Part shown: positions 1-64,000 of the stretch, in pieces
Numbering within the stretch: the stretch's first letter is position 1
How the letters are laid out: every line of letters starts with the position of its first letter
Virus record (IMG/VR): IMGVR_UViG_3300020120_000133
Coordinates: 1 to 64,000 of that record
Strand: one strand, 5' to 3'
Length of the DNA: 64,000 bases
DNA from: a virus
Notes under the pieces: generated by a model
Databases searched by the model: none
What the model was told of the DNA's origin: nothing
The model's input: only the letters and a program-made list of their open reading frames with translations
Translations under genes and position numbers: made by a program

Positions 1-2
1 AC

Positions 3-242
3 TGCAAGCTAACCGGATACTGCGCCGACGAAGACGCCATTGACGGGTTCAGGCTCGCGTTCATCCGGCAGCGCGAGCGCGATATCAACAAGCTGATGGA
101 GTCGGCTTTCCGATTCTGGCTGAAGGCGTGTCAATCGGACTGCGAAGACTTCTACAGCGATGAGCAATTCGCCGAACACTCCGACGCGAACAACTGGGAA
201 TACTACGAAGACGGCGAACTGCACGGCGTCGCGCCGGCATAG
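3..242 (+). CDS. 3' end of a gene starting left of the window; hypothetical acidic phage protein
   Basis: This frame is open from the window edge to TAG at 240-242 (...NNWEYYEDGELHGVAPA*). Composition is protein-like. No in-window start, so it is absent from the ORF track. Confidence 0.4.
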   Translation, partial: CKLTGYCADEDAIDGFRLAFIRQRERDINKLMESAFRFWLKACQSDCEDFYSDEQFAEHSDANNWEYYEDGELHGVAPA

Positions 243-310
243 GTCCGCACAACAGCGCGCCTGTTCCGCCGTCGCGATGCGGGCGCGCGATTGTCTGGAC
301 CTGGAAACAC

Positions 311-337
311 TTACGGCCGCATAGTCGGCAGGAAAGG
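311..337 (+). repeat. Early-operon intercistronic hairpin+SD element, copy 1 (TTACGGCCGC-ATAGT-CGGCAGGAAAGG)
   Basis: GCCG/CGGC stem immediately 5' of a purine-rich SD, 10 nt before ATG 347. Related to the copies at 931, 2027 and 4007. Confidence 0.5.
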
Positions 338-346
338 CGGTTTGTC

Positions 347-913
347 ATGGGATTAGATATGTATCTGGAAGCGGAGAAGTACTTGAGCGGCTGGAGCCAC
401 GCCAAGCCAGCGGAGAAGAAACTTCAAGCCGACGTGCTACGCGCCGCCGGGCTGTCTGGCTTCCGATGCGATGACTCGCCGAGCGCATCGCTTGAGGTCA
501 CGGTTGCGTACTGGCGCAAGGCCAGCGCGATACACCGATGGTTCGTGGAGAAGGTCCAAGAGGGGCGCGACGAGTGCCAGAAGTCGGAGGTTGATCGTGA
601 CCAGCTTCGCGAGCTGGTGAACGATTGCCGCGCGGTCCTGGATTCGGTGGAGACCATTGAGGGCGATATCGACACCGGCAGGACGTACTACCCGGACGGG
701 CGCGTTGAACAGCACACAAAACGCGGCGAGGTTGTCGCGCAGGTTGGAATTGCGGCAGCGAAGATGCCGACACAAGCGGGGTTCTTTTTCGGGAGTACCG
801 ATTACGACGAATACTACCTGCAGGATTTGCGGGATACGGTCGAGCAAATCGAAACGATCCTGAGCGACGCGCGGTTTGAGGGGTGGACATTCAGCTATCA
901 CGCGAGCTGGTAA
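347..913 (+). CDS. Hypothetical phage early protein (188 aa)
   Basis: ORF-track ORF with an SD (GGCAGGAAAGG) upstream. First gene after hairpin element copy 1. Confidence 0.6.
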   Translation: MGLDMYLEAEKYLSGWSHAKPAEKKLQADVLRAAGLSGFRCDDSPSASLEVTVAYWRKASAIHRWFVEKVQEGRDECQKSEVDRDQLRELVNDCRAVLDSVETIEGDIDTGRTYYPDGRVEQHTKRGEVVAQVGIAAAKMPTQAGFFFGSTDYDEYYLQDLRDTVEQIETILSDARFEGWTFSYHASW

Positions 914-930
914 GCCAAAGACAAAACACC

Positions 931-957
931 TAACGGCCGCCAATGTGCGGCAGGGAG
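931..957 (+). repeat. Early-operon hairpin+SD element, copy 2 (TAACGGCCGC-CAATGT-GCGGCAGGGAG)
   Basis: GCCGC/GCGGC stem followed directly by GGGAG, 7 nt before ATG 964. Confidence 0.55.
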
Positions 958-963
958 CCAACA

Positions 964-1800
964 ATGTTCCGAGTTATCGTCAATCGCGCCGCCTTTGCTG
1001 CGGCACTTCAGCTTGTCGCCGCGACAGCGCCGAAGCGCTCGCCAAAGCCGATACTGCTTTGCGTCAAACTGGAGTCGGGGGAACACAACGTTTTCAAGAT
1101 CGGCGCGACGGATCTTGAAAGCGCGGTATCCATAACCGCCGCGCTTGTGCAAGTCGAATCGGCCGGCGCCGTGCTTGTGGACTTCGCGGCGCTGCAAAAG
1201 ATCGTCAAGGCCGACGAGTCGGCTACGCTGTCGATGGAGCAAACCGCCGACGCCAGGGCCGCCGACGGCGAGGAACCGTCGCGCTATCTGGTCATTCGCG
1301 ACGACGATTGCACCTACAAGCTATTCGCCGATCACAAAGTCGAGGACTTCCCGCCGATACCGGAAATTGCCACGGTGCGCGACGTGCCGCTGACGCCGAC
1401 TTTCGTTATCCCGGCGAACACGCTGCGGACGATGCTGGAGCAAACCGAGTTTTGCCGCGCCAAAGAGGCGACGCGCTACAGCATGAACGGCGTCTTGATC
1501 CGCAACAATGGACGTACCGATATCGTCGCGACCGATGGCCGCCGCTTGGCCGCCGCGATGACCCGCATTGCCGGGATCGACAGCGCGGACCGCAAGCGAA
1601 TCGTGCCGGGCGCCGCGATTGACGCGCTCTGCAAGGCGCTGAAGGCGTCTTACGAGCAAAACCCGCCGGTATCGGTCTGGTTCATCGACCCGCCGAAAGA
1701 TGAGAAGGGCAATATCACAACCAGCGCCGACGACGCCGGGCAAGTGGTGTTCAGCTTCGACGACGGCGAACCCGCCGCTTGCCGATGGCGCGGACATTAA
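964..1800 (+). CDS. DNA polymerase III beta sliding-clamp-like protein, C-terminally truncated
   Basis: Clamp-like N-terminus (MFRVIVNRAAFAAALQLV...) and the VATDGRRLA signature. Only 278 aa against about 370 for complete clamps. The reading frame runs into a methyltransferase remnant in another frame. Start taken at ATG 964 behind the SD, not at the track's ATG 943, which lies in the hairpin loop. Confidence 0.6.
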   Translation: MFRVIVNRAAFAAALQLVAATAPKRSPKPILLCVKLESGEHNVFKIGATDLESAVSITAALVQVESAGAVLVDFAALQKIVKADESATLSMEQTADARAADGEEPSRYLVIRDDDCTYKLFADHKVEDFPPIPEIATVRDVPLTPTFVIPANTLRTMLEQTEFCRAKEATRYSMNGVLIRNNGRTDIVATDGRRLAAAMTRIAGIDSADRKRIVPGAAIDALCKALKASYEQNPPVSVWFIDPPKDEKGNITTSADDAGQVVFSFDDGEPAACRWRGH

Positions 1801-2029
1801 GCACATCCTGCACGCGCTGACGATGCTCAAGCCGAACGGTGGCCGATGCGTCGCGATCTGCGCCAACGGGCCACGACAGCGCGAGGAACTGAAACCGATG
1901 GCGACGGAGTGGATTGACCTGGAGCCTGGGAGTTTCGCGGCATCAGGCACCAACGTAAACGCCGCAATCGCGGTGTTCGAGCCGACGGAAGAGTACGAAG
2001 GAATCGACTATCCGAGCCAGAAATTCTAA
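1769..2029 (+). pseudogene. C-terminal remnant of a SAM-dependent DNA methyltransferase, from the NPPx motif onward
   Basis: Frame 2 reads NPPLADGADIKHILHALTMLKPNGGRCVAICANGPRQREEL. This is a motif IV-like NPP[FL] plus downstream region. There is no FxGxG domain and no start. The upstream residues in this frame (KWCSASTTA) look non-homologous. Confidence 0.5.
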
Positions 2030-2051
2030 CGGCCGCGAGAGCGGCAGAGAG
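2027..2051 (+). repeat. Early-operon hairpin+SD element, copy 3 (TAACGGCCGC-GAGA-GCGGCAGAGAG)
   Basis: Same TAACGGCCGC...GCGGCAG architecture. The TAA is the stop of the methyltransferase-remnant frame. Confidence 0.55.
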
Positions 2052-2063
2052 TGACGGTGTGAG

Positions 2064-2342
2064 ATGCCAGAGAAGAAACTGTACAGCGTTCAATGTGCCT
2101 TTGATTGCCCGGCGTATTTCCGCGTCGAGATCGAGGCCGCGACGCCGGAAGAGGCAATCGAGATCGCCAAAGCGCAATGCGCCGACGGCAGCATCGACGC
2201 GAACGACTGGAGCTACGAGCCGGAACTTGGCGACAGCTACCGCGTTGTCGATGAAGCTGGCGACGTCGAAGAGGTCGAGATCGTGGAAATGCCGAATGGC
2301 GCGACCGCGCATCTGCGGGGCGGGAAAGGCGGTGCGCCGTGA
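2064..2342 (+). CDS. Hypothetical small acidic protein (92 aa)
   Basis: ORF-track ORF. Its stop overlaps the next start (GTGA). Confidence 0.5.
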   Translation: MPEKKLYSVQCAFDCPAYFRVEIEAATPEEAIEIAKAQCADGSIDANDWSYEPELGDSYRVVDEAGDVEEVEIVEMPNGATAHLRGGKGGAP

Positions 2343-3007
2343 CAACTGTGACAGCCGCACAACCAGACACGGAGAAGATGAGATTTTCCGTGCGCACTCA
2401 CGAACAAGCCTACGGCGACGGCGCGAGATTTCACGAATACCGAATCGTGATGCGTCTTGGCGGTCGCGTTGTTGGCATCGACGATGGGCCGCGCAGAACC
2501 CACAAGAGCCGTGAAGATGCAAGGCAGGTGGGTCGTGCGCGGATTCTAGAGCTTCGGCAGCATCAGCTTTACGCCATCGAGGTCACGAAGAAAGACATCG
2601 AGATCGGCGAGGCGCGTTCCTGTCAATCGTGCGCGATCGCACAGGCGCTGTGGCGGAATCAGGAGCGGATGGGGCTATCGAAATACGAATGGGATTTCCG
2701 CGTCGAGCCGTATGGATTCATGGTTGATGTGGACGGGATCGTGCTTTCCAAGCTGCACGATTGTCATGCGCCGCGCCTTGCGACCGGAGAGAATGCAATG
2801 CCGGATTTGGTAAGCGAGGGGCAGCGCGGCATCTGGGTTGAATCGATGATGGAATGGTCGATGAACTGGGACGAATGGGCGGACAGCCGCGTAATGAGCA
2901 TCGAAGAATGGCGGGAGGAACACGGTTACCACGATGGGGAGAGACCATATCGGCCGTCGCCGTGTTCATTCGTTCTGGACATGCAAGCGCTTCGGGAGAC
3001 CCAATGA
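2339..3007 (+). CDS. Hypothetical protein (up to 222 aa)
   Basis: ORF-track ORF. GTG 2339 overlaps the upstream stop. The alternative start ATG 2378 has GGAG upstream. Confidence 0.55.
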   Translation: MTTVTAAQPDTEKMRFSVRTHEQAYGDGARFHEYRIVMRLGGRVVGIDDGPRRTHKSREDARQVGRARILELRQHQLYAIEVTKKDIEIGEARSCQSCAIAQALWRNQERMGLSKYEWDFRVEPYGFMVDVDGIVLSKLHDCHAPRLATGENAMPDLVSEGQRGIWVESMMEWSMNWDEWADSRVMSIEEWREEHGYHDGERPYRPSPCSFVLDMQALRETQ

Positions 3008-3261
3008 GCGCCGCCGATCTCCGATCTCTCCGCGCCGAAGTCGTCGCGCTGCTGCTGGCGGGCAAGTCGGACCAGCACATCCTGGAATGGCTGCCGGAAT
3101 GCCGAGACCCGCTAACCCTGCTGGCGCTGCTGCGGATAGTGACGGCCGAGTTGGAAGAGCGCAACGCATATACCAAGGAACGGGAGCCGCGAGGCGACGT
3201 GAAGCAGTGGGGGAAACGTGAACGGTTCAGGAACAACAACCGCGCCGATGCGAGCGAGTAA
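3004..3261 (+). CDS. Hypothetical protein (85 aa)
   Basis: ATG 3004 overlaps the upstream stop (ATGA). In frame with track ORF 2854..3261. Confidence 0.5.
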   Translation: MSAADLRSLRAEVVALLLAGKSDQHILEWLPECRDPLTLLALLRIVTAELEERNAYTKEREPRGDVKQWGKRERFRNNNRADASE

Positions 3262-3262
3262 G

Positions 3263-3499
3263 ATGACGGTCATGGCAAAATCACAGCAGAAGCATCTTGA
3301 AGTCCTCCGTCAGCGGCGGAAGTTCCTGGCCGACAAGATCCAAGAACGAAAGGCGCGGCGCGAACAGGTCAGCTACGAATACGCCGAACTGTCGGCGCTG
3401 GCATGGGCGCTGCCGATCCTGGAAGCAAGCTGCGGGAAGCCGCAGGAAAGGGATGCGAATCATGGAACCGACGAAGACGAGCCAAACGGAAACCGCTGA
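3263..3499 (+). CDS. Hypothetical coiled-coil protein (78 aa)
   Basis: Internal ATG of track ORF 3218..3499, lying just after the upstream stop. Charged, helical composition. Confidence 0.45.
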   Translation: MTVMAKSQQKHLEVLRQRRKFLADKIQERKARREQVSYEYAELSALAWALPILEASCGKPQERDANHGTDEDEPNGNR

Positions 3500-3806
3500 T
3501 CCGGCGAAAGGATCGCACACGCCGGCGCCGTGGCATCTTTCCAGCAGCGGGAATTTCGTCCGCAAGCTGGTGCCGACGCTGGGCGACGGTCCCAGAGACT
3601 TCAATATCTGTCAGGTGTCCGCGACGCTGGACCCGGCAGAGAAGGCCGCGAACGCCAAGTTAATCGTATCCGCGCCGAACCTGCTGAATACGCTGAAGCA
3701 AATCGCCGCCGTGGAGATACGGCCGCACGACAGGGAATCTTGGCTTGGCCTCATACTGGTCGCCTGTCGCAACGCCGCCGCTATCGCCGTCAACGACGCA
3801 GAATAA
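3453..3806 (+). CDS. Hypothetical phage protein (117 aa)
   Basis: ATG 3453 behind AGGAAAGGG. The part of track ORF 3297..3806 upstream of this ATG looks like Arg/Ser junk. Confidence 0.5.
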   Translation: MRIMEPTKTSQTETADPAKGSHTPAPWHLSSSGNFVRKLVPTLGDGPRDFNICQVSATLDPAEKAANAKLIVSAPNLLNTLKQIAAVEIRPHDRESWLGLILVACRNAAAIAVNDAE

Positions 3807-3817
3807 GGGAGTCAATC

Positions 3818-4009
3818 ATGCGAACAGCAAAGATCAAATCGGCGCGACGACTGGCGAGTAACCAAGTCGCGCTGCGCCGCCGGATCGAGACCGCCGCCGA
3901 TGCCGAACTGGACCGGCTGCTGGATGCGATCACGACGGCGCCGGAGCTGATGGAGCCGGAAGAGGACCGCGAACGTTTTGAATCGGAGTTCGAGTTGAAC
4001 CAGTTCTAA
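3818..4009 (+). CDS. Hypothetical small protein (63 aa)
   Basis: ATG 3818 behind AAGGGAG. In frame with track ORF 3530..4009. Confidence 0.45.
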   Translation: MRTAKIKSARRLASNQVALRRRIETAADAELDRLLDAITTAPELMEPEEDRERFESEFELNQF

Positions 4010-4032
4010 CAGCCGCCAGTGCGGCAAGGAGC
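4007..4032 (+). repeat. Early-operon hairpin+SD element, copy 4 (TAACAGCCGC-CAGT-GCGGCAAGGAG)
   Basis: The TAA is the stop of the upstream gene. GCCGC/GCGGC stem, then AAGGAG 6 nt before ATG 4038. Confidence 0.55.
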
Positions 4033-4037
4033 GTGTC

Positions 4038-4337
4038 ATGTTCGGCAACAACTACCCAACAGGCGTAACCATGAACGACGTATCCGACTCACCCGAATTC
4101 GCCGCGCTCGACGAGTTGACCCACGACGAACTGTGGGAACTGGCGAGCGAGAAACAGCAGGAAACGATTCGCGACAACTTCCTGGACAAGAAGCGCGACG
4201 CGATTACTTCGTGGTGCGAAGAGTGTGACGACCACAACGTCGCCGGCTTGGGGCGCTGTCTGCTGGCGGCATGGCGCGAGGTCAGGAACGGCGAACTGGA
4301 TCGGCTGATGCAGAACGGAGAACTGAGGGTGCAATAA
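4038..4337 (+). CDS. Hypothetical acidic protein (99 aa)
   Basis: ORF-track ORF behind hairpin+SD copy 4. Confidence 0.5.
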   Translation: MFGNNYPTGVTMNDVSDSPEFAALDELTHDELWELASEKQQETIRDNFLDKKRDAITSWCEECDDHNVAGLGRCLLAAWREVRNGELDRLMQNGELRVQ

Positions 4338-4618
4338 TGGCGAAATGGATACGAGTCAGTGGCGAAGTCTCCGACGTGACCCCGGCCAACGGGAAGCATT
4401 TCAGTCTCGCGGAGATGCAGAGATTCGTTGGCGGCTATATCGAGATCATCCCGGCACAAGATCCGCTTTTCAGCTTGGTCATTAACGAAGAAGGAAAACT
4501 GAATGGTCTGCCTCGCAATGAGACTGCGACGAGCATGACGCGCGGCGTCGTAATGCCGGGAGATTTTGTGGTAGGCGACGTGCTAATCATCTCGAACGAT
4601 GAGATTGAATCCGCATGA
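4337..4618 (+). CDS. DUF3846-like protein
   Basis: MAKWIRVSGEVSDV...LAEMQRFVGGYIEII...GLPRN resembles the DUF3846 pattern as I recall it. ATG 4337 overlaps the upstream TAA. Confidence 0.55.
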   Translation: MAKWIRVSGEVSDVTPANGKHFSLAEMQRFVGGYIEIIPAQDPLFSLVINEEGKLNGLPRNETATSMTRGVVMPGDFVVGDVLIISNDEIESA

Positions 4619-4641
4619 AAGGCAGGCGCGACGGCGCGATA

Positions 4642-5862
4642 TTACTGGATCAGGAAAAGGACGCGGCCAACCAGATGACTGTCAATCGTTCCAAAATCAT
4701 CCCCACTTACGATTCCGTCGTGATTGAGATCGGCAACGAGAGATCCGCCGAGGTTCGCGTCTACCACGCCGTAGTCGTCGCCGGTTACCCGGCCGTCGAA
4801 ATTAGCATCACCGAGCGGAGAGAAAACCTTCGCGACGCCAGCCGGAACGCCGGAGAGACCGCCGCGATAGATCAGTGGGCCGATCCAAGTTTGGGTGCCG
4901 CCGTCGTTCTCAATCGCCAGCCCGGTGCCGTCGTTGATCGTGACGTTCTCCCCAACAGTGTTCGGGCCGGTGTGCAGTTGGAGCGAGCTGTTGCCGGTCC
5001 CCTGGACCATGATGTTCTCGGCGATCAGGTTTCCGCGCGAGGGGCCGGCGCCGTCGATCTGATAGAACGATGCCGCCTTGTTGTAGTTCCCGACAATCGT
5101 GTTTCCGGTGAACGTCGAGTTCTGGATGCCGTCGCAATTCAAACCAGAACCGCCATTCTTGCCGTTCCGAAAAATCTGGTTGCCCGTGACGACAAAGCCC
5201 GTCGCGATAAATCCGTCGGAGTTCAGGTGAAGACCGTTGCCGAAATTATCGTGGATCGAGCAATTCGAGATCGTGACGTTGTGGCTGTTTTGTGCGACGT
5301 AGAAGCCGTGTTCGCCGGGCGTCACGGTGCCGAGATTGTTGTTGAACGATTCGCAGCCATCGAAAACGCAGTTGTTCAAATAAGCGCCGTAAAAACCGAC
5401 CCACCCGTTATTGCTGGCTTTGCAGTTCGTGACGGTGACATGATCGGAGAATCTGATCCTGAAACCGCTGGCGATGCCGTTGCGGATCGTGCCGCCAGCA
5501 TCGTTGACGTTGAACCCGTCGATGTCGATGTAGCTACAGCCGCTGCTGGCATCGAAGCCGGAAAGTTCAATACCACAATCGACCTGAGTTTCCGCCGCCG
5601 CCCTGTTGATGATGTTGACCGCGCCGATCGCCTGGAACCGGATGTGTGCCGCCGCCGTCCCCTTCAATCCGAATTCCGAGAAGCCGGAGTAGTTGCCAGC
5701 GGTGACGTCCACGGTATCGCCAGCGCGAACCGCGTCGGCGGCATGTTGAAGCGTTTTGAACGGTACGGCCCGAGTTCCGGCGCCGCTGTCGTTCCCGGCC
5801 GTGCTGACCCAAAAGGTTGTCAGCAGTCGCCGCGATTCAAGGGATTCGAAAAATCGTCGCAT
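4642..5862 (-). CDS. Secreted right-handed beta-helix (pectate-lyase-fold) protein with C-terminal dockerin-like repeats
   Basis: N-terminus MRRFFESLESRRLLTTFWVS. Repeated beta-helix turns (NxxxGxxL, NNxF). C-terminus has GDANFDGRVTGDDYGVVDANLG and ADLNHDGIVSGDDFGTID, which are calcium-binding dockerin-type repeats. It lies opposite to the surrounding operon. Confidence 0.75.
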   Translation of the reverse strand: MRRFFESLESRRLLTTFWVSTAGNDSGAGTRAVPFKTLQHAADAVRAGDTVDVTAGNYSGFSEFGLKGTAAAHIRFQAIGAVNIINRAAAETQVDCGIELSGFDASSGCSYIDIDGFNVNDAGGTIRNGIASGFRIRFSDHVTVTNCKASNNGWVGFYGAYLNNCVFDGCESFNNNLGTVTPGEHGFYVAQNSHNVTISNCSIHDNFGNGLHLNSDGFIATGFVVTGNQIFRNGKNGGSGLNCDGIQNSTFTGNTIVGNYNKAASFYQIDGAGPSRGNLIAENIMVQGTGNSSLQLHTGPNTVGENVTINDGTGLAIENDGGTQTWIGPLIYRGGLSGVPAGVAKVFSPLGDANFDGRVTGDDYGVVDANLGGSLVADLNHDGIVSGDDFGTIDSHLVGRVLFLIQ

Positions 5863-5924
5863 CGGTATGCCTCACCGATTGCAGACGTTCAAACTGGGTA
5901 ATTTGAGGCCGAAAGGAATGTGGT

Positions 5925-6149
5925 ATGAGTTATTTTCCGAATAAGTCGGTCGAGCAGATTGCGGAGCTAACGGACGAGCAGGTCACGAAGGCGATTGACC
6001 TTGCCTGCGCCGAAGCCGGAGTTCCGCTGTTCATCGAAGTGAGCGAGAAACCCGCAGAGCCGCCGCAGCCGGAAGTGGAGATGTACCAAGTCGGCGAATG
6101 GTTTTTCGCCAAGATCGAAGATGCCAAGGGTGACCATCCAACAATATGA
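5925..6149 (+). CDS. Hypothetical small protein (74 aa)
   Basis: ORF-track ORF behind AAAGGAA. Confidence 0.45.
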   Translation: MSYFPNKSVEQIAELTDEQVTKAIDLACAEAGVPLFIEVSEKPAEPPQPEVEMYQVGEWFFAKIEDAKGDHPTI

Positions 6150-6456
6150 AGCGCAGGTTGCCAAGCGCGACAAGGCATCGGCCGAGCGAGGCCGGGTTGC
6201 CTCTGCGGTTTGGGCAGAGATCAACGAAGCGCGCGGCGAGATCCGCGAGCGACAGCGGGTCATCGACACCTACAACAAATACGTCGAGCTGGCCGACGGC
6301 GACCGCGTTGTCGCGTGGCGCTTCCTGATGAAAGCCGAGAAACTGACGGAAGAACAGGTCAAGACGATGAAGCTGGAAGAGGCGATTCAGCTAAACGAGT
6401 TCGTGCCGGATTGGCGGCCGGCCGAGTCGGTTTCGGAAGACGCGATGGCCGTTTAG
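6121..6456 (+). CDS. Hypothetical coiled-coil protein (111 aa)
   Basis: ORF-track ORF. Overlaps the previous gene by 29 nt, so the start is uncertain. Confidence 0.45.
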   Translation: MPRVTIQQYEAQVAKRDKASAERGRVASAVWAEINEARGEIRERQRVIDTYNKYVELADGDRVVAWRFLMKAEKLTEEQVKTMKLEEAIQLNEFVPDWRPAESVSEDAMAV

Positions 6457-6465
6457 AGGTATCCC

Positions 6466-6639
6466 ATGAGAAGCGTTCGCATCGTTCGTCGTCCCTCCCC
6501 GATCGCGCTCCTGATCGTCGTCGCCATAGCGGGCTTCGCGTTCTGGTTCCTGTTCGATGTCGGCTACATCTGGATCATCATGGTGTCGGGGCTGATCGCG
6601 GCGCTGCCAAAACCCAAGCGGGGAAAGCGAGGATGGTGA
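6466..6639 (+). CDS. Small membrane protein (57 aa, two hydrophobic segments)
   Basis: Hand-translated as MRSVRIVRRPSPIALLIVVAIAGFAFWFLFDVGYIWIIMVSGLIAALPKPKRGKRGW. It fills the gap between neighbouring genes. It falls below the length cutoff of the ORF track. Confidence 0.4.
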   Translation: MRSVRIVRRPSPIALLIVVAIAGFAFWFLFDVGYIWIIMVSGLIAALPKPKRGKRGW

Positions 6640-6640
6640 G

Positions 6641-6928
6641 ATGACCGCAGAAGAGATCAGAAAGCGCGGCTATGACAACCCGCGAGAAATTGCTGGTCGC
6701 GGATGGTGCGCGATCATGCCCATGTTGTTCACGACTGGATTGTTTTATGGGCTGGATACATTCGGGCCAGCGGGGCGCTACTGCTACGCCAACAGGGAAG
6801 ATGCCGGAGAGGCGCTGGAAAAATGGACTGGCGACGGCGACCCGCCTGGGCCGTGGATCAAAGAAAAACCTAGTGAACGAAGAGGACCGGGGAATCCTGA
6901 AGGTGAATCCAATGACTACTTTGACTGA
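6641..6928 (+). CDS. Hypothetical protein (95 aa)
   Basis: ORF-track ORF. ATG lies 1 nt after the upstream stop. Confidence 0.45.
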   Translation: MTAEEIRKRGYDNPREIAGRGWCAIMPMLFTTGLFYGLDTFGPAGRYCYANREDAGEALEKWTGDGDPPGPWIKEKPSERRGPGNPEGESNDYFD

Positions 6929-7862
6929 ACATTTCACAGAAACCGGAATCGTCGCGGCCGATCCGATCGACACGACATTCCGAGCCGTCTTTGCCGAACT
7001 GTCGCCCAATACACTGCGCAGTTACGGCGATGCCTTCGATGACTTCGCGCGATTCCTGGGCTACACCGCCAGACCGGCTGCGGCGCGGCACCTGTTCATG
7101 TCGTCGAAGGACGAGGCAAAGCTGCTGGTGTCGAGATGGCGCGCCGATCTCTTGGCGCGCGGATTCGCAGCCGCAACCGTGGCGACAAAACTCGGCTGCT
7201 TGGCTGGAATCGTCAAAGAGATGCAATGGTTCGGCGTCGTTCCTTGGGCGCTGGAATACAAACCTGTCAAACCGACGAAGCTGCGGGATACCCGTGGCCC
7301 CGGCGCCGATGCTGTTGCCGCGATGCTGAAGCATCTTGATCCAGACACCGCGATGAATGCCAGAGACTCTGCGATCATCGAACTTTTGATCAACCCGGCG
7401 CTGCGTCGCGGAGAGGTCGCTGGACTCGATCTTTGTGACGTCGAATTCGAGTCCGGCAGGATCAGGATTCGCGGCAAGGGTAGGCATGACGATGAGTTCG
7501 TGACGGTGGCAGAGCTGCAACTCGATGCGATTCGGCGCTGGCTGCGCTTCCGTGGCGTCGAGAATGGTCCGCTATTCGTCAACTTGGATCGGGCGCACGA
7601 AACCGGCAAACTGACAACGCAGGGAATCTACAACATCGTCGCCAGAACGGCTGCGGCAGTCGGTGTCACCACGCCGACGAGTCCGCACCGATTGAGACAC
7701 CACGGAATCACGGACGCGGCGAGGGTCACCGGGATGAATGTGATCGAGACCGCCAAGTTCGCCAGACACAAAAATTACGCCACAACCGAACGCTACATCG
7801 ATAACTTGAAAGACGTCGCCGGAGATGTCGCCAAGCGCGTCGCGGCGATGAGAGGAAAATGA
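6912..7862 (+). CDS. Tyrosine recombinase (XerC/D-like phage integrase family), canonical active site
   Basis: Active-site elements ALRRGEV (Arg I), GKGRH, HRLRHHGIT (HxxR) and ARHKNYATTERY (His...Tyr). Start taken at ATG 6912 (MTTLTEHF), in frame with track ORF 6672..7862. Confidence 0.85.
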   Translation: MTTLTEHFTETGIVAADPIDTTFRAVFAELSPNTLRSYGDAFDDFARFLGYTARPAAARHLFMSSKDEAKLLVSRWRADLLARGFAAATVATKLGCLAGIVKEMQWFGVVPWALEYKPVKPTKLRDTRGPGADAVAAMLKHLDPDTAMNARDSAIIELLINPALRRGEVAGLDLCDVEFESGRIRIRGKGRHDDEFVTVAELQLDAIRRWLRFRGVENGPLFVNLDRAHETGKLTTQGIYNIVARTAAAVGVTTPTSPHRLRHHGITDAARVTGMNVIETAKFARHKNYATTERYIDNLKDVAGDVAKRVAAMRGK

Positions 7863-9109
7863 CCATGAGTGACCCGACAATCGCGGTATTGAAAGAGGCG
7901 GCAACCCTGCACGGCGAATGGTGGAAGAAGTCTGGCAATGAGTTTCCAGCATCAATCATCGCCAGACATATTCGCCAGCATATCTCCCCTCCGACGCCGC
8001 CCGCTGAAATGGATAACCGCATAGAACCGCGAGACCCACACAGGCCGCTTCCTTCGCTTGAGCATCTTCCGGGTTGTGCATACGACCACGCGAAGCCGGA
8101 GGAACACACCGGATCGTGCGTTCCCGAATGTCCCGTCGGCGGACTCGAAACCACAAAGCGGCTCATCAAAGCGGGACTGATGGACCCCGTGACGTTGAAG
8201 ATGCGAGAGTCGCCGCCAGCCGAGACGGATGATCAACGAAAGCCGGTAAAGGTGCGCGTGAACGATATTGTAGACAAAGAACTTCCAACTCCGCTAAATG
8301 CAATAGAACTTAAGATACTTGCCGGTTTTGGAAACAATCGCCATGTCATGCGAGAGCATTCTGATGGACCGGCAGGAGATGAGTATTTTGATGACGTGGA
8401 TTTGATTGATTTGGAAGAGGGCGATCAGTTTTGGGTTCTCCCTACCTGTACTCCCGGCATGTGGCCGCATACCGGGCAAACCCGAAAACCCGAGCCGCCC
8501 GCTGAGACGGGGGAGCCATACGCGCCGGGACGAATGAGTGTTGCCGACCAGCCCACCGCGAATCCCCAAGTCGATCAATCCATGATGACGCAGATTGAAG
8601 CATTGAGTAGCGATCCAGAGATCGTGAAGCGGTGCGAGGAACTGAACAAGCCCTCCGAGATGGGGGAGCAATTAGACGAAGCTGGGCACCCAATAAGCCA
8701 CAACAACAGTTTTGCATCCTTCTTAAGAAAGACCGATGAGTCACAGCAGCCCTCCGCGAATCCGCAGGGGGATGAACAATCGATGGCATACCGAGACGGA
8801 AAGGAAGAAGGGCAACTTGATTCAGTAACGCGGTTTATCTGCGAATTGTTCGAGGACCGTAAAGACCTCCGCGCCCAACTCGATGCGGCCACGAAATTAC
8901 GTGAACAGAACGCAAAGGATTCGTTGGGATTAATCAAGAAACACATGGATATCCTGAAGCAACTCGCCGACGCCCAGCAGAGGCTCCCATCCGCCTATTT
9001 CTCAGACCGCCCGCTCGCCGAACGGATAGAGAAGCTTGTCGAGGAATGGGGAAAACTCAAACTGCTCTCCGAGGGATTTCTTGCCGACGATTCCCACCGC
9101 GATGGTTAG
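7859..9109 (+). CDS. Hypothetical protein (416 aa), acidic with a coiled-coil C-terminus
   Basis: ORF-track ORF. ATGA overlap with the recombinase stop. Confidence 0.55.
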   Translation: MTMSDPTIAVLKEAATLHGEWWKKSGNEFPASIIARHIRQHISPPTPPAEMDNRIEPRDPHRPLPSLEHLPGCAYDHAKPEEHTGSCVPECPVGGLETTKRLIKAGLMDPVTLKMRESPPAETDDQRKPVKVRVNDIVDKELPTPLNAIELKILAGFGNNRHVMREHSDGPAGDEYFDDVDLIDLEEGDQFWVLPTCTPGMWPHTGQTRKPEPPAETGEPYAPGRMSVADQPTANPQVDQSMMTQIEALSSDPEIVKRCEELNKPSEMGEQLDEAGHPISHNNSFASFLRKTDESQQPSANPQGDEQSMAYRDGKEEGQLDSVTRFICELFEDRKDLRAQLDAATKLREQNAKDSLGLIKKHMDILKQLADAQQRLPSAYFSDRPLAERIEKLVEEWGKLKLLSEGFLADDSHRDG

Positions 9110-9885
9110 ATCATCCCCCACCGGTCCCGAAACCACCCAAGCCGCCGGAACCGAACCAGCATCTGATCCGCGATCACCGCCGGCACCGGCTTCGTTCCCC
9201 TGAAGATCGTGCGTTCCCCATCCTCGCCGAACAGCAGTCCCCATCTCACCGCGCCGGCGAGGTCCGGGAAGATCCGGCACAGCAGCATCGAGCAGACGTG
9301 GCGCCGCCAGCGCAGCAGCATCGCGGGAGAGGCCGGGACCGGAACCGGATCGCGTCGCGGCGGCTTGCGACCACCGGCGGGCAGCAGTCTCAGGACCGCC
9401 GCTGCCGTCCAGATCGCCGCGCCGTCTGCGGTCGGAATGAAATGCCTGTTCAGATATGCCGCGATCTCCGGCCTCACCATTCCCCTGTCGCGCTGCGTCT
9501 CGATAATTTTCATGACCCCCAAGATTGTCTGGGGGCACGGACACATTTTTTCGCGCTGCCGCCAATCGTTATCGGTGAACAGCGCATCGATCGCTGATGT
9601 CGAAACCCAGAACCCCGGCAGCGGCGCGGCTTCGACCCTGATCTTCGCGTGAATCAACGCCGTGATTCTCAGGAACGCTTCGAGCGCCGGATCGGGATTC
9701 AGGGAAAGTGCCGATGCCACCGTATCGGTGCTGATCTTGAGTTCGTCGGCGAGGACGGCAGGGGAGAGGCCGAGCTGGTGGCAGAGGGTGCGGAGGGGAT
9801 TCACGGTATCGCGGGAGTGACGGCAAATTTGAACCGAGACCAGATCACAGACCGTATCCGGCGCGGACGTATTCATTGACCGCAT
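9106..9885 (-). CDS. Putative DNA-binding regulator (HTH plus a recombinase-type DNA-binding-like segment)
   Basis: LCHQLGLSPAVLADELKISTDTVASAL is HTH-like. IAAYLNRHFIPTADGAAIWTAAAVLRLL resembles the helix pattern of serine-recombinase 'recombinase' domains. Last gene of the tail operon. Confidence 0.45.
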   Translation of the reverse strand: MRSMNTSAPDTVCDLVSVQICRHSRDTVNPLRTLCHQLGLSPAVLADELKISTDTVASALSLNPDPALEAFLRITALIHAKIRVEAAPLPGFWVSTSAIDALFTDNDWRQREKMCPCPQTILGVMKIIETQRDRGMVRPEIAAYLNRHFIPTADGAAIWTAAAVLRLLPAGGRKPPRRDPVPVPASPAMLLRWRRHVCSMLLCRIFPDLAGAVRWGLLFGEDGERTIFRGTKPVPAVIADQMLVRFRRLGWFRDRWGMI

Positions 9886-11764
9886 GGGCCTGAAGATTCG
9901 ACCCCCAATTTTCTTTCCATTGCGCCTTCGCCGCCGTCATGAAGTTGTCGAGGTTCGGCGTTCCCCCGATCGTGACGTTGTACGACTCCACCGTCCTGCC
10001 GGGATCGGCGAACACCGAATCCACGAACGTCGATGAATCCGCCGTCCGCGCCTGCCATGTCGTAAAACTCATGTAGTCGCCGTTGATCTTCATCCGCTGA
10101 TTCGGCGCCGACGTGCTGTACCACGCATCGCCGCTGAAGTGCAGCGCCGCCGTGGTGTAGTAGAGATCGACAACCGGAGTGGCGGTGTTCTCGGAGAACT
10201 TGTTGCCCGTCACTGTCAAGCTGCCGTCGAACATCTGGATCAGCAGCGAACCATGCCAGCGATAGAACACGTTGCCCGTGATGCTGACTTGGGGATTGAC
10301 CGGAAGCGCGACGCTGGGGCCGCCGGTCGTGAAGGGCGCGGTAGTCTTCATGTTCAGGGACAGCGCGGGGCCGAGGCCGACGCCCGGCAGCTTCGACGCG
10401 ATGACGTTGCCGGACATCGAGAACTTCGGGAGTCGCGTCACATCAGGTCCGATTCCCCTGTCGCCGCTGCTGGTCGAGTCGAGGTCAGCGCCACCGAGAA
10501 CCACGTTGTCGTTCCACTGCGAATCCGATTCCGCGATCGACCCCATCATCGGGCAGTTGATATACAGGTTGTCCTCGACGATGCCGCCGCACATGACCTT
10601 CGATCCGTCGCCCGCGCCCCTGCAGAAGATGTTGCCGGTGCAGCGGCAGGGTCCCGAGAGATAGCTGCCATAGAGGTTGTGGGACAGGAACGTGCGAACC
10701 GGCGCCAAGGTCGGGTGCCAGCCGCCGTAGTCGCAGATGTTTTCCTCGAACGTCCAGGGCTGCGCGCCGTTCTCGACATATAAGTTGAACGCCTTGAACG
10801 AGAGTTTCGTGGGGTCGGAGTTGGCGTTGTACTGGATCCGAAAGACGTTGCGCCGAATCCGCAGGTTGCTGACCTTCGCGATAACCTCAAGATGGCAGAA
10901 CTCGAACCAGCACGACTCCACCAGCAGCCCATTCATCGGCGAGGCCGCGCGGATCGTGCCGTTCAGGGTGCCGATGACGCCAGGATCGAAGTCGCCGCTG
11001 GCCGGGTCTTTCTTGGACCAATAGAAGTGGACGCCGACGAACGCGACATGGTTGATCGGCGTCGATCCAACTGGGGTCCAGCAGGCTTCACGGTTGATCT
11101 TCGGCGGGTTGCCGCTGGCGCCGTAGTACGAGATCAGCTTGGGTTCGGCGTCGGATTTCCCGCTGCTGCTGAAGGTGATCTCTTCGGTGAAGGTGTCGCC
11201 GCGCTTGAGATAGACCCAGTCCGGCATGTTGGCGCGGAACAGGCTGCGCGCCTTCGCGAAGGTGAGGAACGGCGTCGAGGTCGTCAAGCCATCGTTGCTG
11301 TCGCTGCCGGAGTTGCTGACGTAATACTTCTTGGTGTCGGCCGACTCCGTGAAGACCGTCCAGCCGGTGCCGGAGCCGCCGTCGCCGCCTTGGGGAACGA
11401 CGCCGCCTTCGATGAACGAGATCGTGATCGTCGAAGCGGTGCCGGCCAAGCCCGAGCCGTTGCTGCCGCTGAAGGGCGTCGCGGTGATGACGTAGCTGCT
11501 GCCGGCGACGGGTTGCCAGCCATTGAAGCGACAATCGGTCGTTTGGCCCAGCAGGGCGTAGGGTTCGTCGTTCGCGATGAAGAAGGGGGCGCCGTTGACG
11601 GTCCAAACGACCGAGCCGACGCGGCAGGGATCGCAGTTCGCCCGGATGCTGAGATTGCGTCCGACGGCCGTGAGGTTGATGACCGCGCCGTCGATCAGTG
11701 GGTTGAAGGTGGAGATTTCCTTGCCGCTGTCGGCATTGATCAATAGGAATCTTTCAATCGTCAT
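9845..11764 (-). CDS. Tail fibre / depolymerase-like protein (N-terminal carbohydrate-binding-like domain plus right-handed beta-helix)
   Basis: Start at ATG 11764 behind GGAGAACGGC. Contains YYVSNSGSDSNDGLTTSTPFLTFAKA, the typical entry to a pectate-lyase-fold helix. Lies downstream of the J-like gene. Confidence 0.65.
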   Translation of the reverse strand: MTIERFLLINADSGKEISTFNPLIDGAVINLTAVGRNLSIRANCDPCRVGSVVWTVNGAPFFIANDEPYALLGQTTDCRFNGWQPVAGSSYVITATPFSGSNGSGLAGTASTITISFIEGGVVPQGGDGGSGTGWTVFTESADTKKYYVSNSGSDSNDGLTTSTPFLTFAKARSLFRANMPDWVYLKRGDTFTEEITFSSSGKSDAEPKLISYYGASGNPPKINREACWTPVGSTPINHVAFVGVHFYWSKKDPASGDFDPGVIGTLNGTIRAASPMNGLLVESCWFEFCHLEVIAKVSNLRIRRNVFRIQYNANSDPTKLSFKAFNLYVENGAQPWTFEENICDYGGWHPTLAPVRTFLSHNLYGSYLSGPCRCTGNIFCRGAGDGSKVMCGGIVEDNLYINCPMMGSIAESDSQWNDNVVLGGADLDSTSSGDRGIGPDVTRLPKFSMSGNVIASKLPGVGLGPALSLNMKTTAPFTTGGPSVALPVNPQVSITGNVFYRWHGSLLIQMFDGSLTVTGNKFSENTATPVVDLYYTTAALHFSGDAWYSTSAPNQRMKINGDYMSFTTWQARTADSSTFVDSVFADPGRTVESYNVTIGGTPNLDNFMTAAKAQWKENWGSNLQAHAVNEYVRAGYGL

Positions 11765-12033
11765 GCCGTTCTCCCGTATCGAAACCGACGATTGGCCTTT
11801 ACCGCCCGCTTGATGCAGCCGCGACAAGGCGGGATGCCGATCGCGCCGGTGATCTTGGTCATCGTGTCGCCGAGTCCTCGCGACGCCTGCCGCTGTCGCA
11901 TCATGTGGCGAGCCGCTTTGGCACACTCTGATCCCGGTTCGAGGACGAAATCGGTCGGTGTTGCCTCGGCGCAGCCAGCCAGGAACGTGACGACCTCTGG
12001 ATCCAGCCTCGAAATTGGAATTCTGATCGGCAT
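11761..12033 (-). CDS. Small hypothetical protein with a CxGC motif (90 aa)
   Basis: TAATG overlap with the J-like stop and ATGA overlap with the next start. Contains GIPPCRGCIKRAVKAN. Confidence 0.45.
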   Translation of the reverse strand: MPIRIPISRLDPEVVTFLAGCAEATPTDFVLEPGSECAKAARHMMRQRQASRGLGDTMTKITGAIGIPPCRGCIKRAVKANRRFRYGRTA

Positions 12034-15000
12034 TAGGTCGTGCAAAGATCGGTGTAGGAGTTCAACGTTCCCTGAGCCGCGAGGGTCATTGAATCGGCGT
12101 CGATTGAAATGCCATCGCTAACGATAACCCACTCACCAGTCCCGACAGTTCCATCCGGCGCGCAGAGGCCGACGTTCGCTGCCTCAAAGATCGTCGCTTT
12201 GCCATCCTCGTAAATTTGCAGCCGCCACTTGCCGCTGACGTCATCGAAGAAGATTTTGCAGTTGTCCTCAAAAATTCCCAGCCAAAGGCACCCACTCAAA
12301 ACCGGCTGCATCAACTTGAAGTTCGGCGGCGTCGATCCGGTCACGAGGTTCGCGGTGTAATCCCCGCCAGCCGTGTCCATGCGCAGTTTGATCTCGCCGG
12401 TGCGGAACGTTCTGAAAACCAGAACCGCGTGATTGCCGCCATCGCCACCGTCGGTCGGATCGAAGCTGCCGGCGCCGCCGCCGCCAGTCCATGTCGCCGG
12501 ATCCTTCGGTGCCGACTCCGCAGCACCGGACGACGTGAATCCCGGAGCGCCGGGACCCAGCGGGAAGGTGACGGGGAAGTCGGGGTCCGCTTCTGCGGTC
12601 ACCGAAATATTGACGCCGCCCGAAATGCTGCCGCCAAAAGCTGGGAACCAGTACGGCCCCGGAAGGTTGAAGTCGAGCGCCTGCGCACCACCGATCCAGG
12701 TGATGCCATAAATTCCCGGCGGGAATGCTCCCCACGACGTTTCGGCCGCGTTCACGACCGGCATCATGCGATAGCCCAAAATATTCGTGACCCCTCGCGC
12801 CAAGATGCGTTCACGCTGGAACCCGCCGACCTTCCACCGGACGACGAAGAAATTACAACAGGTCGGCGCGTCGCAACTGGTCTGGTCGTCCACGGCGCAG
12901 AGGCGGAACACGGGATTGCCGGTCACCGGACCCGGCCTGTTGTCGGGGTACGGATCGTCCTGAAGCCACACACCGATTTTCCCGCCCGTGTGAACGAACG
13001 TGACGGTCTTGTCCGCTTCTGTCAGCGTCGTGCGATACGCTTCCTGCGCGTCGAGATCGGTGGGGTATTCGACCTCAGAATCCGGTTTCAGCGCCAAGTC
13101 GGCGTCGATGTCGCCAGCGGTCTTGTAGCGCACGAAATAGCGGTGATCGCCGACGTGCAGCCTGTACCCTTGAACGCCCTGCGAGAACGTGATCACTCCG
13201 CTGACCCATTCCACCGAATATGTTCCGGCCGCGAAGTTCGCGCCGTCGCCGAAATACACAACCGTGGCGTCCTGATACCGCGCCGAAACCTTGAGGCACT
13301 TATCGTTGCCGTCGCATGGCGGCTTCGGGCAGCAGGGCTTGGCGCTGAAGCAATCCTTCCCATCCTTGGGGTTCGGGTTCGCCAGCAGTCGCGGCGTCGC
13401 GGATCCCACTGGATCACCTTCGGCGCTGCCCCAGATCGAGCTTTCCGGGATCAACGCGATGGCGCTGCCGTCGAAGCCGAACCGACCGAAGAAGTGCCAC
13501 CGGCCCCCGTCCTTCTGGTAGTCGATATCCATCGTCAGCAGGATCGCGTCGAACTTCGCGGTGATCGTCTGGCCGCCGCCGAGATCGGCCTGCCACGTCG
13601 CCGTCACGGTCGTGGCTTCGAGCATCGGCAGATCGAGTTGATCGACCGCCGGCAGGATCGGGACCGCGCCATTCAGCGTGATCGCATACGGAACCCGCAG
13701 AACCGAAGTCGGCGCGAACCAGAAGTTCCCGCAGTTCGCCGGCTCCGTGCAGCCTTCGTCGCATTGATCGCAGTCGTCGCAGGCCTTCTTTTCGAGGCAC
13801 AAATCGTATTCGGGGTTCCCCTCGGCGCCGGTGTTGTCGTAGGCCGGTGACCGCAATCGGATGCCCACTGGACCGGCCGCCGCCAGCGCCAGCGTCGCGT
13901 TCTGCCCGCTGTTCGCTTCCTCGGCGATCGCGGCCGAACTGTAGCCGGTGTCGGGATCGTCGAAGCTCGGCGCCGGCTGCAGGACCACGATGTTGCCAGC
14001 CCCGTCCTTGGTGACGACATCGTAGCCTTTGACCGTCCAGCCGCCGTGCGGATTGAGCTGGTAGGCGCCATCGATGTAGTAGAGGAAGTAGTTGCCGGGC
14101 GCGTAGACCCCGCCGCTGTTGAACCAGACGACGTCGCTTCCGGTGCCCCCGACGGCCGATTCGCAGGCACCCGGAACGGTCGGATCGGTCGGGATGCTGT
14201 CGCCCGGATCGTTGGGGTTGCCGGTATCGGTATCGCGCAACAGGGAAAGAACCGGCCGATGTTCCTGGGCGCTGAACTTGATGTCGCCGCGCTCGTCTTC
14301 TTGACTGCTGACAATCCGGGATTTCACGCGCGACAATCCGCAGCCGACGTGGCTGATCTCGATGCAGTCGCCGGGCGTGAAGGCCAGACCGAGAAAATGG
14401 GTCTTCAGTTCGACCGATCGGCGGTTGGCGTGGACCTGATCGAGAACGCCGCGCGCGATGATCTCGGCGTGACCGTTGCGGCTGATGCCGTTGAACGACA
14501 GCGTGGACATCTGGACGTGGTAGCGGCTGTTCTGATCGAACTCGTTATCGGCCTGCACGATGTCCTTGCGGTACTCATCGCGGACGTTGGTGTACTGCAC
14601 CCTGATGCGGTTGATGCCGGTGCCGCGACCTTGGAACGTCACGGCGGCGGCGCCATCGACCATGTTGCCTTCGTTGAACAGCCACGACGGGAAGATGCCG
14701 GGTTTCTGGATGCCGACGTAATAGCGGCCGTCGGCCATGTACTGATAGCCGTTGATCGAGGCGAGGATTTCGTTGGTCACCAACTCGGCAACCGGGATCT
14801 CGTTATCCAGCACGAAATCGAACTTGAATCTCTCGGCGTATCGGTAGCTGATCGCCGGCAGCGTCGTGGTGCCGTCGGGATGCTTCTTGACCTTGCGGGG
14901 GTTCTGCATCCGGACGCCGCCGACGCAGTGGGAGTGAACCGACTCGAAGCTGCTGAGGCAGAACAGCGACGCCTGCAATCCCGCACCCCAGCGCCCGCTG

Positions 15001-17102
15001 TCCAGGTTGACATCGTCCACCATCGCGGCCCATGCTGCCGCCGCGACCGAGCTGTTGCCCTCCAACTGCACGAGGTTGTAGGCGTTGTACGTGCGGTACG
15101 ACCAGTCGCGGACCCAATCCTTGACCGAGTTGGCCTGCGGCATCACGAGGTCGTAGAGGTCCCATCCGGCGCCAGCGAGGCCGGGGCCGTTGCTGTAGGT
15201 CGATACCGCCGTTGCGGTCGCGACGTAGTTCTTGTAGCCGCTGCCGTTGTCCCGGACCCAGAAGTTGGCGCCGCCGCTTTCGTTGACCCCGAGGATCGGA
15301 TCGGTCCCCGGCGCGTTGATGGCCGAAGCCTGATGATCCGCGATGCAGCGATAGCGCATGCCGTCGTCACCGGTCACCAGATCGCCGATGACGTACTGGG
15401 TTCCGGTATGCCATGGCGCCCAAACTCCGTCGCTTTGGACGTAATCGCCCGTGGTATAGCTGTGGCCGACGACCCAGATGGGGAACTGCCACTGAAACTC
15501 CGGCTCCGTCGGCGTCCCGTTGGCGCTGACGTCTTCGAGGTCTTCGATAACCGATGGGATGAAATTGACCAGCGCGGCGGTCGATCCGGTGTAGGGTTTC
15601 GCGATCGTGACGTGGCCGGTCCAACTGTTCTGCCGCGCCGAAACGGTCGATCCGAAGCACCCTTCGTTCAGGCTGTTGTCGTTGGATCCGAGAACCTCGG
15701 TGGTGCCTTCCTGCGGGTCCCAGTAGACGAAGCTGTCGGTTTTGATGACGCCGATCCGATTGCCCGTCGCGCAGACCCCGATGCAGCCCCCGACATTGAC
15801 GTTCGTGGTATCGCGGAAGGTCTCGCCGCTGTCGGCGTCGGCCATGAGAACGTGGCCCGCGACGGTGACGAGGATGTAGGCGTGGAAGTCGGGGGAATAG
15901 CAGAACGCCTTGTAGTTCGGTTCCGGGAAATCGATCAGCATCTTCTCGATGCGCCCGGTGCCGAGCCACCATCGCATGACGTAGCGCCCGTCGCTGCCGT
16001 TATGCAGGGTGTGGAGGATGCCGTGGCGCTCGTCGAGGTATTCGGCCTTGATGGGGTTCACGTAGCCGGGGTCCGGCGTGTAGTGTTCCCAGTCCGGCGA
16101 ACCGTTTGTCGCGCCCCAGTAGGCGACGTGGAAAAGCGATGAGTCCGAGGGGTCCTGCATCACCACAACGTCGTGCCTGCCGAGATACCAGCCAAAGATT
16201 ATGTCGGAGCTGACTCCGAGGGGCGGCGCCGTATGCTGCCTGCCGGACGCGCCGCTGCGGCTGATGCGGACCAAGCCGCGCGGGGAAGCGGTGTCCGAGG
16301 AAGTCAGCGTGTAGAAGAAGCATTCGCTGTCGGCGTCGTAGTAGGCGTATCCGACGGCATCGTGGAAGTTCGACCCGCTGGTCGTCCCGGATCGCCGCAG
16401 CGTGAAGTCCTGGCCGACGGCATCGCAGCCGAAATCGACGAGGCGCGGGGTGTAGCCGCAGAAAGCCTGCAAACTGATCCGCGCGGTGTTGCGCCACGGC
16501 ACCGCCGGCTCATGCGACGTGATATCCAGCCAAACGCCGCCGACATCTTCGGCGAACCCGAGCGCCACCGGCTCGCCGCTGTTCGTCACCATCGGCAGTA
16601 AGCCTTCGTTGTTTCTGCCGTTGTAAAGTTTTGTGATAAAATATTCCGACTCGCTTGTATTGTGTGCTTTGACCGCGAGTTGCAGCGCGTCGGCCTTTCT
16701 TCTCGTGTCAAAACGGTAATTACCGATTGTCTGGATCGGCCCTTCGGAAAGTCCGATGATGGCGTGAAGCAGCACCAGTCTGGCGCGGCCGTCGTCTTTC
16801 CCCGTCGCATAACTCAGGAAGTTGCCCAACGCGATGTAGTTGCCGCCGAGTCGCCCGCGCCCGAAGACCACCGGAACCGGCAGGGTTCGGATGCTGGTCG
16901 TCGAAATGGTGTCCTGGGTCTTCCGCCCCGTGTTCGGCTTCTTCTGCCCCAGCAGGCCGATCGCACCGACTGCCGCGCCGATCGCGGCACCAACCAGTGC
17001 GCCACCGATGCTGAATGTCCCAGCAGCGATGGCAGCGGGACCGCCGCCCCCTGCCAGAGCGCCCACGGCCAAGCTCACGATCAACGGTATGGCGACTGGC
17101 AT
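12033..17102 (-). CDS. Host-specificity / central tail fibre protein (lambda J / GTA g15-like), 1689 aa
   Basis: Gly/Ala-rich hydrophobic N-terminus, then LPVPVVFGRGRLGGNYIALGNF and LHAIIGLSEGPIQTIGNYRF, typical of J-family proteins. Positioned after NlpC/P60. Confidence 0.8.
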   Translation of the reverse strand: MPVAIPLIVSLAVGALAGGGGPAAIAAGTFSIGGALVGAAIGAAVGAIGLLGQKKPNTGRKTQDTISTTSIRTLPVPVVFGRGRLGGNYIALGNFLSYATGKDDGRARLVLLHAIIGLSEGPIQTIGNYRFDTRRKADALQLAVKAHNTSESEYFITKLYNGRNNEGLLPMVTNSGEPVALGFAEDVGGVWLDITSHEPAVPWRNTARISLQAFCGYTPRLVDFGCDAVGQDFTLRRSGTTSGSNFHDAVGYAYYDADSECFFYTLTSSDTASPRGLVRISRSGASGRQHTAPPLGVSSDIIFGWYLGRHDVVVMQDPSDSSLFHVAYWGATNGSPDWEHYTPDPGYVNPIKAEYLDERHGILHTLHNGSDGRYVMRWWLGTGRIEKMLIDFPEPNYKAFCYSPDFHAYILVTVAGHVLMADADSGETFRDTTNVNVGGCIGVCATGNRIGVIKTDSFVYWDPQEGTTEVLGSNDNSLNEGCFGSTVSARQNSWTGHVTIAKPYTGSTAALVNFIPSVIEDLEDVSANGTPTEPEFQWQFPIWVVGHSYTTGDYVQSDGVWAPWHTGTQYVIGDLVTGDDGMRYRCIADHQASAINAPGTDPILGVNESGGANFWVRDNGSGYKNYVATATAVSTYSNGPGLAGAGWDLYDLVMPQANSVKDWVRDWSYRTYNAYNLVQLEGNSSVAAAAWAAMVDDVNLDSGRWGAGLQASLFCLSSFESVHSHCVGGVRMQNPRKVKKHPDGTTTLPAISYRYAERFKFDFVLDNEIPVAELVTNEILASINGYQYMADGRYYVGIQKPGIFPSWLFNEGNMVDGAAAVTFQGRGTGINRIRVQYTNVRDEYRKDIVQADNEFDQNSRYHVQMSTLSFNGISRNGHAEIIARGVLDQVHANRRSVELKTHFLGLAFTPGDCIEISHVGCGLSRVKSRIVSSQEDERGDIKFSAQEHRPVLSLLRDTDTGNPNDPGDSIPTDPTVPGACESAVGGTGSDVVWFNSGGVYAPGNYFLYYIDGAYQLNPHGGWTVKGYDVVTKDGAGNIVVLQPAPSFDDPDTGYSSAAIAEEANSGQNATLALAAAGPVGIRLRSPAYDNTGAEGNPEYDLCLEKKACDDCDQCDEGCTEPANCGNFWFAPTSVLRVPYAITLNGAVPILPAVDQLDLPMLEATTVTATWQADLGGGQTITAKFDAILLTMDIDYQKDGGRWHFFGRFGFDGSAIALIPESSIWGSAEGDPVGSATPRLLANPNPKDGKDCFSAKPCCPKPPCDGNDKCLKVSARYQDATVVYFGDGANFAAGTYSVEWVSGVITFSQGVQGYRLHVGDHRYFVRYKTAGDIDADLALKPDSEVEYPTDLDAQEAYRTTLTEADKTVTFVHTGGKIGVWLQDDPYPDNRPGPVTGNPVFRLCAVDDQTSCDAPTCCNFFVVRWKVGGFQRERILARGVTNILGYRMMPVVNAAETSWGAFPPGIYGITWIGGAQALDFNLPGPYWFPAFGGSISGGVNISVTAEADPDFPVTFPLGPGAPGFTSSGAAESAPKDPATWTGGGGAGSFDPTDGGDGGNHAVLVFRTFRTGEIKLRMDTAGGDYTANLVTGSTPPNFKLMQPVLSGCLWLGIFEDNCKIFFDDVSGKWRLQIYEDGKATIFEAANVGLCAPDGTVGTGEWVIVSDGISIDADSMTLAAQGTLNSYTDLCTT

Positions 17103-17111
17103 TCAGCGGAA

Positions 17112-17522
17112 TCAGACGACTTCGCGCTGCCGCCACGCCATAACCACCAGCGGGGAAACGAGATCAGCGCGGGAGATCGTCAACCTGTCGAGCATCTGGT
17201 AGGCCATGCCGCTGCAGTACAACCCGAGATGGTTCCTTCGGAGATCGCCGATCATGAGGATGTCGCCGTCGCGCCAGACGCCAGTGACCTCGATGCGTTG
17301 GAATCGCCGGTCCAACCGTCGCGCGACTTCGGCGAAGCGATGGGGGCGCAGGTGATCGCGCTCGCCATAGGGAATGTCCAGGTCGTTGAACGGCCGGCCG
17401 ACGAGTTCGTAGATCAGCAGGACGAGACCGAGACAATCGACGCCATCGAAGTCCCTGCCGTGGTGAACGCGATTGATATCAGCGGGGATTGATGCGACGG
17501 CTTCCGGAAAGGTCATGGGCAT
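17112..17522 (-). CDS. NlpC/P60 (C40) peptidase, tail-tip protein (lambda K / GTA g14-like)
   Basis: GVDCLGLVLLIY (catalytic Cys context) and NHLGLY (His). Synteny between the DUF2163-like and J-like genes. Confidence 0.75.
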   Translation of the reverse strand: MPMTFPEAVASIPADINRVHHGRDFDGVDCLGLVLLIYELVGRPFNDLDIPYGERDHLRPHRFAEVARRLDRRFQRIEVTGVWRDGDILMIGDLRRNHLGLYCSGMAYQMLDRLTISRADLVSPLVVMAWRQREVV

Positions 17523-18463
17523 CAGCCGGATATAAGTGTCGGGATCGCTTGGCCGTAGGGCGCGGTCGTGAAGCCGCCAAAATTAAAAGCATTCCCATTC
17601 GGTGCCGGCCCGAACGTGGAACATGAGCGGTCACCCAAAAGGGTTTTGCTACATTGCATTCGAATGATCAGCGCATCCCCCGGTGCCGGCGCCTGCAGGA
17701 ACGGATATCGCAGGTAAAGCCGGCGCTGCCCCGCGACGACTTGATAGCGCTGTGCCGGCCGCTGCTGCGACGTCAGATTGCCCGAAGTAAAAAAAACTAC
17801 TGCATCTTCCCAAACTGCATTCGGATTCGCGGGCGATCCAGCATCCGTCAGCGCCTGCGCCGGCAACCGAATGTACGAGTCGGTGCTGCCGGAAAGCGCG
17901 GTTGTCGATACCGAGTAGGGGTTTGCCGCCAGATTGAACAGCGGCGTCGCGCCGAGACAGGCGCGGGATCCGAAAGTGTAAGGGCAAGATTGTTGAAACT
18001 GCCGGCGCGGCACGATCAGTTGGGCCATCATCCCGAGGACCGGGACGATCTCGAAACTCAAGGCCGCTTCGGTCAACTGCGCGCCCCTGATCTCCCCGAC
18101 GGTCAGGACGATCGCGTCGTTGGGATTGTCGAGCAACCGGCGATCGACGACGCGCAACGTCGCCTCCGCGCCTTCCAGTTCGTTCGTGTTCAGCAGCGCG
18201 GCCATCTGGAGGTTGATGTTGGAGATCAGCATGTTGACGCTGGGAACGTCGCCCGCTTGGGTGGACAGCACTTCCTCGACGAGTCCGCGCGTCATGTTCA
18301 TCGGCACGTAGGTGTTGCCATTCCACGTCAGTTGTTCGCCGGGACTGCAGAGATGGAGCGCCGAGGCCGCCGTGGTTCCGGCGAATCGGATGTCGAGAAG
18401 TTCGGCCCGCATCATCTCGCCCCCGTTTAGTACGCGAAGTAACCTTCTGCTGCACCGTTTCAT
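17522..18463 (-). CDS. DUF2163-like minor tail protein (lambda L / GTA g13-like)
   Basis: AELLDIRFAG...LTWNGNTYVP pattern and a Cys-containing C-terminal half. Synteny supports the call. The start may instead be ATG 18415 or 18412. Confidence 0.65.
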   Translation of the reverse strand: MKRCSRRLLRVLNGGEMMRAELLDIRFAGTTAASALHLCSPGEQLTWNGNTYVPMNMTRGLVEEVLSTQAGDVPSVNMLISNINLQMAALLNTNELEGAEATLRVVDRRLLDNPNDAIVLTVGEIRGAQLTEAALSFEIVPVLGMMAQLIVPRRQFQQSCPYTFGSRACLGATPLFNLAANPYSVSTTALSGSTDSYIRLPAQALTDAGSPANPNAVWEDAVVFFTSGNLTSQQRPAQRYQVVAGQRRLYLRYPFLQAPAPGDALIIRMQCSKTLLGDRSCSTFGPAPNGNAFNFGGFTTAPYGQAIPTLISG

Positions 18464-18478
18464 GTCGGAGTCAGACGA

Positions 18479-19057
18479 TCAACTCCGGCAACGGCCGCAT
18501 TCGCATCGTGGCGCGAATTCGTCATAAATTGCGTTGAGGATTCCGGCGAATCGTTCCTCGATTTTCGCGCCGACACGATCATCGCGCGACACCGTTTTGA
18601 CGATGGGACAGCCGAAATCGCGGGGCACGTAGATGATGTGGGCCTGTCGCCACGGCCCCCAGTGCATGTAGGCTTGGACCTGATCGAAGTGGCGGCGGCT
18701 GATGTCGGGATGTTCGCGCAGATGCTTGTTCGTCGTGCTTTTGATCTCAAGCATGTCGCCGCGCCACTCGCCATCAGTGTGACCCTTGACCATTCCATTG
18801 AACGCGCTGAGTTCAATTCCCGGTTTGACGTCATCGCCAAGCAGTTTCAGGACCGCCGCCTCAATCGTGTAGCCGAGCCACGCGCCGATGTGATTGTCGA
18901 TCGTGGCTGGCGTTCCGTCGAAATATTCGAAATACAGGACGCGCGGGCATTCGCTGGCTTTCGACATTCCGATGTATGGCCGGCGCTCGTCGAAGCCGCT
19001 GTTCTTCTGAAGCCGATCGATCAAAAGCCGATGAAGAGAATCAGAGGGGTTCGCCAT
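18479..19057 (-). CDS. Cas4-like PD-(D/E)xK nuclease with four Cys (putative Fe-S cluster)
   Basis: SECPRVLYF (N-terminal Cys), GHTDGEW...MLEIKS (D...ExK), QVQAYM (QxxxY) and C-terminal CECGRC. A cargo gene inside the tail operon. Confidence 0.65.
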   Translation of the reverse strand: MANPSDSLHRLLIDRLQKNSGFDERRPYIGMSKASECPRVLYFEYFDGTPATIDNHIGAWLGYTIEAAVLKLLGDDVKPGIELSAFNGMVKGHTDGEWRGDMLEIKSTTNKHLREHPDISRRHFDQVQAYMHWGPWRQAHIIYVPRDFGCPIVKTVSRDDRVGAKIEERFAGILNAIYDEFAPRCECGRCRS

Positions 19058-19099
19058 GCCGTGATTTTATCGTAACTGCATGGCGTCGTTTTCGATCCG

Positions 19100-19399
19100 T
19101 CAGACGCACTCGATTCTGGTGGGACGGCCGGTTTGTTCGCGCAGGACCACAAGGGATCGCAAGAGGACTTCTTTGAGATGGTCCACGTCATCGAAATAGC
19201 CGCTGCGACCGTCGTGAGTGAGGCAGGCGGATCGCCAAAGGCCGTCGGGGTGAAGGTAAATCGCGGGACATTCGCGGCCTTCGCGCCAGAACCGAGGATC
19301 GGGCCGAGATGCGAAGTAGCCGTCCGAACGGTATCCGATCCGAATCACCGTCTCTTCCACCAATGAGCAACCGGGCGGCAGTTTGAAATTGGACGGCAT
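19100..19399 (-). CDS. Hypothetical protein (99 aa)
   Basis: ORF-track ORF behind GAGGAAAGG. Confidence 0.45.
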   Translation of the reverse strand: MPSNFKLPPGCSLVEETVIRIGYRSDGYFASRPDPRFWREGRECPAIYLHPDGLWRSACLTHDGRSGYFDDVDHLKEVLLRSLVVLREQTGRPTRIECV

Positions 19400-19435
19400 G
19401 GCGCGATCTTACCTTTCCTCGCACAACACGTTCGA

Positions 19436-20785
19436 TCACAGCAGCGCCGGATCAACCGCCAGCGAAATCGTCAGCGTCCCGGTTCCCCCGACCACGACCT
19501 CGGCGATCTCAAACGCGATGCTGCCGATCGCACCGTCGGCCTCTGAGTTCATGTCGGCGACATCGAATTCATAGTCATCCCCGACGAAATGCACCGCGAA
19601 CTGCTGGCCGCTGATCGGATGGACGAACTTGAAGGGCTTGCGCGCCCCGGTCATCCGGTCGAAGAAGTCGATGAGGGCCTGAATCTCGGGGGCTTCACGG
19701 TTCGAATAGACCAGCTTGAAACCGTTCTGGGGTCGCGTGAAGGGGACCGACACGAACTCGCGGCCATCATCGGTCGTGGTGCTGACGGTCTCGGCCGTGT
19801 GGTTTCGGTCCATGACATAATCTGGCAAGATGTCGGATGGCATCTCGTCGTTGGGAAGCGGGAAAGACGACGGCGCCAGTTTTGACCCCGAGACGACGAT
19901 CCGTTGTGTGGCCGTCCACGGGTTGGCGCCGCCGTTTTTCTTCAGCTCCCGAACCCTTACGTCGTAGGTGTAGCCCGGCCTCAGCCAGAGAACCCGCGTC
20001 GTCACCGTCGCGATGGTGAGATCGTGGTAGCTTTCGGGGAAATCGTCGGGGTCGGCCGGCATCACTTCCCATTCCAGCAGTTCGGTTGCCGACGAGACCG
20101 ACGAAACCGTGGCGGTCACGGGCTTGAGATCGAGGTTGGCGGCGGCGGCGACCGCGAGGGACGGGGGCGGCAGCGCGGCGCTTGGCAGTTCCTTGGCGAC
20201 GAAGTGCACGATCCGCATGTCCGCGCCCGCGATATTCGACACCATGTAGATGCCCCACTGGCCCGGCGCGTTGTAGACGTTGACGAGATCGACCGCGTCG
20301 TCCGGCGGTTGATCTTCCGTCGGCCTGAAGTGCGGTTCGAACCACCACCGCGCCCGCCTCCCGATGATCTCAAGCCTCACGCTCGCGCCGGTGACGTCGT
20401 TGGCCGCGACGACGGACGAAGTGGCGAGATCATGCTCGACGCCCGCGACGATCTCGATCAGGTGGAGTTTGCGGTCGTTGTGGTCCCCATAGACCGCGAC
20501 GTAGTTGTTGGCGTCCTGATACAGCAGGAACGCGCCGGTGCGGGCGAGCGATCCGACCGTGGCGCCGAAGACGAAGCGGACCTCGACCATCTGATGAACG
20601 CGATCGGGCGCATCGACGTTCGCGAGAAAGCCGACACCGCTGCTGGCCGATAGCTCGATCGGCTGGGTCGTGCCGGCGACGAAGGTCAGGTTGGTATCGG
20701 AGGCGGCGAGATAGTCCCAGGCTTGGCTGCTTGAACTCGGGGACGGGACAGTGCTAACGGCGTCGTGAAAATCCGTGTCGATCAT
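19436..20785 (-). CDS. Tail protein: LamG-like plus FN3-like domains plus a DUF2460-like C-terminal domain
   Basis: The C-terminus LIDFFDRMTGARKPFKFVHPISGQQFAVHF parallels HRWFQALNGPLRPFYFDFTDP of the 21497..22213 product and the DUF2460 pattern I recall. Confidence 0.5.
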   Translation of the reverse strand: MIDTDFHDAVSTVPSPSSSSQAWDYLAASDTNLTFVAGTTQPIELSASSGVGFLANVDAPDRVHQMVEVRFVFGATVGSLARTGAFLLYQDANNYVAVYGDHNDRKLHLIEIVAGVEHDLATSSVVAANDVTGASVRLEIIGRRARWWFEPHFRPTEDQPPDDAVDLVNVYNAPGQWGIYMVSNIAGADMRIVHFVAKELPSAALPPPSLAVAAAANLDLKPVTATVSSVSSATELLEWEVMPADPDDFPESYHDLTIATVTTRVLWLRPGYTYDVRVRELKKNGGANPWTATQRIVVSGSKLAPSSFPLPNDEMPSDILPDYVMDRNHTAETVSTTTDDGREFVSVPFTRPQNGFKLVYSNREAPEIQALIDFFDRMTGARKPFKFVHPISGQQFAVHFVGDDYEFDVADMNSEADGAIGSIAFEIAEVVVGGTGTLTISLAVDPALL

Positions 20786-20793
20786 CGATCAGG

Positions 20794-21225
20794 TCAGACG
20801 GATTCGTCGGCGCGTTGCTTCTCCAGCCAAGCGTGGGCCTCTTTGGATATTTTGTCGAGTCCCTGCTGAAGCTGCTTTGCGTTCATCGCGTTATCGTCGA
20901 TCAGACAGAATTGCTCTATCAGGTCTTCCGCTTCCGAGAGTCGTTCCCTCGCCTCAAGGAATTTCCGCAGCACCCAGCACCGATTGCACCCACACGATGG
21001 CGCATGCAATAGCGCCTTTGCGCGTCGCACATCTTCGTTTGGCTGATCGCTCATGGAAGCTGATCTTACCGCGAGCGGCAGCTTCGTCACGCTACAGGCA
21101 TGATCGTTCGGCGGATCGATGGCGGCGCATCCCACCAGCGCGGCCAGTATGTACCCGGCGGCGGCGAATGCGATGATCGCGAGGGTCATCAGGGCGATGA
21201 AGCGGAGGCAGTCGCGGAAATTCAT
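20794..21225 (-). CDS. Putative lipoprotein (lipobox LVGC) with a helical C-terminus
   Basis: MNFRDCLRFIALMTLAIIAFAAAGYILAALVGC. Start taken at the ATG overlapping the upstream stop (TGATG). Confidence 0.45.
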   Translation of the reverse strand: MNFRDCLRFIALMTLAIIAFAAAGYILAALVGCAAIDPPNDHACSVTKLPLAVRSASMSDQPNEDVRRAKALLHAPSCGCNRCWVLRKFLEARERLSEAEDLIEQFCLIDDNAMNAKQLQQGLDKISKEAHAWLEKQRADESV

Positions 21226-21497
21226 CAGCATTCTCTCCAGACTCCGGCCTCCAAGAACCCGTGCCATTGCCCGTCGTGCCGCGTGATCAGGATCGACGGC
21301 GAAACCGTGATCGTGCCGTCCGGATGTTCTTCGACTTTGTGGCCGCCGAGATTGGCGATAAACAGATTGTGGGCGTCGAGAGGATGGGTCTTCTCTGATG
21401 CCCGTCGCGGCGCACAGGCGTACCAGTGGCCTTCTACTTTCCCGTAGTCACCGGGGCTCGGAAGTCCCGGCGGATCATCGATGCGCTTGCCTTGCAT
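21225..21497 (-). CDS. Small protein with an SPSI...WHGFL motif (DUF6527-like)
   Basis: TGATG overlap with the upstream gene. TVSPSILITRHDGQWHGFLEAGVW is paralogous in motif to 52181..52522 and 52519..52917. Confidence 0.5.
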   Translation of the reverse strand: MQGKRIDDPPGLPSPGDYGKVEGHWYACAPRRASEKTHPLDAHNLFIANLGGHKVEEHPDGTITVSPSILITRHDGQWHGFLEAGVWREC

Positions 21498-22213
21498 CAG
21501 ACATCCCCCGCCACGGTCTGTCTCGGTTCCTCGATCAGATTGAACTCCAACGTGCTGAGGTCCGGCGCGGTGATCCGATCGACGATGCTGGGGTCTCGGA
21601 ACCGCACGATGTACCGCGTCTCGACGCCCGTGTTCGGATCGGTGAAATCGAAGTAGAAGGGTCGCAGTGGCCCGTTGAGCGCCTGAAACCAGCGGTGCAG
21701 CAGCGCGGCCTGATCGGGGTCCAGCAGCCGCATCATGACCTTGAAGGCCGCGCGGGGTGCCTGCCACTTCGAACGTCGCGTGTTGCCGGCGAACCCGCCA
21801 TCGACGAGGGTTCGGTAGGTCTTGATGATGCCCGAACCCACGGAGAGATCGGGGAACGTCGCGGCCGGCTCCATGATCTCGATATCCTCATCGACGCCGC
21901 TCCCGATGGTGGAGGGTGCCGCGCCGCCGCCGTAGTTCGCGACGGCGAGAGTGGTTTTGTTGGACGCCTCGCTCCACACGCCGGACCTGTCTCTGCATCC
22001 CGCCACGTACTCCCGGTTCCCCGTCGAATCCAACGCAATCAGGTGCGCCTGCCGGAGTCGCGCACCCGTCACGATCCTTCTGCCGCCGCCAGATGGGGCC
22101 GAGACCTTCACCAGCGTCGCTTGAGGCGTCAATCCACCCCTGAGAAATGGCGTCGCCACGGCGCGGGCCAGGGGTCCTGTGCCGCCGTTGCTGAGCGCTA
22201 AAGTCATCGCCAT
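21497..22213 (-). CDS. DUF2460-like distal tail protein (GTA g12-like)
   Basis: LLHRWFQALNGPLRPFYFDFTDPNTGVETRYIVRFRD. Located in the tail operon. Confidence 0.5.
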   Translation of the reverse strand: MAMTLALSNGGTGPLARAVATPFLRGGLTPQATLVKVSAPSGGGRRIVTGARLRQAHLIALDSTGNREYVAGCRDRSGVWSEASNKTTLAVANYGGGAAPSTIGSGVDEDIEIMEPAATFPDLSVGSGIIKTYRTLVDGGFAGNTRRSKWQAPRAAFKVMMRLLDPDQAALLHRWFQALNGPLRPFYFDFTDPNTGVETRYIVRFRDPSIVDRITAPDLSTLEFNLIEEPRQTVAGDV

Positions 22214-22220
22214 GCGGGGA

Positions 22221-23324
22221 TCAGACGAATAGCTGCGGTTGATGCTGGCGTTGCGCCCACTCGATCCGGCGTCGCGCGATATCGACGTAGTTCTCGTCGC
22301 CGGGTCCGGCTGGACAGCGTTCGATGCCGGTGAAATCCCTGCCCGTCAGCATCGCGGCCATTCCGGTCGTGCCCGAGCCAGTGAAAGGATCGAGGACGCT
22401 GCCGCCGGTTGGGGTGGACGTCAGCTTGCAGAGATAAGCCATCAAATCGAGCGGCTTTACGGTCGGGTGCGGATTGTTCTCCCCCGGGTTCAGCCCCGCG
22501 TTGCGTTGGGCCTTGCTGGCTTTGGAACAGTAGAAAAAGCGCGACGCGCCGCCGCTGTCGCCGTAGGTTCCGGTGGACGTCGCTTCGTCGGGGAAGTTGC
22601 CCATGTACCCGCCGCCGCCAAGGGAGGACACGCGGCGCTGCCCCGGTTTCATCATTCCACTCGCGAGAGTTCCGGTCTGCTGATCTAATAATTCCGACGC
22701 CGCCTCGTCCATCGCCACGTTTGCAGGCCATCGACCCAGCGGCGATACTGCGCCGTCCCCACTCGTTCCGCCGGCGATTCTCCAATTTTCTCGGTCTTTC
22801 CGGGGTTCATACTCTCTTGGTTTCCCGATCTCGTCGCCTTCAATTCTTCCCGCGTCGATGTTGAATTCGCGGACGCGATCGGCATATTTCCGCGCCACGA
22901 TGATCGGTTCCCACGCTGGCTTCAACGAACTTCGCGCCTTCGGAAACCCCTGTCCGAATAGCCAGCAGATTGTGTCGGTGATCTCCCATCCGCCATCTTC
23001 AATCGCAACCGCCAACCGATGAAACGTGCGAGGACCCCCGAACGACAGCAAGAATGCGCCCGGCTTGGCGACGCGCAGAACCGCCTGCCACGTTTCCGGC
23101 CTGAACGCGACGTCGCCGCCGTCCCAAGTCTTGCCCATGAATCCCTTGGAGCCGAGGCGCGTGCGCCCAAACGGCGTCGCCGGATCGTTGATTCTCGCGC
23201 TGCCGTTGCGGCTGCGGCTGGTCAAATGATAAGGCGGATCGGTAATCACCGTGTCGAAACTGTCGGCGGCGAACGTCGGCAGGACCGCCAAGCAATCGCC
23301 GTGATGGAGCGCGAATTCGGGCAT
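22221..23324 (-). CDS. DNA methyltransferase, beta class (DPPY then FxGxG), N6-adenine or N4-cytosine
   Basis: VITDPPYH near the N-terminus and VLDPFTGSGTTGMAA near the C-terminus. Inserted between tail genes and has its own leader. Confidence 0.8.
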   Translation of the reverse strand: MPEFALHHGDCLAVLPTFAADSFDTVITDPPYHLTSRSRNGSARINDPATPFGRTRLGSKGFMGKTWDGGDVAFRPETWQAVLRVAKPGAFLLSFGGPRTFHRLAVAIEDGGWEITDTICWLFGQGFPKARSSLKPAWEPIIVARKYADRVREFNIDAGRIEGDEIGKPREYEPRKDRENWRIAGGTSGDGAVSPLGRWPANVAMDEAASELLDQQTGTLASGMMKPGQRRVSSLGGGGYMGNFPDEATSTGTYGDSGGASRFFYCSKASKAQRNAGLNPGENNPHPTVKPLDLMAYLCKLTSTPTGGSVLDPFTGSGTTGMAAMLTGRDFTGIERCPAGPGDENYVDIARRRIEWAQRQHQPQLFV

Positions 23325-23359
23325 CGCGTGACTCTATCGTGATTCCCCGCCAGCGTTCA

Positions 23360-23824
23360 TCAAGCGTCAACCGTGTATCCGAACACATCGACCCCGATGA
23401 CCAGACCCGGTGCCGCGCCCGTGATCTTCACGCTGAACTCGATATTGGCCGCATAGCTGACCCACGTTGCCGGCGGCGACACCAGCTTCAATTTCGCGAT
23501 GCCGTCGAGATCGCGCGATGCCGACGCCGAGAAATCGTCGTAATCAGTGCTGTTGCCCCCGAGACTCAACGTCGGATTCGTCGCCAAACTGCTGACATCG
23601 ACCGATCTGAGAACCACTGAAGTGACAATCAGCCGTTTGCCAGTTGGGACGGTGAACAGCACGACCCGCCCGGTGCCCGCGACATCGATCTCGTCCCGCG
23701 CCAGTTGCCACGGCACACATTTATCGAGTTCGTCCAGCGCGTTGTTGATCGTGACATCCGCATCGGTCTGTCCACGAAACAGCTTCTGGATACTTCGCCA
23801 CGCTGTCAGCACCACATTGGGCAT
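23360..23824 (-). CDS. Hypothetical tail-operon protein (154 aa)
   Basis: ORF-track ORF behind GGAGAGACCGAA. Confidence 0.5.
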   Translation of the reverse strand: MPNVVLTAWRSIQKLFRGQTDADVTINNALDELDKCVPWQLARDEIDVAGTGRVVLFTVPTGKRLIVTSVVLRSVDVSSLATNPTLSLGGNSTDYDDFSASASRDLDGIAKLKLVSPPATWVSYAANIEFSVKITGAAPGLVIGVDVFGYTVDA

Positions 23825-23877
23825 TTCGGTCTCTCCGATTCACGCAAAAGTAAAGATGTAAACTACCTCTTTACATT

Positions 23878-24261
23878 TCAAACCGTCTCGATCGTCCCGA
23901 GTTCCAGCCGCCGTCCGACCTGATCGAACTGCACGACCCTGAGTTTCAGCGCCGTCGCATAAACGCCGTGATCGCTGACGTTCATTTCGTGGTAGTAGGT
24001 CCACCGGCTGATCGGCGCCAGCAGCGGCGCGGACTCCGAGACAACGTCGCCGGTCGCGGGATTCAGGATCTCGACAACGGTGTGGCGAATGTCGGGTGCC
24101 AACGTCGCGCCAAAGCCGGCGGGTTCGAAGCCGACAGCCTCGCGGCCAATTCCGACTACGGCGCTCAAGGGGTTCCAAACGACGGTCAAGTCATCACTAT
24201 CCGCAATAGTGACAGGTCCCGAGGGTGCGCGATGCTCGACGCCGTTGACGATCAGGTTCAC
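23878..24261 (-). CDS. Hypothetical tail-operon protein (127 aa, GTG start)
   Basis: ORF-track ORF. The CGTCTGA box lies 8 nt upstream. Confidence 0.5.
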   Translation of the reverse strand: MNLIVNGVEHRAPSGPVTIADSDDLTVVWNPLSAVVGIGREAVGFEPAGFGATLAPDIRHTVVEILNPATGDVVSESAPLLAPISRWTYYHEMNVSDHGVYATALKLRVVQFDQVGRRLELGTIETV

Positions 24262-24276
24262 AGCGGAATCAGACGA

Positions 24277-25938
24277 TTACGGCTGCGTCGCTGCCGCTGC
24301 CTTCAGTTTCGGCGTCAAGTTGTGGAGATCGTCCGTTGCACCCCAAGAATTTAGCTTCCAAGCGCTGGCGAGGTCATACCAACAACCGATGTCACCAACG
24401 CCGCTGAACCAGTTCGCCCGGTATCTCGCGACGACCGTTCCCATCCTGTCGTCGGCCTGTGATGCCAGAACGCCCGGCCATCGTGCCTGCCCGTTCCTTC
24501 CGACCCCCATTTCGTAGGCCACAAGCCGCTTGCCGTACTTTTTGGCGATCGCGAGCTGCTGCTGAACATTGGCATCGAACGACGCGCCGGTCCTGCCGGG
24601 GTCCAGCAGCCCGGTGATTCCAAGTGACGGAACGCCGTTGAAATATTGATCCGCTGTCCACGTCGGCTGCGTCGCCGCTTTCACGCTGTCACCCATGTAA
24701 GGCGCTATCGCGATGGCGTCGATGAGTCCGAGCCGGCCGCGCTTCTGTAACCACGACAGCATGTTCTCCGTCGCCGCCGGGTTCTCGCGATGACAGCCGA
24801 GGACGATGATGCTGCGCCTCGCCAGTGCCGGATCGGATGCCCGCCACAATTCCGCGTTCGCTGCCGTCATTTCGGCGAAGATCCGGGCCGCCGTGTTCCA
24901 GCGGTTCTTGTCGAAGCCGATCGCGAGATTCGCCGCGATCGTGGCGTCGGCGCGTGCCAGCAACATCTTTCCTTGTGGGAACGCTGGCGCTTCGTTCCAT
25001 GCCTCGTTGCTCGTCTCCACGAAAGCGCAGAGGTCCGGCGACAGCGCCGAGTTCACCATCGCGGCCGCCGATCGCACGAAATCGGGGTTGGCGTCAAGCG
25101 GCAGGTTCAGCCAACAATCGTTGCCCGTGAGATTGCAGAGTGCCACGGCGTCGGCGACGCAGCCCTTGCCCGCGAACGTCAGGCTGTCGATTCCCGGCTG
25201 ATCGGTCCAGGCGACCGAAGTGTTGCCGTTGGCTCCGAGCCAGTCCATAAAGCGAACCGGACCCGGAAACATCTTGACCTTCTCGACAAGCTGGGGATTG
25301 AACTTCGGTGGTTCGGTGGTCTGCGGTGCCGCGATGATTCCCGGCCTGTAGCAGCGAACGTAACTAGGTGCCGTGGCTACAGCAAGATCGACGCCGACGA
25401 GTTCGGAGGTCGCCGCCACGTTCAGCGCCCACCACTTGTCGCCGTCCTCCGTCGCGGCCAGCGGCTTCACCGACTCCGCAGCGCCCGGTGTCGCGGTGAC
25501 CGCAACGACGCCGCCGCCGATCCTGAGATACCAAGTGCCTGCCGTCGATGCTGGATTCAGCCCGCGCGCCAAGTAAACCCGCAAGTTACCCGTCGGCCAC
25601 TTCGTTGTCCCCGGCGCGATGGCGACGCCGTTGAGTTGGATTTCGGCGGTTCTGATGGCGTCGGCGTAGACGCACTGGGGATCGTAGTCGCGCAGTTCCC
25701 CGAGATTGATTCCGCCGCGCTTTGCCGGCTGCGTCGATGGCACCGTGGTCGGAGGCGTCGGAACTGCAGCCGCCCAGTTATGTTCGTTCACAGTCCCGTC
25801 GGTCCACCAAACCGTTGTCTGGACCCGCTGAATGGTGGGGCGCGTCGCTTGGCCGTAAACCTTGACCGGCAGGAACCACGCGACCAGCAGGAATGCCGCC
25901 AGAATCAGCAGCAACGTGAAAAAGTCTCGTTTTCGCAT
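24277..25938 (-). CDS. Signal-anchored glycoside-hydrolase-like protein (TIM-barrel clan-A style)
   Basis: N-terminal TM segment (FFTLLLILAAFLLVAWFL). FVETSNEAWN and LVAYEMG resemble the acid/base and nucleophile Glu contexts of clan GH-A enzymes. Call made by eye only. Confidence 0.4.
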   Translation of the reverse strand: MRKRDFFTLLLILAAFLLVAWFLPVKVYGQATRPTIQRVQTTVWWTDGTVNEHNWAAAVPTPPTTVPSTQPAKRGGINLGELRDYDPQCVYADAIRTAEIQLNGVAIAPGTTKWPTGNLRVYLARGLNPASTAGTWYLRIGGGVVAVTATPGAAESVKPLAATEDGDKWWALNVAATSELVGVDLAVATAPSYVRCYRPGIIAAPQTTEPPKFNPQLVEKVKMFPGPVRFMDWLGANGNTSVAWTDQPGIDSLTFAGKGCVADAVALCNLTGNDCWLNLPLDANPDFVRSAAAMVNSALSPDLCAFVETSNEAWNEAPAFPQGKMLLARADATIAANLAIGFDKNRWNTAARIFAEMTAANAELWRASDPALARRSIIVLGCHRENPAATENMLSWLQKRGRLGLIDAIAIAPYMGDSVKAATQPTWTADQYFNGVPSLGITGLLDPGRTGASFDANVQQQLAIAKKYGKRLVAYEMGVGRNGQARWPGVLASQADDRMGTVVARYRANWFSGVGDIGCWYDLASAWKLNSWGATDDLHNLTPKLKAAAATQP

Positions 25939-25956
25939 GAGAACGGCAGACGCGAT

Positions 25957-26334
25957 CTACATGCCGCTGCCGAATGGCTTTAACTTCTCGTCGATATCGA
26001 AGACCTCGAAATTTCTCGCGACGATCCTGATCGCCTCATCGCTGTCTTTCAGGAAAATGCGATATCGGTTTAATGTTTGGTGGACGCCCTTGTGATGCGC
26101 GGCGCACAAGGGTCTCAAACTGGCGATTGGCTCGCGCCCGAGGTTGCGATAATCGGTGTGGTGAAGTTGGACGCGACGCGCATCGCAGATCAGGCAGCGT
26201 TTTGGCAGCGGGGATTCGAAGTATCGGTCTCGGATCAGCCACCAGCGCGGGGACGAAAGATAGCGCCGCAGCGTACTCGGCTTGGGTCGGTGATCGCCGT
26301 TCGCAACCGCAGCCCAGAACGTATCCGTGTTCAT
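25957..26334 (-). CDS. HNH endonuclease
   Basis: CLICDARRVQLHHTDYRNLGRE...LRPLCAAHHKGVH. Start at ATG 26334 behind GGAG. Free-standing gene directly after the tape measure. Confidence 0.6.
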   Translation of the reverse strand: MNTDTFWAAVANGDHRPKPSTLRRYLSSPRWWLIRDRYFESPLPKRCLICDARRVQLHHTDYRNLGREPIASLRPLCAAHHKGVHQTLNRYRIFLKDSDEAIRIVARNFEVFDIDEKLKPFGSGM

Positions 26335-26440
26335 GGGGAACTCCTGTGATGGGAAAAACTGTGGAACGGTCTTCGGCGGTTTCGGCGACGTGCCGATCCC
26401 AAAAGGTGGACCCAAATAATCACGAAGTTCAGGTGAGTTG

Positions 26441-29400
26441 TCAACCCGGTTGATGTCGAATCGCGCGGCCCAATTTTTTATTTTTGATGACCGCTTGCGT
26501 CGCCATATCGACGATCAGGTCCGAGTTTTTATGAAGCCCGCGACGCACTAATTCGTCGTGATTTGCGACGACCGTGACATGCACGACCGGAGTTCCACCG
26601 CCCCCGCCACCGCGCATTTCGACCGGAATTTTCCCCGAGCGCAGCGGCACGAACGCCTCTGGGTTTCCGGTTTCCGCGATCAACCCCAATGTTCTACTCA
26701 TCGCGATTCCCCCATCCGCGTAAGAGTGAAACGGGATGAAGCCCGGAACGATGCCGCCGCCTCCGAACTCGGCACCAGCAGCGACACCGGCATAGGCATC
26801 GACGCCGGCGCCAGCGCTACTGGCCGCTGCTGATGATCCGCCGCCTCCACCGAACAAACTGGCGAAGATACCGCCGAACTGCGTCGTCACATTCCCGGCG
26901 TTGTTGCGCGTGAAGGCGTCGCCGAAAAGCCCCTGCGTGATGTCCTTCGATGCCATTTGGGTAAACGCGCGAGTAATGTCGTGCGCGAACCCGAGCAAGA
27001 CATCTTTCAGTTTTCCGCCTCGCCAAATCATGTCATCCAGCGCCGAACCCAAGCTATTCTGGAACGCATCGCGCGCGGCGACTCCGAACTCCAGCCAGCC
27101 CTCGGTGAGATAATCCACGCTGCGCCTGAGTTCCCGGACTTTGGCGTCGGCGGTTTCGAGGTTGTGGATCGTTTGGAGAAGCGCGAACGCGGCCGCATCC
27201 TTGTCGGCCCCGGGCTTCGCGCTTTGATAGGCGCCGAAAGCCTCGGTGATCTGGCCTTCCAGCCGCTGCCTGCCGCCGTTCGTGTAGATCGCCAAAGCGT
27301 TCTGCGCCGCCGTGCGATCGGAAACCGGTGTCGCGCCGTTGACCGCCGCGATGATCTGGGACGCGCTGCCCGAATGTATCAACGATCCGAGATCCAGCGA
27401 TCCATATTTCGTGCCTTCCAAAGCCGCCTGCACCGCGTTGGTTTGCTGGGTCTGGAGGAACCCGACGCGCGTCGAAAGCGGGATGTTTTTATCCGTGAGA
27501 AGCGACTGCGCTCCGAGACCGGTGATTCTCGCGATCGCGGTCGCATAAGAGGTCGTGCCGGCCAGGATGATCTGCTGCATCGCGGCGGCAGCATCCGGCG
27601 GAAGGTCCTTCGTCGCCTTGAACAGCGCTTCACCAAAATTACGTGCCGCACTGGAAGCCTGAAGCTGAATGAACTTCGCGGTGTCGGCCGCGCTGGCGAT
27701 GAGGTTGAATGCCGTGACCCCAGTGGAAGCGTAGCCGCCAAGAAAGCCAGCCGTGCCGATGCCGCCGCTGGGACGATCCAGCCCCAGTTTCTTCAGGTCG
27801 GTTGCCAGCGACGATCGGAGGCCGCCCAGCGCGGTGCCGAAAAGGTCGGGGTTCGCGTTGCTGGCGGCCTGCAGCAGCTTGTCCAACGGCGTTTCTTGGC
27901 GAACCGAGATTTCGTTCAGCGACTGCAACGCGCCCGGCAAGTTCTGCACTCTCGTCGCGTACCGGTTGCCGCTGCCGAAAGACTGCTGATCGATCTGGCT
28001 CCAAAGCGCGAAGCTGCCCCAGAAACTCTTCGTGGCATCCGAGATCCCGGAACCCTGAATGCCGCCGGGGGTGCCGGTGAATTGGCCGTTACGCGAGACG
28101 ACGAAGCCGTTCCGATCGGTCGTCCACGCCATCGGCCCGTTGCCTTCGAAGACGGTGCCGCCGCTGGGTCCGCGCGTGCCGGTAAGCCCCAGTGCGTGTT
28201 CGACGGCCAAGTCGAGAAGGCTGTGCTGATCGTCATGGCTGAGATGGGGGCCGGCGCCGGTAGCGCTCCCACCGTTGATCCCCCGAAGCCGACCAATTGC
28301 CCAAACGACCAAATCGATGTCCGCGACGATGTCGTGGATCGCCGAACCGATCGTGGCCGCAGCCGCCGGCAGGGCAGATGCCGCGTCGGCGAGCTTATGG
28401 GCCGCGAGGGCGAAGGCTTCGGTCGCATTTGCGGCGGCATCCCCTTGATCCTTTGCCCCGGTCAGCGTCGTCGCGAACTTCAGCAGCCCCCCGCCCAAAC
28501 CAGCGAAAATCCTGTCCAGATCGGCACCGATGCGGTTGGCCTGCTTGTCGAAATTGTCGGACCCGAAGAACTTAAAGAGATTCTGTGTCAACGCCCCGAT
28601 CTTGGCCGAGACGGAGTCGAAGACATGGCTATCGGCGATCTTGGTCAGACCGAAATCGAAAGCCTCTCTCAGCTTGTCCAGTCGGCGACTGATCAGGTTC
28701 CCGGTCTGGCTCAGAGCCTCTTCGGGCAGAAAGAGGTCGGCGAAGCGCTGGACCGCCTGGAACCTCAACTGGGCGCTTCCCCGCAATTCTGGCGTCGTTC
28801 GGCCCACAAGACCGGCTAGAACGTCTTCCGAGAGTCCGAAGCGTCTCCGAAGCAGCGGCACGCCCCCTGAGCCGCCTTCTGAGAGCTGTCTTAGAGCGAT
28901 TAGGGCTTGCTCGGTGCCTTCACCCCCGACCAAGCCAAGCCGGGTTGCTAATGCGGCGAATTGCTGGATGCCTTGTGGACCGAACTGATTGGCGAGCGCG
29001 GGGGTTTGGGCAAGCAGGCTGCCGGCACCCCTGAGTTCAGAGACAAGCAGCGGGGAACTGCCAGAACCGGCGACAAGGCTGTAGTTCAAGGCGCGGGCGC
29101 GCTCCATCGACCCGACGACGCCGAGAATCGAGATTTCGAACTTGCGACTGCGCTCGTCGGCCTCCAGCATGAGTTTATTAAATTGGACAAAGGGCTGAAT
29201 CAGGGCGCGGTCGATGACATTCGCGACGCGCTCGATGCTGTAGATCGAGGCGGCGAGGGTGGTCACGCCACTCTGTATGCTCGCAAAGATGCCCCCGATC
29301 CCACCGCCGCCAGCGCCGCCTCCCCCGGAGCCGCCCACCTTGTTAAACGACTGAACGATGCGGTTTGCAAGTTGATCGACGACCGCCGCAACCTGTTTGG

Positions 29401-29503
29401 CCTCAGCATCGACCGTTGCGGCGATCTGCTTCATCCCCTGTTGTGTTCCAGCGGCGATCTGGGAACTGTCGATAACCAAACGCAAACGAATCGGTTCGGG
29501 CAT
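26441..29503 (-). CDS. Tail tape measure protein (1020 aa)
   Basis: Long helical, Gly/Ala-rich protein with an N-terminal coiled coil and G-rich tracts. Lies upstream of the tail-tip genes. Confidence 0.85.
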   Translation of the reverse strand: MPEPIRLRLVIDSSQIAAGTQQGMKQIAATVDAEAKQVAAVVDQLANRIVQSFNKVGGSGGGGAGGGGIGGIFASIQSGVTTLAASIYSIERVANVIDRALIQPFVQFNKLMLEADERSRKFEISILGVVGSMERARALNYSLVAGSGSSPLLVSELRGAGSLLAQTPALANQFGPQGIQQFAALATRLGLVGGEGTEQALIALRQLSEGGSGGVPLLRRRFGLSEDVLAGLVGRTTPELRGSAQLRFQAVQRFADLFLPEEALSQTGNLISRRLDKLREAFDFGLTKIADSHVFDSVSAKIGALTQNLFKFFGSDNFDKQANRIGADLDRIFAGLGGGLLKFATTLTGAKDQGDAAANATEAFALAAHKLADAASALPAAAATIGSAIHDIVADIDLVVWAIGRLRGINGGSATGAGPHLSHDDQHSLLDLAVEHALGLTGTRGPSGGTVFEGNGPMAWTTDRNGFVVSRNGQFTGTPGGIQGSGISDATKSFWGSFALWSQIDQQSFGSGNRYATRVQNLPGALQSLNEISVRQETPLDKLLQAASNANPDLFGTALGGLRSSLATDLKKLGLDRPSGGIGTAGFLGGYASTGVTAFNLIASAADTAKFIQLQASSAARNFGEALFKATKDLPPDAAAAMQQIILAGTTSYATAIARITGLGAQSLLTDKNIPLSTRVGFLQTQQTNAVQAALEGTKYGSLDLGSLIHSGSASQIIAAVNGATPVSDRTAAQNALAIYTNGGRQRLEGQITEAFGAYQSAKPGADKDAAAFALLQTIHNLETADAKVRELRRSVDYLTEGWLEFGVAARDAFQNSLGSALDDMIWRGGKLKDVLLGFAHDITRAFTQMASKDITQGLFGDAFTRNNAGNVTTQFGGIFASLFGGGGGSSAAASSAGAGVDAYAGVAAGAEFGGGGIVPGFIPFHSYADGGIAMSRTLGLIAETGNPEAFVPLRSGKIPVEMRGGGGGGTPVVHVTVVANHDELVRRGLHKNSDLIVDMATQAVIKNKKLGRAIRHQPG

Positions 29504-29527
29504 GCACAGATCAGACGACGCGAAGGC

Positions 29528-29563
29528 ATTAAAATGCCCGCGATCTACGGGAAGATCGCGGGC
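29528..29563 (-). terminator. Rho-independent terminator just upstream of the tape measure start
   Basis: The minus strand reads GCCCGCGATC-ttcccgta-GATCGCGGGC followed by ATTTTAAT. Confidence 0.6.
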
Positions 29564-29629
29564 CGTTGCGTTGCGTCGCGGGGCGATGCGTAGCGACGAG
29601 TTGCGGAGCGAGGCGGTGCGGCGAAAAGA

Positions 29630-30205
29630 TCAGGCCGCGAGAGTTTCGGCCCGGGCCAAGAAATTCTGAACGTCGAACCTTCCGTAGTAACCGTTCTGGC
29701 GAGGCCGGAATCGCCCAAGTCCAATATATTTCCCCGCCGCGATGAGATACCGATGCAGGACGTCCGGCGTGATGATCGGGTCCAGCACGATGATCTCCGC
29801 GTTCGCCTTCCAAGAATGAAAGATCGGGTAGGTTTTCCAGATACGCTTCCCGGAGCCGCGTTTGCCATCGGACGGGAGAAACAGCCGTTCACTCGGGACA
29901 TCGTCGGCCTTGACGCCAAGCATCAGGGGATCGAGGACCGTGACGCCAGCCTCGAAATTCTTCGTATACGTCGCCTTTCCCTTTCCGGGGATTGATTCGG
30001 AAAGGTATTTCGCGATCTCGCTCAGGCAGTTTTTGAGCGCCGTCGGCGGAATGAACGCCTCGCCGTCGGCGTCGCGGTGAATGTGTTCTCGCCACGTTCG
30101 CTTTTCGAATTCGTCGTGCGGTTCGTTCTGGCCCCGGACAGACTGAATCGCCGCTGATTGGCTGTATGGCGTCACGCCAACGATCATGCAGGTGCATCGA
30201 ATCAT
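29630..30205 (-). CDS. Hypothetical protein (191 aa)
   Basis: ATG 30205 behind GGAGAA. Protein-like sequence (…GLGRFRPRQNGYYGRFDV). I do not recognise the family. Confidence 0.5.
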   Translation of the reverse strand: MIRCTCMIVGVTPYSQSAAIQSVRGQNEPHDEFEKRTWREHIHRDADGEAFIPPTALKNCLSEIAKYLSESIPGKGKATYTKNFEAGVTVLDPLMLGVKADDVPSERLFLPSDGKRGSGKRIWKTYPIFHSWKANAEIIVLDPIITPDVLHRYLIAAGKYIGLGRFRPRQNGYYGRFDVQNFLARAETLAA

Positions 30206-30432
30206 CGAAGCTTCTCCGCTGCAAAAGCACCGCCCCGGGTTGCGATCTGCCGGTAAGGACAGGACCAAGGGCGGTGCGGGGTTCCGAAATTTAAGGGGAA
30301 CAGCAGATCGCAAAAGCAGAGTAACCGCGCCGAATCCGAAGTCAAGTGATAAAGTCACCTTTCTTTCGTCTGCAATGACATCCGCCGCACCGGGCAGCGG
30401 CGACCGGCGTATCTGCTTCGAATGGGCCGACC

Positions 30433-31101
30433 ATGAATGATGGACCTCTCTGGGAGGGGATTGAACTTCCTGAATGGAACCTGCAGGTATTTTTCAAGCT
30501 GTACCTCCGCTTCAAAGGCCGCAACCGGACGCGCATTGAAGAGGACGAATTCTGCCGGATGTTGATGTTCCAGGTCGCGGTCCACGCCAACAAACTAGGC
30601 TGGCGTCGCACTTTCGCGCAGCACAACATCGATCCGCAAGATGCCGGCGCCGAAGTCGTGAAGGCCCTGATCCCAAAACTTCTGCGCGTCAAACTGCGCC
30701 ACCCATGCCCACTCGTCCTGATCCAAACCCTCAATCTCGCGATCAACAATGAACTCAAATCCGTCGTCCGCGCCAAGAACCGCAAGAGCGCGATCCCGAC
30801 GCAGAACGAGGCCGAGGACTTCGAACATGCCGACATCAGCTCGGCCTCCCCGACGATCGACGGCCTGTTGCGCGCGATGAAAGACGCCGAAGAGGAAGTC
30901 TGCCCGAACTACCGCGTCGTCAAACTGGCGTATCGTCGGATGTGCGAATCGGTCGTGAGGGGGAAGAATATCCCGACCATAGAGGAAATGCCCCGCAAGA
31001 TTCGGGATAGTATTGTCTTCGATGATTTCGCCCTCGTTGCGTTCCGCCTCGGCACAATCATCGACCGGTACGCGCAGGATCTCGCCAGCGCTGCTTGTTA
31101 A
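30433..31101 (+). CDS. Hypothetical protein (222 aa), possible regulator
   Basis: ORF-track ORF, divergent from 29630..30205 and upstream of the Mor-like gene. Confidence 0.4.
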   Translation: MNDGPLWEGIELPEWNLQVFFKLYLRFKGRNRTRIEEDEFCRMLMFQVAVHANKLGWRRTFAQHNIDPQDAGAEVVKALIPKLLRVKLRHPCPLVLIQTLNLAINNELKSVVRAKNRKSAIPTQNEAEDFEHADISSASPTIDGLLRAMKDAEEEVCPNYRVVKLAYRRMCESVVRGKNIPTIEEMPRKIRDSIVFDDFALVAFRLGTIIDRYAQDLASAAC

Positions 31102-31507
31102 TCTTCTCACCGAACATTTCAAAGAGACGCTGAAGCGCCACGGCCTCGATCCCGACTACGAGACCGCCGCGCGCGAAGCCCTGCAATTCTGCCGGCGCTT
31201 CTACCCTGTCGGCGTCCTGCACGTTCCCGGCCCCGAGATCATCGAACGGGTCGCCAGAGACAACCATATCGCGATGCGGATCCAAAAGGATGCGAGCATC
31301 GACAACGTGCGGAGGTTGGCCGACTGGCACGGGATCAAGAATCGGGACGTCGTCAAGACGACAGCGCGGAAGCTGGGGAGATCGGTTGCGGCCCTTCGTT
31401 CCGGCTGTCAGCAGCAGAAGCCGAGGCGTCGTCGGCGCCGGGGTCGGCTGATGATGCCCCATCGGGTCAAGGATTGCGTCGGGCAGATCGTGATGTTCGG
31501 GGTGTGA
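31013..31507 (+). CDS. Mor-like transcriptional activator (start uncertain)
   Basis: VLHVPGPEIIERVARDNHIAMRIQKDASIDNVRRLADWHGIKNRDVVKTTAR matches the Mor/C pattern (Y.P...RD..I...LA..yg.s...v). The first 26 codons look like junk and overlap the upstream gene. The true start may lie near 31091. Confidence 0.45.
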   Translation: MSSMISPSLRSASAQSSTGTRRISPALLVNLLTEHFKETLKRHGLDPDYETAAREALQFCRRFYPVGVLHVPGPEIIERVARDNHIAMRIQKDASIDNVRRLADWHGIKNRDVVKTTARKLGRSVAALRSGCQQQKPRRRRRRGRLMMPHRVKDCVGQIVMFGV

Positions 31508-31508
31508 T

Positions 31509-31967
31509 TTACAGCTTGGTGATTCTGATAAACGCGCCGGTCTTGTCGCCGTAGGTCTTCTCCAGATACTCGCAAGCGATCTGGGAATCGTCGCGCCACA
31601 CGATCCCGGTCAGAGCGTCCTCCGTTGACCTGCCCAGCTTCAGCGCGTCCGGCTTCTTCGTGTGAAATCGCGGCGCCACCGGTTTCAGTTCCCCGTTGCT
31701 GCGGAAATGTGCCTGGACGCGCGGCATCACGAATCGCATCTCGACGCGCAGCGGACCTTCCAACAATGCGCCGATGTAGTTCTGTTGCGCGAATACCGCG
31801 ACGGTGCGCTTCCAGTCCTTCGCCTTCGGGTTGTCATCGGTGACGATCGCGCGCTTCAGCTTTTCGATGTAGAACGCCCGCTTGCTGCCGCCGGGTTGGG
31901 GAAGGCCCGGGACGAAGAACTCAATCGATTCGGTCGCCTCTGCTGATTGTTCGAACAATGCCGTCAT
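31509..31967 (-). CDS. rusA: RusA-family Holliday junction resolvase
   Basis: FFVPGLPQPGGSKR... and PDALKLGRSTEDALTGIVWRDDSQI match RusA signatures. Confidence 0.8.
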   Translation of the reverse strand: MTALFEQSAEATESIEFFVPGLPQPGGSKRAFYIEKLKRAIVTDDNPKAKDWKRTVAVFAQQNYIGALLEGPLRVEMRFVMPRVQAHFRSNGELKPVAPRFHTKKPDALKLGRSTEDALTGIVWRDDSQIACEYLEKTYGDKTGAFIRITKL

Positions 31968-31975
31968 CGCGTCCT

Positions 31976-33754
31976 CTATTCGAAAAGCTGATCCGCCGCC
32001 TTGACCTCACCGCGCCCGACGGACTCGACGAGTCGCCGGCTGCTGAGTCTCTGGATATAAGCGTCCCGAGAACTACGTTTATAGTTCACCGCTTCATCGA
32101 TCGATTCTCTGGTCACCGATTCGGGATACGCCGCCATGACGAACTCAAGGATCTTGCGCTCGCCTTCCGGAAGCCGCCGCAGCCAGTATTCGCGAAGATC
32201 GGCGCCAGTCGGCAATGGATCGAAGTCGGAACCCAGCGCCGCCACCCCATCGGCAGTCGCGATAATGCTGTCGCCGCGCTGCTCGACGTATCCGCGCTCG
32301 CGAAGTCGCTGAATATAGGCGTCCCTGCTGGATCGTTTGTACGCCGTCAGCACCGTGATCTGATCGCGACCCGCACCTTCAGGATATTGCGCCGCAACCG
32401 TGAGGACGGCGCGCTCGCCCTTGGGCAAGTCGCCCCCGGACTCGCCGGATGATGATGGCTTCCGATACCGGATTGTTTCCGAGAATTCTTTCGCTGGCGC
32501 TGGCGGTCTGGTGAAACTCGGCGCCTGGCGCGTCTGGGGGATCGCTGCGGACGGCACTGGCTTGGCCTTGACCATCTGGCGGATCGAGGCCGCCTCAGTC
32601 AGCATCTTGTCGCGCGTCTCGGCGACCGCTTTCCACTTCGGTTCCAGAACCGCCGTCCACTTCTCCATCGTGCCGTTCCCCATCGACTCGAACTTGTCGG
32701 CCAACTTCTCAAGCCTGCTGATTTGGGAATCCCGGATGACCGGGACCTCGACGCGCTTTTCCTTCGCGGTCGCCGGTGCCGCTGCCGGCTTGGCGATCTG
32801 CTTCTTGAGTTCCGCGATCTGGCGCCTGAGTTCTCTCGGATCGTTCGCTTTCGCCTCTTCTATTACCACGGCGAGTTTCTCTTTGACCGCCTGCAGGTCA
32901 ACATCCGCCCAGCCCTTCCCGCTGATGCGTTTTTGTAGCTGCGGGGGAGCGAACGAATCGAACGTCTTGAACAGAGGAAAGCTGACACGTTTGGGGCCAA
33001 AGCCGACCTCGGGGGACCACATCCATGCCTCGGGACGTTCCAAGTTCGCGAGCGTTTTCATCACTTCGCTGCCAATTTCCGGGTCGCCGTTGCCATCAAT
33101 CCAGGTTTTTATCGCCTCACGGTCTGCTGGATGAACCACGCGAAGCGCTACCAGTGTTTCGCAGCTAGTCAACGTGTCATTGTGAACCTTTTGTGGCCGC
33201 TGTGACGCGAGCAGGCATACTAATCCGAGGCCGCGCCCTTCGCTGAGCAGCCGGTTTGCCCAGTGAAGGCCCACGCCGGCAGCGGTGTCTTTGTCGGACA
33301 TTCCCTTCCATTGCTTCGGCGCGAAATTATGGAACTCGTCGCCGACCAAATACAGTTCGCCCGCATTCGCGGCAAAGAGCGTCGAGGCGAAATCAATCCA
33401 AAATCGCATCATCGCGCCCTGCGTCCAGCCTCGAAGCCCGATGACGCATGGTCGGTTCCCTGAGCTGATCAGTTCCGCGATGTGCTTCCCGCTGTGGTCG
33501 TTAATTGGAACGTCTGTGGCGCGCGACTCTTTGAAGTCGCCGAACATTACCACGGGTAGCCCCGGATCTTTTCCGTTTTCCGCCAGCTTTAGGCCCCACC
33601 AATCGCCCTTAGGATCCAAAATACAAACGCGCTTCTGGACCTGCAGAAGATGCTCGACGATGTAGCGCAGCTTGGATGACTTGCCCGACCCGGTCTTGCC
33701 GAGCATGACCAGATGCTGATCAAGCACTTCCTGCGGAAAAATCAACTTGCTCAT
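31976..33754 (-). CDS. HerA/FtsK-like P-loop ATPase with two C-terminal winged-helix repeats
   Basis: Walker A GKTGSGKS, Walker B LVGDEFHNF, and SQRPQ. The C-terminus carries a tandem repeat, each unit containing YKRSSRDAYIQRL. Confidence 0.65.
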   Translation of the reverse strand: MSKLIFPQEVLDQHLVMLGKTGSGKSSKLRYIVEHLLQVQKRVCILDPKGDWWGLKLAENGKDPGLPVVMFGDFKESRATDVPINDHSGKHIAELISSGNRPCVIGLRGWTQGAMMRFWIDFASTLFAANAGELYLVGDEFHNFAPKQWKGMSDKDTAAGVGLHWANRLLSEGRGLGLVCLLASQRPQKVHNDTLTSCETLVALRVVHPADREAIKTWIDGNGDPEIGSEVMKTLANLERPEAWMWSPEVGFGPKRVSFPLFKTFDSFAPPQLQKRISGKGWADVDLQAVKEKLAVVIEEAKANDPRELRRQIAELKKQIAKPAAAPATAKEKRVEVPVIRDSQISRLEKLADKFESMGNGTMEKWTAVLEPKWKAVAETRDKMLTEAASIRQMVKAKPVPSAAIPQTRQAPSFTRPPAPAKEFSETIRYRKPSSSGESGGDLPKGERAVLTVAAQYPEGAGRDQITVLTAYKRSSRDAYIQRLRERGYVEQRGDSIIATADGVAALGSDFDPLPTGADLREYWLRRLPEGERKILEFVMAAYPESVTRESIDEAVNYKRSSRDAYIQRLSSRRLVESVGRGEVKAADQLFE

Positions 33755-34626
33755 GGTGCGCTCGTTGTAGCAATGTTCGCCGGCGACGTTCCGGGAAATT
33801 CCCTGATGCGTAATCGTTCAGGCCAATCGCTAGGGTCGCCGCTGACTTTGCCGTTGATCGGCATCTGTTTGTGAAAACATCTCACCCCCGCCGACTTGCA
33901 CTGATCGATAATGCTCAACGCGGCGTCGGCATAACCGTCCGCGAATCGGCCGGGGTAGTTGCCGCGCGACTCACAGCCAATAATCACCCACTCGACGTTC
34001 TGTTCGAGATAGCCCCTGATGTTCCCCAAATCTTCCAGCAGCGGCTCAAGGCTCCAGAAATGCACTGCGGCGAGGCAGGCCGATAGGTCCATCGCGCGGT
34101 CCATGCACTTCTGATTCTCGGCACTGACACCCAACCACACGTTGGGGAGTGGAAAGCTTTCGGGGACACGAATCTCATCGCCGAATTTCTCGCTTGCTGC
34201 CAGACACAACACGCCCCGTCGCGTTAGGGTCTCGCAATACTCCTTCATTCGTTCCGCGCGCTTGGTCAACACCTGGAACGTGTGCTGCGGACAAAGCGCC
34301 ATAACGGCAAACACTCTGTCGATGAACTCGAACGGCACTGACTTGTGGAACATGTCCGACATGGAGTTGACGAAGACGCGGCGGGGCTTGCGCCAGCCGA
34401 ACGGGATCTTCAGTGCCGGCTCGGCCGTTCGGACAATGCCGTTGAAGTGACGATCGCCCTTCGGATTCAAGACAGTCAGCCCTGCATATTTCGCCTGTCC
34501 CATTTTTTCGAGGCGGTAGGTTTGCCGAACCGCATAACATGAATCACAGCCCGGGGAGGCGTGTGTGCAGCCCGCGACCGGGTTCCATGTCGCGTCAGTC
34601 CATTCGATATCGCTAGATGTTGCCAT
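33751..34626 (-). CDS. Phage Gp37/Gp68 family protein (DUF5131)
   Basis: IEWTDATWNPVAGCTHASPGCDSCYA signature. Confidence 0.75.
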   Translation of the reverse strand: MATSSDIEWTDATWNPVAGCTHASPGCDSCYAVRQTYRLEKMGQAKYAGLTVLNPKGDRHFNGIVRTAEPALKIPFGWRKPRRVFVNSMSDMFHKSVPFEFIDRVFAVMALCPQHTFQVLTKRAERMKEYCETLTRRGVLCLAASEKFGDEIRVPESFPLPNVWLGVSAENQKCMDRAMDLSACLAAVHFWSLEPLLEDLGNIRGYLEQNVEWVIIGCESRGNYPGRFADGYADAALSIIDQCKSAGVRCFHKQMPINGKVSGDPSDWPERLRIREFPGTSPANIATTSAP

Positions 34627-34644
34627 CGATTTCCTTTGTATCGA

Positions 34645-35082
34645 TCACGCCGCAGCCACGATCAGTTCGTCCGGCACATTGAACCAGCCCTGCCGCCCGC
34701 GCCATGGGAACGGCTTGATGATCCTTGGCGATGCAAGATGCCAAGCCCACCGTCCCGGCGCGTAATTCCCGAACATCCGTTCATCGCTCCCCAATGTCGG
34801 CGCGCAGCTTTCCGTGGGTGACCAGCCGGTGATTTCGACGGTTCCGATCACCATGCCAAGCGGCGGTCTCGAATTGGTCCAAAGCCGGTTCACTAACGGA
34901 TCGGCGAGCCACTGCTTGAATGGTTCCTGCAACCAGAGTCGCCGTTGTTCCGGTGCCCACCTTTTCGAAACGTGGATCGCGACGATGCCGCGATAGTTCG
35001 GCTGCCAACTGCGCGTCTCGTTGCGCTTGGCGCCGATGACGCAAAGCGTCCCCCACGGATCCCAAAGGCTGATGCACTTCAC
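34645..35082 (-). CDS. ASCH domain protein
   Basis: ISLWDPWGTLCVIGAKRNETRSW...GIVAIHVSK pattern. Confidence 0.65.
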   Translation of the reverse strand: MKCISLWDPWGTLCVIGAKRNETRSWQPNYRGIVAIHVSKRWAPEQRRLWLQEPFKQWLADPLVNRLWTNSRPPLGMVIGTVEITGWSPTESCAPTLGSDERMFGNYAPGRWAWHLASPRIIKPFPWRGRQGWFNVPDELIVAAA

Positions 35083-35525
35083 CGCAGCCTCCGTCTTTCC
35101 GCCAGCATCGCATCGGCGATCTCGTAACAGATTCCAGCCGCTTCCGATGTCGGCTTCTCCCTCAGCACCGCCGCCAGCGCGAACGCCGCGAAGTAGTCCC
35201 GCAGCGTCATGGCGTCGGCTTCGGGGTCGATATCGTCGTCGTCATAGCGCAGACTGCGGGGATCGTGGACATTGTTGTCATCACGAACTGGCGCCGCCTC
35301 CGACCATTGGCTGCGGCGATTCTGCTTCTGTCTCTTCGATGAAAGGATGTTCCTGCCGCGCTGCGCCCTCTCAATCATGGCGTCGGTGAATTCCTTGCCG
35401 ATCAGCAGGCGCGTCCAGCCGCTTCGGAGATCGTCCCAATGCAGCCCCAGCGCCTCGATGGTCGCGCGGGTAAAGGCACCGTTACGGCGCAGGCTGTTGA
35501 GAAGTTGGTGAGTCATCACCGGCAT
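35079..35525 (-). CDS. Hypothetical protein (148 aa)
   Basis: ORF-track ORF. Overlapping stop/start codons on both sides. Confidence 0.5.
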   Translation of the reverse strand: MPVMTHQLLNSLRRNGAFTRATIEALGLHWDDLRSGWTRLLIGKEFTDAMIERAQRGRNILSSKRQKQNRRSQWSEAAPVRDDNNVHDPRSLRYDDDDIDPEADAMTLRDYFAAFALAAVLREKPTSEAAGICYEIADAMLAERRRLR

Positions 35526-35932
35526 CAGATTTTTTCATCGATCGCGATCGGATGCAGCCCCGCCAAATCGGACTGGTATTTTTCGATCTCCGGTTTCAGT
35601 CGCGCCATGATCCGGGTTCGATTCTCATGGCACCATTTCTCCCAGCGATCATTGTCGCGCGCGATCTCGTCGGGGACTACTTCGTCGAATAGCCCGTAGT
35701 GCGCGATGGCGTAAAAGCCGCCGCCAGCGCCCTTGCCGGCGCGAATGTGCATGTGGGTCGGCTTTCCCAAGATGCGATAGACGAAGATGGTCTCGCCGCT
35801 TTCGGCGACGTCGCACGGCAGATCGAGGGCATCGGTTTTTCCCCGTGGCCCGATCACCACCCGCAGCAGCATCGGCGTCCGCATCAGGCGAAGCTCTTTT
35901 CCTTCCGCTGGACCGTCTATGAACTTCACCAT
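35525..35932 (-). CDS. Hypothetical protein (135 aa)
   Basis: ATG 35932 behind GAGGA. The track start at 35944 is a TTG. Confidence 0.5.
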   Translation of the reverse strand: MVKFIDGPAEGKELRLMRTPMLLRVVIGPRGKTDALDLPCDVAESGETIFVYRILGKPTHMHIRAGKGAGGGFYAIAHYGLFDEVVPDEIARDNDRWEKWCHENRTRIMARLKPEIEKYQSDLAGLHPIAIDEKI

Positions 35933-35940
35933 ATTGATCC

Positions 35941-36132
35941 TCAACTCCGAACATTCATCGCCGCCAACTGTTCCCGGACCTTAGCCTCGGCTTGCTTCAA
36001 GATCATCCAAGCCTGCATGCGCGTCAGCGGCTCGTGGGTGCGCCTGCGGTATTCAGCCGCGACCTCAGAAATCGTCCGCACCGCATACTTCTGCCCGTTC
36101 GTCCCGGTCCCGATATCAGCCTCTTCCAACAT
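35941..36132 (-). CDS. Small HTH protein resembling sigma-70 region 4
   Basis: LTRMQAWMILKQAEAKVREQL resembles the region-4 recognition helix context. GGAGGA SD upstream. Confidence 0.35.
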   Translation of the reverse strand: MLEEADIGTGTNGQKYAVRTISEVAAEYRRRTHEPLTRMQAWMILKQAEAKVREQLAAMNVRS

Positions 36133-36298
36133 GATTACATCCTCCGTGCGAGCATCCGTGCAAAGAGATGTGAAATGGCATCGACGGACCAGCGCTGGGA
36201 CACTGGTCCGCGATGCCGCCGTAGCGCTTATTCGGGCGTCAACCGATACGTGGAGTCGTCGCCGTGGTCGCCCGAAATCTGAAATCCTTTGTGTTTCA

Positions 36299-36850
36299 TC
36301 ACTCTTCTCCCGAGATGTGTGTTCGCCCGTTCGCCCCGCCGTCGTTGATCATGAGAAGTTCGTCGCAATCCGCGTTGGACTGCTTGCGGCTGGTCTGTTC
36401 GATAATGCGCCATCGCGGCGCCGGGTAGAGATCGCGGATCAGGGGATGGTCGCCGTATCGCACGACAACCCGCGCCTTCTTGAACGATGACAGTTTCAAC
36501 GCCAGCCTGCGGTGATCGTTCTCGCGGAAGAAATGGCGGTACTTCAATCCGGCGTCCACCCAGGGCGCATCGGCATAAATTGCGTTACCCGTGAGGTCCC
36601 GCACTTTCTCCAAGAACGCGAAGCAGTCCATCGACACGAAACTGCATCGCTTCAGGTATCGCCGCCACTGGATCAACCCCTCGACAGCGCCGTGGAAATG
36701 CTTGGCGTTGTCGCCGCCGCCACCGTCATATCGGATCCCGATGCCGGCGGTGAATTCATTGGGCTTCCCCGCGCTGCCGTGCCGCGTCATCCAAGCGCAA
36801 CAGAACGAGTCGATGGCCCATTGGAGATCGGCGTCGGCGTCGGATGCGAT
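36299..36850 (-). pseudogene. Dam-like (D12 class) N6-adenine methyltransferase lacking its N-terminal SAM-binding region
   Basis: AIYADAPW (DPPY-like), then FFRENDHRRLALKL...VVVRYGDHPLIRDLY...CDELLMIN, aligns by eye to roughly the C-terminal two-thirds of Dam. No FxGxG in this frame. The upstream part of the frame is junk overlapping the Dcm fragment. Confidence 0.55.
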
Positions 36851-36851
36851 T

Positions 36852-37094
36852 TCATCCTGTGGTGCCTGTTTCGTGCCGAACAAGCCTTTGCCGAGATCGA
36901 GACCAGATAGGCGCGCGATCCAATGCCGCCTCTTCCATCCGGGCCACGAGGACCGCCGCTGCGTAGGCTTCCCGCTCGCAGTAACAAAGGGTTCGTGCCC
37001 GGTGCCCGAGGAACTCCAGCGCCCGATGAACGCCCCTATCGAGCATTCCGGCTCCGCTGCACAAACTGATGATGGGGATGGAATGTGAATCCAC
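36852..37094 (-). pseudogene. N-terminal fragment of a C5-cytosine DNA methyltransferase (motifs I-II only)
   Basis: IISLCSGAGMLDRGVHRAL...CYCEREAYAAAVLVARMEEAALDRAPIW is a typical Dcm N-terminus. It breaks off before the PCQ motif, and a stop follows 16 codons later. Confidence 0.55.
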
Positions 37095-37124
37095 ACGGCA
37101 ATTTCCACAGAACCAGCGCCGAGC

Positions 37125-38372
37125 CTACGCCGTCGCCTCAGCCGCCGCCTTCGCCTTGAATGCGAACCCGCCGGACTTCAATTTCTGGAACACCGCGACC
37201 TGATCCTTGCGGCTCAGTTTCATCCACGGCTTCGTCAGCATCAGGTTCAGCTGCTGCTTGATGTCGGCTTCGTTCAACCCGAGTTCATCGGACACCGCGA
37301 ACTCCGAAGCGAAATTACAAATCCAGTCCCAAGTGCAGGGGTCCGGCATCTCGATCGCCGACGGCTCCTGCTGTTCCGGCTTCTTCTCCGGTTCCTTCTC
37401 CGGCTCCTGTTGCTGCTGGGGTGGCGCGCCCTGCGTCTCTGCGGCACTGGACGTCGCCGTCTCGGTCTTTGGTTCCGGCTGCTTCTGTTCGCCGGTCGTT
37501 CCGCCACTGATGGTTCCCGACACTGGCGGGGTCTTGAAGCCGAAAGCGGTCTTGCCGTCGGTCGGCTGCGGCGGCCCTTCCTGTTTCGGGGGGAACTCGG
37601 CGTCGATCGTGGTCTCTTCGTCCCTGATGGCGTTGAAGACGCCGCGCAGTTTCAGCAGGTCGTCGCCGTCGATGTCTTCGATCCGACCGTTCGGCTTGTC
37701 GAGATATTCAAGCAACTGTTCGACGGAGACGTGCATCTTCCCGAATGCCGAGATCGCGTCGGCGAGGCGCTGCCCGTGGGTCTTGGCTTCCCCGACCGCT
37801 GTTTTCTTGGCGCTGCGCCAGACCTCATCGATCACGATCTTCGGAACGACCGAATTGAGCGCATTGCGCCGCGCGATCGCCGATGCCGCGTTCGTCGTCG
37901 TCATGATCATGTCGTCGCCGTATCGGTAGCCGTCGCGGGTCGTGATCCGCCGCCGGATGTCCACCGAACACGACACGTTGGTTTCGAGGTCGTGACAGAC
38001 CCCCTGAGTCGTCACGAACTTCTCGTCCTCGCCGATCACCCTGGACCCCCAGCGAAGATTGCCCCAGCACGATGCCACGATCTCGGCGCATCGGATCGAC
38101 GGGCCTTCGATGAACTTGATCTTGCCGTCCTTCTCCTTGCGCTTCAGCGTGTAGAAGCAACTCTGCGCGGTTTCCTGATTCCGCGTCGCCATCGCGACGG
38201 CGTTGTCGGTGCTTTTCGCGATTGAACGCGGATAGCGCTTCGCTGTCGATATCTGCAAATCGACCTCGGCCTTGATGATGGCCTGTGCGGAAACCTGATC
38301 TTCATTCGGGAAGATCGGCTCGGCCTGTCGCGGCAACTCCGTCGGTCGTCCTCTATTGTCTGATCCGCTCAT
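37125..38372 (-). CDS. Putative recombination (ssDNA-annealing-like) protein with a Pro/Glu-rich linker
   Basis: ATGA-coupled to the upstream exonuclease gene. Conserved-looking core (GPSIRCAEIVASCWGNL...NAASAIARRNALNSVVP). Function inferred mainly from position. Confidence 0.35.
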   Translation of the reverse strand: MSGSDNRGRPTELPRQAEPIFPNEDQVSAQAIIKAEVDLQISTAKRYPRSIAKSTDNAVAMATRNQETAQSCFYTLKRKEKDGKIKFIEGPSIRCAEIVASCWGNLRWGSRVIGEDEKFVTTQGVCHDLETNVSCSVDIRRRITTRDGYRYGDDMIMTTTNAASAIARRNALNSVVPKIVIDEVWRSAKKTAVGEAKTHGQRLADAISAFGKMHVSVEQLLEYLDKPNGRIEDIDGDDLLKLRGVFNAIRDEETTIDAEFPPKQEGPPQPTDGKTAFGFKTPPVSGTISGGTTGEQKQPEPKTETATSSAAETQGAPPQQQQEPEKEPEKKPEQQEPSAIEMPDPCTWDWICNFASEFAVSDELGLNEADIKQQLNLMLTKPWMKLSRKDQVAVFQKLKSGGFAFKAKAAAEATA

Positions 38373-39478
38373 GATTTCGATCCCTTCTCGGTTGATGGTG
38401 CTTTGAACGTGATTCTTTTCTCGGTGGTGCGCTCGATGGCCCCGACGGCGTCGAGTCGATTGACCAGTTCCTGTTTCGCTTTCCCCTTGCCCCGAGGCGG
38501 CGCCTGTGCGGCCACCGCATCCATGAGGTCCGGCAACGACAACTTCATGGCCCCGGCGATCTCCGCATCACTCAGCATCGGTGCGAGAACCGGCCATGCC
38601 AGCAGCGGCAGGACCTTGCGTTTCTCCGATTCGCTGAACTCGACGCTGCCGCCATCCGGCAACGCCTGCTTGCCGCCGTTGGCTTCGATGAATGCCTTGT
38701 GCTGTCGGCGAAAGTCCTCGCAAGCCTTCTCGACGCAGCGAAGCCCGGTGTAGATGTCGCGAAGTTTGGGGGCGATCGCGGGGAAATCGACGTCGCCCAA
38801 GCCCGTGAGATCGTTGATGCTCTGCCGCACCAGTTGGTGCCGGGCCGGACAGTTGGCAGCGCGGGGACAAAAATCACATCCTTCATTGATCCGATACGCC
38901 GCCGTCTCCCGCGTCCGCGCCGCCGTGACCAGCTTCTCTTTGAAGTCGCGCAATTCCGCGACGCCGCCGCTGCGCGTGTCGTTGATCCGGTCCCGCAGCC
39001 ACGACAGCGTCACCGACCATCTCGGCTTCTCGAAAACCGTCGTCGAGAGAAGCGCGTAAGCCAGAAGCTGCGCGTAATAGTCGCGGTGCCGGCGGCCGGA
39101 CTTGTAATCATCGACGGCGACGTGGTTATCGCCGACCTGCAATTTGTCGAGCGTCCCGGTCAACTCGACATCGTGGGCCAGTTGGATCGCGAACGATTGT
39201 TCCAAGAGTGGTTTCGGGAATGAGTCGCGCATCGCATCGCTGGCCTGCCGCGCGAACGCCAGCATGAAGCCGAGTTCATCGACATCATCGACGCCGTACT
39301 TCTGCGCCAACTCGACGGCGCGGGGAATCTCGCCGTCGCGCTCGTAGATCATGACCCCTTCGTGCGCCGCCGAACCAAGCCGCGATTCCTGGCGGTCGTT
39401 GTCGATGCGCAGGCCCGGCTCTTGACTGCGCGGGCACAGTATCAACAAGGGGGCGGAACTACAGCGGATGGAGATCAT
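38369..39478 (-). CDS. PD-(D/E)xK exonuclease, Cas4/DUF2800-like, with a Cys cluster
   Basis: CSSAPLLILCPRS at the N-terminus, DKLQVGDNHVAVDDYKSG, QLLAYAL, and C-terminal CDFCPRAANC. Start at ATG 39478 behind GGGAGG. Confidence 0.65.
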   Translation of the reverse strand: MISIRCSSAPLLILCPRSQEPGLRIDNDRQESRLGSAAHEGVMIYERDGEIPRAVELAQKYGVDDVDELGFMLAFARQASDAMRDSFPKPLLEQSFAIQLAHDVELTGTLDKLQVGDNHVAVDDYKSGRRHRDYYAQLLAYALLSTTVFEKPRWSVTLSWLRDRINDTRSGGVAELRDFKEKLVTAARTRETAAYRINEGCDFCPRAANCPARHQLVRQSINDLTGLGDVDFPAIAPKLRDIYTGLRCVEKACEDFRRQHKAFIEANGGKQALPDGGSVEFSESEKRKVLPLLAWPVLAPMLSDAEIAGAMKLSLPDLMDAVAAQAPPRGKGKAKQELVNRLDAVGAIERTTEKRITFKAPSTEKGSKS

Positions 39479-39651
39479 GGAAGCAGCCTCCCTTGCGACG
39501 CCAAAAACCAGAGCATCGACATGCCCCCGAGAACGTAAAAGGCCGCCCCAATGGCGATCAGCACAATCCGCCTCAAGACCGGCAACTCGGTAGTCAGCAA
39601 AGCCACCGCGAGACCGAGAAGGCCAGAGATAATGCCAAGAAGAAAGGTCAT
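39475..39651 (-). CDS. Small membrane protein (58 aa)
   Basis: MTFLLGIISGLLGLAVALL...IAIGAAFYVLGG. ATGA overlaps on both sides. Confidence 0.4.
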   Translation of the reverse strand: MTFLLGIISGLLGLAVALLTTELPVLRRIVLIAIGAAFYVLGGMSMLWFLASQGRLLP

Positions 39652-39839
39652 CGCGCCAGCTTCCTTCCGAGAAATTGCCACTGCGCCGACGAAGCCAGCA
39701 GGATGTCACAGATTAAGGTTCCGGCTCCCGATGCGACGAAGCCCCACCGAAGCGCGAAATGCAGCCACGCCATGCAGAGCGCGTAGTAGCCGCCGATCCA
39801 AATGAGCGCGAAGATCGTAAAGGCGCGGGAGGGTTTCAT
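39648..39839 (-). CDS. Small membrane protein (63 aa)
   Basis: MKPSRAFTIFALIWIGGYYALCMAWLHF... ATGA overlaps on both sides. Confidence 0.4.
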   Translation of the reverse strand: MKPSRAFTIFALIWIGGYYALCMAWLHFALRWGFVASGAGTLICDILLASSAQWQFLGRKLAR

Positions 39840-40549
39840 TTCCAGCCCCTTTCCGCAGCGACTGGACAATCCGGCCAATGCCAAGATCGCGATGCTTCCG
39901 CCATATCGAGCGCAATCCAGCGGCCGTCCTGTGTTCGCGCCCAATCCAGCGACCAGGCGCCTTCGAAGGATCGGGAAACCTTTTCGGATAGTTGGGTTAA
40001 CAGCGCGATCTCGCCGTCGTCCTGCTGATTGAGTTCGGCGAGAAGTTCGCGCCAGTTCGCGACCGACGGTCTCGCGTAAGCAGGTTCCAGACAACCGACC
40101 GGCCAATAGGGATGGCGGCAGAGGACGTTCCCATTCTCGATGAAATAACGGCGCTCTTTGGTCACCGGCATTCCACGGAACGCGGTGAAGCGATGCTCAA
40201 GCGGAATGAATTTGCGGACGGCCCACGCTGAAGTAGGCAGATCGGCGCACCCGCTTTCGTCGATGAGAGTGCAGATATGCCGTGGAATGCCGACGCCGGA
40301 TTCGAGAAAACAAGTCTGGTTCCATTGGTGTTTGGCGCTGAGATGCCCGGTGCGAATGAAGCAGGGGTATCCGACGCGGTCGATCGCGGCCGAAATCTGC
40401 GCGAGGAAGTCATCCCAGCCGTCCGGCTTCCTGCCGTCGAGAACGACCGTGACATCGGCATCGGTTTTGATGATCTCAGTGGGCGGCGTCTCCACGCCTG
40501 TTGATTGCAGGATCGGATACCAATAGCTGATGCAATTTCCGTCGATCAT
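39836..40549 (-). CDS. ATP-grasp-like phage protein
   Basis: FIRTGHLSAKHQW...VRKFIP...FRGMPVTKERRYFIENG...WSLDWARTQDGRWIALDMAEA matches a phage family usually annotated ATP-grasp, as I recall it. ATGA start at 40549. Confidence 0.45.
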   Translation of the reverse strand: MIDGNCISYWYPILQSTGVETPPTEIIKTDADVTVVLDGRKPDGWDDFLAQISAAIDRVGYPCFIRTGHLSAKHQWNQTCFLESGVGIPRHICTLIDESGCADLPTSAWAVRKFIPLEHRFTAFRGMPVTKERRYFIENGNVLCRHPYWPVGCLEPAYARPSVANWRELLAELNQQDDGEIALLTQLSEKVSRSFEGAWSLDWARTQDGRWIALDMAEASRSWHWPDCPVAAERGWK

Positions 40550-40884
40550 TTCGCACCCTTCGGATTCGCGATTTCCAGCAGAATGTCGGCATGGCACGAA
40601 TCACCGGGTTTGCACCAGCAAGCCAGATTCTTCCCGCGCAGCACTCGCCGCGCAGCAAGGGCGACGGTCTGCCCAACCGGATTCACTTCCAGCCAAACCC
40701 GGAACGCATCAACCGCATCCTTCTTCGTGTCGATTGGAGTGGACCCGACGACGCTTCCTACCTTGAACGGGTTTCCCCACATGCCGCTGCTGCGATCAAC
40801 GCAGACCACGGGCAAACCGTTGGGTGATGTGAGGCGCGACCCCTTCTTTCGGCTGCGCTGAATACGAACCGGCGTCGGGTTCAT
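40546..40884 (-). CDS. DUF4326 domain protein
   Basis: WGNPFKVG...AVDAFRVWL...LRGKNLACWCKPGDSCHADILL signature. GGAGGG SD. Confidence 0.7.
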   Translation of the reverse strand: MNPTPVRIQRSRKKGSRLTSPNGLPVVCVDRSSGMWGNPFKVGSVVGSTPIDTKKDAVDAFRVWLEVNPVGQTVALAARRVLRGKNLACWCKPGDSCHADILLEIANPKGAK

Positions 40885-40974
40885 GCCGCCCTCCGCAATG
40901 TTTCAGCAATCAAATGGCCCGTTTGTTCAGTGGATGTGCGGAGAGAACCGGCTACCCACAATGCGCAATGAATA

Positions 40975-41016
40975 AGCCCGCAAATGCTGGATCGACCAAG
41001 CATCTGCGGGCTTTTC
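40975..41016 (+). promoter_or_regulatory. Strong hairpin followed by a T-run, in the divergent region upstream of the integrase
   Basis: AGCCCGCAAATGCT-ggatcgacca-AGCATCTGCGGGCT then TTTC. No plus-strand gene lies upstream for it to terminate. Confidence 0.35.
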
Positions 41017-41147
41017 GTCCTATCCGACGCGGGGTAGGACGCTTCATTTTTCAACCCCGTAGGCGCCGGTGTCACCAAACCGTCACAGACATCCGCTCCG
41101 ACAGCAGTTACGTTTCCAAGATACCCGACCCGCAAGGAAAAACCGCA

Positions 41148-42398
41148 ATGCGACGACGACAGACGGCGTTCCCGCAATGGTGGAACGATCTCCACATCCC
41201 CGACCGCCTCCGCGAACAGGTCCGCGCCACCTTCACGATCAACCGCGACGGCTACGTGATCTGGTACAACGGCAGGACGCGAACCGTCTGCGGCAAGACC
41301 GTCGCGCCCGCCGATGTGCAAGACCGCTGGCTGAAGAAGAAAGAGGCCATCGACGCCGGCGCCGAATACGGTCCTCCCAACATCTACCGCGATGCCCTGG
41401 CCGACTTCCTGAAGATGCAGCGTGACCGCCTCGTCGCCGCGAAGAACCGCATCGAGCATCGCACCTACCACAACTACGAGGTCGCCCTGAACGATTTCGG
41501 CAACTTCGTCTTCGAGCATCGCAAGGTCGCGGATACACCACTGGCCGAACTCGGACCCCGCGTCTTCGCCGCCTATGCCTCGAAGTTCAACGGCTGGAAG
41601 GCCAGCGGTTTCGACTCCATCGTCTGCCGCGTCGGCGCGCTGTTCCGGTGGTGTGTCGAGATGGAATACCTCGATCGCTATCGCCCCGGCCCTCAATTCG
41701 TCAGACCGGCGAAACAGGAAATCGTTGACCAGCGCATCGACCTGACCAAGAGTTTCGAGGCCCAGGAGATCGCGGACCTCTATGTCGCGGCCAACCAAAC
41801 GGTGCGCTGCTGGATCGCGCTGGGACTCTGCGCCGGCTTCAACAACTCCGACATCGCGCACCTGCCCCGCGCCGTCGTCGATCTCGAATCCGGCATCATC
41901 GACTTCCGGCGCCGCAAGTCCGGCAAGAAGCGCCGCGTCATCCCGCTGCCAGCCGATCTCGTCGATCTGCTGAAGCGATACCAGCGACCCGACCCCACCG
42001 ACGCCGTTCACGCTGGCCTGTTCTTCGTCTCCGAATACGGCAATCCCTACGGCCGCACCCGAAGCCGAAACGGCGACTACATGCCGAGCGACAGCGTCAG
42101 CCGCCTGTTTGGCCGGCTGATGGATGACGCCAAAGTCGAGCGCCGCCGGGGCCGCAACTTCTCCGGCCTGCGGACGACGCTGTTCAACTGGTGGCCGCGC
42201 GGTCAATGGGATCTGGAACGCAAGATCGTCATGGGACGCGCCACCGGCACCGTCGATCTCGACAGCTATCTTGAGGATGTCGGACTGGAACGTATCGGTC
42301 ATGGCGTCAACGAAGTGTGGGGTCGGGTCAAGCCGCTGATCGAGTCGGCGACGATCAATCTTCCGACTCATCCTCTTCCTCTTCGCCCTCTTCCTTGA
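41148..42398 (+). CDS. Tyrosine-recombinase-family integrase with apparently non-canonical catalytic residues
   Basis: Integrase-like layout (SAM-like N-domain, FRRRKSGKKRRVIPL, FSGLRTT, MGRATG...DSYL). Start at ATG 41148 behind AAGGAAAAA. Confidence 0.65.
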   Translation: MRRRQTAFPQWWNDLHIPDRLREQVRATFTINRDGYVIWYNGRTRTVCGKTVAPADVQDRWLKKKEAIDAGAEYGPPNIYRDALADFLKMQRDRLVAAKNRIEHRTYHNYEVALNDFGNFVFEHRKVADTPLAELGPRVFAAYASKFNGWKASGFDSIVCRVGALFRWCVEMEYLDRYRPGPQFVRPAKQEIVDQRIDLTKSFEAQEIADLYVAANQTVRCWIALGLCAGFNNSDIAHLPRAVVDLESGIIDFRRRKSGKKRRVIPLPADLVDLLKRYQRPDPTDAVHAGLFFVSEYGNPYGRTRSRNGDYMPSDSVSRLFGRLMDDAKVERRRGRNFSGLRTTLFNWWPRGQWDLERKIVMGRATGTVDLDSYLEDVGLERIGHGVNEVWGRVKPLIESATINLPTHPLPLRPLP

Positions 42399-42675
42399 CG
42401 ACGACCTTCGTCCTGCCTTCGAAAATCTCGACGATGGTGCCATCGTGCTTGAACTTGCTGATGCTCTTGCCGCGCATCAGGCCCACCAGCTTCTCCCGGG
42501 CGCTATCGACCTTCTCCTTGGCCGTCGAAAGCACTTCGTCGCGTTCGCGCTTCGCTTTCGAATATCGCTTGGCGGCGCGGAAAAGTTCCTTGTCCTGCGC
42601 ATTGTCCATATCAAGCTCAGGGAAAAGGGCACGATCCTCGTTCTCAGTCGTCGTATCTGTTTCGGTCTCCGGCAT
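42355..42675 (-). CDS. Hypothetical acidic protein (106 aa)
   Basis: ORF-track ORF behind AAAGGA. Its 3' end overlaps the convergent integrase by 44 nt. Confidence 0.45.
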   Translation of the reverse strand: MPETETDTTTENEDRALFPELDMDNAQDKELFRAAKRYSKAKRERDEVLSTAKEKVDSAREKLVGLMRGKSISKFKHDGTIVEIFEGRTKVVVKEEGEEEEDESED

Positions 42676-42705
42676 TGCTTCAATCCTTTGCTGGTGATCC
42701 CAGCG

Positions 42706-42963
42706 TTAGCACCTGACCCCCGTATAGTCTCTGGCTTCGATCGGCCGCGCCGCTCCGTGCGGCATCGGCACTTTCTGATTCAGCACGATCCTGGCGGCAT
42801 CCGACATCTTCACCTTGATAAACGGCCTCCGCGCCGAGCCGGCGAAATGGACCGCGATCCCGTGGGCAATGGCGAGACGACGAAATCGTTCTCGACTGAT
42901 GCCGAGCCGCTTGGCCGCCTCGTGCGCCCAGACCAGATCCGAGATGTCCGCATCGGCTGGCAT
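42706..42963 (-). CDS. Excisionase/AlpA-like HTH protein
   Basis: LVWAHEAAKRLGISRERFRRLAIAHGI. ATG directly follows the upstream stop. Near the integrase. Confidence 0.5.
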   Translation of the reverse strand: MPADADISDLVWAHEAAKRLGISRERFRRLAIAHGIAVHFAGSARRPFIKVKMSDAARIVLNQKVPMPHGAARPIEARDYTGVRC

Positions 42964-43311
42964 TCACACCGCCTCCAAGATCGACAGGACGTGCAAGGTC
43001 GCGTCCAACGACGGCTTCTTCGACGTCACCATCCGCCGCAGCGCCTTGATCGCTTCCTCGATCGCGATCCTCTCCCTCGATTCCATCATTTCGATCCCCC
43101 TCGCCTTATGTGGCACCACCTGGAGATATCGCTTCGTCGCCAGCGCGCACACATGCTCGAAGACCGAGACCTTCGAGATTCCGATCGTCTCGGACAACTC
43201 CACGTAGGTCGGCGACATCCCGGTGCCGCGCTGGAAGCGCCGAATCTCGTTCAGCACTTCCTGCTGTCGCGGTGTCAAGGAGTCGGGAGTATTGATCGTC
43301 GATGATCGCAT
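42964..43311 (-). CDS. LexA DNA-binding-domain protein without the S24 peptidase domain
   Basis: LTPRQQEVLNEIRRFQRGTGMSPTYVELSETIGISKVSVFEHVCALATKRYL...ARGIEM parallels the LexA N-terminal wHTH. The protein is only 115 aa. Confidence 0.65.
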   Translation of the reverse strand: MRSSTINTPDSLTPRQQEVLNEIRRFQRGTGMSPTYVELSETIGISKVSVFEHVCALATKRYLQVVPHKARGIEMMESRERIAIEEAIKALRRMVTSKKPSLDATLHVLSILEAV

Positions 43312-43319
43312 GTGGCGGA

Positions 43320-44069
43320 TTATGAAATATGTGGTTTGGCGATTTCGAGGCAGCGCGCGACCTTGTCGAGATCGAACCTGGAATCGTCGGATGATCGCAC
43401 CCGCGTCTCCATATCGATCCAGATCGGGGTCTCACCAGCCGCCGCGCCGATCAGCGGAATCTGCTGTTCGAGATTATCGGGGCCGAGACCGCCAGCGTAG
43501 CCGTGATAGCAACAGGTCGTGTCGTCGTCCATGTACTGCGGCTTCGGCCATTCAGTCGGCAAAATTCCGGCACCACCCGAGATATCGAATAGTGGGACGG
43601 CATCGACGGTCTGATCTCCGTTGTTCTCGCCGTAGAGCGATTCGAGATGCGCGTTCCCCTTGGCCCCGTCGATTTGGAAGATGTATTGGCGCTTGCCGAG
43701 CGAAAGCATCGCATTGAAGAATTCCGGGGCCTTACATGGCGTGCGCTCGGCGTGAAAGTTCAGTTGGATTCTCTGAAACTCCGGGGCCAACAACAATTCC
43801 GGAATATGTACGTCACCGACCAGCAATTCCCGAACCCATCGCCCGCAGAGATGCAGCGAAAGCGAAATGTTGCCGACCCGCCTCGCGACTCCGATCAATT
43901 CAGCGATCCAAGGCGCGGATGGAAATCGGAAACTGCCGGCATCGGGGCCGACGCTGGCAGAGGCCAGAATGCCCCACTCGACGAACCTGTATTGCCGCGA
44001 CAGCTTCAGCAGGTCATTCGGGATAATGCTGTCGTCGGCGCCCGTGATTGTCACTCTGTCCAGTCGCAT
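43320..44069 (-). CDS. TrpF-like (phosphoribosylanthranilate-isomerase-like) TIM-barrel protein
   Basis: VEWGIL, SLHLCG, RIQLNF, LFDISGGAGILP..WP and GYAGGLGPDNL resemble the PRAI phosphate-binding elements. Start taken at ATG 44069. Confidence 0.5.
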   Translation of the reverse strand: MRLDRVTITGADDSIIPNDLLKLSRQYRFVEWGILASASVGPDAGSFRFPSAPWIAELIGVARRVGNISLSLHLCGRWVRELLVGDVHIPELLLAPEFQRIQLNFHAERTPCKAPEFFNAMLSLGKRQYIFQIDGAKGNAHLESLYGENNGDQTVDAVPLFDISGGAGILPTEWPKPQYMDDDTTCCYHGYAGGLGPDNLEQQIPLIGAAAGETPIWIDMETRVRSSDDSRFDLDKVARCLEIAKPHIS

Positions 44070-44136
44070 GATCGTTTCCAATCCGATAAATGTGGGCCGA
44101 ATCGGTGGGTGAGCGATCCGGCCCCGTGGAGGGGGA

Positions 44137-44325
44137 CTAAGTTGATTTGGTTGATGCCCGGTTCTTGCGCTCGATCGCGTCGAACACTTCCTTGCGGTGG
44201 ACTTGGACGTCATTCGGCGCCCGGATTCCGACGCGAACGTTGCCGCCCTTGATCCCGAAGATCATGACCTCAACGTTCTTCCCGATCATGATGGACTCAT
44301 CTACCGCTCTGCGGACAACAAGCAT
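44137..44325 (-). CDS. csrA: Carbon storage regulator CsrA homologue
   Basis: MLVVRRAVDESIMIGKNVEVMIFGIKGGNVRVGIRAPNDVQVHRKEVFDAI aligns along its full length with E. coli CsrA ([48 protein letters not shown]). Confidence 0.9.
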   Translation of the reverse strand: MLVVRRAVDESIMIGKNVEVMIFGIKGGNVRVGIRAPNDVQVHRKEVFDAIERKNRASTKST

Positions 44326-44344
44326 TTTCGACTCCGTTCGTTTT

Positions 44345-44809
44345 TTAGGCGATCACAGTTTTCTTTCGGCGATGCTGACGTCCGAAGCGGATGATCTCCG
44401 ATTCGAATCGCGCGACCTTGACCCCGTAAAGTGGTGCCAGCATCGCCGCCTCATCCAATCGCGGGCACTTCTTTCCGGCCTCGTAGTTCTTGACCGTGGA
44501 TTCGCTTTTCCCGATGCGTTTGGCCATTTTTCGGCAACTCAGGCCCAACGCCTTCCGCGATTTCCTGAAGAGGTTCGGTTTCGGACCACCAACCAACCCT
44601 GGAAGATTCCCATTCCGCTCGACTTCTGGCCGAATTATGCCTGCCCGGATCAGCTTCGCCGGATGGATGCGCCAGATCAGGCCGAGGCGAGACAAAAGCA
44701 CTTGCAGCATCTTCGTTTTGCATCGGCCCTCCGATTGCGCGAATCGGCCGAGACAATCATCGAGTTCTTGGCTGAGGTTCACGCCGAATCTGACGGGTTT
44801 CGTGTTCAC
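44345..44809 (-). CDS. RHH (CopG-like) plus XRE-HTH fusion regulator
   Basis: N-terminal VRFGVNLSQELDDCLGRFA..., C-terminal LGLSCRKMAKRIGKSESTVKNYEAG. Confidence 0.6.
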   Translation of the reverse strand: MNTKPVRFGVNLSQELDDCLGRFAQSEGRCKTKMLQVLLSRLGLIWRIHPAKLIRAGIIRPEVERNGNLPGLVGGPKPNLFRKSRKALGLSCRKMAKRIGKSESTVKNYEAGKKCPRLDEAAMLAPLYGVKVARFESEIIRFGRQHRRKKTVIA

Positions 44810-45096
44810 GCCGCTTTCGCCCTAGCCTTCCTCGCGGACTCCAGTATCGCTCGCTCAATCGCCTCAAAGCTGCATTCGTAGGCCGATGCCATCGAGTCAA
44901 CGGCGTCGAGCGGCGGTATCGATCTGCCGGACTCTCGGTTTTGAAGCGCCGTCTCCGTGATGCCGAGACGATCCGCCATTTGTCTTTGGGTCATCCCGAG
45001 TTCTGCGCGACGAGACTTCCAGAAGTTCTCGGTTCCCCTTGGCCTTCTGGTTTTACCAATCCGAGTTCGATTGCTCTCTCTGGATTTTCTCGCCAT
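44806..45096 (-). CDS. XRE-family HTH protein (HTH half of a split RHH-XRE paralogue)
   Basis: LGMTQRQMADRLGITETALQNRESG. Overlaps 44991..45230 in another frame. Confidence 0.55.
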   Translation of the reverse strand: MARKSRESNRTRIGKTRRPRGTENFWKSRRAELGMTQRQMADRLGITETALQNRESGRSIPPLDAVDSMASAYECSFEAIERAILESARKARAKAA

Positions 45097-45230
45097 ATTC
45101 GCACCACACGGGCCATGACAGTCTCAATCAGATTTGTCTTCGATCGCCGCTCGATGGCACCAAGTTCACGAGTCGCTTTATTGACCTCGTAAGAAAAAGA
45201 AACTCCGAAGCGCCTTCGGTCACTTGCCAT
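44991..45230 (-). CDS. RHH-like protein (RHH half of a split RHH-XRE paralogue)
   Basis: RRFGVSFSYEVNKATRELG...RVVRIWRENPERAIELGLVKPE parallels residues 6-75 of the 44345..44809 product. Confidence 0.5.
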   Translation of the reverse strand: MASDRRRFGVSFSYEVNKATRELGAIERRSKTNLIETVMARVVRIWRENPERAIELGLVKPEGQGEPRTSGSLVAQNSG

Positions 45231-45354
45231 CTTTAAGTGACTTTATCGCCAACTAGGCACCACTTAAAGGGGAAAATCCCAAGTTGGACTTGTCTATGTC
45301 ATGGTCGGTGCTGTAAGTCTTAGGGTGGCAAGTAACTTAACGCGGGAAGAAAAA
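45231..45354. promoter_or_regulatory. Divergent promoter/operator region (genetic-switch candidate)
   Basis: AT-richer 124 bp between divergent regulator genes. Palindromes AAGTGACTT (45235-45243), CAAGTTGGACTTG (45280-45292) and AAGTAACTT (45330-45338). A 9-bp inverted repeat CTTTAAGTG/CACTTAAAG at 45231-45239 and 45261-45269. Confidence 0.5.
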
Positions 45355-45813
45355 ATGAATAAAGGTGTCGAAATCGATGTGAACAAGCTGGCGCGAATCC
45401 TAGACGACCGGCTGATGACGCATCAGGCGCTGGCTGTCGGCATCCATTCGAATCGGGAGACGGTGAGCCGGATTCTTGGCGGCAGCAGGCCCTCCCGCGC
45501 CGTCCTGTCCAGGATCATCGCGTTCCTCGGCATCAAGAAAGAAGCCCTTCTCAGCACCGATGTCGTGGACATCTCGATCCCGCGCGAGACCTACGACGGC
45601 TTGGTGCATCTGATGAAGTCTGATGAGACCCCGGCGAAGACGGTTCAGGAATATCTTCGGCAGCACGTCGCCAAAGAGGCGATCCGCGTCAGACACGCCG
45701 AAACCGGGAGTTCCGGGAAATCATCGGCATCTCGTACTCGCGCGCCTGATCCAAGGCGCGATGGTAGGTCGCCATCGTCGCGGCGACAGAAACCAAGATC
45801 ATTCCGGCCTTGA
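45355..45813 (+). CDS. XRE-family HTH regulator (Cro-like position)
   Basis: ATG 45355 behind GGGAAG. LMTHQALAVGIHSNRETVSRIL. The last ~40 codons are low-complexity, so the real functional C-terminus is unclear. Confidence 0.55.
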   Translation: MNKGVEIDVNKLARILDDRLMTHQALAVGIHSNRETVSRILGGSRPSRAVLSRIIAFLGIKKEALLSTDVVDISIPRETYDGLVHLMKSDETPAKTVQEYLRQHVAKEAIRVRHAETGSSGKSSASRTRAPDPRRDGRSPSSRRQKPRSFRP

Positions 45814-45967
45814 GGTCGATATCACAGCCGACGTCGAGAATCGCGAGCGGCACCATGAAGACGATCCACTTGCGCAGCCCAACGACGATGTCCCAACGTT
45901 CCAGGAATTCTTTCGGTGCCGTCATTCCGACCCCTTCCAACGTGACCGAACGGGAGGCTAACGCCAT
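45689..45967 (-). CDS. Possible small two-TM protein
   Basis: WIVFMVPLAILDVG and GMILVSVAATMATY are hydrophobic segments. It conflicts with the tails of both plus-strand neighbours. Confidence 0.25.
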   Translation of the reverse strand: MALASRSVTLEGVGMTAPKEFLERWDIVVGLRKWIVFMVPLAILDVGCDIDLKAGMILVSVAATMATYHRALDQAREYEMPMISRNSRFRRV

Positions 45968-47690
45968 CCGCGCGAGAGTTCAAGAGAATTGCCATTTGCC
46001 CGAGCCGATTGGATTGCGTCCCCAATTCGGAGCGGCGGAATCTAAGGGAAAGACTGACCCGGTCGCAAGCACAAAATTAAGAAAATGGGGAAGGCGGGAA
46101 ATTCAGGTCGTCGCGGTCGCGCTGATCTCGCTCGTCGTGATCTTGCCACGATCCATTTCGATCGTTCGATCCCACTCGCCCTGTACCGACGATTTCTACC
46201 ATATCGAGCGTGGCGCGCTGTTCTGGTCACGACATCTGGGGTCAACGGATCTGAACGATCCACCGCTCGGCGAGGCCATCGGGGCGATCCCGGTTTCGGC
46301 ATCGGACTGGCTGTTGCTGCTGCCGCGATTCCGCAAGTTTGTGCTGTCGCGAGATCAGGCCCAACTCATCGTCGCGATCTGGAAATCGATCATCTTCGCC
46401 CCCTTGGTCGCGATCGTCTTTTGCTGGCTTCGCGGGTTGTACGGCGTCGGTGCCGGATGGTTCTGTGCCGCGCTGATCGTCTTCGATCCCAACGTCACGG
46501 CGCATCTTCATCTCGGCGCCATCGACATGCTCGGGGCCGAGGTCGCCGTTGTGGCGCTCTACGCGGTGTCGCGATGTCTGGACCGGCCGACGACGATCCG
46601 GCTGCTGCTGGCTTCCACTGCCATCGCGGCTGCGGTTCTGACGAAGCACACGAACATCTTGGTGCCGGTCGTCGCGGTCGGGTATGGGGCGATGCGTCGC
46701 GTTCCCTTCGCGGTCATCGTGAAGTTGCTGGCGCCGATCCCGGTGCTGATGTGGGCGCTGCTATTGTTCGACGTCTCGGTCCCGACGGTGCCGCGAGATT
46801 GGCGCGAAGCTGGCTGGGCGGCGCCGACACTGTTGCGGCATCGCGTCCCCTGCGGCCTCTACATCGGTTCGTTGTGGCAGGCGCGCTCCCATGTCGCCAG
46901 CGGGCATCCCGGTTTCCTCAACGGCGAGATCCGCGACAACGGCTGGTGGTTCTACTACTTCGCGGTCGCGGCGTACAAAGTGCCGGTCGCGACGCTGCTG
47001 TTGATCGGGGTCGCGGCGCCTTCGTTCCTGTGGAAGCCGATGGGGCGCGCCGAGTTAGAGTTGATCCTGCCGGCGATCGTGTTCGCGGCCGCGCTGTCGA
47101 TGTCACCGATCAACATCGGGTTCCGGCATTTTCTGCCGGCGTATCTGTTCGTCCTGATGCTGTCGGCGCGGATCATTGCGATCATTGGAATCCCCGGCGC
47201 CGTGAAGGCGATGGCCTGGATCGGTCTCGCCGCCGGCGCGGTCCATGCCGCCAGTTTCCATCCCGACTATCTCGGCTACATCAACTGGCCGCGCGACAAG
47301 GTTTGGTTGCGCATCGGCGACAGCAATCTGGACTGGGGACAGTCGCTCAAAGAGGTCAAGGCTTGGCTGGAAGCGCATCCGCAGAACCGGCCCGTCTCCG
47401 TCGGCGCGTTCTACGGCGGCGAACCGACGCAGCGGGAGGTCCGCAGATATATCGGCAAATCGGTCGATGCCCGGCTGATCTGGGATCCGCCGCCCCAGCG
47501 CGGCTTGCTGATCGCGTCGCCGACGTGGGTTGCGGGAATCTACGGGTTCGGAGATCGCTATGCCGAGTTCAGGTCGCGCGATCCCGACGCCGTGATCGGT
47601 CGCTGCATGTTGGTCTACGATTTGGATCGGATCAGAGAAGAATCGAGTCCAGCCCACACGCAATCGTCATCCCCGATTTCCCAACCCTGA
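45888..47690 (+). CDS. GT-C fold glycosyltransferase (GT39/ArnT/PMT-like), polytopic membrane protein
   Basis: More than 10 hydrophobic segments. First-loop DDFYH...LNDPPLGEAIGAIPV resembles the ArnT/PMT family. The start is uncertain (ATG 45888 or TTG 46014). The track start at 45810 is a TTG. Confidence 0.65.
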   Translation: MSQRSRNSFGAVIPTPSNVTEREANAIRARVQENCHLPEPIGLRPQFGAAESKGKTDPVASTKLRKWGRREIQVVAVALISLVVILPRSISIVRSHSPCTDDFYHIERGALFWSRHLGSTDLNDPPLGEAIGAIPVSASDWLLLLPRFRKFVLSRDQAQLIVAIWKSIIFAPLVAIVFCWLRGLYGVGAGWFCAALIVFDPNVTAHLHLGAIDMLGAEVAVVALYAVSRCLDRPTTIRLLLASTAIAAAVLTKHTNILVPVVAVGYGAMRRVPFAVIVKLLAPIPVLMWALLLFDVSVPTVPRDWREAGWAAPTLLRHRVPCGLYIGSLWQARSHVASGHPGFLNGEIRDNGWWFYYFAVAAYKVPVATLLLIGVAAPSFLWKPMGRAELELILPAIVFAAALSMSPINIGFRHFLPAYLFVLMLSARIIAIIGIPGAVKAMAWIGLAAGAVHAASFHPDYLGYINWPRDKVWLRIGDSNLDWGQSLKEVKAWLEAHPQNRPVSVGAFYGGEPTQREVRRYIGKSVDARLIWDPPPQRGLLIASPTWVAGIYGFGDRYAEFRSRDPDAVIGRCMLVYDLDRIREESSPAHTQSSSPISQP

Positions 47691-47895
47691 TGGTCACTTC
47701 CCGGTCGTGCCACGCCGAGGGGAAACGGTCGCTGCGCAGCCGCCATATTTCTCGTTCGACCGATGGGATTTTGCTTCTGGAAGCCAGAAAGATATCGGCG
47801 GTGTATTCAAGCTCGTGAAGCAGCGCCCCGACCGCCTGTTTCGAGACCGTCGCCCGAACCGTCGCGCCCGTTTTTACGGCACCCATCAACCGCAT
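47632..47895 (-). CDS. Candidate 87-aa ORF overlapping the 3' ends of the BCS1-like and GT39-like genes
   Basis: Starts at the ATG of GCGTCTGATG, the same stop/start box used at 21497 and 53429. By hand count its third-position GC is higher than that of either overlapping frame. The overlapping tails of the BCS1-like and GT39-like ORFs look like junk. Confidence 0.3.
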   Translation of the reverse strand: MRLMGAVKTGATVRATVSKQAVGALLHELEYTADIFLASRSKIPSVEREIWRLRSDRFPSAWHDREVTIRVGKSGMTIACGLDSILL

Positions 47896-49042
47896 CAGAC
47901 GCTTCGCGCATCGACAGCAGCCGTTCTTGGATCGCCGCCATGCTGCGCCCGGCCATTTCCTTCGCGAATCCAGCGGCGTCGCCGTTGACCCCCGCGCCCA
48001 TGAATCTTCGGTACATCGCGGCTGCTTGTTCCTCTGTGGCATCGTCGATCAGCAGGTGGACGTCGGCGCGTCCCGGTCGGACCAGTGCGCCGTCCAGCTT
48101 GTCGCGATGGTTCGTCGTCATCATGAGGATTTGGCCCTCCTTAGCGACGACGCCGTCGATGGCGTTGAGTAAGCCGCTGAAGGTGAGGTCGTGATTGCTG
48201 TCGCGCCCCTTCCATGCGGCATCGACATCTTCGATGAGAAGGACGCTGTTCGATGGAGTCCGAATCAGGCATTCGATGAGATCGTTGTCGCTCTTGAAAC
48301 TCGACAGGCTCAGGACGCACAGATTCCTTCCCAACTCACTCGCCATCGCGTGCGCCAGCGAACTCTTGCCGTTTCCCGGCGGTCCATGAAGCAGGTAGCC
48401 GCGACGCCACGGGATGCCACGGTCGAAGTACCATGCCTTCGATCCGATAAACCGAACGGCGTCCGCGATCAGCGCCTCGGCCTTCCCGCCGGGCAGCACA
48501 ACCGAGGCGACGCGGCGGATCGGCTTACGATCAGCCAACTGCCAGTTCGGCCCCGACGGCACCCACACTTCCACGACCGAACCATTCTTGAACTTCGCGA
48601 ATCGATAGGCTTCTTCAAGCAGTTCCTCGAATATTTTCTTGTCGCGCCCGAGGCATTGCAGCGTGATCAATTCACGGTAGCCGTTCTGCATCTGCAGTTC
48701 TTTTCTCTCGACCCAAACGACGATGCGGCGGCCCCGGAAGCGCAGCCAGCAGAAACTGATCGGGAACAGTGAGAAGTCCGGTTTCACCGGGCCAGTTCCG
48801 GGACCATCAGGAAAGACCGCGTTGATCCCCATCCATCGGGATTTCGAATTCGCGGCCAGCCATTGCTTCACCCACGCGAACGCGCAGTCGCTGTTGTCGA
48901 TTTCCGCCGTCAACAGCAGCCGATTCTTGATCCAGCGGAGGATCGCTTTCGGCGCATCTCGACACGCGGCGGCGCACCAACCAGCGGCGACGACCGCGAG
49001 GCCACCGGAGAAGAAGGGGTTGTGGAGAAGTTCCGAGATCAT
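47807..49042 (-). CDS. BCS1-like AAA+ ATPase with an N-terminal membrane anchor
   Basis: GYLLHGPPGNGKSS (Walker A), VLLIEDVD (Walker B), MTTNHRDKLDGALVRPGRADV. Hydrophobic N-terminus. ATGA overlap with the PDF stop. Confidence 0.8.
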   Translation of the reverse strand: MISELLHNPFFSGGLAVVAAGWCAAACRDAPKAILRWIKNRLLLTAEIDNSDCAFAWVKQWLAANSKSRWMGINAVFPDGPGTGPVKPDFSLFPISFCWLRFRGRRIVVWVERKELQMQNGYRELITLQCLGRDKKIFEELLEEAYRFAKFKNGSVVEVWVPSGPNWQLADRKPIRRVASVVLPGGKAEALIADAVRFIGSKAWYFDRGIPWRRGYLLHGPPGNGKSSLAHAMASELGRNLCVLSLSSFKSDNDLIECLIRTPSNSVLLIEDVDAAWKGRDSNHDLTFSGLLNAIDGVVAKEGQILMMTTNHRDKLDGALVRPGRADVHLLIDDATEEQAAAMYRRFMGAGVNGDAAGFAKEMAGRSMAAIQERLLSMREASDAVDGCRKNGRDGSGDGLETGGRGAASRA

Positions 49043-49635
49043 TTGATGCCGACGGCGCGTTGCAGTTCCCAAGCCTCGCCGACGCGACAAATTCCGGAAA
49101 GATGGTCGATCTCATGCTGGACCACTCGCGCGGACCAAGCGACGAAGGTGAGTTGCGTCAGCATCCAATCGAGGCCGCGATATTGCACCGTGATCCGATT
49201 GAACCGCTCGACGTTGGCGCGGACGCCGGGGAACGACAAGCAGCCCTCGACGGAAACGTTGGTCTCGGCGCTGTGATCGATGATCTCGGGGTTGAGCATG
49301 AATAAGCCGTTCGTCCGGTTCGGTGCCACGAAGACGGCGCGGCGCAGCCAATCGATTTGATTCCCCGACAGCCCGACGCCGCCAGCCGAATACTCACAAG
49401 CCGTCCGCAGCAGCCGCAGCTTGGCGACATCCCTTAAATCTTCTTCGGTGAACTCCGCAGCCACGGCTTTCAGGGACGGATGCCCGAACTTCACGATCTT
49501 CGTTGTCGCGGCACCGCAGCATCCTTTGGCTTTGGTGCCGCTGCCGCAGGGACACGGCGAATTTCTGTCATACCCGCGAAATAACTGCACCGGACGATCT
49601 AACGGCAGGATTGCAGATTTTTGATCGGTGTTCAT
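49039..49635 (-). CDS. def: Peptide deformylase with an N-terminal SEC-C metal-binding motif
   Basis: GVGLSGNQI, EGCLSFPG and QHEIDHL are the three PDF motifs. CPCGSGTKAKGCCG is a SEC-C motif. The ATG overlaps the T-frame stop (TGATG), with AGAGGA upstream. Confidence 0.8.
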   Translation of the reverse strand: MNTDQKSAILPLDRPVQLFRGYDRNSPCPCGSGTKAKGCCGAATTKIVKFGHPSLKAVAAEFTEEDLRDVAKLRLLRTACEYSAGGVGLSGNQIDWLRRAVFVAPNRTNGLFMLNPEIIDHSAETNVSVEGCLSFPGVRANVERFNRITVQYRGLDWMLTQLTFVAWSARVVQHEIDHLSGICRVGEAWELQRAVGIK

Positions 49636-50569
49636 CACATCCTCTTGGACTCCCGCTTCGCCTTCTCGATCGCGGCGGCGCGGCGCTTATCCTCGATCGC
49701 CGCGCGCTTCTGCGTCGCGACCCGATCGAGTAACCACATCAACTCCAACGTCTCCCAGCGCTGCAGTTCCGACATCACGTTCAGCCGGCAATGCTGATCC
49801 AGAATCGCGACGGCCTGTTCCATCTGAAGCGTCCCGAAAAGGCTCGCCGATTCTCCGCTTCTGAGGTCCGACGCCGCCAGCCGGTACAGTTTGACCGCCG
49901 TGAAGTTCGCCGGGTGCAGGCCGAACGTCGCGGGATACAGCAGATATTTCGGACATCGTCGGCATGGCGGATCGCGCCTCGGAACGATCGCTTTGTGCGC
50001 GGTGATGCAGCTTTTGCAGTTCCCGGTGACGCTCTCGGACGTGTTGAAGACCGGGTTCAGGCCGAACTCGTAGCCGGCCCAGTCGATGAGTTTTTTACGC
50101 GGGTCTCCCAATCGGCGGCTTGGAAGCGGCCGATGTCCTGACAGATCGTCCAAACGAAGTTGCTAAACGGCTTGCAGTGATCGAGGACGAAAAGGATGTT
50201 CTCTCTCGCCTCGCTCGACTTCCCGGAAACCGACGGGTCCATCGGAACCTCGGCGTCCATGCCGCCGCATTTCGCGACTTCGTCGGCATCCAGCGGCACC
50301 ATTGATCGCAGTTTCGCGAACGTCACCTTCTCACAACGAATCACGGCTTGCAGGCAAACTTCCTGCACGACGGCGAGTTGGAACGCGGCCGGGGACTCTT
50401 CGCCCTCGCGACGCCCGCGCAATTTGATGAGGTCCTGGACCTCGCGCATCGCGTCGGGTCCGAGAAACTGCAGCCAGACCTTAAACCCAGTGGTGTCGTC
50501 GGCGTTCTCTGGATACCAGAACAGTCGCGTCAGGGCGCCGGCTTTCGGCTTCATGTTGCTGAGGTTCAT
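49635..50569 (-). CDS. Tail assembly chaperone GT fusion made by a -1 programmed frameshift
   Basis: The T frame (49635..50153) has no plausible own start and overlaps the end of G by 97 nt. The slippery A_AAA_AAC is in the correct phase. Located directly downstream of the tail tube gene. Confidence 0.65.
50057..50569 (-). CDS. Tail assembly chaperone G (170 aa)
   Basis: AAAGGAA SD. Position after the tail tube gene. C-terminal ...DWETRVKNSS contains the slip site. Confidence 0.65.
   Translation of the reverse strand: MNLSNMKPKAGALTRLFWYPENADDTTGFKVWLQFLGPDAMREVQDLIKLRGRREGEESPAAFQLAVVQEVCLQAVIRCEKVTFAKLRSMVPLDADEVAKCGGMDAEVPMDPSVSGKSSEARENILFVLDHCKPFSNFVWTICQDIGRFQAADWETRVKNSSTGPATSSA
50090..50096 (-). 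promoter_or_regulatory. Slippery heptamer A_AAA_AAC (-1 ribosomal frameshift site)
   Basis: G frame reads GTA AAA AAC. The -1 frame continues AAA AAA CTC ATC GAC, giving KKLID..., which is exactly the T-frame ORF. Confidence 0.65.
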
Positions 50570-50618
50570 AGTGACGTTCCTTTACCACAAAGCCCCCCAT
50601 CTCGTTTCGCCTCAGGCG

Positions 50619-50648
50619 CAAAAAACCGCCCGGCAACGCACCGGGCGG
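50619..50648 (-). terminator. Rho-independent terminator/attenuator after the tail tube gene
   Basis: Minus strand CCGCCCGG-tgcgttg-CCGGGCGG followed by TTTTTTG. Confidence 0.7.
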
Positions 50649-50676
50649 ACCAAAGGAGTGAAGGGGGACTGAAGGT

Positions 50677-51690
50677 TTAATCATCGATCGCGGCTTCGGA
50701 GGTCGTGATCTGGACCTCGATGTCCGGCGTGTTCCCATCCGTCGATGCCAAGCATTCGCCGCCCAGCGCGATATCGATGGGGCCGGGAGTCGAAATCTTG
50801 GGTGACGCATTGTTCGGCAGCAGGTTCACGCGATCGAGCAGGAACGCGAACGAATAGGCCCCGTGGGTCGCGATGATGTGGATCGAGGTATCGGTGCCGT
50901 TGATCGCCTTGTTGTAGAGGTAGAAGTCGCTGAACAGGAACGATCCGTTGAAGGTGACGTCGCGGGTGCCGGGCTTGAGGTTGACCCGCTTATTCGATCC
51001 CAGAACGAAGTTGTCGCCGTACATATTGTTCGCGATTCGCATCTGCAGCGACCGCGCGGTGCCGAGCTGGGTCGCCGAACCGGCCTCGTAGATCGCGATC
51101 TCGACGGAAGTGAAGGGATCGACCGATTCGTCGATGACCGTCGGACTGCCGCCGAAAATGCTGGTGCCGCTGGGGGACGTGAACTCGCGCCCCATCACGT
51201 CGAAACTGCCGGCCGTGATGCTGTCGATGTTGAAGTTTATGTCGCAACTGTTGACCCGGCAGCCGAGGATCGCGACGTACTGGACCGATGCCAGATCAGT
51301 GAACTTCTTCTCGACGCTGAAGCCGGTGGGCAGCGACGGGGACCCGACGATGGTGTGGACGTGGTTCGGGGCAGCGGAGCCGTTATCGACGCTGACGGAG
51401 CCGCCGAGCAGGTGCCAGAACAGTTGGGAGACGCCCTTGTGGGCCAGTTCGAAGGGGATGGAGCCGCCGGGCCGGACGGAACCGCGAACCGAGCCGGTGC
51501 TGCGGGCGCGGGAGGGAATCATCGCGTTGGAGCGGTACAGCGCGATGTTCTGATCGATGGTCTCGCCCGGCAGCAGGTTCAGTTGCCGGATCGTGGAGGC
51601 CGGTCGGGCGACGCCCCAATCGGTTTCTTTGCCCATCCTGATGCTGGATAGTGCGCCGGTGGCCTGCGTTTTCTCGAAGGTGCTGGGCAT
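50677..51690 (-). CDS. Major tail tube protein
   Basis: Start at ATG 51690 behind ACAGGAGATC. Beta-rich 337-aa protein. It is followed by a terminator and then G/GT. Its N-terminal pattern (G.ETDWG...LNLLPGETI...L.S..) resembles tail tube families. Confidence 0.65.
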   Translation of the reverse strand: MPSTFEKTQATGALSSIRMGKETDWGVARPASTIRQLNLLPGETIDQNIALYRSNAMIPSRARSTGSVRGSVRPGGSIPFELAHKGVSQLFWHLLGGSVSVDNGSAAPNHVHTIVGSPSLPTGFSVEKKFTDLASVQYVAILGCRVNSCDINFNIDSITAGSFDVMGREFTSPSGTSIFGGSPTVIDESVDPFTSVEIAIYEAGSATQLGTARSLQMRIANNMYGDNFVLGSNKRVNLKPGTRDVTFNGSFLFSDFYLYNKAINGTDTSIHIIATHGAYSFAFLLDRVNLLPNNASPKISTPGPIDIALGGECLASTDGNTPDIEVQITTSEAAIDD

Positions 51691-51751
51691 CTGCTGATCT
51701 CCTGTGGAGGTCACAGACGCCTTTGGCGGGTTGGCTGGCCGTGCGGGAGGC

Positions 51752-52184
51752 TTATTCGCCGCCGATGGGCACGATGAGATGGATCGATTGGGGATCGCCC
51801 TCTATGCCGGTGCCATCCGGATGCGGGTCGTGGACAAGCCTCCAATTCGCGCCGTTCACGTTCGCCACAATGGCGTGGTTAGTGCCCCCGCGAGGACTCT
51901 TGCCGAACATGAGTACTGGCTGGCATCCAGTGGGCAGGTGCATGGTGCAAGGTTTCAATGAACGTGTCGCCCCAATCGTGCGAACCGGCGAATTTGATGG
52001 CGATGCGCCGTAGGCCGCGAGAGTGAAGGAATTCGTCGATCGCGGTCTCGAATTCCTGCGCCGGCAAATCGCGAAACGCGGGAACTTCGTCCAGCTTCAA
52101 ATCGAGGATCGACGCGATGGCGGCTTGGACGCAGTTGCCCTTGCCGTGCGTGGCAACAAACTGGGTCTGGAACACCGGAGTCAT
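51752..52184 (-). pseudogene. Papain-like cysteine-peptidase-like gene split by a frameshift
   Basis: N-terminal frame (51879..52184) contains HGKGNCVQAAIASILDL (Cys context). The C-terminal frame (51752..51958) contains GGTNHAIVANV...LVHDPHP (His/Asp context). The two frames overlap by about 80 nt. Confidence 0.4.
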
Positions 52185-52522
52185 ACGATTTGCCCGTCGC
52201 GGACGCACCCATGCCAGTGACCGGATTTGCTGGCATCCACCGAAGGCGAGAGGGTCATTGTGTCAAACGTGTCGCCGGTGCGCTGCCACATATGGCCGGG
52301 CGGAACGTCGAACGTGCCGAGTTCATGAACATGCCGGAGTTTCTCGGCTTCGGTCATTTCGATGCCGGGATGGCCTTCAACTGGGTTCGCAAACTGGACG
52401 CCCAATCGGACGGCTTGGCCCGATCGGCACTTCTCGCACGGGCAAAGGAACGTAAGGCCATCCCTGTTGGTTCCAACGCCCGGAACATCAAACCAGCGAG
52501 GATCGAGATCGGTCAGTTTCAT
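52181..52522 (-). CDS. Small Cys-containing protein with an SPSV...HWHG motif (DUF6527-like)
   Basis: LTFLCPCEKC...MTLSPSVDASKSGHWHGCVRDGQIV. Confidence 0.5.
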   Translation of the reverse strand: MKLTDLDPRWFDVPGVGTNRDGLTFLCPCEKCRSGQAVRLGVQFANPVEGHPGIEMTEAEKLRHVHELGTFDVPPGHMWQRTGDTFDTMTLSPSVDASKSGHWHGCVRDGQIV

Positions 52523-52917
52523 ACGCGCCTCAGAAATCCATCCTCAAGCATCCCGTGATAATCACCGGCTTGAATCGATCCGCCGCCAGCCGCGCAGGTC
52601 TCGCAACCCTGCTTGTTCACCGTAATATCCGGCGGTTCGCCGTGCCGGCACCAGCAACGGTGGGACCTGTCGCCCTTGCGCGTGCAGTTGTTGCACTCGC
52701 CATCGATGTTCCAGCTCCGGCCATTGGGCAACTTCACCGTCAATCCCCAAGGGAACCTCACCATCGCGCCAGCGGGCGCGTCTTTGAACTCCATCTCTTC
52801 GCCCGTGTCCTTGCGGCGATAGATTGGTGCCGAGCACGTTCCGCCCCCGTCCGCCGTCCATTCGCGCTCGCGCCCGGTCGGTTCCAGCAGGAAACATTTG
52901 ACGCGATCGTCGCTCAT
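52519..52917 (-). CDS. Cys-rich small protein, distant paralogue of the DUF6527-like proteins
   Basis: CNNCTRKGDRSHRCWC...CETCAAGGGSIQAGDYHGMLEDGFL. Confidence 0.45.
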   Translation of the reverse strand: MSDDRVKCFLLEPTGREREWTADGGGTCSAPIYRRKDTGEEMEFKDAPAGAMVRFPWGLTVKLPNGRSWNIDGECNNCTRKGDRSHRCWCRHGEPPDITVNKQGCETCAAGGGSIQAGDYHGMLEDGFLRRV

Positions 52918-53429
52918 GACATGCGTATCGGACGGTCGTACAGGAACTCGACGACCGCGACGAACCGGGCGAACGGGAAATTCATCGCGTCATCCCCCAC
53001 GATTCCGGTGACGTGGTGATCGATGCAACTCACTTCCGGCAGCGCCAAGGCCGCGACCGCATTCTTGATCTTGATATCGGGGTCTAGGGCGTCTTTCAGG
53101 TCCTCTTGGAGATCGGACAGGACCTCATCCAGCGTCCTGTCGGCCTGCCGCTCGTCATCGGTCAACTGCACCAATCCGAACACCTTGTACTGCCGCTTAT
53201 AGCGCCGCCGCCCGCCGACCACCATATCGGTCTCGGTCTCGCCGCCGGGGAACAGCCCGACCCCACGGCACAGCTTCCGGAACGCATCCTGCTTGTCCCC
53301 CTGGAACTTCGTCGGATCGCCGCCCCGGATGCACACAACTCCACGGCTTCGATAGCCGTTCTCAATCGATATTTGGCCGATCATGTGTTCGGCCCCACGC
53401 ATCACCCTTGTGAGATTGGTCTCGGGCAT
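52914..53429 (-). CDS. Neck / tail-terminator-like protein (by position)
   Basis: ORF-track ORF in the head-tail joining block. TGATG overlap upstream. Confidence 0.4.
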   Translation of the reverse strand: MPETNLTRVMRGAEHMIGQISIENGYRSRGVVCIRGGDPTKFQGDKQDAFRKLCRGVGLFPGGETETDMVVGGRRRYKRQYKVFGLVQLTDDERQADRTLDEVLSDLQEDLKDALDPDIKIKNAVAALALPEVSCIDHHVTGIVGDDAMNFPFARFVAVVEFLYDRPIRMS

Positions 53430-54085
53430 CAGACAACCCTCGCGTTAATTCTGGACGCCACAGCCTCGCCCGCAGCCGCCGCCTTGCGCTCCAACTCAAC
53501 CTTCGTGGCGTCGAGAAACCGGTTGCCGATGACACCGGGATGGTTGACGTATGGGACCTCAACAAAGTCATTGAAGCTGGGGTTCAGGAACCGCGCCGCG
53601 CCGACGCCAGCTTCCACGAACGCGATTCCCGCGAACTTGCTGCGCCTCTCCCCGATGCTGGCGGGAAACTGCAGGAACGCCGCCTCCGATGCCGCGATCG
53701 GGTGGGGCCGCGCCCCATTCAGCAGGATCGACAGCAGCGCCTTACCCTCGATCGGGTAGGTCTTGGTGCTGAACGGCGCCCGCGACTTCGTTTGGAACGT
53801 CATGTTCTCGGCTTCGCTGTAGACCTCGACCGCGACCGACCCGTCCGGCGATGTTTCGGGATCCGTCGCCTTCCACATCGGGGCCAAGAAGACGTGCCCG
53901 ATGCCGGTTTCCAAGCCGTAGAGGAATTCGACCGCGTCCTTCCCCAACTCTTCGGCGAGTTGCCGCGATTCCGTCGTCGCGGCGTTTTTCAGGCTGTTGA
54001 ACGCGAAATCGACGCTTTCGCGATCCAGGATGATTTGCAGGGTCGGTTTGCCCGTCAGCGCCACTGGGTCACCTGCTTCTGCCAA
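53429..54085 (-). CDS. Head-tail joining protein (by position)
   Basis: ORF-track ORF between the capsid and tail genes. Confidence 0.4.
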   Translation of the reverse strand: MAEAGDPVALTGKPTLQIILDRESVDFAFNSLKNAATTESRQLAEELGKDAVEFLYGLETGIGHVFLAPMWKATDPETSPDGSVAVEVYSEAENMTFQTKSRAPFSTKTYPIEGKALLSILLNGARPHPIAASEAAFLQFPASIGERRSKFAGIAFVEAGVGAARFLNPSFNDFVEVPYVNHPGVIGNRFLDATKVELERKAAAAGEAVASRINARVV

Positions 54086-54800
54086 GCCTCAGCAGCTCGC
54101 TTTGATACTTCGCCTCGTAGCGGTCCCGCTGCGCCGTCATGGTCTTGAGCCGCTGGTCCGTCGCCCCGAGCATCTGGATGTTCTGGGTCATCGGATCCGA
54201 ACCCCGGCGGTTCAATGCCGCGTTCAAGATCGCGGCACAGCAGGCGCTTTGCAGCGCGATCTCGGCCTCCGTCGGCAGCGATTCGATCGAATAGCCGGTC
54301 ACGGTGTAGCGCACCGCGACCCAGCAGGTTTCAAGGGGGACGGGCATCAACCGCAGCGTGTCGCCGATCGTCTCCCAGTCGTAGCGGTCCATGCGCGACG
54401 AGCGCTGCAACTGAATGATGGTCCTGAAAACGTCAGCTTGCAGACCGGCCGGGATGATCGCCATATCATTGAACGGCCTTCCCATCCGCACGATGTCGTT
54501 GGGATCATCCATCAGGTAATCCCCGACGTAGGCGTCGCTGCGGATCACTTCCTCGATCTCATAGACATCGGTGCCGACGACCCCGGCGATGCTGTAATCC
54601 TGCTGGTTGACGACGGCCTGGAAGATGATTTCTTTCAGTCCGGACGAACCCCCGAAGATTCGGTTGAGGTCCCGGATCGCCGTTTTCATCTCCGCGACGA
54701 TCGCGGCGTCGTCGATGGAGGTCTCGCCAGCACCAGCATCGGTCTTGTTGCCGGTGATGGCGCGGGCCGCTGCGATGATCTCCGTGGCGCTCAGGGACAT
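54069..54800 (-). CDS. Head-tail connector/adaptor-like protein (by position)
   Basis: ATG 54800 behind GGTGGAGAAT. First gene after the capsid terminator. Confidence 0.4.
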   Translation of the reverse strand: MSLSATEIIAAARAITGNKTDAGAGETSIDDAAIVAEMKTAIRDLNRIFGGSSGLKEIIFQAVVNQQDYSIAGVVGTDVYEIEEVIRSDAYVGDYLMDDPNDIVRMGRPFNDMAIIPAGLQADVFRTIIQLQRSSRMDRYDWETIGDTLRLMPVPLETCWVAVRYTVTGYSIESLPTEAEIALQSACCAAILNAALNRRGSDPMTQNIQMLGATDQRLKTMTAQRDRYEAKYQSELLRLGRSR

Positions 54801-54810
54801 ATTCTCCACC

Positions 54811-54846
54811 AATAAAGACGCCCCCGACGGGTAAATGCCGGGGGCG
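54811..54846 (-). terminator. Rho-independent terminator/attenuator after the major capsid gene
   Basis: Minus strand CGCCCCCG-gcatttacccgt-CGGGGGCG followed by TCTTTATT. Confidence 0.7.
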
Positions 54847-54874
54847 ACGAGCGAGTGTAAGAGCTTCGTGAAAT

Positions 54875-56182
54875 TTAGACCGCGTCGCTGATCGTGATCT
54901 CTGCATAGACCTCGCCGAGAATGTTGGCGTCGGTGTTGACACCGTCCGGCTTGGTGATGCCGAAGCGGGTGTAGCCGCCCTTGGTCCGCTTGAGGGTGCG
55001 GGGATCGACGAAGTCGTCGGCCATGCCCCACATGCGGTAGGGGTTCCAGAAGATCGACGGTTCCATCTCCATCTGCGGCCGGTAGCCGAGATAGATTTTG
55101 TTCGTGTTGATCATCGGGGCGATCAGGATGCGGAGGCCGCCGTTGTCCATCAGGCCGAGGTCCCGGATCGCACCGGTGCGCTGATCGATGTTGGAGTCAT
55201 CGACGCGGATCGGATCGAAGGTCTTGACCGACGAGATGTCCGTCGCCGCATTGGAGCCGCAGACCGCGAAGTTCGGGCGCACGTAACGCTTGTCGTAAAT
55301 CTTCTGCATCGCCGGCAGGAAGGCGTTGGCCCAAATCTGTTCGCGCCACGCGCTCTGTTCGCTGGGGGCCAGACCGGCCCAAGCGACGGAGTTGATCGTG
55401 GGGGTGCGCTTCCAGGTGACCTTGTTGGCCGCCGGGACTGCCGCGACCATCGCGGCGATCATGACGGAGTCGACCGCGAGCTTGACGTGGTAGGCCATGC
55501 GCTCCGACATCACGGCGTTGTAGTCGCGGCCGTACTGGGAAGCGTAGTCCTCTTCGGTCTGCAGCGCCGAGATCGCCGAGACGCCGTAGGTGTCGGCCGA
55601 GATATCGATCGAGTCCATCGACATCTTCAGCAGCCCGAGGTTGTCGAGCTGGTTGGCCTGCTTGAAGAACGCGGCATTGAACTTCGTCAGATCGGCGGTG
55701 TTGTCGCCGGTCAGGATGTTCGGGGACGAGGACGCGAAGGCGTTGTCGTACAGCACGTTCTCGAAGAACACGCGCGCGGTCGGGCCGGTCATCGGGATGA
55801 CCGGGAACAACTGCGGGGTGATGAGATCGGGATACGCGCGGGTGATGACCCGGAGAAGCTGCCGCGTGAAGTTCGGAATGTCGGTTCCCGCGAGCGTCGC
55901 TTCCTTGTGGAGAACCGAGGGCAACGTGACGCCGAGGTTTCGCAGCATCATCGCCATGCCGAGCTTGTAGGTGGCCTCGAAGCGCTTGCGAATCGGCTTG
56001 CTGCCGGGCATCCGCGAGTTCCAATCGACCGCTTCGATGAACGGCCGGAACTTCCGCAGCAGCCCCGCCGCTTCGAAGCTCAGGGTGCCGGCGTCGAGGA
56101 TCGCCGAGTTCTGGAAATCCTCGATCTCGGCCGGGAGTCCGGCTGAAACGGCTTTTTCAAAGATGGTAAGCGTGTCGATCAT
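54875..56182 (-). CDS. Major capsid protein
   Basis: Start at ATG 56182 behind ACAGGAGATC. 435-aa protein directly after the protease/scaffold gene and followed by an attenuator. The N-terminal extension in the track looks like junk. Confidence 0.7.
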   Translation of the reverse strand: MIDTLTIFEKAVSAGLPAEIEDFQNSAILDAGTLSFEAAGLLRKFRPFIEAVDWNSRMPGSKPIRKRFEATYKLGMAMMLRNLGVTLPSVLHKEATLAGTDIPNFTRQLLRVITRAYPDLITPQLFPVIPMTGPTARVFFENVLYDNAFASSSPNILTGDNTADLTKFNAAFFKQANQLDNLGLLKMSMDSIDISADTYGVSAISALQTEEDYASQYGRDYNAVMSERMAYHVKLAVDSVMIAAMVAAVPAANKVTWKRTPTINSVAWAGLAPSEQSAWREQIWANAFLPAMQKIYDKRYVRPNFAVCGSNAATDISSVKTFDPIRVDDSNIDQRTGAIRDLGLMDNGGLRILIAPMINTNKIYLGYRPQMEMEPSIFWNPYRMWGMADDFVDPRTLKRTKGGYTRFGITKPDGVNTDANILGEVYAEITISDAV

Positions 56183-56237
56183 CGGACGATCTCCTGTTGT
56201 TGCCTTCACAGACGCTGCGGTCGGGTTTTTGCCGATC

Positions 56238-57929
56238 TCAGGCGAGACGCAGTTCGCGGCGCACGGCTTCGACTTCCTCGTCCTGGCCGGGCTTCGGTTC
56301 CACCGGATCGATGCCGGTGATCGCATGGAGCGGGTTGGTTCGCTTGGAGCCGATCACCGCGTCGTATTCGGCGGTCTTTTCCTTGATGAACGCCGTGGCC
56401 TTGGCGACGTCGAAATCCGCGCTGTCGATCAGGCCCTTGCCGTCCTTGTCCGCGATCTTGGCGCCGATGACGGCGGCGTACTTGTCGTCCTTCAGCAGCG
56501 CGGGCAGCGCCTTCGTGACCTCAGCGCGGCGGGCGAGGTCCTTGTTGGCCGCTTCCTGGGCTTCGAGCTTGCCCTTCAGTTCTGCGGCCTCGTCGGTCGC
56601 CTTCTTGGTCGCGGCCTCGGCGTCGATCGCCTTTTTCTCCGCGTCCTTGAGTTCCTGCTTCAAGCCGGCGATCTCGTCGGCCAGCGGCTTCGTCGCCTCT
56701 TGGGCGGCGTCCTTCTTGGCCTGTTCGACGACCTGCAGGTGCTGGGCGAAAACGGCCCCATGCTGCGCTTCGAGTTCCTTGAGGTCTTTCATGTCCACGG
56801 TCTCCGTGTTGAGTGCTTGATCGGTACTGTCCCGCTTAGACGCTGGGGGTGTGCCGCCGGGCATCACGGCATCGACAACCGAGGGGTTATCCACCGGGTC
56901 GATCGCGATGAGTTCCCAATCGGGATTGATGACGACGACGCCGTCATCGACGCCGTCCTTCAGCCCGTATTTGGTCTTCTCTTCCGGGGTCGGGAAGTGG
57001 GCCGATCCGTAGCCCCGGGTGCTGAAACCGATCCCCCGGCCGGCGTCGATCAAAGCCTGCAAATCGGCGCCGCAGGTGTGGCCGACGATGCTCTCGAAAT
57101 CGCCCCGGACATCCCCGGCGGTCATCATTTCGAGGCCGCGCCAGATGATTGCCGCGTCCTTGAGGGGGTCGTAGCTGTGATCGAGACATCCCCCCATCAT
57201 CCCGGCCGCCATCTTGGCCTTGGCCCGCTCCAGTTGGACGGCCCAAACGGCTTCGGGGTAAATCCGCCGATTCCCGTTGACCTTATTTGCCTGCCCGACC
57301 TTGACGCCCTCGTATCGCGGGTTCGTGCCGGCGGCTTCGGATTTGCCCGACCCCGACGCCTTGAAGACATCGACCGCCGATTCGATCAGCTCGTAGCGGT
57401 TGCCGGATTCGCACAGGATCCGGTTCTGTTCGCGGGCATCCAGTCGCCGCCACTGCTCCGGTTCGATCGATTCCTTGGCCGCGAAGGTCGCGCCGCACTC
57501 GGCGCATTTCATCATCCCGGGCTTCCCCGGAACCGCCGAGACTTCATCGCTGCCGCAGTCCGGACAGACCTGCTTGGCCGATGCCGATTCCCCCATCTGC
57601 TGCATCAGGTTCGCGCAAGCCGATGAGATCGCGGAAAGACCCTGCTGGCTGGCGCGGCTGTGGGCGGCGGCGACGCCACGGCGGAAAATCTTGATCTCGC
57701 CGCCGACTTTCTTGGCGAACGGGTATTTGTACCGCCCCTTGGTTTTGTCGCTGACGCTGCCGTCCTCGCCGAGATGGCACTTCGCGTAGGTCGTCCAGTC
57801 GTCGCCGTTGGGACCCAAGAGTGCGTCGCCGTCGGCACCGCTGAAACTCCAACTGCCCTTTTCGATCTTGCCGTCTTTGACGAGTTCGTGGGCGTAATCG
57901 ACGCCGGCTTGATAAAGTTTGACAGCCAT
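56238..57929 (-). CDS. Prohead protease / scaffold fusion protein
   Basis: NKVNGNRRIYPEAVW resembles the prohead-protease motif. The C-terminal ~200 aa is Ala/Lys/Glu coiled coil (scaffold-like). A zinc-ribbon-like CPDCG...CAECG insert is present. Confidence 0.6.
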   Translation of the reverse strand: MAVKLYQAGVDYAHELVKDGKIEKGSWSFSGADGDALLGPNGDDWTTYAKCHLGEDGSVSDKTKGRYKYPFAKKVGGEIKIFRRGVAAAHSRASQQGLSAISSACANLMQQMGESASAKQVCPDCGSDEVSAVPGKPGMMKCAECGATFAAKESIEPEQWRRLDAREQNRILCESGNRYELIESAVDVFKASGSGKSEAAGTNPRYEGVKVGQANKVNGNRRIYPEAVWAVQLERAKAKMAAGMMGGCLDHSYDPLKDAAIIWRGLEMMTAGDVRGDFESIVGHTCGADLQALIDAGRGIGFSTRGYGSAHFPTPEEKTKYGLKDGVDDGVVVINPDWELIAIDPVDNPSVVDAVMPGGTPPASKRDSTDQALNTETVDMKDLKELEAQHGAVFAQHLQVVEQAKKDAAQEATKPLADEIAGLKQELKDAEKKAIDAEAATKKATDEAAELKGKLEAQEAANKDLARRAEVTKALPALLKDDKYAAVIGAKIADKDGKGLIDSADFDVAKATAFIKEKTAEYDAVIGSKRTNPLHAITGIDPVEPKPGQDEEVEAVRRELRLA

Positions 57930-57948
57930 CTTGGCGTCCTCAGACGCC

Positions 57949-60900
57949 TTAAAGCGGTTCCCCCGTCGCGCTCGGCAACTCGAAAGTCCCCTGATTCGGA
58001 ACCGTGAAGGTCACGTCAGAACCATTTCCAACGCCGTAGACGTAGATGCCGCCGCGATAGGCTTCGAACTGCAGCAGGTCGCCGGCGCCGACGGTTTCCT
58101 CGTTCAGATGGGTCGAATATCCGCCCGGCGATCCCGGCGGCGGTGTCGTCAGCCGCCAGCGGTACAGCGCGTCGGCGTCGCGGTTGGTGACGAAACAGGT
58201 GCATTTCAGGGGGTCGGGCGACGGCGTCACCGTCTTGGGCGTCATCGAAATGGTCTTCGTCCCAGCGTTGCTCGATACCACGACCGTCGCGCTGCCGAAT
58301 TGGTAGCCCGTCGCCGCCGCCGTGATCGTGTAGGTCAGTGCATCGACGGTGTGGAATGTCGCGTTGCCGCTGCTGTCGGTGACTTCATCGTAGCCGGTGG
58401 CGCCGTTTTGAAGATGAACTTCTACGCCTTGGATCGCGGCGCTGCCGTCGTTGACCGTGATCACGACCGTCGCTGGCCCGGTCCCGGCACCGCCACTTCC
58501 GCCGCCGCTATTCAGTTTCGCGCCAGTCGTCCCGGCGGTGAGATGATCGGCCATCGCTTCGTCCCAAACGGCGTCGGCGACATCGGCCGCGCTGCTGCCG
58601 ATCCAGGCGAGGTCGCCGCGATCGCGCAGGGCTTCCAGCGAATCGGTCGCCGGGTCGAACGTGCCGCCGACATCCGAGGGCGTCGTCGCGGTCTTGCTGA
58701 AGGCTGATTTCAGGAACCCGAGGATCGTGTTGACCCCGCTGCCCGTGAAACTGCCGACGCGGTTCATCAGGGTCGATAGGTTCGTCGAGATCGTCGCGAT
58801 GGTTGTGTTGTCTGGCGCGGTATAGCCGCTGGTCGCGAGGCGCGTGCTGGTCGCGACATCGGTTCGAGTGAGGATCGTCCCGATGCTGGTGTTGTCGGGC
58901 GCGGTGTAGGAAGTCGTCGCCAGCCGACTGCCGACAGTCGCGTTGAGGTTCGTCGAAATCGTTCCCTGCGCCGTGATGGCATTCGGCGAATCCGCCGCGT
59001 TCGTCGCGATGAGATCGGTCTTCGCCTTGATCGCCGCCGTTGTCGCCGTCAATTCGGCATCCTGAATTTCCGTGGCATCGGAGACTGAGAACGGAACCGC
59101 TCCGACCGCCCATGTCGCATCGAAGATGGCTTCCTGCGCCGTATCGGTGCTGGCGACCGTAAAGGTGACCTTGTAGCGGCCCAGCGCGATCAGCGTCATG
59201 GTCGTGCTGCCGAGGCTCGAATCCAAACTGCTTCCGGCGGGATTTCGCGCATGGATCGTCGGTGCCGCGTCCGGCGCTTCAAGCTGGCCTTGCAGGTTGT
59301 AGACATTGAGGTCGATTTCATAACTCGTCGATCCCGCAGCCGGGCGCACCAGCCAATACGGGAGAACGAGGCGACCGCGCGCCGTGTTCGTCGTGATCGC
59401 GTTGACGGCGTTGAGGATCGTCGTCTGGCTCGCCGCCGTCCCGACCGCGTTGCCGCTGGCATCGACGACTCGCGCGCCGGTCCCGGTGATCGCACTGATC
59501 CCGCCGCCGAGGACCTTGCCGCCGACATCGCCGGAGACATTCCCGCTGATGGTCACGGCCCAAGTGTCGTCGGCTTCGTTGAACTGCTGGATCATCGTGT
59601 CCAGAGTCCCGTCTCTCGAAATCGGGTTGAATTTGACGCCACCGAAGCCCGCAATAAGGTGCATTCCATCGGACACGCCAGCGGTCCCGCCGGTAACAAA
59701 CATCCCGTGTTTGCTGGTGCCGTTGGCGGTCGCGACGATGCCATGACCCGCAGTCGGCGTGATGTTCAATCCGTTGCCGGAGGTCGTCGTCACATAGAGG
59801 CCATCCCCGCTCGTCCCGCCTCCGATCCATCTCATGCCCGCGCCGGTTGCGCCGCCGTCCGCCTCCATGCCGTTCCCCGTTCCATTGCCGATGACGTGGA
59901 AGCCGTGATAGCCGGTCCCCTGCGCCTCTGCCCGCAAACCCGATCCGCTTGTCGCCCCGCCGATCAGATACATGCCGCGCCCGGTTGCGCCGCCCGTTGA
60001 TTTGAAGCCGTTGCCCGTGCCATTACCCGACAGCACCATCGCGTTGCCGTTACCGCCGGAACTGGTGATCGTGAAGGCGTCGCCGGAAGCGTTGGAGATT
60101 GTCAATCCGGCGGTAGCCGACACGGCGCCAGCGAAAGTCACGTTCCCCGAACACGACAGTGAAGTGAGTGAGATGTTGGCGGCATAAGAAACGACGCCAG
60201 CATGACTGACCGTGCCCGAGAAAGTGGTGTTGCCAGCAATGGAGAGGGACGAACCCAACGAGACCGCGCCTGCGAGTGTCGTCGCGCCGGAGTTGTTCAG
60301 CGAAGAAAGCGTGACGCCCGCAAAGGTCGTATTGCCCGCGACCGAGAGGGACGACGAAAGCACGACGGCGCCAGCGTGGGTGGTGTTGCCGGTCACGTTG
60401 AGAGAGGTCATCGTGAAGGCGCCGATATGGTCGTATGTCTGCGGCCCGGTAACGTCACCAGCCGCAATCGTCGCAGCCGGTTTCAGGCTGCTGTTCAGCG
60501 CCGGGGCTTCGATCGCTCGAATCGCAAAGACGCTTCCGCTCGCCGGATTCGTAATCCAGTTCCAATCGACCGTCGCGGCCTTGGTGGTTCCGTTGTATGC
60601 CGTGCAGACGCGCGATTGCCCGGCGCCCGTTCCCGCCGTAACCGTGAGGATGCACCCCTTGTAGATGTCCGTGGTCGCCGATGCCGATGCGTCGAGCGTG
60701 ATGCCGCTGTTCGTCCCGCCCTGCGCCTGACCGCTGCGGAGCGGATCGGACAAGGCGTTCCACACGAAACTGCCGGTGATAATCCCGCCGACCGTGGCGT
60801 AAACGAAAAGCTGCGAGTTGTCGCCCGAAACAAGCGTTGGAAGCGTGACCGTCAGCTTGTAGGTTCCAGTGACGAGACCACTGGCAACCGTAACGGCGTT

Positions 60901-61023
60901 GGCGCTGGCGGTGCCGTTGACGACCAGTGTTGCGGCTGGGGTGCTGTCGGCATTGACGAGCGCGCCAGTCCCGCTATTAACCGAGTGTTGGTGCGTGAGG
61001 GTTGCGCCGCCGACTGCGTTCAT
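57949..61023 (-). CDS. Fibre-like structural protein (1024 aa) with Gly-rich repeats and a CarboxypepD_reg-like domain
   Basis: Repeats such as GNGTGNG..GGATG.GM. VITVNDGSAAIQGVEVHLQNGATGY...SGNATF is the carboxypeptidase-regulatory-like pattern. Confidence 0.6.
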   Translation of the reverse strand: MNAVGGATLTHQHSVNSGTGALVNADSTPAATLVVNGTASANAVTVASGLVTGTYKLTVTLPTLVSGDNSQLFVYATVGGIITGSFVWNALSDPLRSGQAQGGTNSGITLDASASATTDIYKGCILTVTAGTGAGQSRVCTAYNGTTKAATVDWNWITNPASGSVFAIRAIEAPALNSSLKPAATIAAGDVTGPQTYDHIGAFTMTSLNVTGNTTHAGAVVLSSSLSVAGNTTFAGVTLSSLNNSGATTLAGAVSLGSSLSIAGNTTFSGTVSHAGVVSYAANISLTSLSCSGNVTFAGAVSATAGLTISNASGDAFTITSSGGNGNAMVLSGNGTGNGFKSTGGATGRGMYLIGGATSGSGLRAEAQGTGYHGFHVIGNGTGNGMEADGGATGAGMRWIGGGTSGDGLYVTTTSGNGLNITPTAGHGIVATANGTSKHGMFVTGGTAGVSDGMHLIAGFGGVKFNPISRDGTLDTMIQQFNEADDTWAVTISGNVSGDVGGKVLGGGISAITGTGARVVDASGNAVGTAASQTTILNAVNAITTNTARGRLVLPYWLVRPAAGSTSYEIDLNVYNLQGQLEAPDAAPTIHARNPAGSSLDSSLGSTTMTLIALGRYKVTFTVASTDTAQEAIFDATWAVGAVPFSVSDATEIQDAELTATTAAIKAKTDLIATNAADSPNAITAQGTISTNLNATVGSRLATTSYTAPDNTSIGTILTRTDVATSTRLATSGYTAPDNTTIATISTNLSTLMNRVGSFTGSGVNTILGFLKSAFSKTATTPSDVGGTFDPATDSLEALRDRGDLAWIGSSAADVADAVWDEAMADHLTAGTTGAKLNSGGGSGGAGTGPATVVITVNDGSAAIQGVEVHLQNGATGYDEVTDSSGNATFHTVDALTYTITAAATGYQFGSATVVVSSNAGTKTISMTPKTVTPSPDPLKCTCFVTNRDADALYRWRLTTPPPGSPGGYSTHLNEETVGAGDLLQFEAYRGGIYVYGVGNGSDVTFTVPNQGTFELPSATGEPL

Positions 61024-62249
61024 GTGATCAGCCTTCCTCTACCGATTGACGGACCACCGGCGAGCGTGCCTGTGGAAATCGCGTCGCTGTAGCCGAACGT
61101 CTTGCTGCTTTGGACGACTGACACCGCTGGCAAAGTCAAATACCCATTCACCCAATTCGTGCTCGTCGTGATCGTTCCCTTGTAGGTGAAGATCGGGATG
61201 CCACCGCTGGAGTCGATGTCGGTGGGGTCAACAAAGTCCAGGGACGAATCCGCGCCGCTGTTAAGTGTGAGTATCGCCTTTGTTCCCGGCGTGCTGGCAA
61301 CCAGTGTCAGTCGGTTTGCAGAGCTGGTCTGAGGCGCAAACCAGGAATTAGTGATGGTGTAAGTGTTACTGGATTTCAGGCTAAGCGTAGCCGCTCCCGC
61401 TGTATTGGTCAGCGTCGATGCAGAAAACCCGCTCGTTCCAACAAAACTGGTGCTTCCAGTTGGCAACTGAAGCGTCCCGCTGATCGCCAGAGCGGAGTTG
61501 ACCGTGGCGACCGTGCTCGCCGATAGTGATACGTTGTTCCATGTAACCCCGCTTGTGCTCAATGTGCCGTTGACGCCGAGGGCTAAAGTCGATCCAGTGG
61601 TAACGACAGTGCCCGATGAATAGGTCAAGGGACCGCCACGAAATGACACCGTTCCACTGAACGTGATGTTTCCGCCTGCAAGGGTCAGGGCGTTTCTGAG
61701 TTGCCCAGCACCGCTGATCGTTCCGGCAGTCGCGGTGATTACGGTGGTCCCACTGACCGTGGTTGTTGTTACCGTAATTCCTCCCCCAACGCTCAACGTT
61801 GAACTATTCAGCGTAACCGCCGTCGTCCCGTTGAACGTCAGCGCCCCGTTGACAATCCACGCCCCCGACAGGGTGTAGGTCTGCGACGTACCCGCGAGTT
61901 GAAGCCCACCCGTCAGCGTCTTGCCGCCGCTGGTGAGGGTCGCGGTTGTGTTGCAGATCAGGTCTGAGGTCCCAGCAGGTGCGGCCATAGTGCTCGCGAA
62001 CGTAACCGTCCCGGCAACCGTCAAATTCGCATTGAATGTCAGCGTGTTGGTGTAGCCGGTGCAGACGATGGATGTGCAGGCCGAGGCAGCGTCGATGATG
62101 CAGGATGGTGAACCCGAGTCGAAAACCGCAGCATCGCCGTTGACCGCCTTCGTTGTATTGGCTGGTCCGCTGCTGGCGGTCGTGCTCCAGTTACCGTCTG
62201 TTGACCAGTTGGAGTTCACCCCGCCGTTCATGAAGAACTTGGTCGCCAT
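61020..62249 (-). CDS. Beta-strand-repeat (autotransporter-associated-repeat-like) fibre protein
   Basis: FMNGGVNSNWSTDGNWS... and many T/S/G-rich LT..G..TF repeats. ATGA overlap with the next gene. Confidence 0.55.
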   Translation of the reverse strand: MATKFFMNGGVNSNWSTDGNWSTTASSGPANTTKAVNGDAAVFDSGSPSCIIDAASACTSIVCTGYTNTLTFNANLTVAGTVTFASTMAAPAGTSDLICNTTATLTSGGKTLTGGLQLAGTSQTYTLSGAWIVNGALTFNGTTAVTLNSSTLSVGGGITVTTTTVSGTTVITATAGTISGAGQLRNALTLAGGNITFSGTVSFRGGPLTYSSGTVVTTGSTLALGVNGTLSTSGVTWNNVSLSASTVATVNSALAISGTLQLPTGSTSFVGTSGFSASTLTNTAGAATLSLKSSNTYTITNSWFAPQTSSANRLTLVASTPGTKAILTLNSGADSSLDFVDPTDIDSSGGIPIFTYKGTITTSTNWVNGYLTLPAVSVVQSSKTFGYSDAISTGTLAGGPSIGRGRLIT

Positions 62250-62355
62250 CGACTACAGCCTCCACGGGTTCGCTTGTTGCGCGCGACCGGCCAGCGATTG
62301 AGAGACCGTGCCGACAGATTGGGTCGTGAAGTCCATTTCCCCGAGATCAGACGCC

Positions 62356-62703
62356 TCACAGCGGATCGGCGCGACTCAGCAGCGACGGCAGCGCGAAGCT
62401 ATCGGCGGTGCCGGTGAAGAACGCGACCTCGGGTCCGCTGCCGTTTCTCCCGATATACCAAGCGGATTTCAGGAACTCGGCCTGCAATAAGCCGTCGGCG
62501 TCGCTGCGGACCTCTCGCGCCGCCAGCGAATAAGCGGCTGCGACATCAGTTGGCGGCTCGGACAGCCTAAAGGTCACGGGAACGCGCGGATCCGGCTCGC
62601 CATCCGACCCGATCGTCGTGAGACTCCCGGTCGTCATCCCCGGCGACGCCTCGGCGGCGAATCCCGGCTGGAACCAATGATTTTGTGCCCAATGTGATCG
62701 CAT
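62356..62703 (-). CDS. Hypothetical structural-operon protein (115 aa)
   Basis: ORF-track ORF. 1-nt stop/start overlap upstream. Confidence 0.45.
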   Translation of the reverse strand: MRSHWAQNHWFQPGFAAEASPGMTTGSLTTIGSDGEPDPRVPVTFRLSEPPTDVAAAYSLAAREVRSDADGLLQAEFLKSAWYIGRNGSGPEVAFFTGTADSFALPSLLSRADPL

Positions 62704-63116
62704 TACGAAACCGTGGAACTCGACCGCTGCCCCGTGCTGGTCCCGTAGGTGATCGCGGCTTTCTCGGTTACGCCATCGCGGCCCTTGAATGAGACCGTGT
62801 TGCCGCTGACCGTCGTTTTGCCCGCCAGAACCGCCAGCATCGCGGACAGCGCCGACAGCCAGCCGATCCCGTCAACAGCGCTCGCCGCGAACTGTTCGGT
62901 CGCGACGACGACCCCCTGAAATCGCCACTTGACGCGGCCGGACCACGAATCATCCCAACTCGATTCCAGCTTCGTATAGAAGCCGTCGCCGTCATCGGCG
63001 ATCCCGCTGCCGCTTTGGGCGATCAGCGGAGCGCCAGCGTTATCCACGACCTCCACGGTGAGATCGGCGACGATCCCGGCGACGCCGTAGTTCAATTCAA
63101 GTAATCGCTGGCTCAT
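62703..63116 (-). CDS. Hypothetical structural-operon protein (137 aa)
   Basis: ORF-track ORF behind GGGAG. Confidence 0.45.
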   Translation of the reverse strand: MSQRLLELNYGVAGIVADLTVEVVDNAGAPLIAQSGSGIADDGDGFYTKLESSWDDSWSGRVKWRFQGVVVATEQFAASAVDGIGWLSALSAMLAVLAGKTTVSGNTVSFKGRDGVTEKAAITYGTSTGQRSSSTVS

Positions 63117-63134
63117 CGCGCGCTCCCGTCAGTT

Positions 63135-64000
63135 TTATTGCGTCCCGTGAAGCGTTTTGAGGGACTGGTACAGCGCCAGAAAATCGGAGTCCGCGATGTG
63201 GGGCTGGAACGCCGCGAACCGCCGGAACTTTCCGGGCATGCAGATGGTCCCGCCGAACGACCCGTTGCCGCAGACCCAGCCCATCGTCAGGTTCGCCCCG
63301 GCCGCGACGCCCGCAACGAAGGTGCCGTCGAGGAACATCCGGAGGCTGCCGCCGAAATACTGCACACCGAAGCAGTGCCACGTATTCCTCGCCGCCGCAG
63401 CCGTGAAGGGGAACAATCCGCCGCCGCCGCTGTCCTGAAGCTCGCCGCCGATCAGGTTGTCGGAGAAGCGGTAGACGAAATCCATCGTGTTGCTGTCGTG
63501 CCTCCCCATCATCGCGCAGTAGCTCGACGACGCCGCCGACGTGTTGTTGAACACGAACAGCAGCGAACAATCCTGACTGTTCAGCGTCGTCAACGAGTTC
63601 AGGATGTATTTCGCCGTCGTGTTGGTGGGTCCAAAGTTCAGCGACGGCTTGCTGTCGGAGTCCGACGTGATCAGCGTCGCGCCGGTGGCGTCGTGGCCGT
63701 AGTTCCCGCTGCCGCTGGCGTCCGCGATGCTCTTGACGATCTGCCCGTTCGTCGCGGCCGACCCGCTGAGGTCCTGGCTGGTAAAGAGTCCGGTTCCGTT
63801 GGCGGCACTGAGGTCGCAGACACAGCCCGCCAAATCCTCCGGGGTGATCACCGTCTGAAGCAAATTCTGCCGGATCGCCGTGTTGATGACGAAGGCGCCG
63901 TCGTAGCTCATGAACTCGAAGGCGTCGATGGCTTGTGCGGTGGCCGTGTTGACTGGCGCCGATCCGCCCGGGAACAGATACTGCGCCGCGTAATGCAGCA
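63135..64000 (-). CDS. LamG/concanavalin-like domain protein, probably 5'-truncated by the window edge
   Basis: The frame stays open and protein-like upstream of the track start 63911 (LHYAAQYLFPGGSAPVNTATAQAIDAFEF-MSYDG...), with high third-position GC. WHCFGVQYFGGSLRMFLDGTFV is LamG-like. Confidence 0.5.
   Translation of the reverse strand, partial: LHYAAQYLFPGGSAPVNTATAQAIDAFEFMSYDGAFVINTAIRQNLLQTVITPEDLAGCVCDLSAANGTGLFTSQDLSGSAATNGQIVKSIADASGSGNYGHDATGATLITSDSDSKPSLNFGPTNTTAKYILNSLTTLNSQDCSLLFVFNNTSAASSSYCAMMGRHDSNTMDFVYRFSDNLIGGELQDSGGGGLFPFTAAAARNTWHCFGVQYFGGSLRMFLDGTFVAGVAAGANLTMGWVCGNGSFGGTICMPGKFRRFAAFQPHIADSDFLALYQSLKTLHGTQ

Follow-up and report, generated by a model that had tools for sequence, protein, structure and literature searches.

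A peptide deformylase (PDF) with an N-terminal SEC-C-type zinc knuckle and a membrane-type Bcs1-like AAA+ ATPase are encoded by adjacent, overlapping genes at the end of a phage late operon. Proteins of each kind are already known in phages, and the two are not a conserved pair. Our main reading, to which we give a probability of about 55%, is that they provide accessory functions that are independent of each other and linked only by co-expression, the PDF being active and carrying a SEC-C tether and the ATPase being anchored in the membrane.

The window (the whole 64,000-nucleotide stretch of DNA analysed) is part of a metagenomic, temperate siphovirus-like phage genome of about 101 kb, and both proteins are recorded from one JGI contig of 101,025 bp. 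Hallmarks of a phage include a Gp23-like capsid protein, a prohead protease, a tube protein, a tape measure and J-like tail genes, and genes of the lysogeny type (integrase, HTH switch and CsrA) are also present. All features of the PDF/ATPase locus are on the minus strand. The late operon would run from capsid via tube and G/GT chaperone to the two-gene accessory cassette at its end, followed by a convergent gene and then a lysogeny module. The convergent gene (45810..47690, plus strand), which marks the downstream boundary of the operon, encodes a 626-aa membrane protein that is weakly PMT_2/GT39-like (PF13231, E=1.5e-4, below the cut-off) and has no match in PHROG. As the preliminary description had it, the cassette occupies the slot expected for the tape measure: the candidate for the latter (26444..29503) lies about 18 kb beyond the G/GT chaperone, with accessory, lysogeny and recombination genes between them.

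The tail tube protein gene (50680..51714; Phage_tube_2 in Pfam, E=1.1e-35; phrog_290, E=1.5e-38) is 48% identical to that of a related phage, L081. It is directly followed by the gene for the 170-aa tail assembly chaperone G (50057..50569), which is 42% identical to its L081 counterpart and has no match in Pfam or PHROG. A hairpin found between them by a consensus scan (50626..50648; a 10-bp stem with 8 G-C pairs, then TTTTTT) may act as a terminator, the total of terminator-like sites in the region being not above that of shuffled sequences. Within G is a -1 programmed frameshift site, the slippery heptamer A_AAA_AAC (50090..50096), which reads X_XXY_YYZ in the G frame. It leads into the T frame (49635..50153, stop TGA at 49637-49635), a -1 extension that yields a GT fusion. 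The T frame has a CxxC...CxxC motif and a GC3 of about 0.82, and is 41% identical to that of L081, where it is kept together with an identical heptamer in the same register.

The PDF (49039..49635, 198 aa) is of the viral type with a short C-terminus, to which an N-terminal extension is added. It matches Pep_deformylase in Pfam (PF01327, 110 bits, E=8e-32) and phrog_2890, although its scores stay under the NCBIfam equivalog cut-offs. All three catalytic motifs, GVGLSGNQ, EGCLS and HEIDH, are present; only about 20 residues, with a short helix at 184-194, follow the last. The best solved relative by sequence is the PDF of Vibrio phage Vp16 (5mtc, E=2e-20), and the AF2 model (pLDDT 89) gives target-normalised TM-scores of 0.83-0.89 against PDFs. 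The PDF with three catalytic motifs and N-terminal SEC-C that was originally described is confirmed. It is probably an active viral-type deformylase, which would strip N-formyl groups from growing chains while late proteins are being made in a burst. Phage PDFs have already been published, so it is not a first; about 30 listed Vibrio phage records have near-identical match positions, and in the two inspected the PDF gene is among apparent tail genes.

The knuckle itself (aa 24-41, RNSPCPCGSGTKAKGCCG, 49513..49566) scores 24.9 bits with PF02810 against a cut-off of 20.4, and the spacing of its metal ligands, C28-x-C30-x8-C39-C40, is that of the SecA metal-binding domain. Its AF2 pLDDT is 72-79, residues 1-20 being disordered. 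The motif is conserved in eight further homologues (P0241-P0246, P0303 and P0340), and all six of the best-scoring PDF relatives among 1.84 billion representatives have the knuckle at the N-terminus. This N-terminal SEC-C-PDF fusion is a small clade of at least nine representatives, on phage-like contigs where the context is known, and is one of the modest new points of this analysis. Another is the existence of C-terminal fusions: in five other PDFs (P0027, P0028, P0040, P0083 and L039), a canonical SEC-C follows HExxH by about 20 residues at the C-terminus, where the ribosome-binding helix would begin. Sister PDFs that lack SEC-C are rich in Lys/Arg in their N-terminal tails.

What could such a knuckle do? 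When isolated, the metal-binding domain of SecA sediments together with 70S ribosomes and crosslinks to uL23; it also binds SecB (PMC6620043). In viral PDFs the C-terminal region that binds the ribosome is missing (PMC5591237). From this, and from the C-terminal fusions and basic tails just described, we infer that the N-terminal knuckle may tether the PDF to the ribosome, where it would substitute near the exit tunnel for the long, basic C-terminal helix by which bacterial PDFs dock. It is, however, less basic than that of SecA and has lost a conserved aromatic residue (KAK instead of KKYK), so that ribosome binding is not assured. In addition, five of the eight N-terminal SEC-C PDFs contain an additional hydrophobic stretch with basic residues after it, which hints at membrane-tethered PDFs and a possible link to the membrane ATPase.

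The ATPase (47807..49042, 411 aa) combines a hydrophobic helix at the N-terminus with the middle domain of Bcs1 and an AAA cassette (BCS1_N 75 bits, AAA 79 bits in Pfam). Its Walker A (G220-K226), Walker B (E271/D272) and arginines (R322/R325) are all invariant in alignment A1, and its last 16-29 or so residues are unconserved and predicted to be disordered. It belongs to phrog_7485 (E=1.4e-65). The original assignment to the membrane-type BCS1 family is borne out by BCS1_N together with a match to yeast Bcs1 (6sh3, E=5.7e-66), aligned from the transmembrane helix onward, and a TM-score of 0.74 over 401 columns between the AF2 model and full-length Bcs1 (8tp1). The mechanism and defining features of Bcs1 have been described (PMC12219900), as have Bcs1 orthologues in phages, for which a membrane-proximal assembly role has been proposed (PMC7824862). 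By homology, a single helix would anchor the ATPase in the cytoplasmic membrane, where it would form a ring and handle a folded protein at the expense of ATP, presumably with the timing of late expression. There is no Rieske protein gene nearby, and therefore the client must differ from that of mitochondrial Bcs1; the leading guess is a phage virion or envelope-related protein.

Matches to the IetA models of PADLOC (E=6e-13) and to NCBIfam IteA (4.9e-11), as well as the position at the operon end by the glycosyltransferase-like gene, the HTH switch, CsrA and the integrase, could be taken to mean that the ATPase is a prophage defence or exclusion gene (moron) resembling the IetA type beside the lysogeny module. 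This is improbable: these matches are confined to the AAA cassette (aa 173-378) and reach 42 bits against a family cut-off of 510, no IetS-like partner is found, the gene shares the strand of the late operon and its start codon overlaps, and orthologues occur in jumbo phages that are not known as temperate.

A further modest new point, noted in passing, is that Bcs1-like genes in bacteria of two phyla are found within operons of the types rtcB-prfH-AAA and rtcB-AAA-rtcA, in which stop and start codons overlap. Such linkage to RNA repair occurs at 10 of 80 bacterial Bcs1-like loci and at none of 13 Bcs1-type viral loci surveyed. The ATPases from these operons are 32-34% identical to that of the present phage, versus 36-40% for other bacterial homologues. 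In L086, an RtcB fragment is found close to a PDF with C-terminal SEC-C. PrfH is another ribosome-acting factor, to whose gene bacterial Bcs1-like genes are translationally coupled, and the parallel with PDF may not be accidental.

How are the genes of the cassette joined? Both overlaps originally described are present: the T-frame TGA (49637-49635) overlaps the PDF ATG (49635-49633) as TGATG, and the PDF TGA overlaps the ATPase ATG as ATGA (49042-49039). Translational coupling to the chaperone, which had been claimed along with them, is weak for the PDF, since this gene is preceded, 4 nt from its ATG, by a Shine-Dalgarno sequence of its own (AAGAGGA) and the T frame is translated by frameshifted ribosomes only. 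Coupling from PDF to ATPase is plausible because the ATPase gene lacks a Shine-Dalgarno sequence.

A third gene had also been suggested, an 87-aa candidate (47632..47895, an open reading frame only) beginning at a "GCGTCTGATG box". This box is at chance level, being found 10 times at up to one mismatch against 7.7 expected. The frame overlaps the last 29 ATPase codons as well as the terminal part of the glycosyltransferase gene that converges on it. It has no match in Pfam, PHROG or PADLOC and no similarity to small ORFs after Bcs1-like genes of other phages. Neither a homologue nor its own copy is found among 5.8 billion proteins, and thus no gene caller had reported it. Its GC3 excess is within noise (38 non-overlapped codons) and the RNA fold is no better than those of shuffles (z = +1.4). 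Having no family match, homologue or codon-bias signal, it is judged unsupported as a gene.

The SEC-C-PDF and Bcs1 had been described as an unfamiliar paired combination inside a tail assembly operon, but the surveys of viral and bacterial neighbourhoods show that the pair is not conserved. The closest Bcs1-like relatives, of 42-52% identity (L081, L082/83, L087, L088 and L089) have no PDF nearby, and the closest PDF relatives (L084/85 and L175-L179) no Bcs1-like gene. Among IMG/VR PDF loci one of 80 has a neighbouring AAA gene, a generic one without BCS1_N; a PDF is present at none of 13 Bcs1-type IMG/VR loci and at one of 80 bacterial Bcs1-like loci, 3.7 kb away and 24% identical. In all, adjacency is absent from about 20 phage Bcs1-type loci and about 88 PDF loci, counts that refer to the local neighbourhood and not to whole genomes, most contigs of relatives having been inspected as 1-21-kb stretches. 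Both genes are present 15-130 kb apart in Brevundimonas/Caulobacter jumbo phages and Tunturi_5. In L081, whose capsid protein is 52% and ATPase 50% identical to those of this phage, the Bcs1-like gene and a 154-aa ORF are inverted between the tube gene and G, and no PDF is found within the 21 kb inspected. In L084, a PDF of 43-46% identity adjoins CsrA; it lacks the SEC-C motif, and no AAA gene accompanies it.

These neighbourhoods bear on three other readings. PDFs and Bcs1-like ATPases are both widespread among bacteria, and the uniform GC content cannot decide between phage and host origin; even so, it is very improbable that the two genes are host DNA caught at a prophage end or by chimeric assembly. 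They are joined by start/stop overlaps within a phage late operon, both have their nearest homologues on phage-like contigs, L081 shares the junction of tube, G/GT and lysogeny module, and phage tail genes resume on the far side.

That the two proteins form a module that acts in translation or handles nascent chains at the membrane, with the SEC-C-PDF on membrane-engaged ribosomes and the ATPase remodelling or extracting products or handling stalled complexes, seems rather unlikely. The ATGA overlap and the lack of a Shine-Dalgarno sequence before the ATPase gene are as expected of a two-component module and count against independence. The hydrophobic N-terminal anchors of sister SEC-C PDFs, the RNA-repair operons and the PDF of L086, and the co-occurrence in jumbo phages (Gurke, one of the Dolichocephalovirinae) and Tunturi_5 point the same way. 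Against this stand the missing adjacency and an RNA-repair linkage that is confined to a minority of bacterial loci, absent from viral ones and carried by more distant ATPases.

Just as doubtful is a role of the ATPase in tail morphogenesis, with the tube, the GT chaperone or the displaced tape measure as clients and the PDF as a passenger. It would accord with the proposed membrane-proximal role (PMC7824862), with the Bcs1-like gene adjoining tube and G/GT in two phages only about 50% identical (this one and L081), and with homologues that adjoin a portal gene (L087), immediately precede TerL (L089) or are no more than 3 kb away from it (L082 and KASIA). However, position and orientation of the gene differ between the window and L081, contexts in cultured phages are mixed, and other Bcs1-like loci lie in DNA-metabolism modules, with ligase, nuclease, methylase, dUTPase and ribonucleotide reductase surrounding the gene at six syntenic viral loci (L183-L189) and L088. 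Moreover, assembly at the membrane is not known for siphovirus tails. Independent accessory functions remain the preferred reading.

Compared with known systems, the chaperone genes resemble lambda-type gpG/gpGT in having two overlapping ORFs after the tube and a canonical -1 heptamer conserved in a relative, but they match no sequence family and the tape measure does not come next. The PDF shares the catalytic core and three motifs with those of Vp16 (target-normalised TM-score 0.89) and cyanophage S-SSM7 (3uwa), and like viral short PDFs it is a phage accessory gene product without the long ribosome-binding C-terminal helix. Unlike the solved viral PDFs, it has a 45-residue N-terminal extension bearing the knuckle, and whereas the Vp16 PDF ends right after its motif, it continues for the short stretch past HEIDH that includes the helix. 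The knuckle shares the C-x-C-x8-C-[C/H] spacing and G-S-G core of SecA SEC-C, but is N-terminal, on a different enzyme and poorer in basic residues. The ATPase has the three-part protomer of mitochondrial Bcs1 (yeast 6sh3, mouse 6uko/8tp1), at 33-35% identity, but is phage-encoded and lacks the mitochondrial presequence region. It is of the same family as the phage orthologues of phrog_7485, such as Caulobacter phage CcrColossus gp235 and those of Brevundimonas jumbo phages. Cultured-phage orthologues are 30-32% identical to it over 90% of its length, whereas it falls into a closer uncultured clade (42-52% identity) on phage contigs of about 50-100 kb, and among them all it is here alone that the ATPase directly follows a PDF.

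The ORF map places the gene for a Gp23-like major capsid protein (54878-56326, minus strand) and a prohead protease-like gene in one late operon. Further along it, the tail tube gene (50680-51714, minus strand; Phage_tube_2 in Pfam, E = 1e-35) is followed, after a terminator-like hairpin, by a gene for a 170-aa chaperone G (50057-50569, minus strand); a -1 frame ORF running to 49635, the T frame (49635-50153, minus strand), overlaps the G gene. A canonical slippery heptamer, A_AAA_AAC at 50096-50090 on the minus strand, joins the G and T frames in the correct register, and thus the layout of a G/GT tail assembly chaperone is present, with two overlapping ORFs after the tube gene and a -1 slippery heptamer. 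Neither part matched any family in Pfam or PHROG searches. Nevertheless, the assignment is sound, because the heptamer is in register and because the identical A_AAA_AAC site, together with a T frame 41% identical to that of the window, is found in L081, a related 92-kb phage contig. Unlike the norm for G/GT, no tape measure gene lies directly downstream; the slot is occupied, as the preliminary description had stated, by a peptide deformylase (PDF) gene and a AAA gene, and the tape measure candidate is found at 26444-29503, on the far side of intervening genes. The reported codon overlaps are likewise real in the sequence: in TGATG the stop codon of the T frame overlaps the ATG of the 198-aa PDF gene (49039-49635, minus strand), and in ATGA the stop codon of the latter overlaps the ATG of the 411-aa AAA gene (47807-49042, minus strand). 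A Shine-Dalgarno sequence directly precedes the PDF gene; none precedes the ATPase gene. Both proteins are recorded from a single JGI metagenome contig of 101,025 bp, and the window PDF has no entry in the gene-position index.

Downstream of the PDF-ATPase cassette there are a convergent gene for a membrane protein weakly resembling GT39, two divergent HTH genes, genes for CsrA and an integrase, and recombination and methylase genes; only beyond these are the tape measure candidate and the distal tail genes found. As the window and L081 have the same junction of tube, G/GT and lysogeny module, the cassette can be placed at the 3′ end of the late transcription unit, beside the lysogeny module, which is a typical position for accessory genes. 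The tail module is thereby split, with G/GT at around 50 kb and, about 18 kb away, the tape measure candidate at 26.4-29.5 kb, all within 26444-50153; the gap holds the accessory cassette, the lysogeny module (HTH pair, CsrA and integrase, the last at 40914-42398 on the plus strand), an exonuclease, RusA and methylases.

Several other features of this region were observed. The T domain of GT carries a conserved four-cysteine motif (49700-49960 in the window, about 9100-9400 in L081), GNCKSC...CRRCPKYLL in the former and GNCADC...CQRCPKYLL in the latter, which by its sequence looks like a zinc ribbon; to our knowledge, a zinc ribbon is not typical of tail chaperones. Phages of this group have a gene for a CsrA homologue (PF02599, E = 2.7e-20), at 44137-44325 (minus strand) in the window, 5723-6022 in L081, and 9744-9950 and 92-298 in the compared loci L084 and L085, respectively, in both of which it lies directly upstream of a PDF gene. 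The convergent 626-aa multi-pass membrane protein (45810-47690, plus strand), weakly similar to PMT_2/GT39, has no match in PHROG or NCBIfam and is a candidate surface-modifying (lysogenic conversion) protein. A DUF5131 protein (31976-34626, minus strand), whose gene lies directly upstream of that of a HerA/FtsK-like ATPase, matches the PADLOC candidate defence models PDC-M41B and PDC-M30B (E about 1e-68), and a DUF6527 protein (PF20137; 52181-52522, minus strand) is encoded among the head-tail connector genes. tRNA genes, sought in the window as a clue to host or attachment site, number zero.

The first gene of the cassette encodes a peptide deformylase (PF01327, E = 8e-32, 110.4 bits against a cut-off of 22.8). 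All three catalytic motifs that had been read from the sequence are found in it and in an alignment of PDFs: GVGLSGNQ, E130-GCLS-134 and H174-EIDH-178. In the first, Ser-Gly replaces the Ala-Ala of the consensus G-x-G-x-A-A-x-Q, and Gln93 is invariant. Of the solved structures, the minimal PDF from Vibrio phage Vp16 (5mtc) is the closest in sequence (E = 2e-20), and an AF2 model (pLDDT 89) gives target-normalised TM-scores of 0.83-0.89 to PDFs in Foldseek. The protein scores below the housekeeping equivalog of NCBIfam (TIGR00079, 91.4 against a cut-off of 103.95). In contrast to housekeeping bacterial PDF of type 1B, it lacks the long basic C-terminal α3 helix that docks on the ribosome: only 20 residues, with a helix at 184-194, follow HEIDH, whereas about 32 follow that motif in Escherichia coli PDF, and viral PDFs in general also lack this helix (PMC5591237). 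Long two-stretch matches to PDF (317-704 aa) turned out to be tandem PDF-PDF proteins and were set aside as irrelevant. Vibrio phages 1.023.O and 1.194.O have a minimal PDF gene among tail-like genes (about 2956-7568 in both loci), flanked by coiled-coil protein genes and by an NlpC/P60 endopeptidase gene and an ORF of about 915 aa, in what looks like a tail-tip module; near-identical match positions occur in about 30 listed Vibrio phage records, of which these two were inspected. A PDF gene among tail genes therefore has precedents.

The SEC-C motif proposed for the N-terminus of the PDF also held up. SEC-C (PF02810) scores 24.9 bits against a cut-off of 20.4 at residues 24-41, so that both Pfam domains of the protein pass their cut-offs, and the knuckle ligands C28, C30, C39 and C40 have the C-x-C-x8-C-[C/H] spacing of SecA. 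Compared with the SecA consensus G-S-G-K-K-[Y/F]-K, the window PDF keeps Ser32 and has Ala36 in place of the aromatic residue. The knuckle is N-terminal here, whereas the motif of SecA is C-terminal. When 1.84 billion cluster representatives were searched exhaustively by HMMER with the window PDF, the top six relatives by score (P0241-P0246, E = 1e-44 to 1e-35) and the homologues P0303 and P0340 were found to have an N-terminal knuckle. In these eight homologues the same motif is kept, as DRNxPCxCGSGxKxKKCxC directly preceding the PDF core, and the aromatic position is A or T throughout except for Tyr in P0303; five of the eight have, further upstream, an extra hydrophobic stretch with basic residues after it. 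Knuckle-less sister PDFs have Lys/Arg-rich N-terminal tails. N-terminal query coverage in Brevundimonas, Tunturi and Vibrio phages and in a faecal contig proved to be read-through upstream, with no SEC-C on translation. A canonical C-terminal SEC-C is present in five further PDFs (P0027, P0028, P0040, P0083 and that of IMG/VR locus L039), where it retains the Y/F aromatic and starts about 20 residues after HExxH, at the would-be start of the ribosome-binding helix. SEC-C-PDF genes with known context lie on phage-like contigs (L086, L177/178 and L179). The N-terminal fusion thus forms a clade, is not a one-off, and represents a modest new variant; no paper on a SEC-C-peptide deformylase fusion was found in a full-text literature search.

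Deformylase genes of phages rank among the most abundant accessory genes of viruses, and the fusions suggest how some of them may reach their substrates. The metal-binding domain of SecA is characterised by binding of Zn or Fe and of SecB or the ribosome; in isolation, it sediments together with 70S ribosomes and can be crosslinked to uL23, which lies at the exit tunnel (PMC6620043). Since this domain alone binds the ribosome, SEC-C is predicted to be a substitute ribosome tether for viral PDFs lacking the helix. Recurrent fusion at either end of PDF would thus offer a concrete, testable route to nascent chains without the ribosome-binding helix.

The second gene encodes a Bcs1-like ATPase, as had been recognised: BCS1_N (PF08740) scores 75.2 bits against a cut-off of 28.1 and AAA (PF00004) 79.1 bits, so that both the middle domain of Bcs1 and the AAA cassette are present. 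It matches phrog_7485 (E = 1.4e-65) and yeast Bcs1 (E = 5.7e-66, aligned from the transmembrane helix), and its AlphaFold model (pLDDT 89) has a TM-score of 0.74 to full-length Bcs1 (8tp1_A) over 401 columns. The family and structure searches thus confirmed the domain assignments of both proteins. Among 37 aligned homologues, G220, G223, G225, K226, E271, D272, R322 and R325, covering Walker A, Walker B and the arginines, are invariant. The N-terminal hydropathy is borderline (Kyte-Doolittle 19-residue maximum of 1.53 at residues 9-27). AF2 predicts a helix at residues 9-42, and by its alignment to the transmembrane region of yeast Bcs1 from residue 46 this segment is a putative membrane helix homologous to that of Bcs1. 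The final 16-29 or so residues lack conservation and are predicted to be disordered; the last 29 codons (47807-47895, minus strand), which encode this Gly/Arg-rich tail, have a GC3 of 0.48 against 0.74 for the whole gene, and the frame of an overlapping 87-aa ORF has 0.70 over the same stretch. A match to the IetAS anti-phage system was confined to the AAA cassette (NCBIfam 42 against a cut-off of 510; PADLOC E = 6e-13), and no IetS-type protease gene adjoins the ATPase gene. A defence-system reading was rejected, as the PADLOC matches are only to generic AAA and SEC-C tails.

The preliminary description had counted a third gene, the 87-aa ORF at 47632-47895 (minus strand). It overlaps two neighbours, the ATPase gene in its final 29 codons and the convergent gene at its end. 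It has no family match in Pfam, PHROG or PADLOC and neither a homologue nor a copy of itself in a set of 5.8 billion proteins, and it is unlike the small ORFs found after Bcs1-like genes in other phages. Over its 38 free codons, the GC signal by codon position is within noise, and the 'GCGTCTGATG' box at its start occurs at chance frequency. A terminator in its place was also rejected, the RNA fold being no better than those of shuffled sequences, with no terminator-like site after the AAA gene. The ORF is not counted as a gene. Elsewhere in the window, 40881-42443 carries long ORFs on both strands, a minus-strand one of 520 aa and a plus-strand one of 494 aa; the latter is the integrase (phrog_1, E = 1.9e-18), which indicates that spurious antisense ORFs arise in this GC-rich sequence.

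It was further proposed that the deformylase and the ATPase form a combination of their own, and here the surveys gave a different answer. A single-sequence scan of IMG/VR with the AAA protein gave no close relatives, and IMG/VR Bcs1-like loci were retrieved instead by an alignment-based scan. The closest Bcs1-like relatives (42-52% identity) all lie on phage-like contigs, none with a PDF gene nearby, and their neighbourhoods are heterogeneous. In L081, the Bcs1-like gene is inverted between the tube gene and G together with a 154-aa ORF (11198-11662, plus strand; no Pfam or NCBIfam match); elsewhere it precedes a terminase gene by 3 kb (L082/83), adjoins a T4-type portal gene (L087), immediately precedes TerL (L089), or stands among dUTPase, ribonucleotide-reductase and RecA genes (L088). 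Six syntenic IMG/VR loci have it between ligase/nuclease/GNAT genes and a DNA methylase gene, and three cultured-phage contexts are also without PDF. Altogether, PDF was near none of about 20 phage Bcs1-type loci, and a Bcs1-type gene was near none of roughly 88 PDF loci examined, the closest PDF relatives included. One of 80 IMG/VR PDF loci has an adjacent AAA gene (L055), a generic one without BCS1_N, and one of 80 bacterial Bcs1-like loci (1.3 Mb) has a PDF gene, 3.7 kb away and 24% identical. Brevundimonas and Caulobacter jumbo phages and Tunturi_5 carry both genes in the genome, 15-130 kb apart. Nor do the small ORFs after Bcs1-like genes make a conserved partner, as an all-against-all BLAST at E ≤ 10 gave no similarity. 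With no recurrent adjacency in phage, IMG/VR or bacterial surveys, the adjacency in the window is lineage-specific. Thus the preliminary description was largely correct as an observation, but the results do not support its reading of the genes as a novel paired system, and PDF and ATPase each belong to kinds already known in phages. This serves as a caution that a striking adjacency, even with overlapping start and stop codons, is no evidence for a system if related loci lack it.

Among the defining features of Bcs1 are a heptameric ring and the translocation of a client in its folded state, which in mitochondria is the Rieske protein (PMC12219900), and orthologues in jumbo phages have been published with a suggested role in membrane-proximal assembly (PMC7824862). 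By tblastn, orthologues were found in cultured phages of Caulobacter, Brevundimonas, Rhodococcus, Shewanella and others. ATPases of the Bcs1-like type occur widely among phages and bacteria, and we know of no client outside mitochondria.

Clustering the neighbours of 80 bacterial Bcs1-like genes revealed RNA-repair operons. In eight Rhodobacterales-type loci (L129, L132, L142, L144 at 8209-11227, L149, L150, L154 and L174), rtcB, prfH and a Bcs1-like gene follow one another with overlapping stop and start codons. Ro60 and RtcR genes are close by in four loci (L142, L145, L150 and L154), three of them among the eight. Two Phycisphaerales loci (L151, 8302-12294; L152, 96-4594) have the order rtcB, Bcs1-like gene, rtcA, in L151 downstream of RtcR, which is also near several of the Rhodobacterales-type loci. 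The PrfH literature examined describes a two-gene operon, and a literature search found no RtcB-Bcs1 link of this kind. The ATPases of these operons are more distant homologues (32-34% identity), and neither RtcB, PrfH nor Ro60 was found beside phage Bcs1-type genes in the viral loci surveyed. A nucleotidyltransferase (NTase) adjoining the Bcs1-like gene of phage NiceHouse was considered as an RNA-repair enzyme and rejected, since it has no solved relative. That some bacterial Bcs1-like genes belong to RNA-repair and ribosome-rescue operons narrows where to look for a role.

In both settings a ribosome-acting factor is coupled upstream of the ATPase, and a translation-related role, with a real link between PDF and ATPase, is therefore kept at low probability. 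We give about one chance in eight to the reading that prokaryotic and phage Bcs1-like ATPases serve the care of the translation machinery and not virion assembly, with the cassette and its SEC-C to be understood in the same way. If so, the phage would use the cassette as a device to keep ribosomes associated with the membrane, or nascent chains, productive during infection, and SEC-C would be a portable exit-tunnel tether gained at least twice by viral PDFs, at the N-terminus on one occasion and at the C-terminus on another. Such a role in translation would set the ATPases of the bacterial rtcB-prfH and rtcB-rtcA operons beside a phage ATPase coupled to a SEC-C deformylase that is putatively tethered to the ribosome.
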